Below, piece after piece: positions 1-64,000 of a stretch of 64,000 nt of DNA. The position numbers were made by a program, and so were the translations under genes. Each line of letters opens with the position of its first letter. Within the stretch, counting starts at the first letter, position 1. Under the pieces are notes generated by a model, which searched no databases, had not been told where the DNA came from, and saw nothing but the letters and a program-made list of their open reading frames with translations. This DNA is from Octopus sinensis (Eukaryota), in NCBI RefSeq assembly GCF_006345805.1, contig NC_043000.1, positions 152,396,001-152,460,000 on the forward strand, written 5' to 3'.

Positions 1-151
1 TACCGTGCCACACGGCAGAAAGATAAAACTGGATTTCTCTCAGATTAGTTTGGATGACAAAAACACAACAGTTAGCTGTACTACAAATTATGTCAGTGTT
101 TACAGTGGTGTAAAAGGACCCCAAAATTTCATCGGTTCTTATTGTGGACAA
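1..151 (+). CDS. Internal exon (5'-partial) of a CUB-domain protein
   Basis: Frame from nt 2 reads TVPHGRKIKLDFSQISLDDKNTTVSCTTNYVSVYSGVKGPQNFIGSYCGQ, matching the CUB pattern C..YV.V......G.YCG. It ends at the donor CAA|GTAAGT (152), phase 0. Confidence 0.85.
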
Positions 152-739
152 GTAAGTTTCCTTTTTATTAAGTGTCTCTGTCTATTGAGCTAATCTCCAA
201 ATTTTTAAGAAGTGGTTAAGATTTTTTGAGCACAAACTATTTTATCGTGATGAGGATAACCAAGAAAAGATGAAAGGACTTTGTAAAATTTTAAGGCAAG
301 ATTAATATGTCACTTCAAATTTTAAGTTCCTTTCCTATATATTTTTTTTAAATAGTTTATAACCTTGATCATTATGAAAATTTGTCCAAACTATACTTTG
401 GGGTTTTACCAACATATTCATATGTTTCCAGTTCTTAATTATAATATCATCTTCTACTTAAGATTATCATTAAAGAGATTACTCATCACTGATACTCCTA
501 TTTTCAAATTTAATAAAATAAATATTACCCAGCCTACAATTCAACATAACAGTGATATGAAGTGAACTGATTATCAAATTAAATGTAGCTCTAAAATCAT
601 TTATTGTAACTTATTTAGAATTTCAGTTTTTGTTTTATGTAATATAGTTGAAACTAATGAAATTTGTAAGTTCAGGACATTTTGTAAATATATTATTATT
701 ATTATTATTAATATTATTATTATTATTTCTCCTTTCCAG

Positions 740-839
740 GATCAACCAGATACTATTATATCACCATCAAATGTGTTGAGTGTGATCTTAAAAGTTGATG
801 GCATTTACAAAGCTCCAAAATTCATAATCCGGTATATAA
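740..839 (+). CDS. Next exon of the CUB-domain protein (C-terminal strands of the domain)
   Basis: Acceptor ttctcctttccag|G and donor A|GTGAGT (840). Reads DQPDTIISPSNVLSVILKVDGIYKAPKFIIRYI in frame with the previous exon (CUB P..I.S.SN.L.V.....F...Y). The phase-1 end is typical of CUB module boundaries. Confidence 0.85.
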
Positions 840-1067
840 GTGAGTGGAAATAAACATTTAGATTTCATATGCAGCCCGTTTGGATCATAGAATCACATCC
901 GTTCACATTCAATTAATTAGATTTGTTTTTTTTCTCTTTTTTGTGTGTGTTTGTGCTTTACTGACAATTTTGAAGTATGAACAGTTGAATCTTAATGTAC
1001 TTGTTTTTAAAAAGTAAAGTTATTTATATTCAAAATTAGAATTTGTTTTTATTTATCAATTTCTATA

Positions 1068-1290
1068 GGTGCAGGCATGGCTCTGTGTATATATTTGTGT
1101 GTTTGTGTCTGTGTTTGTCCTTCCACCATCACTTCACAACTGAACCGTAACTTAGTGGTTCAGCAAAAGAGACCGACAGAATAAGTACCAGGCTTACAAA
1201 GAATAAGTCCAGGGGTCGATTTCTTCAACTAAAAAGCAGTTCTCTGACATGGCTACAGTTACAATGTCTGAAACAAGTAAAAGAGTAAAA
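1068..1290 (+). mobile_element. Internally deleted tRNA-derived SINE (family A)
   Basis: Head taggtgcaggcatggctctgtg and 3' part ...gaataagtaccaggcttacaaagaataagtcc...gaaacaagtaaaagagtaaaa match the many full copies in the window. Confidence 0.75.
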
Positions 1291-1559
1291 AAATAAAACA
1301 AGAATTTGAAGCAATGAATTAAAACTGTGATTTGAAATCCCTCTGTAAACTGTAACTCAAATCAATACTTAACTAAATCTTGTCGGAAATAGATATGGTA
1401 AGGACCTTAGTGATAAGCACCACAAAAAGATTTTTTCTTGTATAACATCTAATTCTAGAATTAAACATATGTAAGTCTTCATATTTGCTTAGTAAGCATG
1501 GAAAAAGGGTATAAATGCATGCATGATTGTATTGGTAAAAGAGTGCATTGGAATGTTGG

Positions 1560-1850
1560 CTGAGTGAGTGGTCTTGAAATAAAAGGTAAGTGATATGAAC
1601 ATGGACCAGAGGCTGTGACAGAGAATAAAAATTACAAGGTCTTATGGAATTTTCCCATAAAGACTGAGCATATTATTGCAGCAAGAAGAACAGATATGAT
1701 TATAGGGGACAAAATAAACAAACAGTAGATCATGATCTTTCACAATTCCTTGTGATAACAGAGTTGATACCAAAGAAATTGATAAAAATTAAGAAATATC
1801 AGGACCTAAGCAGAAAGTTGAAATGATGTTGGGAGACAAATCAACAATTG
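1560..1850 (+). pseudogene. Degenerate R4/Dong-like non-LTR retrotransposon fragment (restriction-like endonuclease region)
   Basis: With frameshifts and stops it reads LWNFPIKTEHIIAARRTDMII...IPCDNRVDTKEIDKIKKYQDL, resembling the ILWDF..QTD....RPD...KY.DL region of the copies at 22-25 kb. Confidence 0.6.
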
Positions 1851-2104
1851 TTCTAACAAACCAGACTTGCATTGTCACCTTCTGAAAAGTACCATCCTAT
1901 ATTCTGGATTTTGAGATTTCACGTTGCTCCAGTCCACTCAGCTGGCAAAAATGAGTAATGCTGTGATGGACTGGCGTCCCATCCAGCTGGGGAACACATA
2001 TGCCATAGAAACCGGGAAACCGGGCCCATGAGCCTAGCTAGGCTTTAAAAGGGTGCATTTATTAAATATATATATACACATATATATATATATATACATA
2101 TATA

Positions 2105-2429
2105 AAGACCCCCTTTGATCATGAATGACCATGGGATTGCACCTAGAAAGTTCCCCTCCGAGGCACATGTCTGGGCAAAATTGTTTATGGAAGACCAGCA
2201 GTCACCCATGCATACCAGCCTCTCCTCTCCATGCAACGGATGCTATCCAAGGAAAAGACAAAGGCCGACACAGCTTGACACTAGTGACATCTCAATTCAT
2301 TTCTACAGCTGAGTGAACTGGAGCAATGTGAAATAAAGTGTCTTGCTCAAGGATGCAACACGCAGCCCGGTCCCACAATTGAACTCACTATCTCATGATT
2401 GTGATCCCGATGTTTTAACTAGTGAGCCA
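2105..2429 (-). mobile_element. tRNA-headed SINE (third family)
   Basis: The - strand starts with a tRNA-like head with a B-box-like gagttcaatt, followed by the core gttgcatccttgagcaagacactttatttcacattgctccagttcactcagc. A related copy lies at about 34780-35070. Confidence 0.6.
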
Positions 2430-2560
2430 TATTCCTAAACAAGAATGTTATTGACAGCGACTTTGAAGTTTTGACCATCTGAACCATCGCCGGCAGTCTG
2501 ACGATGTTTAATTGACAGGAACTTCGAAGTCACTATCAACAACACTCTTGTTTAAGAATA
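2430..2560. mobile_element. ~130-bp MITE-like foldback element
   Basis: About 40-bp imperfect terminal inverted repeats: tattcctaaacaagaatgttattgacagcgactttgaagtt and aacttcgaagtcactatcaacaacactcttgtttaagaata. Confidence 0.6.
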
Positions 2561-2589
2561 ATAAATTTGTACTCTCTGTAAGTATAAAG

Positions 2590-3406
2590 GGATCTTTTCG
2601 GTTTGACCGGCAGTTTTTTTTAAATAATTTCCACGTAACTAAACACTTTTAAACTTCGTATACTGGTAGAATGTGTTTATAAAACATCTTTTTCTCTTGG
2701 CTTTATTGAGAAAATTCTATAGTTTGTAAAGATATTTGTTGTTGTTTTTCTTCAATTTCTGCAATTTCAACCAATCAGTGACGTCTATTGAGGTGAAAAC
2801 ATTCTGTGCCGTATGAATATGTCCCGCGTTTAAGAAACATATTGGGTTTATTTACATTTGTGAAGAAAAAAAAGATGCCCTTCCCCCCTCTAACCCTAAC
2901 CCTAAAACAGATTGAAATGCAGTAGATTGATACTAGGGTCATAATTATGGGTGACAATTTCATATGACACCGCTAGAAAAAATTGCCGTTCAAAACGAAA
3001 AGATCCGTCATTGGCAAGTTGCTTCTTGTCTACGTACCTATATACAGTTAGGTAGTTTGTACTGAGGACAGGCTATCCAAACTCACGCTTACATACATGC
3101 GACGAGACTTTTTTTCTGTACAGCAATCTGGATTACTGACTCAACGCGCTGTAAACTTATCTCTTTTTATTTCATACTGGTATACTGGTAGAATGTGTTT
3201 ATAAAACATCTTTTTCTCTTGGCTTTATTGAGAAAATTCTATAGTTTGTAAGATATTTGTTGTTGTTTTTTTTTTCAATTTCTGCAATTTCAACCAGTCA
3301 ATGACGTCTATTGAGGTGAAAACATTGTGCCATATGAATATGTCCCTCGGGTGACAATTTCATAGGACACCGCTAGAAAAAACTGCCGTTCAAACCGAAA
3401 AGATCC
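2590..3406. mobile_element. Composite Merlin-type MITE (one left TIR, two right TIRs)
   Basis: Left TIR GGATCTTTTCGGTTTGACCGGCAG at 2590; right TIRs end at 3006 and 3406. An 8-bp TSD with one mismatch (gtataaag / atataaag) flanks the outer ends. GG termini plus 8-bp TSD fit the Merlin superfamily. Confidence 0.7.
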
Positions 3407-3889
3407 ATATAAAGTAATTCATATGCTAAACTTTTGTTCTGTTTCCACCAATGAAATTTCATTGACATGATAAGATAAAAAGACACTTAACATACACACT
3501 TACACAGAATGCCGTGCAATGTGATCAAAGATGAGGCCTTGTGGTTGCGAGTGAACTTATATCATTCACACACTCCACTGTTGTCATTTGGCCCTTCACT
3601 GACCTAAACTTTCAAAAATGAATTAAAGAAGTTTGTATTATAAGGCGATATTATGTCATCTGTTCAGAATGTAAGAATGAATGTAACTTGATATCGTATT
3701 TATATATGACCTAGTACTGGTACTGCTGGTGGTGGTGGCGGTGGTGGTGCTGTTGTTGCATTAGAATGTCGAAGTTATCAGCCGATTATATTATCCTAAA
3801 ATTTAAAAAAAGGTGAAGAGATTTTTAAAAGGTTAGGCTTGTATTTTGTTAATTAACCATGACAGTATGTGGAAAAGAGTGTATTTGTG

Positions 3890-6800
3890 TGTATGAGTGT
3901 TTTTGTGTACGTATGCAAATGTGCGTGTATGTGTGCACGCAACTGTGTGTGTGTGTGTGTGAGTGTGTGTGTGTGGATGAATGTGTTGTGAATTTGAGAG
4001 CGTATGTGTGTTTTTGTGTACGTATGCGAATGTGCGTGTATGTGTGCACGCAACTGTGTGTGTGTGTGTGTGTGTGGATGAATGTGTTGTGAATTTGGGA
4101 GCGTATGTGTGTTTTTGTGTACGTATGCAAATGTGCGTGTATGTGTGCACGCAACTGTGTGTGTGTGTGTGTGAGTGTGTGTGTGTGGATGAATGTGTTG
4201 TGAATTTGAGAGCGTATGTGTGTTTTTGTGTACATATGCGAATGTGTGTGTATGTGTGTGCGTAACTCTGTGTGTGTGTGTGTGTGTGTGGATGAATGTG
4301 TTGTGAATTTGAGAGCGTGTGTGTGTTTTTGTGTACGTATGCGAATGTGCGTGTATGTGTGCACGCAACTGTGTGTGTGTGTGTGTGTGAGTGTGTGTGT
4401 GTGGATGAATGTGTTGTGAATTTGAGAGCGTATGTGTGTTTTTGTGTACATATGCGAATGTGTGTGTATGTGTGTGCGTAACTCTGTGTGTGTGTGTGTG
4501 TGTGGATGAATGTGTTGTGAATTTGAGAGCGTGTGTGTGTTTTTGTGTACGTATGCGAATGTGCGTGTATGTGTGCACGCAACTGTGTGTGTGTGTGTGT
4601 GAGTGTGTGTGTGTGGATGAATGTGTTGTGAATTTGAGAGCGTATGTGTGTTTTTGTGTACATATGCGAATGTGTGTGTATGTGTGTGCGTAACTCTGTG
4701 TGTGTGTGTGTGTGTGTGTGTGGATGAATGTGTTGTGAATTTGAGAGCGTATGTGTGTTTTTGTGTACATATGCGAATGTGCGTGTATGTGTGCACGCAA
4801 CTGTGTGTGTGTGTGTGTGTGAGTGTGTGTGTGTGGATGAATGTGTTGTGAATTTGAGAGCGTGTGTGTGTTTTTGTGTACATATGCGAATGTGCGTGTA
4901 TGTGTGCACGCAACTGTGTGTGTGTGTGTGTGTGAGTGTATGTGTGTGGATGAATGTGTCGTGAATTTGAGAGCGTATGTGTGTTTTTGTGTACGTATGC
5001 GAATGTGCGTGTATGTGTGCACGCAACTGTGTGTGTGTGTTGAGTGTGTGTGTGGATGAATGTGTTGTGAATTTGAGAGCGTGTGTGTGTTTTTGTGTAC
5101 ATATGCGAATGTGCGTGTATGTGTGCACGCAACTGTGTGTGTGTGTGTGTGTGTGAGTGTGTGTGTGTGGATGAATGTGTTGTGAATTTGAGAGCGTATG
5201 TTGTTTTTTGTGTACGTATGCGAATGTGCGTGTATGTGTGCACGCAACTGTGTGTGTGTGTGTGTGTGTGTGAGTGTGTGTGTGTGGATGAATGTGTTGT
5301 GAATTTGAGAGCGTATGTGTGTTTTTGTGTACGTATGCGAATGTGAGTGTATGTGTGCACGCAACTGTGTGTGTGTGTGTGAGTGTGTGTGTGTGGATGA
5401 ATGTGTTGTGAATTTGAGAGCGTATGTGTGTTTTTGTGTACGTATGCGAATGTGCGTGTATGTGTGCACGCAACTGTGTGTGTGTGTGTGTGTGAGTGTG
5501 TGTGTATGAATATGTTGTGAATTTGAGAGCGTATGTGTGTTTTTGTTTACGTATGTGAATGTGTGTGTATGTGTGCACGCAACTGTGTGTGTGTGTGTGT
5601 GTGAGTGTGTGTGTGTGGATGAATGTGTTGTGAATTTGAGAGCGTATGTGTGTTTTTGTGTACATATGCGAATGTGTGTGTATGTGTGTGCGTAACTCTG
5701 TGTGTGTGTGTGTGTGTGTGGATGAATGTGTTGTGAATTTGAGAGCGTGTGTGTGTTTTTGTGTACGTATGCGAATGTGCGTGTATGTGTGCACGCAACT
5801 GTGTGTGTGTGTGTGTGAGTGTGTGTGTGTGGATGAATGTTGTGAATTTGAGAGCGTATGTGTGTTTTTGTGTACATATGCGAATGTGTGTGTATGTGTG
5901 TGCGTAACTGTGTGTGTGTGTGTGTGTGTGTGTGGATGAATGTGTTGTGAATTGAGAGCGTATGTGTGTTTTTGTGTACATATGCGAATGTGCGTGTATG
6001 TGTGCACGCAACTGTGTGTGTGTGTGTGTGTGAGTGTGTGTGTGTGGATGAATGTGTTGTGAATTTGAGAGCGTATGTGTGTTTTTGTGTACATATGCGA
6101 ATGTGCGTGTATGTGTGCACGCAACTGTGTGTGTGTGTGTGAGTGTGTGTGTGTGGATGAATGTGTTGTGAATTTGAGAGCGTATGTGTGTTTTTGTGTA
6201 CATATGCGAATGTGCGTGTATGTGTGCACGCAACTGTGTGTGTGTGAGTGTGTGTGTGTGGATGAATGTGTTGTGAATTTGAGAGCGTGTGTGTGTTTTT
6301 GTGTACATATGCGAATGTGCGTGTATGTGTGCACGCAACTGTGTGTGTGTGTTGTGTGTGAGTGTGTGTGTGTGGATGAATGTGTTGTGAATTTGAGAGC
6401 GTATGTGTGTTTTTGTGTACGTATGCGAATGTGCGTGTATGTGTGCACGCAACTGTGTGTGTGTGTGTGTGTGAGTGTGTGTGTGTGGATGAATGTGTTG
6501 TGAATTTGAGAGCGTGTGTGTGTTTTTGTGTACATATGCGAATGTGTGTGTATGTGTGCACGTAACTGTGTGTGTGTGTGTGTGTGTGTGGATGAATGTG
6601 TTGTGAATTTGAGAGCGTATGTGTGTTTTTGTGTACATATGCGAATGTGCGTGTATGTGTGCACGCAACTGTGTGTGTGTGTGTGTGAGTGTGTGTGTGT
6701 GGATGAATGTGTTGTGAATTTGAGAGCGTGTGTGTTTTTGTGTACATATGCGAATGTGCGTGTATGTGTGCACGCAACTGTGTGTGTGTGTGTGTGAGTG

Positions 6801-9741
6801 TGTGTGTGTGGATGAATGTGTTGTGAATTTGAGAGCGTATGTGTGTTTTTGTGTACATATGCGAATGTGCGTGTATGTGTGCATGCAACTGTGTGTGTGT
6901 GTGTGTGAGTGTGTGTGTGTGGATGAATGTGTTGTGAATTTGAGAGCGTATGTGTGTTTTTGTGTACATATGCGAATGTGCGTGTATGTGTGCATGCAAC
7001 TGTGTGTGTGTGTGTGTGAGTGTGTGTGTGGATGAATGTGTTGTGAATTTGAGAGCGTATGTGTGTTTTTGTGTACATATGCGAATGTGCGTGTATGTGT
7101 GCACGCAACTGTGTGTTGTGTGTGTGTGAGTGTGTGTGTGGATGAATGTGTTGTGAATTTGAGAGCGTATGTGTTTTTTTGTGTAGTATGCGATGTGCGT
7201 GTATGTGTGCACGCAACTGTGTGTGTGTGTGTGTGTGTGAGTGTGTGTGTGGATGAATGTGTTGTGAATTTGGGAGCGTATGTGTGTTTTTGTGTGTACA
7301 TATGCGAATGTGGTGTGTATGTGTGCACGTAACTGTGTGTGTGTGTGTTGTGTGTGGATGAATGTGTTGTGAATTTGAGAGCGTATGTGTGTTTTTGTGT
7401 ACGTATGCGAATGTGAGTGTATGTGTGCACGCAACTGTGTGTGTGTGTGTGAGTGTGTGTGTGTGGATGAATGTGTTGTGAATTTGAGAGCGTATGTGTG
7501 TTTTTGTGTACGTATGCGAATGTGCGTGTATGTGTGCACGCAACTGTGTGTGTGTGTGTGTGTGAGTGTGTGTGTATGAATGTGTTGTGAATTTGAGAGC
7601 GTATGTGTGTTTTTGTGTACATATGCGAATGTGCGTGTATGTGTGCACGCAACTGTGTGTCTGTGTGTGTGTGAGTGTGTGTGTGTGGATGAATGTGTTG
7701 TGAATTTGAGAGCGTGTGTGTGTTTTTGTGTACATATGCGAATGTGCGTGTATGTGTGCACGCAACTGTGTGTGTGTGTGTGTGTGAGTGTGTGTGTGTG
7801 GATGAATATGTTGTGAATTTGAGAGCGTATGTGTGTTTTTGTTTACGTATGTGAATGTGTGTGTATGTGTGCACGCAACTGTGTGTGTGTGTGTGTGTGA
7901 GTGTGTGTGTGTGGATGAATGTGTTGTGAATTTGAGAGCGTATGTGTGTTTTTGTGTACATATGCGAATGTGTGTGTATGTGTGTGCGTAACTCTGTGTG
8001 TGTGGTGTGTGTGTGGATGAATGTGTTGTGAATTTGAGAGCGTGTGTGTGTGTTTTTGTGTACGTATGCGAATGTGCGTGTATGTGTGCACGCAACTGTG
8101 TGTGTGTGTGTGTGAGTGTGTGTGTGTGGATGAATGTTGTGAATTTGAGAGCGTATGTGTGTGTTTTTGTGTACATATGCGAATGTGTGTGTATGTGTGT
8201 GCGTAACTCTGTGTGTTGTGGTGTGTGTGTGTGGATGAATGTGTTGTGAATTTGAGAGCGTATGTGGTTTTTTGTGTACATATGCGAATGTGCGTGTATG
8301 TGTGCACGCAACTGTGTGTGTGTGTGTGTGTGAGTGTGTGTGTGTGGATGAATGTGTTGTGAATTTGAGAGCGTATGTGTGTTTTTGTGTACATATGCGA
8401 ATGTGCGTGTATGTGTGCACGCAACTGTGTGTGTGTGTGTGGTGTGTGTGGTGTGTGGATGAATGTGTTGTGAATTTGAGAGCGTATGTGTGTTTTTGTG
8501 TACATATGCGAATGTGCGTGTATGTGTGCACGCAACTGTGTGTGTGTGAGTGTGTGTGTGTGGATGAATGTGTTGTGAATTTGAGAGCGTGTGTGTGTGT
8601 TTTTGTGTGTACATATGCGAATGTGCGTGTATGTGTGCACGCAACTGTGTGTGTGTGTGTGTTTGAGTGTGTGTGTGTGGATGAATGTGTTGTGAATTGA
8701 GAGCGTATGTGTGTTTTTGTGTACGTATGCGAATGTGCGTGTATGTGTGCACGCAACTGTGTGTGTGTGTGTGTGAGTGTGTGTGTGTGGATGAATGTGT
8801 TGTGAATTTGAGAGCGTGTGTGTGTTTTTGTGTACATATGCGAATGTGTGTGTATGTGTGCACGTAACTGTGTGTGTGTGTGTGTGTGTGGATGAATGTG
8901 TTGTGAATTTGAGAGCGTATGTGTGTTTTTGTGTACATATGCGAATGTGCGTGTATGTGTGCACGCAACTGTGTGTGTGTGTGTGTGAGTGTGTGTGTGT
9001 GGATGAATGTGTTGTGAATTTGAGAGCGTGTGTGTGTTTTTGTGTACATATGCGAATGTGCGTGTATGTGTGCACGCAACTGTGTGTGTGTGTGTGTGAG
9101 TGTGTGTGTGTGGATGAATGTGTTGTGAATTTGAGAGCGTATGTGTGTTTTTGTGTACATATGCGAATGTGCGTGTATGTGTGCATGCAACTGTGTGTGT
9201 GTGTGTGTGAGTGTGTGTGTGTGGATGAATGTGTTGTGAATTTGAGAGCGTATGTGTGTTTTTGTGTACATATGCGAATGTGCGTGTATGTGTGCATGCA
9301 ACTGTGTGTGTGTGTGTGTGAGTGTGTGTGTGTGGATGAATGTGTTGTGAATTTGAGAGCGTATGTGTGTTTTTGTGTACATATGCGAATGTGCGTGTAT
9401 GTGTGCACGCAACTGTTTGTGTGTGTGTGTGTGAGTGTGTGTGTGTGGATGAATGTGTTGTGAATTTGAGAGCGTATGTGTGTTTTTGTGTACATATGCG
9501 AATGTGCGTGTATGTGTTCACGCAACTGTGTGTGTGTGTGTGAGTGTGTTTGTATGAATGTGTTGTGAATTTGAGAGCGTATGTGTGTTTTTGTGTACAT
9601 ATGCGAATGTGCGTGTATGTGTGCACGCAACTGTGTGTGTGTGTGTGTGTGAGTGTGTGTGTGTGGATGCATGTGTTGTGAATTTGAGAGTGTATGTGTG
9701 TTTTTGTGTACATATGCGAATGTGTGTGTATGTGTGCACGC

Positions 9742-9772
<31 letters not shown>

Positions 9773-9960
9773 GATGAATGTGTTGTGAATTTGGGAGCGT
9801 ATGTGTGTTTTTGTGTACGTATGCGAATGTGCGTGTATGTGTGCACGCAACTGTGTGTGTGTGTGTGTGTGAGTGTGTGTGTGTGGATGAATGTGTTGTG
9901 AATTTGAGAGCGTATGTGTGTTTTTGTGTACATATGCGAATGTGCGTGTATGTGTGCGCG
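3890..9960. repeat. Tandem minisatellite/satellite, about 55 units of ~109 bp, derived from (TG)n
   Basis: Unit ggatgaatgtgttgtgaatttgagagcgtatgtgtgtttttgtgtacatatgcgaatgtgcgtgtatgtgtgcacgcaactg(tg)n-agtgtgtgtgtgt. 55 anchor occurrences counted by eye between about 3977 and 9887. Confidence 0.97.
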
Positions 9961-10338
9961 TAACTGTTTCTGTGTGCGTGTGTGTGCGCGCGTGTGTAAG
10001 CTCATGTGTGTGCTTGTATGTATATGAACGTGCGTGCGTATTTGTGCGCATATGTGTAAGTGCATGTATGAATGTGTATGCGTGTGTATGTGTGTATAAG
10101 TGTATGCATGGACGTGCATGTGTGTATGCATGTGTGTGTGTGTGTGTGTGTACATTTCTCTTGCTTCTTTATGTGAGTCAGCTATAATTGTACACGTCAT
10201 CTTGTGAAAGACATGGAAATCCATCTTTCGAGTAAAAAAATTAGTCAAAAGAAACCCTGAAATTTGAAGGGTGGAAGAAGGAAGTTTATCTATCAGTTTG
10301 TCTTCATCTCCCTGCAAGCTAGCTTCTAGCTACCTATC

Positions 10339-10564
10339 TATTTCTTTACTTACCCACAAGAGGCTAAAACACAGAAAGGACAAACAAAGACTGACAAATG
10401 GATTAAGTCGACTACATCGACCCAGTGTGTAACTGGTACTTAACTTATCGACCCCGAAAGGCAAAGTCGACCTCGGCGGAATTTGAACTCAGAACGTAAC
10501 GGCAGACGAAATACGGCTACGCATTTCGCCCGGCGTGCTAACGTTTCTGCCAGCTCGCCGCCTT
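10339..10564 (-). mobile_element. tRNA-derived SINE family B, monomer
   Basis: The - strand has head aaggcggcgagctggcagaaacgttagc (A-box-like), B box gagttcaaattcc, one body unit and a 3' end gtaaagaaata. Confidence 0.85.
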
Positions 10565-10850
10565 TACAACGTGAAGTGAAGTGTTTTGCTCAAGAACACA
10601 ACGCGTCGCCCGGTCCAGGAATCGAAACCACAATCTTACGATCATGATGCTGACACCCTAACCACTAAGCCACGCACCTCCACTACCTACCTACCTACTT
10701 AACCTATATATTGATATCGTGTGATTGGCCAGACATTGCAACTTGACACAATGCGCTTTGCTGGGATTGCTAAATCGTGAGTGCAATGTCCTAACCACTC
10801 GGCCATGCGCCTTCACATTATCTATCTGTCTGTCTGTCTAACTATAGCTA

Positions 10851-11673
10851 CAGTAGACTGCCACTAATCCTGCAACCTGTAATCCGGCACTAAGTTCGGC
10901 TAGAAAAATTTCAAATAATCAAAGATTTTCCAGGTCGCCGCACCAACCGGTCGCTACGATTTCTTGGCGTTACTCGCTGCATAAACGCACTCACGTCATT
11001 TGAAAACAAAGGCAGGCCTTTCCATTTAATTTTATTATTATTATTATTATTCTTTTTTCACTTTTAAACCCAGCCGTGGTTCCAAAGCATAAAAGAAGTG
11101 CTTCTCATGGTGTAAAGCGTAAACACAGTACATCTCTCTCTATATAAACGGCAGTTTGTCTGTCTGCGTGTCTGTGTGTCTGTTTGGTTGTACCCTCACC
11201 CTGACCACGGCTTTCAACCGATTCTGATGAAACTTGACACACACATAGCCCAATGTCATAATTCAAAACTAACGCAGCGAAAATTTTGAAAAGTTCCCCC
11301 AGTTCTGAAAAAATCGATAAATTCGACATGGGGTCGAGAATTAGAAACACAAACCACAGACTCTCTAGGGGACGCAACTCGACCTTTTTAACTCTCAAAA
11401 AAAAAAGATTACCATTTTTTTCCATTTTTTGGCTATAACTCTCTAAAAATGCTTTATAGCTATTTCCCTTACAAATCCGAGCAACGCCGGGCGATACTGC
11501 TAGTTGTCCATAAAAGAAAAAGTTGAACTGTTGAAAAAACTTGACAGCGGTGAGTCTGTGAAAAGATTGTGCAAATTATACAACGTTGGATCTACGACAG
11601 TTTGCGACATTAACCCCCCCACCCCAGAAAGACCAGTTACTCCGTTTCTTTGCTGACAGTGAGTCAAAGAAAC
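10851..11673 (+). pseudogene. 5' part of a pogo/Tigger-like DNA transposon (TIR plus N-terminal HTH), interrupted
   Basis: TA|CAGTAGACTGCCACTAATCC TIR-like start. Removing the Helitron at 11133-11503 rejoins SASHGVKRKHST|LSIKEKVELLKKLDSGESVKRLCKLYNVGSTTVCDI in frame, a CENP-B/psq-type HTH. Confidence 0.75.
11133..11503 (+). mobile_element. Non-autonomous Helitron
   Basis: A|TC start, subterminal hairpin ccgagcaacgccggg, CTAG|T end, no TSD. The empty site restores the pogo ORF. Confidence 0.85.
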
Positions 11674-11717
11674 GGTACTTTTTGGTTATCTCACTCCCAT
11701 TAAAAAATTAATTGAAA

Positions 11718-11825
11718 CGGGTTCAGTCCCACTGCGTGGCATCTTGGGCAGGTGTCTTCTGCTATAGCCCCAGGCCGACCTTATGAGTTGATTTGGTAGA
11801 CGGAAACTGAAAGAAGCCTGTCGTA

Positions 11826-11879
<54 letters not shown>

Positions 11880-12102
11880 CGTGTGTGTGTTTGTGTGTCT
11901 GTGTTTGTTCCCCTAGCATTGCTTGACAACCGATGCTGGTGTGTTGACGTCCCCGTCACTTAGCGGTTGGGCAAAAAGAGACCGATAGAATAAGTACTGG
12001 GCTTACAAAAAGAATAAGTCCCGGGGTCGAGTTGCTCGACTAAAGGTGGTGCTCCAGCATGGCCGCAGTCAAATGACTGAAACAAGTAAAAGAGTAAAAG
12101 AG
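11718..12102 (+). mobile_element. 5'-truncated SINE family A inserted in the Merlin left subterminal repeat
   Basis: The SINE body splits gggt|tatctccc, which is continuous at the opposite Merlin end. Confidence 0.8.
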
Positions 12103-12829
12103 TATCTCCCCATTAAAAACTCGGGTTATTTCCATATATAAAAAAGAAAACCATCGCTCTTTTTCAAGTGAGCTTTATATACGCTTATCTTATTAAGGTT
12201 TCTTGAGATTAATTTACATTTAAGATGTTTTAAGAACTAATATAAATACTATCTTCATAATAAAACAAAAAACCAAACATGGCAATTTTAAAGATTTGTT
12301 GTAGAGTTAAATCTTAATAAATATTCTCTTTTTGAGAAAGGTTTTTCGAAGATAGTTCAGTCGGGAAGAGTCCACCGGCAAACGCGCGCGCACGCACACA
12401 CACACACACCCACCCGTGCGCGCACACACACATAATAAATCCCCCCACAGTGGAAAGTCCAGTAGAAAGGAAGACGGGGGAAGAAAATCGCCAACGATTC
12501 ACATTGGATTCTATTGGACTTTTCTGTATTTGTGAAGAAGAGCGTTGTTCGAAACGTTAAACCACCTTTCTTTCCTTCCCTGAGCGTCTGCTATTACTTT
12601 ACATATACCACGTCCTCGCGTTGCTGTTTTTTTTTTTTGCGTTCGTTCTTCTTTTTTTTGGGGGGGGGGGATTTACTATACACCGAACGCTCACACGGAC
12701 CCCGACCTTCTGACTGACTTTGGAGTACCTAATTCGAGGAATTCTTTCTACCATCCGATTATTTTACCTTGTTCATTCGGAATTCGCCATTTCTGCACCT
12801 TGATTGTAATCATATACATACACACACGA

Positions 12830-12860
<31 letters not shown>

Positions 12861-13491
12861 TGTATGTATGTATGTATGTATGTATGTATGTGTGTATGTA
12901 TCGGTATGTATTGCCAGTATGCAAAATGGAAGAACGGTGATTGAAGTTGTAAAGAGATATTTATTTGCCGTAACTTTGTATATATCCAAAACCACGCCGG
13001 GTTGGTATGTATAACTCGTAAATGGAAAAGCATGTGAGGTAAAAAGGGTTAATTTCGGCCGGTATGTGTGTACACGATCTCATAGTAGTATATATAGAGA
13101 GAGAGACGGTAATGTTACAGAGAAATGAAAGCGAGAGAGTGTGGGGCGAGACAGCTTCTTCGTTGGTTAATTCCATAGATGTCATTCTGCGAAGTTACCT
13201 CAGTCGAGACAGCATTTCGCTTGAGCCGGTCAGTCGCTCTCATTAATTTCTTTTATTTGGTACACAGGCCATGATAGAGGGGACAGCACAAGGACAAAAC
13301 AAAAAAAACATTTAGGAGTTGGGGTTATATATTAGTAAGTTCGTCTAAAAATCGAATATAGTGAAATCGGATGAATTTACACAGTACAATGAAATCGAAA
13401 TGAATATAAAAATTAAACGATGGTATATTTTTCTGGTTTGTGTTCGACCCGCCGGTTTCCCCCTCCCTTTTTTTTACCTTTTATAATACTA

Positions 13492-13901
13492 TACTCTTTT
13501 TTCTCTTTTACTTGTTTCAGTCATTTGACTGCGGTCATGCTGGAGCACCGCCTTTAATCGAGCAACTCGACCCCGGGACTTATTCTTTTGTAAGCCCAGT
13601 ACTTATTCTATCGGTCTCTTTTGCCGAACCGCTAAGTAACGGGGACATAAACACACCAGCATCGGTTGTGAAGCAATGCTAGGGGGACAAACACAGACGC
13701 ACAAACACACACACGCATATATATATACATATACACGACGGGCTTCTTTCAGTTTCCGTCTACCAAATCCACTCACAAGGCTTTGGTCGGCCCGAGACTA
13801 TAGTAGAAGACACTTGCCCAAGGTGCCACGCAGTGGGACTGAACCCGGAACCATGTGGTTGGTAAACAAGCTACTTACCACACAGCCACTCCTGCGCCTA
13901 T
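13492..13901 (-). mobile_element. SINE family A, full length
   Basis: Complete reverse-complement copy from head taggcgcaggagtggctgtgtggtaagtagc to the (gtaaaaga)n tail. Confidence 0.9.
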
Positions 13902-15749
13902 ATTTTTTTCTTCCCTTTTTTTTTTACTTTTTTCCCCGTTCAGACCGGCTACACTAGCGCGGCCCCATTCACTCTCATCTTCCTTACGACATTTGTCCAT
14001 CTTTTCTCAAACATTCTTCGAGGCAGAAACCCTTTCTCCTGACTGATATTTCTGGACAGGTGGTAGTTAAAAAAAACTAACCAATCCGTGTCTCCGGAGA
14101 TAAGGTCCCTGTCTCAATTCCTCTCCCACGCGTCACCCATACTCTCTCTTTCAATACGACTACTATGCAGAAAAATGACGTCTTCTTATCCTTGTTAAAG
14201 GAGGGAGGCGGCATAATCTTTGCTTGGGAATCTTCTGTATATATAATTATCGCTAGATTGCAAGAAAGAGAGACATACCGTTATCCAAACAATGGGTATT
14301 TTGGGAGGTTTATTGTTCTGTCAGTTTAACTCTCCACTGCAGACAAAAGGTTAGCAGGGGTCAAGTGGCAAAGATATTATGCCGCCTAGCGAAGGCATCT
14401 GGCAAATGTAACTGCTGTCAACTTAATGTTTCTCTATGAGAAAAGTCTGTTGTACTGTTAAGCGAAATTTGGCGATTGAAGATCGAATCCACGCTATGCC
14501 TGCATGAAGCCACTATATGAGTTTAAGCGGCCCACAAGCCAGACGAGGAAAAAAATACGTGGGTGTACCTTAAATGAATTTAAAAGAAACAAAGAAAGTA
14601 AATGAAAGAAGCTTGTCAACGAATTCCCTAGGGAGATAAAAGAAAAACGAAAGAAATAAAAAAAAAAATGAAAATAAGAACAACGTGAACTATGACAAAA
14701 TTTACAAGAACAACTTCAACAGAAACGTCAAGAAAAGAAGCAATGATGATAAAAGGTGTGGGTGTATACTTATACATATATACAAACATACGTACACATA
14801 CATACATGATGGCCGTCCATCCATACATACATACACACACACACACATATATCCACACAGACCAGCGTTGGTGATTGACGACGTTGAAAAGCTGGTTAGT
14901 ATTTAAAATCTCCCTAGCTATTAAAATCTGGAGACAATATTCTCCTTACCAAAAAAAGAAAGCATAAATCATGCTTATAAATCATAAATCAACCTTATAT
15001 ACATAAATCATACTTATAGGCACATATACACACACATAAATAAAAATGCCTACATGTATACGAATATATAAATATAAAGCTATATACATACGTAAATGTA
15101 TGTATACATGTATGTAGATTTATATATATATATATATATATATACAAGATAAGAAAATGGAGAAATACATCTAAATCAAATTTATTTCTCCATTTTCTTA
15201 TCTTGTATTAGTAATTTGTGGTAAATCATTTTACCTTTGCCCATATAATAATAATAATAATAATTGTGTACAGTGCTCAGGTGCACTACAACTCATCTAA
15301 AGTGTATATATAATCAGGTGTAGTTTCGGCGGATTTCGGAAAGCATGAGGGCTTTAAAAGATGCAGTGTCATGGCAGTCAACAACTGACGCAGGCAGTTT
15401 ATTCCATGCTTCAGCAACTCTGAGCGTGAAAAAATGTTTCCGAAAGTCATGGGAGCTGTATTGTTTTCTGACTTTGTAGGCATGTCCACGTGTGTTAGAC
15501 GTAATTGAATTGATTGCATCGCAATCATTAACATTTATGTATTAACTTTGTTGGGTACTTCACTAGCAGTATATTGGATATATGCTATCCCATGGAGGGT
15601 TGCATTTACAACCCCTATCTCAATTTGTATATATATATATATATATATACATACAAAATAAACATGAAAAGATAGAAGATGAAACATCGTATTGAATGGG
15701 ATAATATTTTTATAACAAATCATATAAAAAGTAAGATTAAACATCTTAT

Positions 15750-16415
15750 TGAAGGCATATTGAGGAGGCCAAACGTCAACAATGTTTTGAAGTATTGAAT
15801 CAAAAGGATCTAACTCTTTTAATCCAATCCTATGTCGCCACATAAACTCTGTGAGTGCCATTTTGTCTTTTATTTTTTTCTTTAACACTCTTCCAAAGTC
15901 TTTCAATATTTTGGGTGTGAGCTCCATTCGTAGGATTGACAAAGTGTAGAGAAGGATTCACAGTGAGATGTTGAAAATGACCAATATTAATTATATTTTT
16001 ATATGCTGAACATTCGTCACTTATGATGGTAGTACCCGGTCTTCTATTATCTTCTATTATTGGAAGAAGTGTTGTCGCAGACCTGTCAAGGACAACAAAC
16101 ATGAAACATTCTTTTGTTTCTCTACAAATACCTCCAAAAACCCATTGTTGAGGTACTTGACGTCCGACGCAATTTTTTTCTTTTAGTGAACATATTTTCG
16201 TCGATTTCAGCAGTCATGTTGTATCCTCCGATCACTCTTGGGTTAGCCAAAATGTGTGCAGCACAAACTTCTCTCAAATAGTTATTCCAGTCCACAATGC
16301 AATTGGCTTTCATTTCAAGGTCATGTTTACAAAATTTGATATTTGTTATAGTTAATAGTTCACAAAATTTGATAGTTGATATATGTTTAAGATAACTTGA
16401 AAGGAGATAACCCAA
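15750..16415 (-). pseudogene. Merlin/ISXO2-like DDE transposase, frameshifted and N-terminally deleted
   Basis: Motifs VDWNNYLREVC, IGG...AEIDE, QQWVFGGICRETKECF (across a frameshift), PGTTIISDE, HLTVNPS.HFVNP.GAHTQNIERLW and EFMWR...DPFDSIL. Confidence 0.9.
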
Positions 16416-16996
16416 GCATTTAGTGGGGAGATAACCCCATTTTTAATGGTAATTTCTTTTAATGGGCGTGAGATAACCAAAAAGTACCGTGAACTGTATA
16501 TAAAATTTCAAATTAAAAGCAGGTCTTGTAATGTAGACATTATCTGTTGCGCATACATAGTGTTTGTATTTTGTATATAGACAGCAAAATGGCGTATAAA
16601 CAAAACACATACTTTTCGTATGTCGTATGCGCGACTGGTAATGCTTACACTATTAGAGCCGCTTTTAATTCGAAATTTAATTTTGTTTCACATGTACAAC
16701 GCTACAGCAGCACTTAAGCAAATAGACTCGACACTATTGCATACGTGTCTCACACCAGCGATTCAATTTGTTTTGAGGTGAAATGAGTAAATAGTACTGA
16801 GGAACTATAAAACGGTAGCGCAATATCAACATAGGCGCAGGAGTGGCTGTGTGGTAAGTAGCTTGCTAACCAGCCACATGGTTCCGGGTTCAGTCACAAT
16901 GCGTGGCATCTTGGGCAAGTGTCTTCGGCTATAGCCCCGGGCCGACCAATGCCTTGTGAGTGGATTTGGTAGACGGAAACTGAAAGAAGCCCGTCG

Positions 16997-17039
<43 letters not shown>

Positions 17040-17052
17040 ATATATGTATAAT

Positions 17053-17410
17053 CATTATCGTTCAGTGTCTGCTTTCCATGTCTGCTTTCCATGTTGACAA
17101 GGGTTTGACAGTTTCACTGAAACTGGTAAGCCAGAGAACTGTACCAGGTTCCAGTCTGATTAGGGCTTGGTTTCTAAAGTTGGATGACCTTCCCAACACC
17201 AACCACTCCAAGAGTGTAGTGGATGCCTTTTACGTGTCAGCGGACTCCGGCCACAATTACGATTTCACTTGAGTCTTCTCAAGCACTGCAAATCGCCAAA
17301 GGTTTCAATAACTTGTCATTGCCTCTGTGAGACCCAACTTTCGCAGAATGTGCTTCACCACTTCGTCCCATGCCTTTCTGGACCTACCTCTTTCACAGGT
17401 TCCCTCCGCA
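17053..17410 (-). mobile_element. 3' end of an RTE-clade LINE (ORF C-terminus plus 3'UTR)
   Basis: The - strand reads EGTCERGRSRKAWDEVVKHILRKLGLTEAMT..LWRFAVLEK. The 3'UTR shares ctggatg(t/a)ccttcc...ccaaccactc with the repeats at 58960 and 63635. Confidence 0.7.
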
Positions 17411-17585
17411 CACACACACGCACACACACACACACACATTCTGTTTACCAATCTACCTCTCTTGATTTTGGGTTTTAGGTATATATCGGGTATTCGGGCT
17501 GAATTTGACAGTTTTCATAAAAGGAAGAAAAATAGATAAAATCCCAGACAAAACAAAAGTATTTTCAAAATCAAAAAATATCAAC

Positions 17586-17995
17586 TAGGCACAGGAGTGG
17601 CTGTGTGGTAAGTAGCTTGCTTACCAACCACATGATTCCGGGTTCAGTCCCACTGCGTGGCATCTTGGGCAAGTGTCTTCTGCTATAGCCCCGGGCCGAC
17701 CAAAGCCTTGTGAGTGGATTTGGTAGACGGAAACTGAAAGAAGCCCGTCGTATATATGTATATATATATTTGCGTGTGTGTGTTTGTGTGTCTGTGTTTG
17801 TCCCCCTAGCATTGCTTGACAACCGATGCTGGTGTGTTTATGTCCCCGTTACTTAGCGGTTCGGCAAAAGAGACCGATAGAATAAGTACTGGGCTTACAA
17901 AAAGAATAAGTCCTGGGGTCGAGTTGCTCGATTAAAAAGGCGGTGCTCCAGCATGGCCGCAGTCAGATGACTGAAACAAGTAAAAGAGTAAAGAG
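17586..17995 (+). mobile_element. SINE family A, full length
   Basis: tRNA-like head, internal (TA)/(TG) tract and gtaaaagag tail. Confidence 0.9.
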
Positions 17996-18009
17996 ATTAT
18001 AACGAGGAG

Positions 18010-18720
18010 ATAACTATTTAATCAAAGTAGCCGCCCCCAGCTTTTACCATAGCCTCAAGATTGTTCCAGAACTTGGTGCAGGCGTTTTTCTTTGCGTCCC
18101 AGGGTTGACCTTGACACACTTCTTTAATCTCGGCCATCAGCTTGTTTTTGGTGTTGGAAGCAGACAGAGAGAGTGGCTGTGTCTTCTTCAACTGCGTGAC
18201 ACACAGTAATCAACAGGATCACAATCAGGGTAATTGAACCAGAAATTAGAGCTGGTGAAGTCGTAGAAATTCTCCAGCAACTACTTCTGACTCTTTCCAG
18301 AGGTATGGCAAGGAGTTGAATCCTACTGCCACACATATGATCTTCCAGCAGCAACCACTCCAGCCAGGATTTGACCACAGTTTCCAGTAGCTTTACATGA
18401 CCATTTGAATTGAGCCCAAGACCCTGTTCAAAGATGTGGAGATGAATTCTGGCACGTAAACACATTCAGTATGCCTGCTGTGTTCCTACCTGCTGGACAC
18501 AGCTTTGTAGTCTCAGTTGCAGCTGCCCATATCATGTCTTATAGCATTTACAATCTTCACAGAGCATTGGGCAGCAGTCATGATGTCAGCATTCTGATAT
18601 CCGACGAGAACCATCATGATACAGGTAACTCTTTTTCAACATTGAGATGGCTTCCATCCTCTATCAGCTAATTGTTTCTCAACTGCAACTTTAAAACCTT
18701 TTTGTTCTCCAACAGCGGAT
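18010..18720 (-). pseudogene. Tc1/mariner-superfamily transposase remnant
   Basis: HIFEQGLGLNS.GHVKLLETVVK.WLE, then by frameshift GRSYVWQQDSTPCHTS and the DFTSS region. These are the DDD/E catalytic-domain motifs, with stops and frameshifts. Confidence 0.7.
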
Positions 18721-19415
18721 ATATGTACCAAAAACCAAAGATCTTTAAAAATAATGTCTTAAAGTTAGCATACTCGTAGTGATTTGGTGGTAAAGATGTA
18801 TTTGTATGCATAGGTGTAATTTGGAAAAGTAGTGATGGGGACATTATTTCCTTTAGTTCAGATAATAAGCTCCCCCACCAAAAAGTTAAAGAAAAAAATA
18901 GTGGTGTAATTAATAATCTTGTAGAGTTGATTCGAAACCTCAGCGGCTTGGTTATCGGTCAGACGACACGATAGAACATCTACAGTTTCACGTGATCGGT
19001 ATATTAATCGACCAATTAGTGTAAGGCTGTGGCATGGTATGGTTTTCTCGAACGTTCTAGAATTTCGCTTCCAGTTCCCTATAAAAACCGTTTGGCGTGC
19101 AGTTTAGGGAGTAGACGGCTAAAGGCAGACAACCAGGAACCTCTGTCACCAAAGAAATTTACGCGGCTGGCTTCGAATATTTTGAGGCCAACCATATATT
19201 GTTACACAGATAGCTTTCAATAATTTCAAAATAGTTTGTCTCTCTCTCAGTCGGAAAATTTTTGTCTGGCAATAAACAATTAAATATTTGCGAGTTGTTT
19301 CAGTTATCATTCACGCAGCCAACGAAATATCTCTTCATTGACCAGCTCAACTTGAACGACAGACAGGCGACAACCTCATTTTACTTTACCAGTGTGGTAT
19401 GGCTGTAAGCAAATA

Positions 19416-20175
19416 TATTTCTTTACTGCCCACCAGGGGCTAAACATAGAGGAGACAAACAAAGACAGACAAACGGATTAAGTCGATTACATCGACCCCG
19501 GTGCGTAACTGGTACTTAATTTATCGACCCCGAAAGGATGAAAGGCAAAGCCGACCTCGGCGGAATTTGAACTCGGAACGTAACGGCAGACGAAATACCA
19601 ATTTTTATTTCTTTACTACCCACAAGGGGTTAAACACAGAGGGGACAAACAAGGACAGACAAACGGATTAAGTCGATTACATCGACCCCAGTGTGTAACT
19701 TAATCTATCGACCCCGAAAGGATGAAAGGCAAAGTCGACCTCGGCGGAATTTGAACTCAGAACGTAACGGCAGACGAAATACCTATTTTTATTTCTTTAC
19801 TACCCACAAGGGGTTAAACACAGAGGGGACAAACAAGGACAGACACACGGATTAAGTCGATTACATCGACCCCAGTGTGTAACTGGTACTTACTTTATCG
19901 ACCCCGAAAGGATGAAAGCCAAAGTCGACCTCGGCGGAATTTGAACTCAGAACGTAGCGGCAGACGAAATACCTATTTCTATTTCTTTACTACCCACAAG
20001 GGGCTAAGCACAGAGGGGACAAACAAGGACAGACACACGGATTAAGTCGATTACATCGACCCCAGTGTGCAACTGGTACTTAATTTATCGACCCCGAAAG
20101 GATGAAAGCCAAAGTCGACCTCGGCGGAATTTAAACTCACAACGTAACGCAGACGAAATACCGCTAAGCATTTTC
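19416..20175 (-). mobile_element. SINE family B tetramer, 5'-truncated head, with 18-bp TSD
   Basis: Four ~185-bp body units. The direct repeat tatggctgtaagcaaata occurs at 19398-19415 and 20176-20193. Confidence 0.9.
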
Positions 20176-20649
20176 TATGGCTGTAAGCAAATAACTACTA
20201 CTTTTACTGCGGCTAGAACATACATATTAACACGTAAATAACAAAACAACACACATAAAAGACATACAGAGTTGAACAAAGAAAGCATGCTTAGACTTTC
20301 GCGCGGGAATTTATATGTATTTAGATTCATATCGGGGGTTTAACTGGAATGCATTCCAAGTACTCTGGTGTTTAGTCGGCAGTATAAACAACTAACAATG
20401 AAGCTAAATACTGGTATCAAATTTTTGGTGAAAGGCCAGCAAATTCGAGGGAGCGGGTAAGTCAGCTACATCAACCCCAGTGCTCATGTACTTTTTTATC
20501 GGCTTCGAAAAGATGAAAGGCAAAGTTGATCTTGGCGGAATTTGAGTTCAGAACGTAAAGACGGACGAAATGTTGCAAAGCGTTTTTGCCCAACCTTGTA
20601 ACGATTCTGCCAGTTTGCTGCATTAATGCTTGTTGCTAATATTTAGATA

Positions 20650-20681
<32 letters not shown>

Positions 20682-20804
20682 TATGTTTGACTTTTGCTTT
20701 ATGTTTGTACAAGTTGGCTCCAAGTCTCACCCAGAGACCTCAAGAGACAACAGGCTGGAAGTTCACGTTGTTGTTATGCCTAGTGTGCCATATATTATTA
20801 TTAT

Positions 20805-21370
20805 TATTATTGAGTGAGAGAGCAGTGCATGCCATCAAAGTGACACTGGGGTAAAATATACGAAGCCCAGTATACCCATCATGACTACCCGTCTGATAAG
20901 GGTACACAAAGCACATGCATCACAACCATATGCCTGCGACATGGTGATCTCATAACAAGATAAACAGCGTATGACCTTGCGGGTGGGGCCCAGTTAGAAT
21001 TTTCTTCTGGTTGGGTAACCCATCCCACTCAAAAGGTCCCTGATTAAGGGTTGTTTAAGGATGTTGAATGAAACACCCATGTTTCCAGAGGTGAATCATT
21101 CAAACTCCAAAGAATCCCTCTCAACACATGGCTATGATGCTCCCCGTCTACTTCTGCTCGTGATCAGAGATGGACATATCATCAGCCACTTAGGGACATG
21201 CTCAATTGGTTAAGGTCAAATAACTGGCAAGCAAATCTGTGGTATTGAGCAGAATATTTGCTGTAACCCATCTTTTATATGAAGACAAAACAATGTACAT
21301 GATAACACTTCCAGTCAGTTAAGATCAAAAGCCACGAGAACCACTGCCTGGTACTGCATCAGGGCATTTA
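20805..21370 (-). repeat. ~550-bp interspersed repeat ending in (AAT)n
   Basis: Reverse complement of 62530-63075; class not determined. Confidence 0.7.
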
Positions 21371-21611
21371 TTATTATTAGTTAAGGCGGTGAGATGGCAG
21401 ACTCAATACGTTGGACGAAATGTTTAGCGGTATTTCACTCGTCGCTACGTTCTGAGTTCGGATTCCGCCGAGTCGACTTTCCCTTTCATCCTTTCGGGAT
21501 CGATAAATTAAGTACCAGTGAAACACTGAGGTCGACTCATCCACTCCTCCTACATTTCAGGCCTTGTGCATTTAGTAGAAAGGATTATTATTATTATTAT
21601 TATTATTATTT

Positions 21612-22215
21612 AAGGTGGCGAGATAGCGCAGAGTAGTCAGCACGTTCGTCGAAATGCGTAGCCGTATTCCGTCTGCTGTTACGTTCTGAGTTCAAATTCC
21701 GCCGAGCTCGACTTTGCCTTTCATCCTTTCGGAGTCGATAAATTAAGTACCAGTTACGCACTGGGATCGATGTAATCGACTTAATCTGTCTGTCTGTTCT
21801 TGTTTGCCACTTCTGTGTTTAGTCCCTTGTAGGCAGTAAAGAAATAGGTATTTCGTCCATCGCTACATTCTGAGTTCAAATTCCGCCGAGGTCGACTTTG
21901 CCTTTCATCCTTTCGGAGTCGATAAATTAAGTACCAGTTACGCACTTGGATCGATGTAATCGACTTAATCCGTTTGTCTGTTCTTGTTTGTTCTCTCTGT
22001 GTTTAGCCCCTTGTGGGTAGTAAAGAAATAGGTATTTCGTCCATCGCTACGTTCTGAGTTCAAATTCCACTGAGGTCGACTTTGCCTTTCATTCTTTCGG
22101 GATCGATTAAATAAGTACCAGTTTAGTTCTGGAGACAATGTAATCGACTTAATCCCCTCCCCAAGCTGCCCTAGCGGCAAAGATTTGAAATCATTATTAT
22201 CATTATTATTATTAT
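21612..22215 (+). mobile_element. SINE family B trimer with a chimeric last unit
   Basis: Head, two bodies ending gtaaagaaatag, and a third body ending in the alternative tail cccctccccaagctg...gaaatc(att)n. Confidence 0.8.
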
Positions 22216-22524
22216 TTATATTTTCTCTTTATCATAGGTTTTGTTGGATCTCCTGGAGTCTTGCATCTGTAGCGATCTTACTACCTGCAGCCTACGGTAC
22301 CATGCTGTCCGTTCTTTTAAGATATCTAATACTTTCCTGATTATTCTGGCCGTGTCAAGGAGGCGAACTTTTTGTAACAGTTCTACTGGGCACTCTATTC
22401 CAATTTCCTTTATATTCCTTTTGATGTCTTCTGATACTGTTCCCAAGGACCAAACAATAATTGGCACTACCTTCACCTTCTTCATTTTCCATAGCCGGGT
22501 CATTTCGTACTCAAGAGGGTTCTC

Positions 22525-22596
<72 letters not shown>

Positions 22597-22626
22597 CCCA
22601 TCTATCTATCTATTTATCTACCCATC

Positions 22627-22657
<31 letters not shown>

Positions 22658-24038
22658 CTACCCATCTATCTATCTATTTATCTACCCATCTATCTATCTA
22701 TTTATCTACCCATCTATCTATCTATTTATCTATCTATCAACCTTTTGCCTTCCTTCTTGACTATTTGTTGGTCAAGGGGCATGCAACACAAGCAATATAG
22801 CATATGTGGTGCACCTTGTCCACCACCTCTAGGTCCAGTCTGTTATGCTCTAGCACCTGATCTGTTTGGATTCGGAAATCCCAGAGGATTTTGCGTGTCT
22901 CCAGCTTTTCCACTCTCTGCGGTTTGTACTCATACCGTGTCTTACCTCTCTCTACCCCCCACTTTTCGCACAATTTCCAATGTAGCACTTTCGCTACCTG
23001 GTCGTGTTGCCACAACTTGTAGTGGTTTTGGGCAAGTCTAGGGCATTTCTTCGTGATATGGGCAATAGTTTTATCCACTGTATTGCTGATACGGCACAGC
23101 AGAGACACTTGGTCATTCCTCAGGTTGATCTTCCGGTCCGTGGTCAGAGCTTGGTCCTGTGCTGCCAGTATACTGCTCTCGGTCTCTTTTTTTAGGGTTC
23201 TTTTCATCAGTCACCTAATTTTTCCATCAACTTCCGTTGTGACTACATGGAATTGATTGTGTAGACTCTTGTTGCGTAATTCTTCATGTCCTTTTTGTAC
23301 TTATTTCCTTTGTTTTCCTTTTTTTCTTTGTTCTCAATACTTCCTATTCCTAACTGTCATTAGCAAGGTTTCCTTACTTTAAGCTAGGTATCTCATTAAA
23401 CTTTCGAGTTCGATAGGCACAGTCTTCAACACTTACCAGTCCTCTTCCTCTGTTTGCTCTCTTCATGTATAGGCGAACAGTGTCTGCACGTGGATGATGG
23501 GCTCCAAGCATCGTTAGGAGCCTTCTTGACTTTCTGTCCGTCTCCTTTAGCTCATTGTCTGTCCTCTTAAGGATTCCAGCGCCATGCCGAACTACTGCGA
23601 CTGCGCGCGAGTTTATTGCCGAAATTATGTTTCTGGCACTCAGCTTTGAAGCCAATATTTTTCTCGCTCGCCGCAGGTACTCTTCTTTTGTCTTTTCTTT
23701 CTTGTCGTGGTGTTTAATTCCATCTGCCTCAAGTATTCCCAGGTATTTATAGCTGGATTGAGGTTGAATTACCTTCATCATTTCACCACTTGGCAACCAT
23801 ATGCCTTCTGTCCTGGCAAGCTTTCCTCGTCTCATCACCATGGTAACACATTTTGAGAGTCCAAACTCCATCTTAATATCATTGGAGAAAATCCGCACAG
23901 ACTGGGCTAGGCAGTCCAGTTCTACCTCAGTTTTTGTGAATAGCTTCAGGTCGTTCATGAATAGCAAATGGTTTAGTTTTCACTTAACTCTTCCCAGATC
24001 ATACCCCAACTTTGTTTTCTGTAGTATTTCACTCAAGG

Positions 24039-24045
<7 letters not shown>
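22216..24045 (-). pseudogene. 5'-truncated R4/Dong-like non-LTR retrotransposon (RT C-terminus, zinc knuckle, RLE)
   Basis: NHLLFMNDLKL (YMDD-type motif), YKYLG, LYMKR..GRGL, ILAAQDQAL, HDQVAKVLHW, ILWDFRIQTD and [24 protein letters not shown]. Interrupted by a (CTAT)n tract. Confidence 0.9.
22525..22738. repeat. (CTAT)n microsatellite inside the LINE
   Basis: Direct reading of the tetranucleotide tract. Confidence 0.95.
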
Positions 24046-24078
<33 letters not shown>

Positions 24079-24169
24079 TCTCGGTTTCTCGCTTACACAT
24101 CAATAATAATTATGAATGCTAAAGAAACAGCAACATATGTCAATGTGCATATTTCAAACGCCTTAAACT

Positions 24170-25400
24170 TCTCTTGAAATCAAAACTCAACTCAAGGAAC
24201 CTTGTGACTGCCATCAACATATGGGCGGTTGCTGTAGTCCACTATAGCCCACCCATCCTGAAATGGACACAAGCGGAGATTAACCAATTTGATCGTGCTA
24301 CCCGAAAGACAATGATAATGTATGGTGCCCTCCACCCTAAGGTGAATGTACAAAGGCTCTACATGAAGAGGGATAAAGGTGGACGTGGGCTGATTAGCGT
24401 ACGAGAGTGCATCAACATGGCAGAATATTTGGAAAACAGTAAACAAGACCTGCTACAAGTATTCTGCTAATGCAGAAAGATTTAACAAAAGTGTACTTGA
24501 GAGTGCTCATGAATTTAGATCCAGAACAGCCAACGAGAGAGAAGAAACCCTGCTCTTGATGAAATTACATGGTCAGTTCCACCGTGACACCAACAAATTA
24601 AAAAACCAGGAAGCATCATGGAAGTAGCTTAACAAGGGTGGCCTAAAAAAGAATACTAAAAGCCTAATCATCGCTGCCCAGGACCAAGTATTGAGTACCA
24701 ACTCAGTGAAAAAGAATATATACTGCACAAGGGCAACGGACCTCTGCAGAATGTGTGGGAAGAGGATCGAAAGCGTGACTCACATTGTTAGTGCTTGTGA
24801 AAGTCTTATGCAGAAAGAGTACAGGTGTAGACACGACAAAGTAGCCCAAAACCTCCACTGGCTAATATGCCATACATATAGATATGAGGTTACGGGTGCT
24901 TGGTACCAATATACACCGGAAAAGGCAATGGACGAAAAGGGGAAGGTAAAAATCCTCTGGGACTTTGACTTCCAGACAGATGAGGTATTAGAGCACCGAA
25001 GGCCGATACAGTGACCTTTAGGAGGGATAAACAAGAGTGCCTAATAATTGATATGACAGTGCCAAGGGATCAACATATCATCATGAAAGAAAGAGAAAAA
25101 GTTGGTAAATATGGAGACCTGAGAATTGAGATCGCTAAGATGTGGCAGCTACGAGAGTCAAACATGAAGGTTATTCCTATTGTCATCGGAGCATTGAGTT
25201 CAACACCACCCAATCAGAAAAAAGACATCTGAAAACTTTAGAAATACCCTACAATCTTGGTGTATTGCAAAAGTCGGCATTACTTGGAACTGCACGTATA
25301 TTGCGTAAAGTGCTATCTCTCTGGGGTCCTTGCTGTAACTTGACAAACTGTACAACCTCCCGCTAGATACAATATCTTAAATCAAAAATAACATTCACAA
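24170..25400 (+). pseudogene. Second 5'-truncated R4/Dong-like retrotransposon
   Basis: LNSRNLVTAINIWAVAVVHYS, LYMKRDKGGRGL, AAQDQ, CRMCGKRIESVTHIVSAC, RHDKVA, ILWDFDFQTD and LQKSALLGTARILRKVL. Confidence 0.9.
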
Positions 25401-26448
25401 CACCATACTGTAACAAGGGCGTTCTCAGAATATTTTAATCTGAAATGTTTGTTTAAAAGTTGATCTTGTTATTTCAACGTCAACTCAAGGAAATTCTGCC
25501 AACATAGATTTTTATCTTGTACTTTTAGTATTTTGGTCACCTTAAGGATCATATCCGGTGGATATCAATGTAATTATTCCTTTTTGGTGCCACCCATACA
25601 CACAGAGGCACACGTTCACAGGCACACGCACACACACGATTGGCAGCACTCATAGCATACAGAAATAGGCATGCGAACAGAAAAGTGGAAGATTAGCGAT
25701 GCTGGCAGACTGTATAAGGAAGACTGAAAAACTGAGTCGTGTAAGTGGTTTATGCGGAAGAAAGAGTAATTTAAGTGTTTTAAGTGTGTACAATCGTGCT
25801 TAAACCTACTCTAACTGATTATGAAATTATCTGATAAGAGAAAGGACATTGACAGTTGTACAATGTCAAACACAACTAAGAAAGCTTGTACGTAAAATAT
25901 AGAAAAAAAATAAGAACTCCCCGCCTCATAAAAAAAAAAAAAAATTGAAATTAAATATAGTGTAACAGCCACTGCACAATCCAACCAGAAGGTTAGCGAA
26001 TGTACGTAATAATAACTTAACAGTAAAGAGATGTATTTCAGCATGTTGAATTATATCAAGCAATAAAATTGAGATACGAGTCAACCATAGAGTCAGCATT
26101 GTTTATTAATTTGTTTTACAGCGGCCCATGGACTTTCCACTTGTTACATGTGGGTACCATTTGTGTGTGTGTGTGTGGGGGGCGTGTGTATGTGTGTGTG
26201 TGTGGGGGGGCGTGTGTATGTGTGTGCGTGCACACACACACGCACGCTCTCACAAATACACACCAGAAAGTATAGTACCTTTGCATGACAATGAACTGGA
26301 TTGCACATTTTATATGTCCTGAAAATAATCATATTGAAAAACTTACGGTAGGTTCGAATATTTATGCCTTTAGTCTTAATACATAAACTCATAATTACAG
26401 ATATACAGAGATGGGAAACTATATTTTTTAATTCCCATTCATAATATA

Positions 26449-27959
26449 TATTTCTTTACTACCCACAAGGGGCTAAACATAGAAGGAACAAACAAGGACA
26501 GACAAACGGATTAAGTCGATTACATCGAGCCCAGGGCGTAACTGGTACTTAATTTATCGACCCCGAAAGGATGAAAGGCAAAGTCGACCTCGGTGGAATT
26601 TGAACTCAGAACGTAGCGGCAGACGAAATACCTATTTCTTTACCACCCACAAGGGGCTAAACACAGAGGGGACAAACAAGGATAGACAAACGGATTAAGT
26701 CGATTACATCGAGCCCAGGGCGTAACTGGTACTTAATTTATCGACCCCGAAAGGATGAAAGGCAAAGTCGACCTCGGTGGAATTTGAACTCAGAACGTAG
26801 CGGCAGACGAAAATACCTATTTCTTTACCACCCACAAAGGGCTAACTAAACACGAGGGGACAAACAAGGATAGACAACGGATTAAGTCGATTACATCGAG
26901 CCCAGGGCGAACTGGTACTTAATTTATCGACCCGAAAGGATGAAAGGCAAAGTCGACCTCGGTGGAATTTGAACTCAGAACGTAGCGGCAGACGAAATAC
27001 CTATTTCTTTACCACCCACAAGGGGCTAAACACAGAGGAGACAAACAAGGATAGACAAACGGATTAAGTCGATTACATCGAGCCCAGGGCGTAACTGGTA
27101 CTTAATTTATCGACCCCGAAAGGATGAAAAGCAAAGTCGACCTCGGTGGAATTTGAACTCAGAACGTAGCGGCAGACGAAATACCTATTTCTTTACCACC
27201 CACAAGGGGCTAAACACAGAGGGGACAAACAAGGATAGACAAACGGATTAAGTCGATTACATCGACCCCAGTGCGTAACTGGTACTTAATTTATCGACCC
27301 CGAAAGGATGAAAAGCAAAGTCGACCTCGGTGGAATTTGAACTCAGAACGTAGCGGCAGACGAAAATACCTATTTCTTTACCACCCACAAGGGGAAAACA
27401 CAGAGGGGACAAACAAGGATAGACAAACGGATTAAGTCGATTACATCGAGCCAGGTAACTGGTACTTAATTTATCGACCCCGAAAGATGAAAGGCAAAGT
27501 CGACCTCGGTGGAATTTGAACTCAGAACGTAGCGGCAGACGAAATACCTATTCTTTACCACCACAGGGGCTAAACACAGAGGAGACAAACAAGGATAGAC
27601 AAACGGATTAAGTCGATTACATCGAGCCCAGGGCGTAACTGGTACTTAATTTATCGACCCCGAAAGGATGAAAAGCAAAGTCGACCTCGGTGGAATTTGA
27701 ACTCAGAACGTAGCGGCAGACGAAATACCTATTCTTTACCACCCACAAGGGGTAAACACAGAGGGGACAACAAGGATAGACAAACGGATTAAGTCGATTA
27801 CATCGACCCCAGTGCGTAACTGGTACTTAATTTATCGACCCCGAAAGGATGAAAGGCAAAGTCGACCTCGGTGGAATTTGAACTCAGAACGTAACGGCAG
27901 ACAAAATATGGCTACGCATTTCGCCCGGCGTGCTAACGGTTCTGCCAGCTCGCCGCCTT
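26449..27959 (-). mobile_element. SINE family B octamer (one head plus eight ~183-bp bodies) with 17-bp TSD
   Basis: Eight units counted. ttcccattcataatata occurs at 26432-26448 and 27960-27976. A single head lies at about 27900-27959. Confidence 0.92.
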
Positions 27960-28578
27960 TTCCCATTCATAATATAAACTACGATAACATGAATAGTGGG
28001 GATCTCAGCAAAAGAACTGACTATCGGAAAGATATAACAGATTCCATAGTTCTTATATATTGTAACCGTCTCCCTTAATGGCCATTTTTTAAAAAACATT
28101 GTGCACAACCATTAAATGCTTTAATTGGAAGAAAATGAGGCAAGTTCATATTTGATGCAATTGACATGAATCAAAGCCACTTTTCTTCTTCAAAAACACC
28201 CTACAAACATGGAAGAATACTGGAATTGACATAATTTGTTGATTCCACGCTGGACTACACTTATAATTTGGAGAAATGCTTTTACTGCTATGTATGTAGA
28301 AAGTAACTTCATAAAGTGTATGAAAGAGAAAAAACAAGGCAGTGAATTAGAATTAGTTTTATACAGTTGAAATTTTCAATTGTAAAATATACTGAAAACC
28401 ACATCTGATAAAAAAAAATATATTAAAATTAGTATTTGAAGCATTTCTACACAGTGTGGATTTTAGTAATTGCTTTCTTGTTGTAAAACTTGCATACTCC
28501 AAACCAAATAGTAAGCAGCTTTCTTTATTAAAGTGTAAATATGCAACACACAACTGATATTCTGGTATAAGCGATATT

Positions 28579-28888
28579 GGTACTACTAGCGAACAGTGGT
28601 CTCGGTGCGCGCAGTCACGCATCCGCGCCAGCTAGTCATGACTAGTCGATCCTTACTTTGTGTTTTTGTGTGTTATTTACTTTGTTTAAAAAATTATTTA
28701 CTTTGTGTTTTTGTGTTTTATTTACTTTGTTTAACAAAAATTATTTACTTTGTGTAAAAAATTTATTTATTTTGTGTTTTATTTACTTTGCTAGGTAGTC
28801 GTTGTAGGATCGACTACTTACGACTAGCTAGCGCGGATGCGCGACTGCGCGTGTGCGCGCACCGGGACCACTGTTCGCTAGTAGTACC
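28579..28888. mobile_element. 310-bp Merlin-type MITE with perfect 8-bp TSD
   Basis: TIRs GGTACTACTAGCGAACAGTGGTC and GACCACTGTTCGCTAGTAGTACC. TSD gcgatatt at 28571-28578 and 28889-28896. Internal ttatttactttgt tandem repeats. Confidence 0.92.
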
Positions 28889-30353
28889 GCGATATTTTCC
28901 TATGAGCATTAAAGAATTCAAACATTAGTTTTAGGGATAATTCCTGTTATATCAACAACTAATGAAAGTATTTGTAGTGTGACTGAAAAATTTTAACAGC
29001 AAACATTGATATAATAATTGCACTGGACTTGGTGTTTTCGCAAATAAATGAATAAATAAAATGATTGTATAAACTGTATATATCATAGTTTGGTTTTATG
29101 TAGCTAGAAAGCACTGCTCGTTTCTTAATTCACCTTTCCTGATATCAGAAAACCGTTGAGATCATTACAAGAAAAGTCATTCCGTAAAAATTGATAGAAA
29201 TATATGCTTCTATAAATTTGTTAGCTCAAGTATGACTTGTTGGTTGCTCAGAGAGAAATATATATTCAGATAATCCTGTAGTAATGGTAGGATCTCAAGT
29301 CGTATTTTATGTCAATTTTTGAAAAGGAAAAGAATTATACGGCATGTACATTGATCGATCTACTCTAAGATGAAACCAATAAATTTTATCTTCGTTTTGC
29401 TCATCCATATATCTTGAAATTTCGGCCCGTAAATGCAGCTTTTCAAGCTTCTAATTCCAACCACAGTAAACTATTTGATTGCTATAAGAATTTAAGAATC
29501 ATTATGCCACAATAGTTGTCTAGAGATTTCCAGCAAGCAAAAGATTCTGGCTCGTACATCTTGAGAATAGACCTTCAAAAATGACTTTCATGTAAGGTCT
29601 GATATGAAATGTTTTTCCTGTGATAAGGTCAGATCGGATACTATTCTCCAAGTACGTGCGCTACCGGAAGAAGACAAACCAAAGAAAGGAGGAATGACTT
29701 GAAGTTCAATTACCATTTTCTCCATTCATAAAATAAATCAGCTCATAAGATAACATATTTTACTATTTAACAGTTATTGTGTAGGTAATTCCAGATCCCT
29801 GCCACGGTGAGCAAACAGCGGTTCTGTTAAGGTAAGTTAATTTTTAAAAACGGCAGGTATGAGATACACGAAATAGTTCTAAAGTTCGCAGATTCCATCC
29901 ATCAACACAGGACAAAGGGTTCCTTAGTTAATCATGGACTGTTTGGAAGCACACACCATTTCCCAGTGATTGCAGGTTGCGAGCATATGACTACAGTGTC
30001 AGCAAAGCGAAAATGTTCAATGGCGCATAAATGAAAATAGAATAGAGTTGAAATGGCACCATATGACAGCAATATTCTCAAACTGGGGGGAAAACGGCAC
30101 AATTGAGCTCATATCAGATACCGTAACGTATTTTATACAGTAATTTATAATGTCTTTTTTCACAATGAGAATTATTTAACGACTAGAATCACTTAAAAAT
30201 CACTTTAAAATCGTTTAGGTTGTTCTGTTAGGTCGATAGACTTGAAAACATCAAACTTTTTGAATTTCACTTTATCGGTATTCCATTAGCATTCTTAGAT
30301 GTTTTAGAGTGAAACTGCCGAAACAAAAAAAGTAAACGGTGTATAGGCGTTTA

Positions 30354-30518
30354 TAGGCGTAGGAGTAGCTGTGTGGTAAGTAGCTTGCATACCAACCACA
30401 TGGTTCCGGGTTCACTCCCACTGCGTGGCACCTTGGGCAAGTGTCTTCTACTATAGCCTCGAGCCGACCAAAGCCGTGTGAGTGGATTTAGTAGACGGAA
30501 ACTGAAAGAAGCCCGTCG

Positions 30519-30555
<37 letters not shown>

Positions 30556-30768
30556 ATGTTTATATGTCTGTGTTTGTCCCCCCACCATCGCTTGACAACC
30601 GATGCTGGTGTGTTTACGTCCCCGTAACTTAACGGTTCGGCGAAAGAGACCGATAGAATAAGTACTAGGCTTACAAAAGAATAAGTCCTGGGGTCGATTT
30701 GCTCGACTAAAAGGCGGTGCTCCAGTATGGCCACAGTCAAATGACTGAAACAAGTAAAAGAGTAAAAG
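30354..30768 (+). mobile_element. SINE family A, full length
   Basis: Matches the other copies end to end. Confidence 0.9.
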
Positions 30769-32156
30769 GGGGTGTGTTAATATAAACAGTGTCGTTTGTG
30801 TGATATTTTTGGCTATTTGGCATGACTCTAATAGATCTATGCAACAAAGTAAAATTTAAGCCAGAGATCAGTGGTGTCCAATACAGAAACTCTTACGTGA
30901 CAACAGGAAAATATACAAAATGAAGCCAAAGAAGTGGTGTCAGTTTCCGAGACGGAAATGAAACTCTCTAATAAATGTAGAAACAGGAACCAAAAGAAAA
31001 AAGTGCTTGAGGATACAAACGTGGCGGAAATGATTTACATAGCTGATATTCCAAACTGACAGCTGATTCTACAGAAATTTTGTTTTATGTTTGAGTGATA
31101 CGGTGTATAAAACTGTACAATTTAGTGCTGTTTGGCAGAACATTTTGATTTCTTGAGGGAATATTCCATTACATCTGAAGGCATGTTACAAGAAAGAATA
31201 GCTAGAAGGTTAACAGTGCATCAATATCGGAAATGCAACTGGTATATAATATTTATCGTTGGTACATAAAGCAAATTTTAGTAAACCAAGATACCTTTAG
31301 AATTTCTAAATTTATTAACCCCCTACAGACTTTGCGAGATACTTCTGAATGTCTGAGTTGTCTTGAGAATATTGTTGATACATACGGCTATAGTAGCATC
31401 AACCAAAATATCTTTTAGCAAACTCAAACACATGGAAAACATTTTAAAGCCTACCATGCCCCCAAATCGATTTGTTAATTTAGCGCAAGACTAAGTACTG
31501 AATTAAATATTGCCAGAAAATTGGATTTTGAAAGTATTACTAGAAATTGGGCAGATTAGAAGAAAGAAAAAAAGCGAAAGAAGAAAAGAAAGAAAAATTA
31601 CATTGTTCATATTTCGTCCTGACCATGTTTTCTGACAGGAAAAACTACAACTTTCAAAATTTGGTATCCAATTTTCTTAAAGGAAAAAGACACAACTAAG
31701 AAATGAAGGTCCACCGAAAGATTAAAATGAAATCTTTTATGGCTTACGATTCTGAACTACGGTGATCTCATAAGCAAGAAAAAGAAAAAAAAAAACTTTA
31801 AAAAAAAATTAGCTTTCTTATTTAAGGCCAGAAAATTCTTAAGTAGCTAACAATTACTATTCCTCTGCAATGTTGAAATGAAATTCATTATGGAATACTG
31901 CTCCTACATTTTGGAACCGTACCGTTGCTGCACTCATGGATATCCAAGACTTCATCCAAAGACCGCTCGGCAGCCTAAGCTGTTTCAATTTTAATTTTCT
32001 TTACACCCGATTAAATAAGTTTTTATATACAGAATTAATTATTTTACTGTATGGCGTATTTCACAATTATTGCCGTATATTTTTTGTTGGACATAATCAC
32101 TGGACAAAGTCTTAAATGCAAATTTCTTAACTGAACACTTGCACCTATGTGTGTGT

Positions 32157-32191
<35 letters not shown>

Positions 32192-32221
32192 TCTCTCTCT
32201 CTCTCTCTCTCCATCTCTCTA

Positions 32222-32256
<35 letters not shown>

Positions 32257-32262
32257 CATCTT

Positions 32263-32335
<73 letters not shown>

Positions 32336-32338
<3 letters not shown>

Positions 32339-32733
32339 TTTTATTCTCTTTATTTGTTTCAGTCATTTGATTGCGGCCATGCTGGAGCACCGCCTTTAGT
32401 CGAGCAAATCGACCCCAGGACTTATTCTTTGTAAGCCTAGTACTTATTCTATCGGTCTCTTTTGCCGAATCGCTAAGATACGGTGACGTAAACATACCAG
32501 CATTGGCTGTTAAGCGATGGTGGCGGGGGGAGGGGACAAACACAGATACACAAACATATACATTCACACACACACACATGACAAGCTTCTTTCAGTTTCC
32601 GTCTGCCACATCCACTCACAGGGTTTTGGTGGGCCCGAAGTTATAGCAGAAGAAACTTGCCCAAGGTGCACGCAGTGTGACTGAACCCGGAATCATGTGG
32701 CCGGTAAGCAAGCTACTTACCACACAGCCACTC
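32336..32733 (-). mobile_element. SINE family A
   Basis: Reverse-complement copy adjacent to (CT)n/(TA)n tracts. Confidence 0.85.
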
Positions 32734-32738
32734 AAGTT

Positions 32739-32771
<33 letters not shown>

Positions 32772-33357
32772 ATATAACAAAATAATAAATAAAACATATA
32801 AAACATATGCATATATACATACATATATGTACGTACCAACCTCTACATGTATATATACATGCATATATGGGTACAGGACACCAAAAAAACGTCGAACACA
32901 ATGAGAAACGAAAACATAAAAACAAAACCATGGAAACGGACTTTTTTCAAACAACGAAAAAACAGAGTACAAGACATACAACACAAGGAACATTCCCCTT
33001 CTTCAGCTGCCCCTGCTTCGTCTACTCCGTGTATAGTCGTAAGACACCCGTTGTTTTTTCCTGTTTATACCATTATTGTTTTTTGTATTTATATTCGTGT
33101 GGCATCGTCCGTTTTTCTGTCCTTGTTTCGTATACATTCGATCCTTTTTCCAAGAAATCTAATGCTCGTAGCTTAGTTTTCCTTGGGGCTGGCCGGATCG
33201 GAGCGATCTCAAGATTAATCAGCCGAAATTGCGAGGATGATCCGGTTCTTGACTGAAGATTGAAGGCTTCGAATGTCCCGTCCGTGTTTTTTGTATCGTC
33301 TTCTAAATGTTTTACGTTCTTGTTCCAGTTTTTATTTTTCTACATATAATAATAATA

Positions 33358-33398
<41 letters not shown>

Positions 33399-33987
33399 TA
33401 TATATATATATATTTACGGTTGAATGCAAGTTCGTCCTTTCATTGGAGTAATTTCCAAAGATTTCAAACGATGTTTCTTCATACTTTACTTTTGAATTTA
33501 CTACTGTAAATTAGTGTAGATATGAAGACATATATAGAAATATTAAGTATATGATTTAACTTATTAAACACAATTCAACAAATTCATTCATATTTATGTA
33601 AATGGAGGAGATTTAGATGTTAAAATGGATTATAGTTTCTACTACTCATGTTGTAATGCAATTTGTTTCGTACACGAAGACGGAGATAAGATTAGAAAAT
33701 TTGACTTGTCAGAAAGCACTCATCGGTAGCTTAGATAAAAACTAAAAGGGCGTTAAGATTACAGAAGTTATGGTGTTATTAATCGTTTTGTAATGAGTTC
33801 TTGTCCTTGGAGTCATGTCTATAATAAACAAGAAATTGCTGAACTGTGTTTAATAAATTAAATCATATACTTGTGATATATATATATATATATATATATA
33901 ACTAATGTAGGATAAAATTTTTTTCGGGAAAAAATTTTTATCAATGGCCAGCATATCAAAAGATACCTTTAAAGGTCAAATTTATAA

Positions 33988-34146
33988 ATAATTTACAAAA
34001 TAAGGGCAAAAGAAAAATTCTAATGCCAAATATGCCGAAAAAAAGACAAAATTGTCAATAACCATCATAATTATGATGGTTATTGACAATTTTGTCTTTT
34101 TTTCGGCATATTATGCATTAGAATTTTTCTTTTGCCCTTATTTTGT

Positions 34147-34153
<7 letters not shown>
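33988..34153. repeat. 166-bp near-perfect palindrome with no spacer
   Basis: 83-bp arms centred on cataa|ttatg (34070/34071), with two adjacent mismatches. Confidence 0.95.
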
Positions 34154-34197
<44 letters not shown>

Positions 34198-34463
34198 AGG
34201 GGTTTGTATGATTGTGTACAGAGGGATATATAGTATTCAAAGGAATTCCAACTCTGTCTGTTTTTTATGTTTTATTTATATTCTTTATAATATTAATGTA
34301 GAATGTAGAATATATAGTATAAATAGTATATATAGTAAAATGAAATGCAGTATTGATTGTCTTATTGAATAGATGAAATATTGAATATAAAATATTAAAT
34401 ATTTAGGGACTAGTATACTTTCTTGCATTAAAGCAGCCTTCAAGGTCCCAGGTTGTGACATGA

Positions 34464-34464
<1 letters not shown>

Positions 34465-34516
<52 letters not shown>

Positions 34517-34614
34517 CATACAAATATATATATATATATATAAATACATACATATATATATATATATTATATATATATAATATATATATATATATATAAA
34601 TACATACATATATA

Positions 34615-34671
<57 letters not shown>

Positions 34672-34688
34672 ATATATATATGTATATT

Positions 34689-34782
<94 letters not shown>
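34465..34782. repeat. Compound (TA)n microsatellite
   Basis: Direct reading. Confidence 0.95.
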
Positions 34783-35576
34783 AGGTCCCCTTCGATCGCA
34801 AATGACTGCGGGATTGCACCGTGAAAGTTCCCCTGCGAGGCACACCAGTCTCCTCTCTCCATGTCATAGATGTTGTCCAAGCAAGGCAAAGCAAAGACCG
34901 ATAGAACTTGGAATAAGTGACGTCGCAACTGATTTATAAAGCTGAGTGAACTGGAGCAACGTGAAATATAGCGTCTTGCTCAAGAACACATCACGCAGTT
35001 CAGTCAGGGAATCGAACTCACAACCTCACGATTGCAAGTCCGAGGCTTTAACCACTAGGCCACGTGCCTTCATTATATTTTTGTGTATATTTTATGAGTG
35101 CGTATGTTTGTGCATATCCGTGCATGTGTGTGTGAAAGAGAAAGAGAGGGGGAGGAGTGAGCGAGAGATAGAGAGAGGGGGAGGGGGGACGAAGGCATGA
35201 AGTAAAATAGGGGATGGAACCATCAAACGCCAATTGTTTCCAAAGTGTGATGATAACGGTATATGTGGTTTTCCAGAATCTTTTACCGGATATCGAACTG
35301 ATGATAAACTTCGAAAGAAGGTTAACGCCTCAAGTGGAAGCATTTGCTTTCCAAAGATGCACCTCGATGATGCACCTCGATGATGGACACAGTGCCACAA
35401 TTCGACAGGCGATCGTACAGAGACAAAACATACACGGCTAGCGGACTCTCGATCATCTTCCCTGAAAAATTGCATCTCCAGGGATAAGCTCACGCAGGGT
35501 AGCAATGAACATACACTAGCCAGTCGTTCTATAAATAATGGGGACATGTGTTTAAAAGTTTGTGGTGTATCACATA

Positions 35577-35700
35577 CACAGGCGTAGCTAGGAGGTGGTA
35601 GGGCGGTTCGCTCCGGGTGGCATTTTTGGGTCTGCTGTAGGCAATATGTTTTTTTTGTGGGGAGGTTCGGGAAGCGGCAAACACTCTAGCTACGCTAGTG
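35577..35700. mobile_element. 124-bp hAT-type MITE
   Basis: 15-bp imperfect TIRs cacaggcgtagctag and ctagctacgctagtg. 8-bp TSD atcacata on both sides. Confidence 0.85.
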
Positions 35701-35762
35701 ATCACATAGCATGAAATAAAACGGAGCGGGTTTACATCGGTAGCACGTTCCCACACTGCACA

Positions 35763-36161
35763 TCTTTATATATAAAAGTGAAGTTGTGTGAGTGTCTGTC
35801 TCCTACGATTTAGATTCCTAACTACTCCCACATTTTGCGGTGCAGTTTAACCAAAACCGGGTATCTTATAGTGGTGATTCATAGCGAGCCCTTCTGGGTA
35901 TTAGCGCGCATCTACGATGAGTCTACGATTAAAAAAAAAATTTACCATCATTTCTTTCCATTTTAATGCATTTTTTTCGCTATTATATAAGGGAAGTAAC
36001 TCTCTAAAAATGTCTACGATGAGTCAACGATTTAAAAAAAATTTATCAATTTGTTTTCCATTTTTAATGCATTTTTTTGCTATTTTTGGCTATAACTATC
36101 TAAAAATGCTTATATAGTTATTTCCCTTACAAACCCGAGCAACGCCGGGCGATACTGCTAG
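35763..36161 (+). mobile_element. Non-autonomous Helitron (second 5' type)
   Basis: A|TCTTTATATATAAAAG start; cccgagcaacgccggg hairpin; CTAG|T end. Confidence 0.85.
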
Positions 36162-36492
36162 TCTGTGTATAAATCACATTCATAGGATTACCCTCTCTTT
36201 AAAAGAAACATCTGGAGAGGTGTCGTAACCAAGACAGTATGATCACCATCGGGGATTGTAAAAAATTAATTGATGAACATTTAATGGCAATACATCTGTC
36301 CAATTAATTAATTGGAGTCGTACTGCCGATTAAGTAACTGATTGCTGTCATCAATTAATACAATTAATTGCAGTTAATTGCAACATTGTCGGCGAAAGTT
36401 TTTCAAATGGCTCATACTTCATTCGACGTTCAATTGGCAAAAACAGCGTTCTATCATCATTTGAAGAATTGTGCTGACGCTTTGTTTTGACA

Positions 36493-36770
36493 GCTGAGAA
36501 TGATTCACACATTTTGTCATGCTTAGGAATTGACTATTGTGTATGTTGTCAAGCGTTAATGCTTGATTCGGACTGCTGAGAATGATACACATTCTATCAT
36601 GGTTGGGAATTGTCTATTGTGTATGTTGTCAAATGTTGATGCTTGATTCGGACTGCTGAAAATGATGCACATTCTACCATGGTTGGGAATTAGCTATTGT
36701 GTATGTTGTCAAATAATCGCTGTCGAGTGATTCTTGGTTCTGACCGCCGAGAATGATTCACACATCCTAT
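36493..36770. repeat. ~80-bp tandem repeat, about 3.3 diverged copies
   Basis: Recurring gctgagaatgat...ggaatt..ctattgtgtatgttgtcaa...gcttgattcggact. Confidence 0.85.
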
Positions 36771-36989
36771 CTTTAAGTCATTAAATTGTAACTTTGCCTG
36801 CAACGCGGTTGTATCTTGAATTCCGTTCCAACATATTAACTGAATCAGATTTTCACCAGTGGAGTGGTGAAATATCTTCTATCTTAAACTAACCCATGCC
36901 GCATGAAAACGAGCAAATCGTCAGAAAATTTCTTAACCAAAGACACAATGAATATGTAAGGAAATGGAAATACTGAAAATGTTGACAAA

Positions 36990-37942
36990 AAAGCAAAAGA
37001 AAAAAAAAGGAACTGGATGAACAAATCTTATGAATCATATAAAAAAAAACAGGAACCTGAGTATTCTACTACACAAGTAACTAGACGACCATCTTTATCG
37101 AGTTTTCTTCCACCAAGAAGTAGTTTAGTCAGTCACTCGGTTTTAAATGTTTATGTTTGGATTGAGTGGGTATGTGTTGGTTTAAAAACCGTGTTTCTTT
37201 ATTGAAGACCCACTGACTCGTAAGTACACAAACTTGGGAAGTATGACAAATGTGAACTTAAATAAATACATGGAGAAACTTACTCAAGAAGTGGAAAAGA
37301 AAGTATCTGATGAACTTCCAAGTAAATCTTCGTTATTAATCGACGGTTAGACTAAGGGTTCGACGCATTTCATTGCACTTTTTGCATCTTATTCGTGCAG
37401 TTATCAAAATGTCTGTTGTACTGTTTTGCTGGCATTTTTCGCCAATGGTAAGTGAAACATCATTCATTGCTTCTGATTATGTCGAATTTATAGAGTACTA
37501 GCTTAAAAGCCGCCCGATAGCTAGCATGTAGCTTTTAAGCAACTAACCCCGAATGGGAAAATATCCAAACAGATCTCTGACTTGTTTTGGAAAATTTGTT
37601 GAAATTGCTTTCTCCAGAGTCATATCCCCATAAATGATCAAATTCGTCGCTAAAAATCATGTAAAAAAAAGTCACCGAAAACAATCGCAGTTATGAAAAC
37701 ATAAAAATCCAAAATTTCAGGATTGCAGGTCCGGATTCGGCCCGGAATGATTTTAATTTACTGATTCCAAAATGGTATGGTGTGTTGGGCTACGGCCTCT
37801 AAGGGTAAAGTTGAAAAAGTGTGACACACTGACATTCACATTTATAATATTAGCTATATTTAATTTTGGGGAAATTGTATTTCAGTTGAAGTGTATTTTA
37901 TGTTTATATATATGTGTGTGTGTGTGTGTTGTGTGTGTGTGT

Positions 37943-37974
<32 letters not shown>

Positions 37975-38020
37975 TACACACACACACGCACACACACACA
38001 CACACACACCACACACACAC

Positions 38021-38115
<95 letters not shown>

Positions 38116-38131
38116 TACACACACACACGCA

Positions 38132-38162
<31 letters not shown>

Positions 38163-38430
38163 CACAACACACACACACATATATATATATATATGTATGT
38201 ATGTATGTTGTAGTAACGAAAGCAAAATATAAAACAAAAATTATAGGGTTCAGTAGTTGGTTCAGTATGATGACCACAGGAGTTTCTGTCCAGGAAAGTT
38301 GTACATCATCTCCTTCTTTCTCTCTCTTATTATTACTCCTATTACCACCATCAACACTACTACTTTTAATGAAACATCATCAGCTCTCTCTAAATTTCTT
38401 TGTCTCTCTCTTTCTCTCCCTCTCCTTTTT

Positions 38431-38469
<39 letters not shown>

Positions 38470-38965
38470 ACCACTACCCTCACCATCTCTATGTCTGCTA
38501 TTACTCTCACCTCAGCACGAGGAAATTTCATTGAATAGTGAGAGAGGGGTGTCAAAGAGTGACACACTGACACAGAAATTAGTTTTCGCATTTACTATAT
38601 TAGATGTATTAAGTGTCTATAACAGAAATTTAGAAAATGTAGCTATTACCTGAGATAATACTGAAGTGAACAACTCTATTGCGAATTTGAGCAGAATACC
38701 ATTAATTGGATATGTCTCTCATAAATTCACTCTAGCTGTTTCTGCTTATCTCGACAAGCAAGAAGTTCTGCTTGATAAAAAAAATATGTTGATGGGCAAA
38801 CTAAAATCATTAAAACTTGCAGGTAAGCTTCGGGAAAAAACGCCTTTGCAGCCTATAAAAAGAAATAAAACCCGTTGGTCTGGTACTTATGGCACGATTG
38901 AGAGGTACGTCCAACTCGAGGCGTTTTCAGATTCTTTTCAGGGCGATCCAAAGCTGGTTGATTAT
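36990..38965 (+). pseudogene. hAT-like transposase remnant split by a Helitron
   Basis: ..WIEWVCVGL..FIEDPLTRKY, LLIDG*TKGSTHFIALFA, EFIEY|VLSVYNRNLENV, DN, GYVSHK (CxxH position) and NKTRWSGTY. Confidence 0.75.
37498..38604 (-). mobile_element. 1.1-kb non-autonomous Helitron with internal microsatellites
   Basis: On the - strand A|TCTAATATAG...CTAG|T. The empty site gagta+tgtatt gives the in-frame GAG TAT GTA TTA of the hAT ORF. Confidence 0.8.
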
Positions 38966-39491
38966 CTCTTACTCTTTTCTCTTTTACTCTTTTACTTGTT
39001 TCAATCATTTGACTGCGGCCATGCTGGAGCACCGCCTTTAGTCGAGCAACTCGACCCCGGGACTTATTCTTTTTGTAAGCCCAGTACTTATTCTATCGGA
39101 CTCTTTTTGCCGAACCGCTAAGTGACAGGGACGTAAACACACCAGCATCGGTTGTCAAGCAAACACAGACACACAAACACACATAACCATACATTCTCTA
39201 GAAGGCTTGAAATAATTTTAGTCTAAGATCTTGAATAGATCTTTCAACAACTGAATTTTATAACATACATTTTGGAAGATCTACAGATTCGGATTTCTTA
39301 AAAGGTCTTTATTGTTGTACTTAGAGCAGAAGACAGTCACCACTTGTAATGTCAGATAGTAGTACTGACTGCTAGATGTTGGCTATTATTTATAGCATCG
39401 GAGGTTACAGTTATACATAAGACGATGACGAAATCAGTTGAGATTTAGCAAATGACGTTCCAGCGAATCGCGAAATCGGGTGATTACTGAA

Positions 39492-39593
39492 TGTATGTAT
39501 GTATGTATGTATGTATGTATGTATGTATGTATGTATGTATGTATGTATGTATGTATGTATGTATGTATGTATGTATGTATGTATGTATGTATG

Positions 39594-39622
<29 letters not shown>
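39492..39622. repeat. (TATG)n microsatellite
   Basis: Direct reading. Confidence 0.95.
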
Positions 39623-39624
<2 letters not shown>

Positions 39625-41485
39625 TTCTTGCAGTATAAAATAACAATACATTTCCACAAGATGTAAATAAATATAACATCCTATAAGTCTACTTAACTGT
39701 TGCGAGATAATGCAGATTTTGTTAAACGCGCGAACCAAGTCTGAGAAAGTACTTCAGTTTTTGGTATTATATAACATAAGCAATTTTTTTTTTACGTATG
39801 TCGTACTAACATTTCTGGTATGTGAGGTTTATTTTTCTAAATAGACCTGCTCCTTTGTTTAGTTGGTATTTAAAAACAACTTCAATTACATATGATATAG
39901 TTTATAGAGCAGGGAACCAATTCTACTATCATGTTTTTTATGGATTTCATACACTCACTTCGTCAATTAAATAGTTTTGTGGAGGTGTCTGAACCATACC
40001 GTTTTGTTGATAAGATCGATTTCTAAGATTAAGTTCCTGTATGGATCCTGAAGCCAACCTTATTGTGTGCTAGTGTTGTGCTGAACACTTTTCAGTTTTC
40101 TTGGTAAAGAACTTGATAGAAAGATGTCTGCTTGTATCGTAATGTTCTTCGTAGAATTTCATAAAGTGATGTCGGTGTATATCCAGTTATGTATATGATG
40201 GAAAAAATAAACAAAACAAAAAGAAGAGTGGATTGGGATGAAATATTTGCCATGTTTTGGCAGTGAGTCTTGTATTATATTCATTGGTAAGGTGTAAGTC
40301 ACTGATAGAAACAATATTTGTGTCTAATTTATGCACAAGTTCAGCGTTTTTGAGAAGAGGGGAGCAGTCGATTATATCGACCCCGTAAGAGTAAAATGCA
40401 ACGTTGACGTCATCGGGATTTGAACTCAGAATGTAAAATACCGGGACGAATTCTGCACGGTCTTCCGATGCTCTAACGATTCTGTAAATCCATTGCTCTT
40501 AGATTATTTGTCATATAAGAACAAGATCTGAAACTGTGTAGAAAGAAATCAGTCAATTAAATTGACCTCAGTGCTTGACTGGTTGGAAAGCTAAGTTGAC
40601 TTCAATGGGATTTGAACATTTATTCCAGAAAAGAACTGAAGTAAATGCCTCTAAGCATAAGTCCGATGCGCTGACTATTCTCCAAATCCATCATCACTAT
40701 TTTCTAACCAGTTATAATCCTTTGTACTATATGTTGTAGGGTGGGGTCTAGTCAATTACATCGACCCTAATGCTCAAATAATTCTTATTTTATCTATCTC
40801 AAAAGGACGAAAAGTAATGTCGACCTCAGCTGAATTTCAACTCACTAAGTAAAGTCGGACGAAATGCTAAGTATTCTGTCTGGGTGCGGTAACAATTCTG
40901 CCAGTTCTTCGCCTTAATTTCAAGCAAGTAATAAATTTCGCTTCTCACATGTAGGATGTTTTTTTTTTAAACTATGGATGTGAGAATACAAATGATGTAG
41001 AGATATACGTGTATATATAGTTATATTTACCTAAATAAAAAATAAACATGCTTATATAAGTTCAAGACATCTTCTTTTCGTATGTATAAATCGATAAATA
41101 AATAAATACATACATAGATAAATGAATAAAGGCAATCAAACGAAAAGGAAAAGACAAGAGCTTAACTACCATAATAGTAAAACTTTCTTCTCTATTCCTC
41201 ACGCTCTGTGACAAATCCTTTTTGTTTTAATACTTCTTTCGCTTTAAGGCGGCAAGCTGGCAGAAACTTCAGCACGCAGGAGCCCCGCTTTGAAGGGGTT
41301 TAATCGAACAAATCGACCCCAGAACTTATCTTTTAAACCTAGTACTTATTCTATCGTTCTCTTTTTGTCGAACGCTAAGTTACGGGGACGTAACCACACC
41401 AACAGCGTTTGTCAAGCGGTGATGGACACACACAACACACACACATATATTATTATATAATTATATATATATATATATATATATA

Positions 41486-41851
41486 TCTCTCTCTATATAA
41501 ACGGCAGTTTGTCTGTGCGTGTTTCTGTGTGTCTGTTTGCTTGTACCCTCACCCTGACCACGGCTTTCAACCGATTCTATGAACTTGACACACACATAGC
41601 CCAATGTCATATTCAAAACTAACGCAGCGAAAATTTGAAAAGTTCCCCCAGTTCTGAAAAAAATCGATAATTCGACATGGGGTCGAGAATCAGAAACACA
41701 AACCGCAAACTGCTAGGGGACGCAACTCCCCTTTTTTTACTCTCAAAAAATTTACCATAATTTTTTTCCATTTTTGCTATTTTTTGGCTATAACTCTCTA
41801 AAATGCTTATATTATTTCACAAACCTGAGCAACGCCGGGCGATACTGCTAG
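41486..41851 (+). mobile_element. Non-autonomous Helitron (same type as 11133-11503)
   Basis: A|TCTCTCTCTATATAAACGGCAG start, hairpin and CTAG|T end. Confidence 0.85.
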
Positions 41852-42420
41852 TATATATATATATATATTCATATATACTACGTATATGTATATACTTACA
41901 TCTATACGTATATATATATATATGCATATGTGGGCACAGGGCGTCATGAAGCGTGTACAACAAAAAAGTACGAAGCATGAGTACATGGAACTATTCTTTC
42001 GAACAACGAAAGACACAAATGGAAAATAAAACAAACATAAAGAACGACTCTTCGTCAGTTGTTGGCTGTTTTCTAGTATCGTATTTTGAGCATTTAACAA
42101 CAATATACACTTTCGATAAAATACTTGCTCCCGCAAAGCAAATTTAGTAAAATTTGGGATTTTGCGGAGGGTCAAAATAGGTAATACAAACAGAGAAGTG
42201 AAAACAAACAGGAAGGACTGCTAAGCCTAAACGAGGTTGTGGTGGCAAACGCGTGAATAAAGCTAGGACAGGAGACAAACAAGAACACGCCTTCCTCGTT
42301 CCAGCTACAACGGAGAGAAAGAAAGATGGCCGATGGTCACGTGAGAGCCACGTGAGCAAGGCAGGAAGAGTGAGGGAGAGATTGACAGAGTAATAGGATA
42401 GAATAGTGGTAGAAGAATTA

Positions 42421-42694
42421 AGAGACGAGTTGAGTTGCAACAGAAAGAATTAGCAGAGTTCATTATATAAAAAGTTATTTTGGAAAGGGAGAGATACAGA
42501 AAGTATAAAGGGAAATATATAAAAATACATATTGGATGTTAAAGTTGTTGTTCAATTATACAACGTTAACTTCCAACAAGTACTTTTATTTTCATATTTC
42601 TCTTTATACTTTATGTATCTCTCCCTATCCAAAATAATTCTTATATGATAAACTCTACTAATTCTTTCTGTTGCAACTCTCTTAACTCGTCTCT
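42421..42694. repeat. ~110-bp inverted repeat with ~50-bp spacer
   Basis: agagacgagttgagttgcaacagaaagaattag... pairs with ...ctaattctttctgttgcaactctcttaactcgtctct. Confidence 0.85.
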
Positions 42695-42736
42695 AATGAT
42701 GGGATTTCATTTAATACCCTGAAACGGCTGTAAGAC
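42689..42736 (+). ncRNA. Degenerate minimal type I hammerhead-ribozyme-like motif
   Basis: GTCT-CTAATGA-T-GGG..13 nt..CCC-T-GAAAC-GGCT-GTA-AGAC. Stems I, II and III are discernible, but core G5 is A, so it is probably inactive. Confidence 0.5.
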
Positions 42737-42929
42737 CACCTTCCTCTTTATAATTGTTCTAGAAATTTCACATTGTCTAGGCCTTGTTATTTTATTTAAC
42801 ACACCACTCATCTTAGACTCCGTACTCATACTATTATTGAACCGGGAGTTAAACAGCGTACTTCCGTAGCACTTACATAGCCTTACCTGCCTTTTGGGTT
42901 TTCTGGATGCCAAAACCTCTCATATATAT

Positions 42930-43255
42930 ATATATTTATATTAAATTAGAGATAAAACTACTATTAGGCAAATCAAACATTGAAAAACATAAACCAATAA
43001 ATAGAAATAAATTAATTAATATAATATACAACATATAAAATTCAAAATTAAATTATCGAAATTTAAATTTAAAGTTAAAATTAAGAAAATATTTAAATTA
43101 TTAATTTATACTTATAAGTTTTTATATAATTTTGAATTTCATATTTTGTATATGTTGTATATTATATTAATTAATTTATTTCTATTTATTGGTTTATGTT
43201 TTTCAATGTTTGATTTGCCTAATAGTGGTTTTATCTCTAATTTAATATAAATATA
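42930..43255. repeat. AT-rich foldback (~120-bp arms) of a family also seen near 51300 and 54600
   Basis: attagagataaaactactattaggcaaatcaaacattgaaaaacataaacc is inverted at 43190-43240. Confidence 0.8.
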
Positions 43256-43557
43256 TATATTTATACTGTAAAATTAGATTTAATCCTAAATCTAATTTAT
43301 CCCTGTAAGTTTGGATTTACTCCCTAATATTATATATATATATATATATATATAAGGACTGCCTCAGCCGGATCGTGTTCTGCCCTTACCTTCGAAACAC
43401 GCATTGAGTCGAACCAGGGTCGGCTGATGAAGGGGAATTTTCCTTGTATTGTTTGTCCTGTACTCTGTTTTTTCGTTGTTAAAAAAAGTCCGTTTCCTTG
43501 TTTGTTTTTATGTTTTCGTTTCTCGTTGTGTTCTACGTTTATTTGTGGTGTCCTGTA

Positions 43558-43598
<41 letters not shown>

Positions 43599-43681
43599 TT
43601 ATATATGCATGTATATATACATACAGATGTAGGTTTGTACATATATATATATGTACGCATATGTTTTATTTGCTAAATTGT

Positions 43682-43724
<43 letters not shown>

Positions 43725-43849
43725 ATATAATATGTGACAATTATTCGGTTGTCATAATAAAACACCGAGTTTTGGATGTCGGGGCGGAAAATGCTATGAA
43801 AATGACCCTGAAACAAAGGGAAATTACTATGTAAATTACCATTTTTAGG

Positions 43850-45990
43850 ATAAAGAAAAGAGCTGTTAGAATGACCGTTAAATAAAGGGAAAAATACCCG
43901 AAGGGGAGAAAGTAAAAGATGCTCACAGAATTCACGTATGCACGCATGTACATACATACACATGCGCACACGCACACCCACGTACATGTGCCTATATGCA
44001 TATACTCACTCACACTCGTGTGAAACATACATGCACACTGACACACACACCTATATGTATACATATATATGCAACCGTACACATGTACACATATACATAC
44101 CCGCACACATGCAAACACGCGTGTATATACCCATACGCGCACAAACATGTTCATATACACGTCTGTATACGCACATGCACAAAAAGTGCAGGGTGAAAGA
44201 TAATATACAGAAAAAATATGTAAAAATATTTAAAGCAATAAGAATATATAAAAATATGTAAAAAAATATTTTAAAGAATAGAGAGAAATAAAATGCTTGT
44301 ACGTGGACACAATATAAAAAGCAGATTCTGTTTGTGATCTTGTGTGGTGGTGGTGGGGGTGTGTGCCAAAAACGTAACAAATATTTAGCCATATATGGAC
44401 ATGATCCAAAAAGTTCAGTTCTTGAATTTAGAAATGTAGTGGAGTCTAATCTGCTTTTTCAGATGAGCCATCTTTCCATATCACAAAGACCGCACTTTCT
44501 ACTACCGTTGGTGTAAGGCTTACACTTGTCTAAGATCTTCCAATGGATGTTGTAATTGACACCTTTTCTTTTAAGGACCATATATGACTGGATAATTTGG
44601 TCGTTTTTCTTTTATCCCAGTGTCTGAAGCTCAAGGTGTGATTGTTGAACCTGGCTTTAAAATTCCCCTCTGTGAGATCCACATATTTCTTTGACGAAAC
44701 TATATCCTTAGGGATTGTAGAGTCTATGTTGACTTCATAAATGATGGCTTTGGATATGCAAGTTCCATTTAGTGGGCACAAAATTATATCCCTGCATGAA
44801 CAGCTGGTTTCATTTTGTTGTTTTTCTGTGTTGTGTACGATTATATATTTAAGATTAGTAGTTGAGCTAAAACTGATTTTTAGGTTATGTCTATTGAAGA
44901 GCTTTCTGTAACTATGATTGATTGGAAAATGTCTATCTATAAATGATAAGAAATATTTACCTATATTAAAGGTCACTTCGGGGGAGTAAAGGGGTGTGAA
45001 CCAGATAGTTTACAATTCCTATGTTTCCTTTTCTTTATTATTGGACTGGTAACAGGTGTATAGGTTATTTCCTCACTAAATCCACTATCTTTTAGAGCAT
45101 TATTATATACTGGGGCAACACTATTAAAAATGCCCCTATCATAGGAGAGGCTAAAAATTCTTTTACTAATGTTTTTAACTAATTTTTTAAACACTATGGG
45201 GGGGGGGATGGCAGGAACCTACATTAATATAGCTAAGTCTATCGTTGGGCTTCCTATAAGGTTTGTAAATATTCTTATTTAAATCTAAGGATACACCTAG
45301 GAAATTGACAACCGTCAGGTTGGTATCTGTAGTTATGCTAAGACCAAAAGTTTTCATCATTTGGATAATGTCTTTCCTAAACAGATCTTGTGCTGGTCCA
45401 CTGGTATTTGCGGCTAATACTAGGGCATCATCTTTGTAAATGGCGAAGTATACGTCAGGAAAAGTCTTGCCCAACGTATCGAATAGGAATAGCACAACGA
45501 GATCGCATATGCCCATGCTCACATCGAAAGCACCCTCTGTATCGGTAGTCTTGACCCACTCTGCGTTCTCACTGAAGAGTAAAGTCTTTCTAGCATGGAA
45601 GATTATGTCCTTAACCTATTTACTGATTTCTATAAATTCGCTTGTGAAGGTGAGGGCTTTATCTCGCAGTTCCTTGGGGACAGAGGCATAGAAATCGACA
45701 ATATCGAATAGCGTAAATCTCGCTTTAATCATATTCCTAATGGCTTTAAACCAGTCAACGACTTCTATACTACTGGACCATTGTACTAACCTAGTAGCAT
45801 TTCTGACTATTGCATGTATGTGTTTCACGCGAGTGTGAGTGAGCATATGCATTTAGGCACATGCACGTGTGTGCGTGCGCGCATGTGTATGTATGTGCAT
45901 GCGCACGTACGCGAATTCTATGAGCGTTTTATACTTTCTCCCCTTCGGCTTTTTTCCCTTTATCTAAGGGTCATTCTAACAGCTCTTTTG
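43850..45990 (-). mobile_element. Penelope-like retroelement (RT plus GIY-YIG-type endonuclease), frameshifted, with inverted terminal duplication
   Basis: QWSSS..V.DWF, FDIVDFYAS, FDVSMG..ICDLV, IYKDDAL, VNFL.VSLDL, Y...S.HPP, CPLNG.C...IIY, Y..LTEG.FK.R..NH..SF and KCGLC. 43850-44035 is inverted at 45810-45990. Confidence 0.88.
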
Positions 45991-46134
45991 TTTGTTTTAC
46001 CACATACACTCGTTCTTTCATGTCCATCATTAGTTATTTGGGTCTGAAAAACAAACATCAAAACTACACCAGTATACATGTAAATTAATTAACATTTTGT
46101 AAAAACACAAATTTGCACAATTGATGCTTATTCT

Positions 46135-46357
46135 TATTTCTTCACTGCCCACTAGGGGCTAAACACAGAGGGGACAAACAAGGACAGACAAATGGATTAA
46201 GTCAATTACATCGACCCCAGTGCGTAACTGGTACTTAATTTATCGACCCCGAAAGGATGAAAAGCAAAGTCGACCTCGGCGGAATTTGAACTCGGAACGT
46301 AATGGCAGACGAAATACGGCTACACATTTCGCCCGGCGTGCTAACGTTTCTGCCAGC
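46135..46357 (-). mobile_element. SINE family B monomer
   Basis: One body plus a partial head; 3' end gaagaaata. Confidence 0.85.
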
Positions 46358-47427
46358 TTCATACTTATTCTTATGACTGTGTAGATACTTGACACCTGTG
46401 CTGCATGCATCATTTCATGACTCATTATATGGCCTGCATAATACCTTAATTATATATGCCTGATAAAATTTTACCAATCTTTTCCTAACATAATCCTGAG
46501 GTCTGACTCCATTTATTTGAATTATCAACCAATGACAACATGCTGCATATGATATTCATTAAAGATATTTCCTAGTGGTGTAGTCAGTTTCTGATTATTA
46601 ATATCTCTTATCATCTGCTATAAGACGAAAAAGATTGTTCATGTATGCACCTATCATAAAATTGACGAGTATTTTGTCAGCCCGCAGTACTGCACCCAAC
46701 TTTTTGCTGCAGATTTGGTGCTTTATTTTCAGAAGATGAGGTTAAGTGGATGTTGGTTTAGCAGTAACTCAACTTTATAAAATGCATTTGAGTCAACGAA
46801 TGTACGAGATCGCTGAAAATGGCAGCAACAGCAAGTGAAAGCTTACTCTATTGTTAAAAAGAAATATAGGAATGACACTTTGGATAATGTAATTCTAGAT
46901 GTACTTATATTGAAATAAAACTAATTAATCAGAACTGACCTGGGTATAAACAACAATAATACAACAGAATACAATAATAAGCACAACAGGTTGTGTGGGT
47001 AGATCAGGCTTCAAGAGGTTAGGTAAACAACGAATAATGTGATAGATGAGTAGATGTTGAGATGCTGGCTGAAGGGTTGGTAATTTCATACAGGGACAAC
47101 TGGAATAGTATTGTAACAATGACATTGACACAAAGTTACACTTTTTTCTTAGCAGTATTTTCGGTACAAATGAAGTGGAGTGAAATGTCTTCAGTTTAGA
47201 ATTGAACTGGCTTTACTGTGCCTAAGTATAGCAGCATGAAGTGATAAATGAATCTGGTCTTTAATATACAAGGTGATAAATTGTAGACAGATTTCAGTTT
47301 TATAAGACCTCATCAGGAATGCATAGTAGTTATTCTAAGGTCTGATGAGTACATGCTAGACTATATTTCAGACAAAGTGGCAGCTAAACAACACTGCAGC
47401 GAAAACTAATGTATTTCATTAATAGTA

Positions 47428-47814
47428 TACTCTTTACTCTTTTACTCGTTTCAGTCATTTGACTGCGGCCATGCTGGAGCACCGCCTTTAGTCGAGCAAA
47501 TCGACCCCGGGACTTATTCTTTGTAAGCCCAGTACTTATTCTATCGATCTCTTTTGCCGAACCGCTAAGTGACGGGGAAGTAAACACACCAGCATCGGTT
47601 GTCAAGCAATGCTAAGGGGACAAACACAGACACACAAACATATACACATATATACGACGGGCTTCTTTCAGTTTCCGTCTACCAAATCCACTCACAAGGC
47701 ATTGGTCGGCCCGGGGCTATAGCAGAAGACACTTGCCCAAGATGCCACACAGTGGGACTGAACCCGGAACTATGTGGTTGGTTAGCAAGCTACTTGCCAC
47801 ACAGCCACTCCTGC
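47428..47814 (-). mobile_element. SINE family A
   Basis: Near-full reverse-complement copy. Confidence 0.9.
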
Positions 47815-49008
47815 TGTTATGTGTACAAGTTAGGGTGGGAGCCGGCAAAATTGTTAGCATGCCAGACAAATGCTTAACAACATTTTTCTGGCTTTACATT
47901 CTGAGTTCAAATACCACCAAGGTCAACTTTACTTTTCATTCTTCAATAGAACTCTTCCCATTTCAACCATCAGGCGTGTTGTGCTTTTGACTGAATTAAA
48001 AACTTGACATTTGAGTCTGCAAATTTCTGTATAATGAAAGTAGCACACAAGGAAATAACCAAGTTAGCTGCTGAACATAGAGTTCGTGTTGATAGATACA
48101 ATATTATCCTCAACAAATTTCTGTATTTTATTTTAAATCAAACTAGTTGTTCTAACAGTTACTGAGATACTGTCTAGTGTTAGTGACCTCTTTACCAATT
48201 CTGGTAAATGTGTTACATACAGAATTGTGAGATTATTTAGCAATATTTCCATCTGTACATTTGAGGATGAAACTATTGCTGAAAACTGCATTTTTAAATG
48301 CTTTTTGTGGAAACATGCAATGAGTTACACATGTCAAAAATGCAATGATTGATATATTTTTTTCAGTCAATGACATACCAGCTTTTTAAAAATTCTTGGG
48401 TTTAAAACAATAACTTTCTCATTACTTTGAAATAATTTAAACTGATGTAACTCTAGAATGCATTGCTTAATACATATGAATTTTCATCAAATGAAATCTG
48501 TTGTGGAGATTTTTAAAACATGATTAATTTTGTACAAGTCTCATGTATGTGAGCATTTAAAGTAAAAGCCTATTATAAGACTCAATGGTTGATTGGATGG
48601 CTGTTGAAGATTCATGACGTGTCCCACTGAAAAAATTCTCTACATACATATTGGCAAAATGAAAATAACATCTTTTGAGTTTTATCCAGCAAAGCCTTAA
48701 ATGCAATTAAAAGAAGGCTTGGCAAAGAATTGATAGATATTATGTCCAGGAATGTTGTACAAGCAAATTAAAAGACAAAATAGTGCTTCTTTATCTTTCA
48801 AAATGTAATTTGCAGTGAATTTTCTTATTAGTGCAGATAGTAGTTGATGTATTTAAGATCCAAATGCTTTCTTCACTTTCCTGCAGTTTATTTTCCCATC
48901 CGAGGTTCAATGGAACATAGTAAAGTTTCCCCCTTCAAGATCTATCACAAATGTTGTACACTAACTCTCAATGTCTGTTCCTTTCTATTTGCAACATATA
49001 CACTGCTC

Positions 49009-49444
49009 AGGGCATTGAGCTGGCAGAATTGTTAGCACGCTGGGCGAAATGCATAGCTGTATTTCATTTGCCGTTACGTTCTGAGTTCAAATTCCGCCAA
49101 GGTCAACTTTGCCTTTCATCCTTTCGGGGTCGATAAATTAAGTACCAGTTACGCACTGGAGTCAATATAATCGACTTAATCCCTTTGTCTGTCCTTGTTT
49201 GTTTCCTCTATGTTTAGCCCCTTGTGGGCAATAAAGAAATAAGAATCGTTAGCACACTGGGCAAAATGCTTAGCGTTTTTACGTTCTGAGTTCAAATTCC
49301 GTCGAGGTCGACTTTGCCTTTCATCCTTTTGGGGTCAATTAAATAAGTACCAGCTACACACTGGGGCCGATGTAATGAACTTAATCCCTTTGTCTGTCCT
49401 TGTTTGTCCCCTCTATGTTTATCCCTGGTGGGCAATAAAGAAAT
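49009..49444 (+). mobile_element. SINE family B dimer
   Basis: Head plus body ending aaagaaata, then re-entry at agaatcgttagc within the head and a second body. Confidence 0.8.
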
Positions 49445-50339
49445 GAATATATATGCTGCTTCAGCATGAAAATACACCAATGATTAAAACCAGTAAAAGA
49501 ATAAGAATTCATACACAACAAAAATTATATATCTTGAATTTACACATCAGGTCTGTGTTATAATTTATCATGACACATATATATTGTTAGTTGCCAATTA
49601 ACAGTGAACATAACCAAAGCAACTTTGCAAAATATAGATTGACATTTACCTTGATTTTTCATTCATTTCTTAGGTGGCAGAAGGTTTGTAAGTACATCTA
49701 ATGGAATGTATGACAAATACCTTTAATATTAAATTTAATTTTATTCAATACACAAATTATTTTCATTGTATCAAATATTTTAATAGGCTCAGCTCTAAAA
49801 GTTGTTATTAAAAAGAAAATGAAGTTCCTAATTTGCACAAAAAGTAGTTCGTAAAAAGAAAAAGGACATGAAGGATATGACAAGAAGAAATTCTACTAAT
49901 ATTTTCAGAAATTGCAGTCTATAAAATGCTTACTTCAGAAAGTGAAATGCTGTAGAAAAAGGTAACACAGTTGAGTACCATAGTTAAAGGAACTGACTTC
50001 ATCCTGCCCTCAATAATTTCTGGCCTCCTGCCAAAATTAGAAAGAATTATTATGATTATTTTTCCAAGGCAATGAACTGATAGAACTGTTTTAACATCCA
50101 TCTTTATGTTCAGAGTTGAAATTCCACAGAGATCGACTTTGCTTTCATCCTTTTGAGGCTGATAGAACAAGTACTGAGGTTGATGGAATTGACTTACCCC
50201 ACCCCCTTGAAATCATTATCTATTCAGGGGACATTAGAGTGACAGAAAAAATGCTTTGCAGTATTTCCCCCCAGCTCTTTATGACCTGATTTTAACTATC
50301 CCTTCCAATTGTTCAGGATCAATAAAATAAGCACTTTTC

Positions 50340-51563
<1,224 letters not shown>

Positions 51564-52094
51564 CATGTGTCTGTATATATATATATGTCTTTTCTCTTCC
51601 CCATCCATTTAACTTGAATTTTCTCCCTAGTCTCCTTTCTATCTGTCTCCTGTATTTACTATCTAGAGAGAAAAAGAGGTAGAGGTAGTGAGAAAGAGAC
51701 ACATATATAGCCAGAGAGAGGGAGATAGTGAGAGATATAGACATAGAGAGGGACATATAGACAAAGAGAAAGCAGAGGTCTGGTGGCAACTTCAAAGGAA
51801 GAAATGTAATATACAGACTTAGAGAAAGTTGGAGGCGGACTGAGTGATATGCAGAGTATTTTTTCAGTCTATAAAAAGCATTATAGTGAATAGACAGCAC
51901 GTGTATTGCTAGAAATAGGATCCAATACCGATTCACTTCACACCCATTCTGTTTTCAGGAATGAGTGCACCGTTATCTGTGGAATGGTCAAATTAATTTA
52001 ATTGACATGAAAAACCTGAAATTTTATCAAATTTTATTTAGTGTTTTCAGCAGTCAATACACATAGGAAAAAAAATTGTTTGCTTTTTATAAGT

Positions 52095-52357
52095 GTACAT
52101 ATATATATATATACATACATACACACACACATATATACACACACACACATATATATACACACACACACATACACATATATATACACACACACATATATAC
52201 ACACACACATATATACACACACACATATATACACACACACACACACATATATATACACACACACACATATATATACACACACACACACATATATACACCA
52301 CACACACACATATATACACACACACACACATATATATATACACACACACATATATAT

Positions 52358-52442
<85 letters not shown>

Positions 52443-52458
52443 CACACATACACACACA

Positions 52459-52490
<32 letters not shown>

Positions 52491-52500
52491 TATGTATGTA
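52095..52500. repeat. Compound (CA)n/(TA)n microsatellite
   Basis: Direct reading. Confidence 0.95.
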
Positions 52501-53008
52501 CACATACATGCACATATCCTCCTTAACATTACTTTAACATCCTCTTTTCCATGTTTCCATTGGTCAAATGATAATTTCATCAAAAGAGAATTATCTATGA
52601 CTCACCAACACATGCAGCATTTTCACAATTCTGTCAAACAATGACCACTTATTCCTGTTTTGTAGAAGATTGTAAACAAATGATATTAATAGTAATTCTC
52701 AGCACACAAATCTGAAGACAAAGGGGAAAACACATACACAGGTTTCTTCTAGTTTCCTTCAACTAAATTTTTCTTAGAAGCTATTGGTCAACCTATGGTT
52801 ACAGCGGAAAAACAGCAGTTGACAGTGTCCACACTATGGGAACAAGCCCTCAATCATGTTGTTCAGAAAGGAACTTCTCAACTACATAGCCATACTTGCA
52901 TGTATGTATATGGGTTCAATACCATTGAAAAGCACCTTGTGCAAGCGTCTTCTACTATAGCCTCAAGCCAACCAAAGTCTTCTGAGTGGATTTGGTAAGC
53001 AAAAATTG

Positions 53009-53418
53009 ATAGGCGCAGGAGTGGCTGTGTGGTAAGTAGCTTGCTAACCAACCACATGGTTCCGGGTTCAATCCTACTGCATAGCATCTTGGGCAAGTGT
53101 CTTCTGCTATAGCCCCGGGCCGACCAATGCCTTGTGAGTGGATTTGGTAGATGGAAACTGAAAGAAGCCTGTCCTATATATGTATATATATATATGTGTG
53201 TGTGTTTGTGTGTTAGTGTGTCTGTGTTTGTCCCCCTAGCATTGCTTGACAACCGATGCTGGTGTGTTTACGTCCCTGTCACTTAGCGGTTCGGCAAAAG
53301 AGACCGATAGAATAAGTACTGGGCTTACAAAAAGAATAAGTCCTGGGGTCGATTTGCTCGACTAAAGGCGGTGCTCCAGCATGGCCGCAGTCAAATGACT
53401 GAAACAAGTAAAAGAGAG
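53009..53418 (+). mobile_element. SINE family A, full length
   Basis: Matches the other copies end to end. Confidence 0.9.
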
Positions 53419-53825
53419 AAGCCCAATGCACGCGTGTGTGTATGTGTGTGTGTATGTGTGTGTGTATGTGTGTGTGTGTGTATATTATTATTAGACTACA
53501 GCCATGCTGGGGCACTGCTTTAAAGGGCTTAGTTGAACAAATCAATCTCATCTTTTAAGACTGATACTTACTCTATCAATCTCTTTTATATATACAAGAG
53601 CTTTTATGCACCACGAGTTCATATGAGAAGTCCCCCTCTCAAGGTAAGTAATGCAGTATTCTGTGTTCTAACACAGCATCCGTGTTAAGTTGGAGATAAA
53701 GGCTGCCTTTGTCTCAATCACTGCTTCTGTCTCAGTTATTTTTAATAATCTCACTGGCTATTTGCAACACCAGTGCCTGAATAGACATTGTCAGGAGATT
53801 CAGCTGTTATGTTGCTACTGGTTGT

Positions 53826-53872
53826 CTGTCACTGATGAGCTCACAGCAGAGTGAAACCAAGTGATCTGAAAG
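53826..53872 (+). ncRNA. Type I hammerhead-ribozyme-like motif in a 268-bp direct-repeat unit
   Basis: CTGTCA-CTGATGA-GCTC-acagca-GAGT-GAAA-CCA-ag-TGA-TC-TGAAAG. Core intact; one mismatch each in stems I and III. Confidence 0.55.
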
Positions 53873-54728
53873 CTCCAGCAGCCATAGCAGACAATTCTTG
53901 TCTTTCAATGATATAAATACAAGTGCTCCTTTGTTCTAACACAACATCCAAGTCAAGTTGGAGATAAAGATTGCCTTTTGGTAATAATGTGGTTTCTATG
54001 ACTATCATATATATATATATATATACTCTTTTACTCATTTACTGAATTCAAATTTCCACTGGATGAAGATTAACATCATGCTTGAAACTTTGAGTACCAA
54101 TGAATTTGAATCAAACCGTTTTGATCTATACATGTTACTCCAAATAAACAAATAAATGTGCTGAGTGCCCTTCTTTTGTTTGTCCGCTCACTCATGTATG
54201 TATGTATGTATATATATAATATTAGGGAATATTTTTCCAAACTTACAAGGAAAAATTCAATTTAATAATACTAAATCAAATTTCAAAATATATAATATAT
54301 GTATATAAATTAAAGTATATAATTGGTAAATTATATACTTTTTATTTACTATTTTGTATTTTACTTAATTATTGGTATATGTTTTATCATATATTTAATG
54401 TTTTTTTTCTATATGGTATAATTTAATTATACCATTGTTATTTCATTGTTGAATTGATAAAAGGTGGTTCTTCTCTAATTTATATACATATAAATAAATA
54501 AAATAAATAGAATAAAAAAAATAGATATATATATATATATATATTTATATATAAATTTATAAATATAAATTAATAATTTAAAATTTTTAACTTTAAATTT
54601 AAATAATTTAAATTTTGAATTTTATATTTTATATATTTTGTATATTATATTAATTAATTTTATTTCTATGTTTTGGTTTATGTTTTTCACTGTTTAATTT
54701 GCCTAATAATGGTTTTATCTCTAATTTA

Positions 54729-54765
<37 letters not shown>

Positions 54766-54974
54766 GGTTCAGTCATTGAGACTTTTTCAACTGTAAATAT
54801 GGAAAACAATTAAATTTTAGAAAAATTAAAAGAACAGTTTTTTAAAAGAATATTTGCATAGTATTGAAATACAAAGGGCATTTTCTTTGTTTCTGCCAGT
54901 CTCTGTCTCTCTTGTTGACTTGGCTCAATAGGAGCTTATATTTACTCCACACAGTGTTCCAGAATTTCACTGTT

Positions 54975-55916
54975 TTATTCCCTTTTAACAGCTTTTTCAC
55001 TAACTTCCCATAGTCTTTTCGCTCCATCCTCATTTAGTCCATTGCTATTAAGGTCTTCTTGGCTGCAATTTGAATAGTAGTAACCAGATTCATTTTGTAA
55101 CTTTTCAGACAGAATACAATACAAAGTTGTCTGTGCTCCTTGTGCAGGAGTTTTCAAAAATAATCTGGAAATGCAATCAAAATATCTTAAAAATTGTGGC
55201 ACTGTGTGACGCATAATATCTGTGAGAACAATTCCTGGATTAACACAATAGACATTAACCCCACTGCCTTCTAATCTCTTGGATAATTCACGACAAAACC
55301 AGAGATTTGCAAGTTTGCTAGATTTGTAAGCTTCAGTGCCATTATAACTGTCCCTCCAGTTAATATCATCAAAGTTTATCCGAGCGTCTTTGTACATGAA
55401 ACTGGACAGTACTACAATTCTTGATGGAGCAGACTTTTTTAGCAAATCCAGAAGCAATGTTGTTAATAGAAAATGTCCCAAGTGGTTCACTTGAAAATGT
55501 GTTTCGAATCCATCTTCTGTATATAATGAAGGACAACGATAAACTCCAGCATTATTGACTAAAATATCTAAATGTGGTTCCTCCTCATTTATCCTTGCAC
55601 AAAATTTACGGACAGACTCGAATGAAGACAGATCTAATTCACGTACGACAACCTCATTTTTACCAGAATCTTTTGTAGCATCACGTATTTCTTTTGCGGC
55701 TGCTTCAGCCTTTTCTAGATTTCTACAAGCCATAATCACCCTGGCATTCCTTTTTGCACACTCTAAAGCAGTCTGTTTTCCAAGTCCTGTATTTGCTCCA
55801 GTAACAATTACAGTTTTACCATCCAAATATTCAGAACATTGGTGCTTTATAAAGCGAGAGCAGAAGTTATTACTTGACTGGTGAGTCCCAGTAGCACCAG
55901 GAACACAGGTACACAT
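54975..55916 (-). CDS. Retinol dehydrogenase 11/12/13/14-like short-chain dehydrogenase/reductase
   Basis: Uninterrupted 313-aa frame from ATG 55916 with TGANTGLG, LDL, NNAG, NHLGHFLLT, VLSS and YKSSK motifs. A strong acceptor (ttttcttttattttgcag|) at 55926/55925 means the true start may lie in an upstream exon. AATAAA overlaps the stop codon. Confidence 0.95.
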   Translation of the reverse strand: MCTCVPGATGTHQSSNNFCSRFIKHQCSEYLDGKTVIVTGANTGLGKQTALECAKRNARVIMACRNLEKAEAAAKEIRDATKDSGKNEVVVRELDLSSFESVRKFCARINEEEPHLDILVNNAGVYRCPSLYTEDGFETHFQVNHLGHFLLTTLLLDLLKKSAPSRIVVLSSFMYKDARINFDDINWRDSYNGTEAYKSSKLANLWFCRELSKRLEGSGVNVYCVNPGIVLTDIMRHTVPQFLRYFDCISRLFLKTPAQGAQTTLYCILSEKLQNESGYYYSNCSQEDLNSNGLNEDGAKRLWEVSEKAVKRE

Positions 55917-56699
55917 TTCAGTTGGCTGCAAAATAAAAGAAAAAACGGAAATTAGAAAGATTCTATCAATAACTGTGTTTGGATTATTCTAGAAGAATTA
56001 GTGACAGTCAACTGACTGAAAGCACAATAGTTTGTATCAAGTTGCTGCTGTCACAGTACCGTGTCCCTCTGTCAAGATACTTAACACTCACAACTTCACC
56101 CCACATATTTATAAAGCCAACGATGGAGCATGTGTACTAGAAATAATAGCCAAATTACCCTCAAATTGCACTTTACCCTCTTGGACACATTAATCAATGG
56201 GTTGATCCTTGAATTCACTATCAGTGAAAAGACAGTTATGATTGGAATATCTTTCATGACAGACTTACTTGATAAGAACTGATCTCGGGCCTAACAACAA
56301 TAACTTATGCAATACCGTAAATATCTCACTCATATCTTGAGGTCCAGCTATTGATTCTGGTTTATACTGTAGGCATCAGGGATCTGTGGTTAAGAAACTC
56401 GCTTTCCAAACATATGATCTTGGGTTCAGTTCTAATGCATGGCACCTTGGGTATGTCTTCAACTACAGTTCCAGGTCAACCAAAGTATTATGAGTGGATT
56501 CGGTAAACAGAAACAGAAAGAAGCCTGTCAAATCTGTGTGTGTGTTTGTGTGTGTGTGACAATATATGGAGTCAAGTAATCCAGCAGTGCTTGTAAAAAA
56601 GTTCCTTAATGTCCCCTTCTACAAAACATATACAATATATAGCACAATACAAGTGAAAATGATAAGAAGTGTATAAAGTCATAAATGACACATATATTC

Positions 56700-56917
56700 T
56701 TTATTCTTTTATTCTTTTACTTGTTTCAGTCATTTGACTGTAGCCATGCTGGAGCACCACCTTTAGTCAAATAAATCGACCCCAGGACTTATTCTTTGTA
56801 AGCCTAGTATTTATTCTATTGGTCTCTTATGCCAAACCACTAAGTTACAAGGATGTAAACACACCAACACCAGTTGTCAAGCGATGGGGGTAGGGACAAA
56901 CACAGACACACACAAAC

Positions 56918-56957
<40 letters not shown>

Positions 56958-57128
56958 GCATATACACGACGAGCTTCTGTCAGTTTCCGTCTACCAAATC
57001 CACTCACAAGGCTTTGGTCAGCCTGAGGCTATAAAGCTATAGTAGAAGACACTTGCCCAAGGCACCACGCAGTGGGAATGAACCCAGAACCATGTTGGTA
57101 AGCAAGCTACTTACCACCCAGCCACTCC
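56700..57128 (-). mobile_element. SINE family A
   Basis: Diverged reverse-complement copy. A partial + strand copy lies at about 56370-56560. Confidence 0.85.
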
Positions 57129-57716
57129 GTCTATATATGTATGAGATCTAATCAATAAGTATCCAGACTGGTGCTACAAAAAACAAAACTACAACACATA
57201 CTAATTTGGCATTTAATCTCCTTCAAAGTAGTCCCTTTCTGAAGCCACACACTTAATCCAGCGCAGTTTCCAATGATGAAAGCACTCCTGGAACTTGTCT
57301 TCTGGAATAATCAGCAGCTGCCTTATCACATTCACTTTGATTTCCTCAAATCCTGAAATCTTCTTCTTTTAAAACGGGATTTGATTTTTGGAAAGAGGAA
57401 AAAGTCGCAAGAGACGAGATCTTGGCAATACGGTGGCTGTCAGACCTGGGGAATGCTGTGCCTAGCCAAAACTGCTGCACAAGCTGTGCTGAATGGGTGG
57501 GGGGCCTGCAAGCAAAACAGTAAATTGGGGATCCACAGTAGTATATTAAAGGTCCAAGGAAAAAATTTTGTTTCAGATGTATATATTGCAAGAAAGAGTA
57601 GTTCAACCTACAGAACTTCATGTGTGAAAAGCAAAAAGTGAATTTTGAAAGGGGTATCTGTAAAACTAGTTTTTAAACATCGAATGGCTATGGGGGTCAA
57701 CGAGAATCATTGTTCT

Positions 57717-58718
57717 CATCATCATCATTGTTCGACCGTGGTCGAGACAATGGAATTTCCCATGCTACACCAGACTTCACGGTCCATCATGGCATTACGG
57801 AGGTCCTGTCGCTGGATGCTTGTATCCCTGGAGATTACATCAGGGTAGGAGAGTGTGCGCCCTCTGATATTGCGAGTAGATGGCTTCCAGAAGAGAAGAG
57901 TAGAAATTGCCTCGTTTTCAGCTCTACAACAATGTCCAGCAAACTGGACTCTCCTACCTTTCACAAGAGATGACACAGGTGGTAGTTTCCCATATATTTG
58001 CATTTTGGTTGGAAGGTGCTTCCACGAGAGATTTTGAGCTCTCATAAGGAGGCGAGTGTAAGTTCCATCCAACCGCCTCTCAAGCTTCTTTGATAACGTC
58101 CAGGTTTCTGAGCCATATAGTAGAATTGGTTCGACTGTGGCTTTGAAGATTTCAAGTTTGAAGTCTCTACTTAGATTTGATGACCAGATCTTATGCATAT
58201 CATTACAGGCTGATCAGGCCATACCCTTTCTAGTTAGAAAATCTTTTCCAGATGATGATATGTATGACCCAAGATATTTGTAATCAGAAACCATATTTAA
58301 GGGCGCATTGTTGAGAGTATGGATGATGCAATCACTGTTGGACAGGCACTTGTTTATGTATTCAGTTTTGGCCTCATTGATGTAAAGACCTACACAATTT
58401 GAGGCTAGTTCGAGAGATTGTAAAAGAGACTGGGCATTGGAGAGAGAATCACTGATAAGAGCGATGTCGTCAGCAAAGTCAGTGTCTGTCAAGTATTCAG
58501 CTGGGTGTCTGGAACTTCTTCTTGGTTTTATTTCAAAGCCTTTGCCAGAGATGGTATCAACTGACACACGTAGTACATAGTCAACGACAATGATGAAAAG
58601 AAATGGGGCGAGTGTGTCTCCCTGCAGTATTCCGGCTTTGATTGAGAAAGATGATGTTTCTCCGTCAGGGGTTAAGATGGTTGAAGACGTATCTGTGTAG
58701 AGGACCTTGATGGCAGAG
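57717..58718 (-). pseudogene. 5'-truncated RTE-clade LINE (RT C-terminal half)
   Basis: GILQGDTLAPFLF, FADDIAL, YKYLG, ILLYGSETW and FAGHC. One in-frame stop at 58211-58213 and a (TGA)n tail. Candidate TSD attgttct at 57709-57716 and 58719-58726. Confidence 0.92.
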
Positions 58719-58959
58719 ATTGTTCTAGATGATCAGGTAGATGAGCAAAAGCTTATAGAATTATGCATGTATCCAATAATACAATGGATTTTACAGAATG
58801 TTTACTCAGAGTCTATAAGCCACCAGTCCAGAACCATATTCATTTGGCTAATTTACTTCTACAAAGAAAAATAACCAATCCACCAACTAGTGTTTAAGCT
58901 TTTTGAGAAAATGCAGTTTACAAGTGTAAATTGAAATCGAAATCAAAATTGAACCAATC

Positions 58960-59386
58960 CTATGACTGGCACCCGGCAGATGCCAGGACCCCTGGACTGG
59001 AGATACGTAAAAAGCACTATCCGAATCGTGGCCAATGCCAGCATCGCCTCGCCTGGCTTCCGTGTCGGTGGAACGTAAAAGGCACCATCCGAATCGTGGC
59101 CGATGCCAGTGCCACCTCGACTGGCTTCCGTGCAGGTGGTACGTAAAATGCACCAATCCGACCATGGCCGATGCCAGCCTCGCCTGGCACCTGTGCAGGT
59201 GGCATGTAAAAAGCACCCACTACACTCATGGAGTGGTTGGTGTTAGGAAGGGCATCCAGCTGTAGAAACATTGCCAGATAAGACCGGAGCCTGGTGCAGC
59301 CTCCTGGCTTCCCAGATCCCCGGTCGAACCGTCCAACCCATGCTAGCATGGAGAACGGACGTTGAACGATGATGATGATGATGATG
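58960..59386 (+). mobile_element. RTE-type 3'UTR repeat (truncated LINE or SINE) with internal tandem subrepeats and (GAT)n tail
   Basis: Repeated ggcttccgtg..ggtggcacgtaaaa..cacc units. The 3' end is shared with 17053-17300. Confidence 0.75.
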
Positions 59387-59946
59387 AAGTGTAGGAAACT
59401 AGAAACTGTATAAACAAGTGTTGGGATAATTGGTTAATCTTCTTTAACCCTCTAGCATTTACACTGGCTACATCCTGCCCAAATATTCTACTTGTTTTAT
59501 GCTCAAACTGGCCAGATCTGACCTCTCACACTTACCCTACAATTTCATTTTAAAAATAAACAAATCTCAACATTGAAAAATCTCAAAGTTATGAGATAAT
59601 GCATGATGAAGGTTTAATTCACTTTTAAATGCCTTTTCACTAGCATCCCTTAGTCTTTTGGCTCCATCCTCAATTAATCCATTGCTTAAGAGCAAAGGTC
59701 TTCTTAATTGCAATTTGAATAATAATATCTGGATTCATTAAAAAAATTATGTGAATACATAAGCATTGCATTTGACGGACAAATATGAATGTTAAAGAGT
59801 TAATAATGAAATATTGGAGTGAGATGGATTCTATGAAGCAGATTAGCTCTAATATCTTAGCAAACATTTAATTTGGTTCTTCCATAAGTAAAGGACAATG
59901 GAGCTGAATATAAATCTATGGTCCCCTTTAAAGCTTTTATGGTCTA

Positions 59947-60440
59947 CTAGCAGTATCGCCCGGCGTTGCTCGGGTTTGTAAGGGAAATAACTACAAAGCA
60001 TTTTTAGAGAGTTATAGCCAAAAAATAGCAAAAAAATGCATTATAAATGGGAAAAAAATGATGGTAAATTTTTTTTAAATCGTTGACTCATCGTAGACAT
60101 TTTTAGAGAGTTATAGCCAAAAAATAGCAAAAAAATGCATTATAAATGGGAAAAAAATGATGGTAAATTTTTTTTAAATCGTTGACTCATCGTAGACATT
60201 TTTAGAGAGTTACTTCCCTTATATAATAGCGAAAAAATGCATTAAAATGGAAAAAAATGATGGTAAATTTTTTTTTAAATTGTAGACTCATCATAGACGC
60301 GCGCTAATACCAGAAGGGCTCGATATGTATCATGACTATAAGATACCCGGTTTTGGTTAAACTGCACCGCAAAATGTGGGAGTAGTTAGGAATCTAAATC
60401 GTAGGAGACAGACACACAACTTGACTTTTATATATAAAGA
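59947..60440 (-). mobile_element. Non-autonomous Helitron (same type as 35763-36161) with an internal tandem duplication
   Basis: On the - strand A|TCTTTATATATAAAAG...CTAG|T. A block of about 100 bp is duplicated at 60000-60210. Confidence 0.85.
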
Positions 60441-60481
60441 TTAGAAAAACATTTTCTCATAGAAATTTTTAATAAAGGTAT

Positions 60482-60548
60482 CCTCTGGTATAAACACCCT
60501 GTTTTCCCCACCTTAAGGGTGGGGAAAACACGGTGTTTATACCAGAGG
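60482..60548. repeat. 31-bp-arm hairpin with a 5-nt loop containing TTAA
   Basis: cctctggtataaacaccctgttttccccacc-ttaag-ggtggggaaaacacggtgtttataccagagg, one mismatch. Confidence 0.9.
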
Positions 60549-60927
60549 GTAGCAAATGTCATGGAATTAATAAAGTTCATTCAAAATATTTAAAATAAAA
60601 AAAAAACTCCCTAAATTATACAGTAATGTATGAACTATAACATGAATTCTAAACTTTTATAACTATCATGACATGGTTTATAAGCACATACACACATACA
60701 TATACATATGCGTATTTATACATGCAGTTGTAGGAATGCCATCTTCAGAGAGGAAATTGTACACATTTTCCTACTTTTCAGAAACTAAAAGCATGGAATC
60801 CAAACATTTTTGCAAAATGGCCAAGAAAAGAGATCATGTCTAATTTTGTTGATTTCCATTACATGCAAATGAATTTAAGTTGTTTGTTAGTTCATTTGAG
60901 GTGGAATTAAACACTATCAAAAGGTTA

Positions 60928-61323
60928 TCTCTTTTACTTGTTTCAGTCATTTGACTGTGGCCATGCTGGAGCACCGCCTTAAGTCGAGCAAATTGACCCC
61001 AGGACTTATTCTTTGTAAGCCCAGTATTTATTCTATCGTCTCTTTTGCCGAACTGCTAAGTGACGGGAACGTAAACACACCAGCATCGGTTGTCAAGCAA
61101 TGCTAGGGGGACAATCACAGACACACAAACATATACACACACACTTATATATATACATATATACGACAGGCTTCTTTCAATTTCCATCTACCAAATCCAC
61201 TCACAAGGCATTGGTCGGCCCGGGGCTATAGCAGAAGACACTTGCCCAAGGTGCCACGCAGTGGGACTGAACCCGGAGCCATGTGGTTGGTTAGCAAGCT
61301 ACTTACCACATAGCCACTCCTGC
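60928..61323 (-). mobile_element. SINE family A
   Basis: Near-full reverse-complement copy. Confidence 0.9.
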
Positions 61324-61661
61324 AAGGATTCAGATGGAGCTAAACAATATTTCTAGAAATGTATGAATTTCACAAGCCTGGTTGTGTAGTTAAGAAGTTT
61401 GATTTAGAGAGACATGGTGTAAGGCTTCACACAGTGTAGCACCATGAATAAATAGTTCTAGACCAACCACTATTTTGTGAGTGAATTTGGTAGGCAGGAA
61501 CTATAGGAAGTCTATCATATGTAGCAAATAACTGTTGATCTTTCATCTGTGACAGTTTGACTCTTGATATCAAACCGCCTGAGATCACCTCTGGTTCTAT
61601 GATACAAACTTACTGCTTTAAAGTGATCTCAATTATAATCTTCCATCAAAATTCTATGTTA

Positions 61662-61959
61662 CCATATTTGACGGCATATTAGACGCACTGGCATATTAGA
61701 CGCACCCTCATTTCAGTAGGTCAAATTCAGGAAAAAAAGTTTTAAGTGTATTTAAGCATATATTGCTTTGATTTTTACGATAATTCGTATTTTAAAGTAA
61801 TAATACTGGTAATAATAATAATAATAATAATACTAGCAATAAAATAATGATGCATGAGTACTGAAAATATCATTAAGGCGTTAGCATATTAGACGCAGGG
61901 CGATTTTTTGAGCCCAATTTTTTGGGAAAAAAGTGCGTCCTATATGCCGTCAAATATGG
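61662..61959. mobile_element. Tc1/mariner-superfamily (pogo-like) MITE with TA TSD
   Basis: TA|CCATATTTGACGGCATA...TATGCCGTCAAATATGG|TA, with internal repeats of gcatattagacgca. Confidence 0.85.
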
Positions 61960-62529
61960 TAATTTATTCCAGACACCAGTTTTTTTTTTACTTTCATGCT
62001 TTGGAAATTAATTGAAACAAAAGCAATATAAAGTAATGATTAATTGCCAGCCTAATGTAACAGTTCTGTTTGGGGCAAATGCTACTGTTGTTTAACCCCA
62101 GGAGACGTAGTCTCCAGCTGGTTATATGACACACGATCTGTGTCCTTATATTTCCAAACAGGGGAGGCTAGCATCCCTACCCAGCACAAAGGCAATTTCA
62201 GCAGAAATACAGTAACAAAAGCATTCAGCAAAATAGTGATGATGTTAACGTTCCTTATTGACATTATGACCAGCTGCTCATTAATTTTGAAGATCTCCAG
62301 AAGAAAAAAAATCCATACTTAAAAAAAAGCAAGTAAGGGAAGAGCATCTGGCTGTAAAATCTTGCCTCAAAATCAATTCCTGTCCAAGCTGTGCTAGCTA
62401 GGAAAAATAAATGTTGAATGAATGAATGATTTCTGTTGTGGAGTAGTTAAGGACAATAATGCTTGATAAAAGAATCTTAATTTTGGGCATATGGTGTAGT
62501 GGTTAAGTTTGATTCCAAGTAGTGACCTG

Positions 62530-63075
62530 AATAATAATAATAATAATAATAATAGTGTTATCATGTACATTGTTTTGTCTTGGTATAAAAGATGGGCTAC
62601 AGCAAATATTCTGCTCAATACCACAGATTTGCTTGTCAGTTGTTTGATGTTAACCAGTTGAGCATATCCCTTAGTGGCTGACGATATGTGCATCTCTGAT
62701 CACGAGCAGAAGTAGTGGGGGAGCATCATGGCCATGTGTTGAGAGGGATTCTTTGGGGTTTGAATAATTCACCTCTGGAAACATGAGTGTTTCATTCAAC
62801 ATCCTTAAACAACCCTTATTCAGGGACCTTTTTGAGCGGGATGGGCTACTCGACCAGAACAAAATTCTAACTGTACCCCACCTGCAAGGTCATGTGCTGT
62901 TTATCTTGATATGAGATAACCATGTCACACACATATGGTTGTGATGCATGTGCCTAGTGTACCCTTATCAGATGGGTAGTCATGATGGGTATACTGGGCT
63001 TCGTATATTTTACCCCAGTGTCACTTTGGTGGCATGTACTGCTCTCTCTCACTCAATAATAATAATAATAATAAT
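62530..63075 (+). repeat. ~550-bp interspersed repeat ending in (AAT)n
   Basis: Inverted homologue of 20805-21370. Confidence 0.7.
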
Positions 63076-63129
63076 AACAACATCGAAAAATACCTTAGGA
63101 ATGAGAACACAGATTCAAAATTTCCCCAA

Positions 63130-63175
63130 GACACCTGATGAAGGCTGGAAGGTATATCAGCCGAAACGTTGTATT
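63130..63175 (+). ncRNA. Minimal type I hammerhead-ribozyme-like motif (Penelope-type, palindromic stem III)
   Basis: GACAC-CTGATGA-A-GGCTG-10 nt-CAGCC-GAA-ACGT-T-GTATT. Core intact, 5-bp stem II, ACGU palindrome, and 4 of 5 stem I pairs. Confidence 0.65.
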
Positions 63176-63634
63176 AACAACAAACAAGATGAGGACAAAT
63201 ATCAGTCAAATGTAAATAATCTTAAATTTCAGTTATTTACTTTAAGCATCTTGTTAAAACTGTCCTTTGTTTGTATGAATGCAGTTTAGATCTAGGTAAG
63301 GCCAGATTGGACAGATTTATGATCAAAGGCATTCTAAGCATCCTATTTTAAGGTATAGTACATCAAGGACTACATCCCAGGGTTCTTTTTTGAAAGATGG
63401 TATGATTTGGTGAAAATTTGGTTTCTCATTCCAGCACTTTGAGCAACCACTGTATGTCCTGCTTGTTGATTCATCACCATTGCTATTTAACATTGAGGTA
63501 AGCTCTGAACAAGCAGACTTATAATTTTGCTATAACCATCCCTCCTGAGTAAGATTTGGGTACTATTTCTGGCAGTTTAAGGATTGCATAGAACAGTCAT
63601 GGGCAACCTGGGACTTTTTGAACTTTCTGAATGG

Positions 63635-63990
63635 CATCATCATCATCATCATCGTTTAACGTCCATTCTCCATGCTAGCATGGGTTGGACGGTTCGACCG
63701 GGGATCTGGGAAGCCAGAAGGAGGCACCAGGCTCCGGTCTTACCTGGCAATGTTTCTACAGCTGGATGTCCTTCCTAATGCCAACCACTCTGTGAGTGTA
63801 GTGGGTGCTTTTTACGTGCCACCTGCACTGGTGCCAGGCAAGGCTGGCATTGGCCACGGTCGGATTGGTGTATTTTACGTGCCACCTGCACGGAAGCCAG
63901 TCGAGGCGGCACTGGCTTCGGCCACGATTCAGATGGTGCATTATACGTGCCACCGACACGGAAGCCAGTTGAGGCGCCACAATTCGGATA
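63635..63990 (-). mobile_element. RTE-type 3'UTR repeat, inverted relative to 58960-59386
   Basis: (CAT)n followed by cgtttaacgtccattctccatgctagcatgggttggacgg and the same subrepeats. Confidence 0.75.
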
Positions 63991-64000
63991 CCTGACAAAA

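What the first reader, a model, noticed from the sequence alone, without database searches (positions are those of the whole stretch)
26432..27976. A SINE inserted as a head plus 8-body concatemer inside one 17-bp target-site duplication
Seen: one tRNA-like head followed by eight ~183-bp bodies (B box kept, A box lost), all bracketed by ttcccattcataatata. The same family occurs here as monomers (10339, 46135), a dimer (49009), a trimer (21612) and a tetramer (19416). Established: long TSDs mark target-primed reverse transcription. Inference: the family may be mobilised as, or converted during integration into, multimers through repeated template jumping or a circular/pseudo-circular RNA. This resembles retrozyme multimers but there is no ribozyme in the unit. 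Units 4-5 resemble units 7-8, so some post-insertion unequal crossover is also likely.
Basis: partly seen in the sequence, partly recalled or inferred. Interest (0 to 1): 0.8.

Follow-up and report, generated by a model that had tools for sequence, protein, structure and literature searches.

The report
SINE with tandemly repeated body
A short retrotransposon (SINE) sits here as one head followed by eight copies of its 184-bp body inside one insertion scar; thousands of similar arrays exist in this genome, so it is a member of a recently described kind of SINE-derived tandem array, not a new mechanism.

Summary
Window 26449-27959 (minus strand) holds a 50-nt head and eight 178-185-bp body units, flanked by an exact 17-bp duplication found nowhere else in the window.

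The junction between units joins the SINE's 3' terminus (GTAAAGAAATA) to position 49 of the element (GGTATTTCG). The same junction occurs 14,555 times in this 2.72-Gb genome. Dimers, trimers, a tetramer and a pentamer at other loci each carry their own 10-18-bp duplication. In many of these arrays the units are more diverged from each other than from units elsewhere. The element therefore arrived with at least two units.

The extra units look locally made:
- u2-u7 are chimeras of the terminal type (5' part) and the first-unit type (3' part).
- They are up to 99% alike, against 96% or less to anything else in the genome.
- A variant pair they carry exists only 7 times genome-wide, 4 of them here.
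- Array sizes are heavy-tailed, and long arrays are the most uniform.

That pattern fits in-register unequal exchange. One genome cannot show whether the exchange happened in DNA after insertion or during reverse transcription.

No ribozyme and no tRNA match were found. Copying of a monomeric or circular RNA is contradicted. Similar arrays are already published for bivalves and squamates.

The parts
26432..26448 (.). Target-site duplication, copy next to the element's 3' end
   Evidence: Exact 17-mer, present only at 26432 and 27960 in the window.
27960..27976 (.). Target-site duplication, copy next to the element's 5' end
   Evidence: One paralogous repeat copy at G000:C20:4342163-4342416 matches both flanks about 60-85 bp apart, so it looks like an empty site. 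This rests on coordinates only.
27910..27959 (-). SINE head (element positions 1-50) with an A-box-like motif, of the GTAGCC head subtype
   Evidence: Aligns at 93-95% to heads at 40 or more other loci. No tRNA call from ARAGORN or Rfam.
27729..27909 (-). Unit 1, next to the head: T at site 17, A98/G104, A134, TGG tail
   Evidence: Alignment of the eight units. Carries a TTTT run at its start.
26632..27728 (-). Units 2-7, the internal units. Each is a chimera: the 5' part is of the terminal-unit type (C17, and c98/c104 in five of the six) and the 3' part is of the unit-1 type (A134, TGG tail). Boundaries: 27548-27728, 27370-27547, 27185-27369, 27001-27184, 26817-27000, 26632-26816.
   Evidence: one clade together with unit 1. 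Up to 99% identical to each other against 96% or less to any other scored copy in the genome.
26449..26631 (-). Unit 8, the terminal unit: C17, c98/c104, G134, TAG tail ending GTAAAGAAATA at the duplication
   Evidence: In the tree it groups with monomer and terminal-type units, not with units 1-7.
19398..20193 (-). Second array of the family: four units, head 5'-truncated at position 39, 190-bp period, including its 18-bp duplication (19398-19415 and 20176-20193)
21612..22215 (+). Third array: head plus two units plus a third unit with the tail of the related older family, between (ATT)n tracts
46135..46358 (-). Monomer, 5'-truncated by 9 nt, with an 11-bp duplication at 46127 and 46364
49017..49444 (+). 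Two copies joined by the second junction type (tail AAATAAGAA to head position about 17)
10339..10564 (-). Monomer with no recognisable duplication

Best explanation
This is a non-autonomous, polymerase-III-type SINE of a lineage whose 185-nt body (element positions 49-233) is repeated head to tail.

Origin of the junction (inferred). The junction joins the SINE's 3' terminus directly to position 49 of a TAGCGG-subtype copy. It was probably made once or a few times by an end-to-end template jump of the LINE reverse transcriptase.

Mobilisation (shown). Multi-unit elements have since been transcribed and inserted as units, each insertion making a single target-site duplication. The element at 26449-27959 arrived with at least two different units, a first-unit type and a terminal type.

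Growth of this array (pattern shown, timing inferred). It reached eight units by in-register exchange between misaligned units, which is why units 2-7 are terminal-type on the 5' side and first-unit-type on the 3' side. I judge that this exchange most likely happened in DNA after insertion, by unequal crossing-over or replication slippage, in several steps.
For: The junction is inherited, not made at this locus:
- The same 26-mer occurs 14,555 times genome-wide, with 0 for the control.
- The 'GG' at the junction equals positions 49-50 of the TAGCGG head subtype, which has 11,130 copies.
- This locus's own flank (TATATT...) could not have supplied that junction.

Multi-unit insertions:
- Recognisable duplications flank 9 of 11 dimers, 1 of 2 trimers, and the one tetramer, pentamer and octamer examined.
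- In L003, L006, L020, L022, L025 and L029 the units of one array differ by 7-12%, yet each is 3-7% from units at other loci.
- L003 2747-3160 is head + 2 units + 17 nt of a third unit + a T-run, inside a 12-bp duplication.

Two unit types in the template:
- Site 16 is C in 14% of GTAGCC-type head-adjacent units, against 42-44% of junction loci.
- TGG tails are never terminal: 0 of 31 terminal loci against 10 of 36 internal loci.

Local growth of the array:
- Chimeric internal units with at least two crossover intervals.
- Units 1-7 form one clade and unit 8 lies elsewhere.
- 99% identity within the array against 96% or less to foreign copies.
- The c98/c104 28-mer exists 7 times in the genome, 4 of them here and 3 as singletons.
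- 17 of 19 multi-junction arrays are uniform at site 16, against 7.7 expected from independent draws.
- Array sizes are heavy-tailed (minimum units 2: 52 loci; 3: 9; 4: 2; 5: 3; 7: 2; 8: 1), and the long arrays have every junction exact.
- This copy has seven TTTT runs on its sense strand while the family reference has none.
Against: - No orthologous or allelic locus could be examined, so post-insertion growth is inferred, not seen.
- Every sequence pattern in the octamer could equally come from in-register template switching on a two-unit RNA during one integration.
- The shared C-to-T change that creates TTTT in three units lies at a site that also varies at other loci. Single-base indels in this assembly look like consensus noise: L029 and L030 differ by 1 mismatch and 6 gaps over 3.3 kb.
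- No source or sister copy of this element was found.
- The partner LINE was not identified.
- A test of whether first-unit and second-unit lineages co-vary across loci was inconclusive (r=0.2, p=0.14). Recurrent formation of dimers is therefore not excluded.
Confidence: 0.55

Rival explanations
1. The template was the same multi-unit RNA, but the extra units were added during this one integration. The reverse transcriptase repeatedly switched in register from the first unit back to the second unit of a two-unit RNA (slippage retrotransposition of whole units), so the element was eight units long from the start.
For: - The chimeric structure of units 2-7, with different switch points, is exactly what such switching gives.
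- The family is highly mosaic, including units that are B-type on the 5' side and carry the other family's tail on the 3' side. That suggests a recombination-prone reverse transcriptase.
- The duplication is a perfect 17 of 17.
- No intermediate or sister array was found.
Against: - A constant chance of switching per cycle predicts a geometric size distribution. The observed one has an excess at 5-8 units, and uniformity rises with array length.
- Subsets of units share variants absent from both parental types, and the array shows a three-unit periodicity, which points to several steps.
- The TTTT runs now present in several units would have stopped a polymerase III transcript if they had been in the template.
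Confidence: 0.25
2. One reading: monomeric SINE RNAs, or one circular RNA, are concatenated at each integration by repeated end-to-end template jumps from position about 49 to an RNA 3' end.
For: - Both junction classes show 4-5 nt of microhomology between the upstream tail's last bases and the acceptor site. Tail ...ATAGGTAT joins at GGTATTTCG, and tail ...ATAAGAA joins at head position 17, CAGAAAC.
- Arrays combine units of different subtypes and even of another family.
Against: - Internal units of one array are not independent draws from a pool: 17 of 19 arrays are uniform at site 16 against 7.7 expected.
- They are not re-copies of one monomer either. Unit 1 has T at site 16 in 13 of 14 arrays whose second unit has C, and the terminal unit differs from the internal ones.
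- Some copies run 17-36 nt into a further unit at their 3' end.
- No ribozyme or other known self-cleaving motif is present, and the unit RNA folds no better than shuffled sequence (z = +0.67).
Confidence: 0.08
3. A monomer was inserted and all eight units arose afterwards in place.
For: The duplication brackets the whole array, and the units are similar to each other.
Against: - A first duplication in place could not create a junction that starts exactly at the SINE's 3' terminus and is identical to 14,555 junctions elsewhere.
- Units 1 and 8 differ at markers that recur across the family.
Confidence: 0.02
4. The unit number here is an assembly artefact of a noisy long-read assembly.
For: Many single-base indels occur in the units. 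Near-identical duplicates L029 and L030 differ mostly by indels.
Against: - The units carry distinct substitution patterns in a consistent order.
- Arrays with a minimum of 7-8 units occur at three other places in the first 30 Mb of contig C1.
Confidence: 0.05

Closest known systems
TSD1-(SINE)n-TSD1 tandem-like SINE structures in the blood clam Scapharca broughtonii (Mob DNA 2024, PMC11481361)
   Same: One duplication around the whole array. The first element has a complete head, the internal elements are truncated in the head, and the last has a complete tail.
   Different: In the clam the first and internal elements are also truncated in the tail. Here every unit runs to the SINE's very 3' terminus. 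The clam paper suggests unequal recombination but does not show that arrays are re-mobilised.
SINE-derived satellites of squamate reptiles (Vassetzky et al., Mob DNA 2023, PMC10702118)
   Same: Tandem repeats made of part of a SINE, with a longer terminal unit reaching the SINE terminus. Units are 150-180 bp, di- or trimeric periodicity occurs, and uniformity rises with array length.
   Different: Those arrays reach up to 1000 units and favour subtelomeres. Here the arrays seen have 2 to about 10 units, are dispersed, and each has its own target-site duplication.
Complex (dimeric or oligomeric) SINEs that amplify as such, for example Alu, quasi-dimeric B1 and CHRS 'quasioligomers', and tandem Dip/B1 multimers in jerboas (SINEBase paper PMC3531059; PMC10702118 discussion)
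   Same: A duplicated SINE module becomes part of the transcribed, retrotransposed unit.
   Different: In those families the unit number is fixed or the repeat is short (about 20-30 nt). Here a 185-nt body varies from 1 to 8 or more copies between loci.
Retrozymes and hammerhead-bearing tandem retroelements
   Same: Tandem non-coding units of roughly 180 bp.
   Different: No self-cleaving ribozyme motif here. Arrays start with a polymerase-III-type head and end with a distinct terminal unit.

Membership tests
SINE (non-autonomous non-LTR retrotransposon) | Dispersed, high copy number and short | tested here: met
   About 11,000 exact head/body boundaries for each of two head subtypes, spread over all large contigs. 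The monomer is about 233 bp.
SINE (non-autonomous non-LTR retrotransposon) | Variable-length target-site duplications and 5' truncation (target-primed reverse transcription) | tested here: met
   10-18-bp duplications of unrelated sequence at many loci, and copies truncated at positions 9, 16 and 39.
SINE (non-autonomous non-LTR retrotransposon) | Head derived from tRNA, 5S or 7SL RNA with internal polymerase III boxes | tested here: inconclusive
   A-box-like and B-box-like motifs are present, judged by eye. No tRNA call from ARAGORN or Rfam.
SINE (non-autonomous non-LTR retrotransposon) | 3' tail shared with a partner LINE | tested here: inconclusive
   In about 360 kb every tail match was attached to a SINE body, so no LINE 3' end was found.
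Tandem-like SINE array within one duplication (bivalve type) | Complete head only in the first unit, complete tail in the last, one duplication around all | tested here: met
SINE-derived satellite | Tandem units made of part of a SINE, with an extended terminal unit | tested here: met
SINE-derived satellite | Long, homogenised arrays in heterochromatic or subtelomeric regions | not tested
   Only arrays up to about 10 units were seen. Chromosomal position was not analysed.
Retrozyme or ribozyme-bearing tandem retroelement | Self-cleaving ribozyme in each unit | tested here: not met
   No ribozyme family at E<=10 on either strand of 26300-28100.
Retrozyme or ribozyme-bearing tandem retroelement | Circular RNA intermediates | not testable with these tools
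   No RNA data are available.

The most novel reading that the evidence does not exclude
Whole 185-nt units are gained during target-primed reverse transcription itself, by in-register or end-to-end template switching guided by the 4-5 nt that the SINE's 3' end shares with position 49. If so, the LINE machinery would directly seed satellite-like arrays across an octopus-like genome, at a scale of more than 14,000 junctions.
Probability: 0.25. Interest if true: 0.65.

Novelty: new member of a known kind. Interest (0 to 1): 0.38.

Why it matters
The family gives a large, datable series running from monomers through dimers to arrays of eight and about ten units. There are about 14,500 junctions in one genome. 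This makes it a good system for watching interspersed repeats turn into tandem repeats. It could also be used to measure how much unit gain comes from reverse transcription and how much from DNA recombination. For annotation, such arrays will be split or miscounted by standard repeat masking, and this inflates SINE copy numbers.

Tried and rejected
- tRNA and ribozyme searches gave only microsatellite-driven miRNA noise.
- The RNA fold of a unit is no more stable than shuffles.
As a result the three singleton loci carrying the octamer's variant pair, and the paralogous empty site on C20, could not be read.
- A Mantel test for co-inheritance of first- and second-unit lineages was inconclusive.
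- The crossover points of units carrying the other family's tail could not be resolved, because there are too few diagnostic sites.
- No LINE sharing the tail was found.
- No array that starts in the middle of a unit and has a duplication turned up in the sample. Such an array would have proved insertion as a multimer of three or more units.
- Exact sequence fragments of the element are not in the searchable literature, and no octopus paper found mentions such arrays.
- I first took site 16 for a purely positional marker. The genome-wide counts show it partly reflects descent of the repeated unit from the TAGCGG head subtype.

Full report
**What is there.**
On the minus strand of window 26449-27959 lies an element of 1,511 bp. 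It has a 50-nt head followed by eight units of 178-185 bp. Tandem Repeats Finder gives period 184, 8.0 copies and 95% matches. The exact 17-mer TTCCCATTCATAATATA abuts both ends and occurs nowhere else in the window.

Each unit keeps the 13-mer GAGTTCAAATTCC, which is B-box-like. Each unit starts at about element position 49-51, so the A-box-like part of the head is present only once.

Neither ARAGORN nor Rfam recognises a tRNA in this or other copies, and no ribozyme family matches even at E<=10. 'tRNA-like' is therefore a motif-level description only.

The genome (G000) has 2.72 Gb in 13,516 contigs. Its size and its microsatellite- and SINE-rich composition suggest an octopus to me, but I did not verify that.

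**The family.**
A monomer is about 233 bp: head 1-50, then a body ending ...CTTGTGGGTAGTAAAGAAATA.

A related, older family shares positions 1-168 but has a different tail that ends in (ATT)n.

In the window the family occurs in several forms:
- Monomers at 10339 and 46135.
- A four-unit array at 19416-20173, with the head truncated at position 39 and an 18-bp duplication.
- A three-unit array at 21612 whose last unit carries the older family's tail.
- A pair at 49017 joined by a second junction type, tail AAATAAGAA to head position 17.

**The junction.**
All canonical junctions read ...GTAAAGAAATA|GGTATTTCGTC.... The exact 26-mer occurs 14,555 times in the genome, and the reversed control occurs 0 times.

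The 'GG' is not filler. It equals positions 49-50 of the TAGCGG head subtype, which has 11,130 exact copies. That is as common as the GTAGCC subtype to which this octamer's head belongs, with 11,048 copies.

The repeated unit is therefore positions 49-233. The junction is the SINE's very 3' terminus joined to an internal site, with no duplication in between. DNA-level duplication of a monomer at this locus could not create that junction, because the local flank reads TATATT. An end-to-end template jump of a reverse transcriptase would create it (inference).

The tail subtype predicts what follows it:
- TAG and TGG tails, which run on as AGGTAT, are followed by the position-49 junction.
- CAA tails, which run on as AAGAA, are followed by the position-17 junction.

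In both classes 4-5 nt are shared between the tail end and the acceptor site.

**Multi-unit elements are inserted as such.**
- Among elements with a complete tail, recognisable duplications flank 6 of 15 monomers, 9 of 11 dimers, 1 of 2 trimers, and the one tetramer, pentamer and octamer.
- In many arrays the units are 7-12% apart while each is 3-7% from units at other loci: L003, L006, L020, L022, L025 and the trimer L029. These units are not duplicates made in place.
- L003 2747-3160 is head + two units + 17 nt of a third unit + a T-run, inside a 12-bp duplication. That is the expected copy of a polymerase-III-terminated multi-unit transcript.
- Terminal 3' ends often run 2-7 nt into what would be the next unit (AGG, AGGTAT).
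- In the first 25 Mb of contig C1, arrays follow 12 of 66 TAGCGG heads but only 2 of 82 GTAGCC heads (p=0.0014). Array formation therefore goes with lineage.

**How common the arrays are.**
In 200 kb of random sequence plus the window there are about 12 monomers and 5 canonical arrays.

In the first 30 Mb of C1, 69 loci hold at least one exact junction. Their minimum unit numbers are 2 (52 loci), 3 (9), 4 (2), 5 (3), 7 (2) and 8 (1). An octamer is thus unusual but not unique.

The distribution has a heavier tail than a geometric one. The three longest arrays have every junction exact, whereas in five-unit arrays about half the junctions are exact.

**The octamer itself.**
The units carry these markers (numbering of the alignment, where site 17 is unit site 16 elsewhere):

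| Unit(s) | Site 17 | Sites 98/104 | Site 134 | Tail |
|---|---|---|---|---|
| 1 | T | A/G | A | TGG |
| 8 | C | C/C | G | TAG |
| 2, 3, 5, 6, 7 | C | C/C | A | TGG |
| 4 | C | A/G | A | TGG |

Each internal unit is therefore terminal-type on the 5' side and first-unit-type on the 3' side. There are at least two different crossover intervals. Misalignment of a two-unit element produces exactly this pattern.

Further points:
- In a tree of 99 units, units 1-7 form one clade and unit 8 groups with monomer and terminal-type units.
- Across the data set, terminal versus internal position clusters on the tree: 19 changes against a shuffled mean of 26.4 and minimum of 20. Locus also clusters: 47 against a mean of 61 and minimum of 58.
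- An internal unit is 99% identical to three sister units but at most 96% to any other scored copy in the genome.
- The C98/C104 pair, searched as an exact 28-mer, exists 7 times in 2.72 Gb. Four are in this array and three are singletons.
- The A134 variant is a dispersed lineage marker with 505 copies, nearly all single.

So no sister or master array was found, and the extra units are private to this locus.

**Which mechanisms are excluded.**
- Independent draws from an RNA pool are rejected. Of 19 arrays with two or more exact junctions, 17 are uniform at site 16, against 7.7 expected.
- Re-copying of one monomeric or circular RNA is rejected. Unit 1 has T in 13 of 14 arrays whose second unit has C. 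TGG tails are internal in 10 of 36 loci and terminal in 0 of 31. The terminal unit differs from the internal ones.
- Growth from a monomer in place is rejected by the junction argument above.

**What remains open.**
In-register exchange can happen in DNA after insertion or by template switching on a two-unit RNA during integration. I favour DNA for four reasons:
- The size distribution is heavy-tailed.
- Uniformity rises with array length, as reported for squamate SINE-derived satellites.
- The array shows a three-unit periodicity of shared variants.
- This copy has seven TTTT runs on its sense strand, while the family reference has none.

None of these is decisive. Some of the variants lie at sites prone to recurrent change or to consensus errors. 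L029 and L030, which are near-identical duplicates, differ by 1 mismatch and 6 gaps.

**Comparison with what is known.**
- The architecture 'one duplication, complete head first, head-truncated units inside, complete tail last' was described in 2024 for the clam Scapharca broughtonii.
- Tandem repeats made of SINE parts were described in 2023 for squamates.
- Oligomeric SINEs that amplify as such are long known.
- I found no report of such arrays for octopus SINEs.

The points that are particular here:
- Units run to the exact 3' terminus.
- There are two microhomology-linked junction classes.
- Some arrays carry another family's tail.
- There is direct evidence that arrays are re-mobilised.
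- The scale is about 14,500 junctions.

**Verdict.**
The feature is real and correctly observed. The finding is a new member of a known kind and of moderate interest.

Noticed in passing
window 19416-27959: Three multi-unit arrays lie within 8.5 kb. They differ in subtype, orientation and duplication (four units at 190-bp period; three units with the other family's tail; eight units). Elsewhere the density is roughly one array per 100-440 kb. The clustering is unexplained.
   Followed up: partly
L019 1310-1761, L032 1664-2309, L045 4270-4672: Three independent arrays end about 36 nt into a further unit, at the B-box-like motif GAGTTCAAATT, with no recognisable duplication. L045 also lacks a head and starts exactly at a unit boundary.
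   Followed up: partly
L003 2747-3160: This copy ends with 17 nt of a third unit followed by a T-run, inside the 12-bp duplication TTGTGATTGGAA. It looks like reverse transcription primed at the oligo-U end of a polymerase III transcript rather than at the canonical tail.
   Followed up: yes
G000:C2:189048597-189050594: Eight exact hits of a body 29-mer are spaced about 218 bp apart, with a few double gaps. This suggests an array of ten or more units with a 218-bp period, as expected for the tail-to-head-position-17 junction type.
   Followed up: no
L046 6533-7404: Four head-bearing copies of the older related SINE family lie in tandem, about 230 bp apart.
   Followed up: no
window 3891-9997: A G+T-rich satellite of 111-113-bp units, about 55 copies at 90% matches, ends about 340 bp before the SINE monomer at 10339. 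It creates artefactual open frames of up to 1,859 codons.
   Followed up: no
window 54975-55931 (-): An uninterrupted 318-codon frame encodes a short-chain dehydrogenase/reductase (Pfam adh_short, E=4.6e-36). It is the only clear protein-coding signal I saw in the window.
   Followed up: partly
L029 and L030 (G000:C13:14976250-14983434): Two 3.3-kb segments 3.9 kb apart are 99.1% identical (1 mismatch, 6 gaps). Each holds the same three-unit array with the same duplication. This is either a recent segmental duplication or an assembly duplicate. It also shows that small indels in this assembly are mostly noise.
   Followed up: partly
window 27960-28260 and 26380-26448: Both flanks of the octamer belong to an older interspersed repeat (67-88% matches at dozens of loci). 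One copy, at C20:4342163-4342416, matches both flanks close together, like an empty site.
   Followed up: partly
window 59005-59217, 59999-60298, 63844-63980: Further tandem repeats are present: 68-bp units at two places 4.6 kb apart, and 99-bp units. They were not examined.
   Followed up: no
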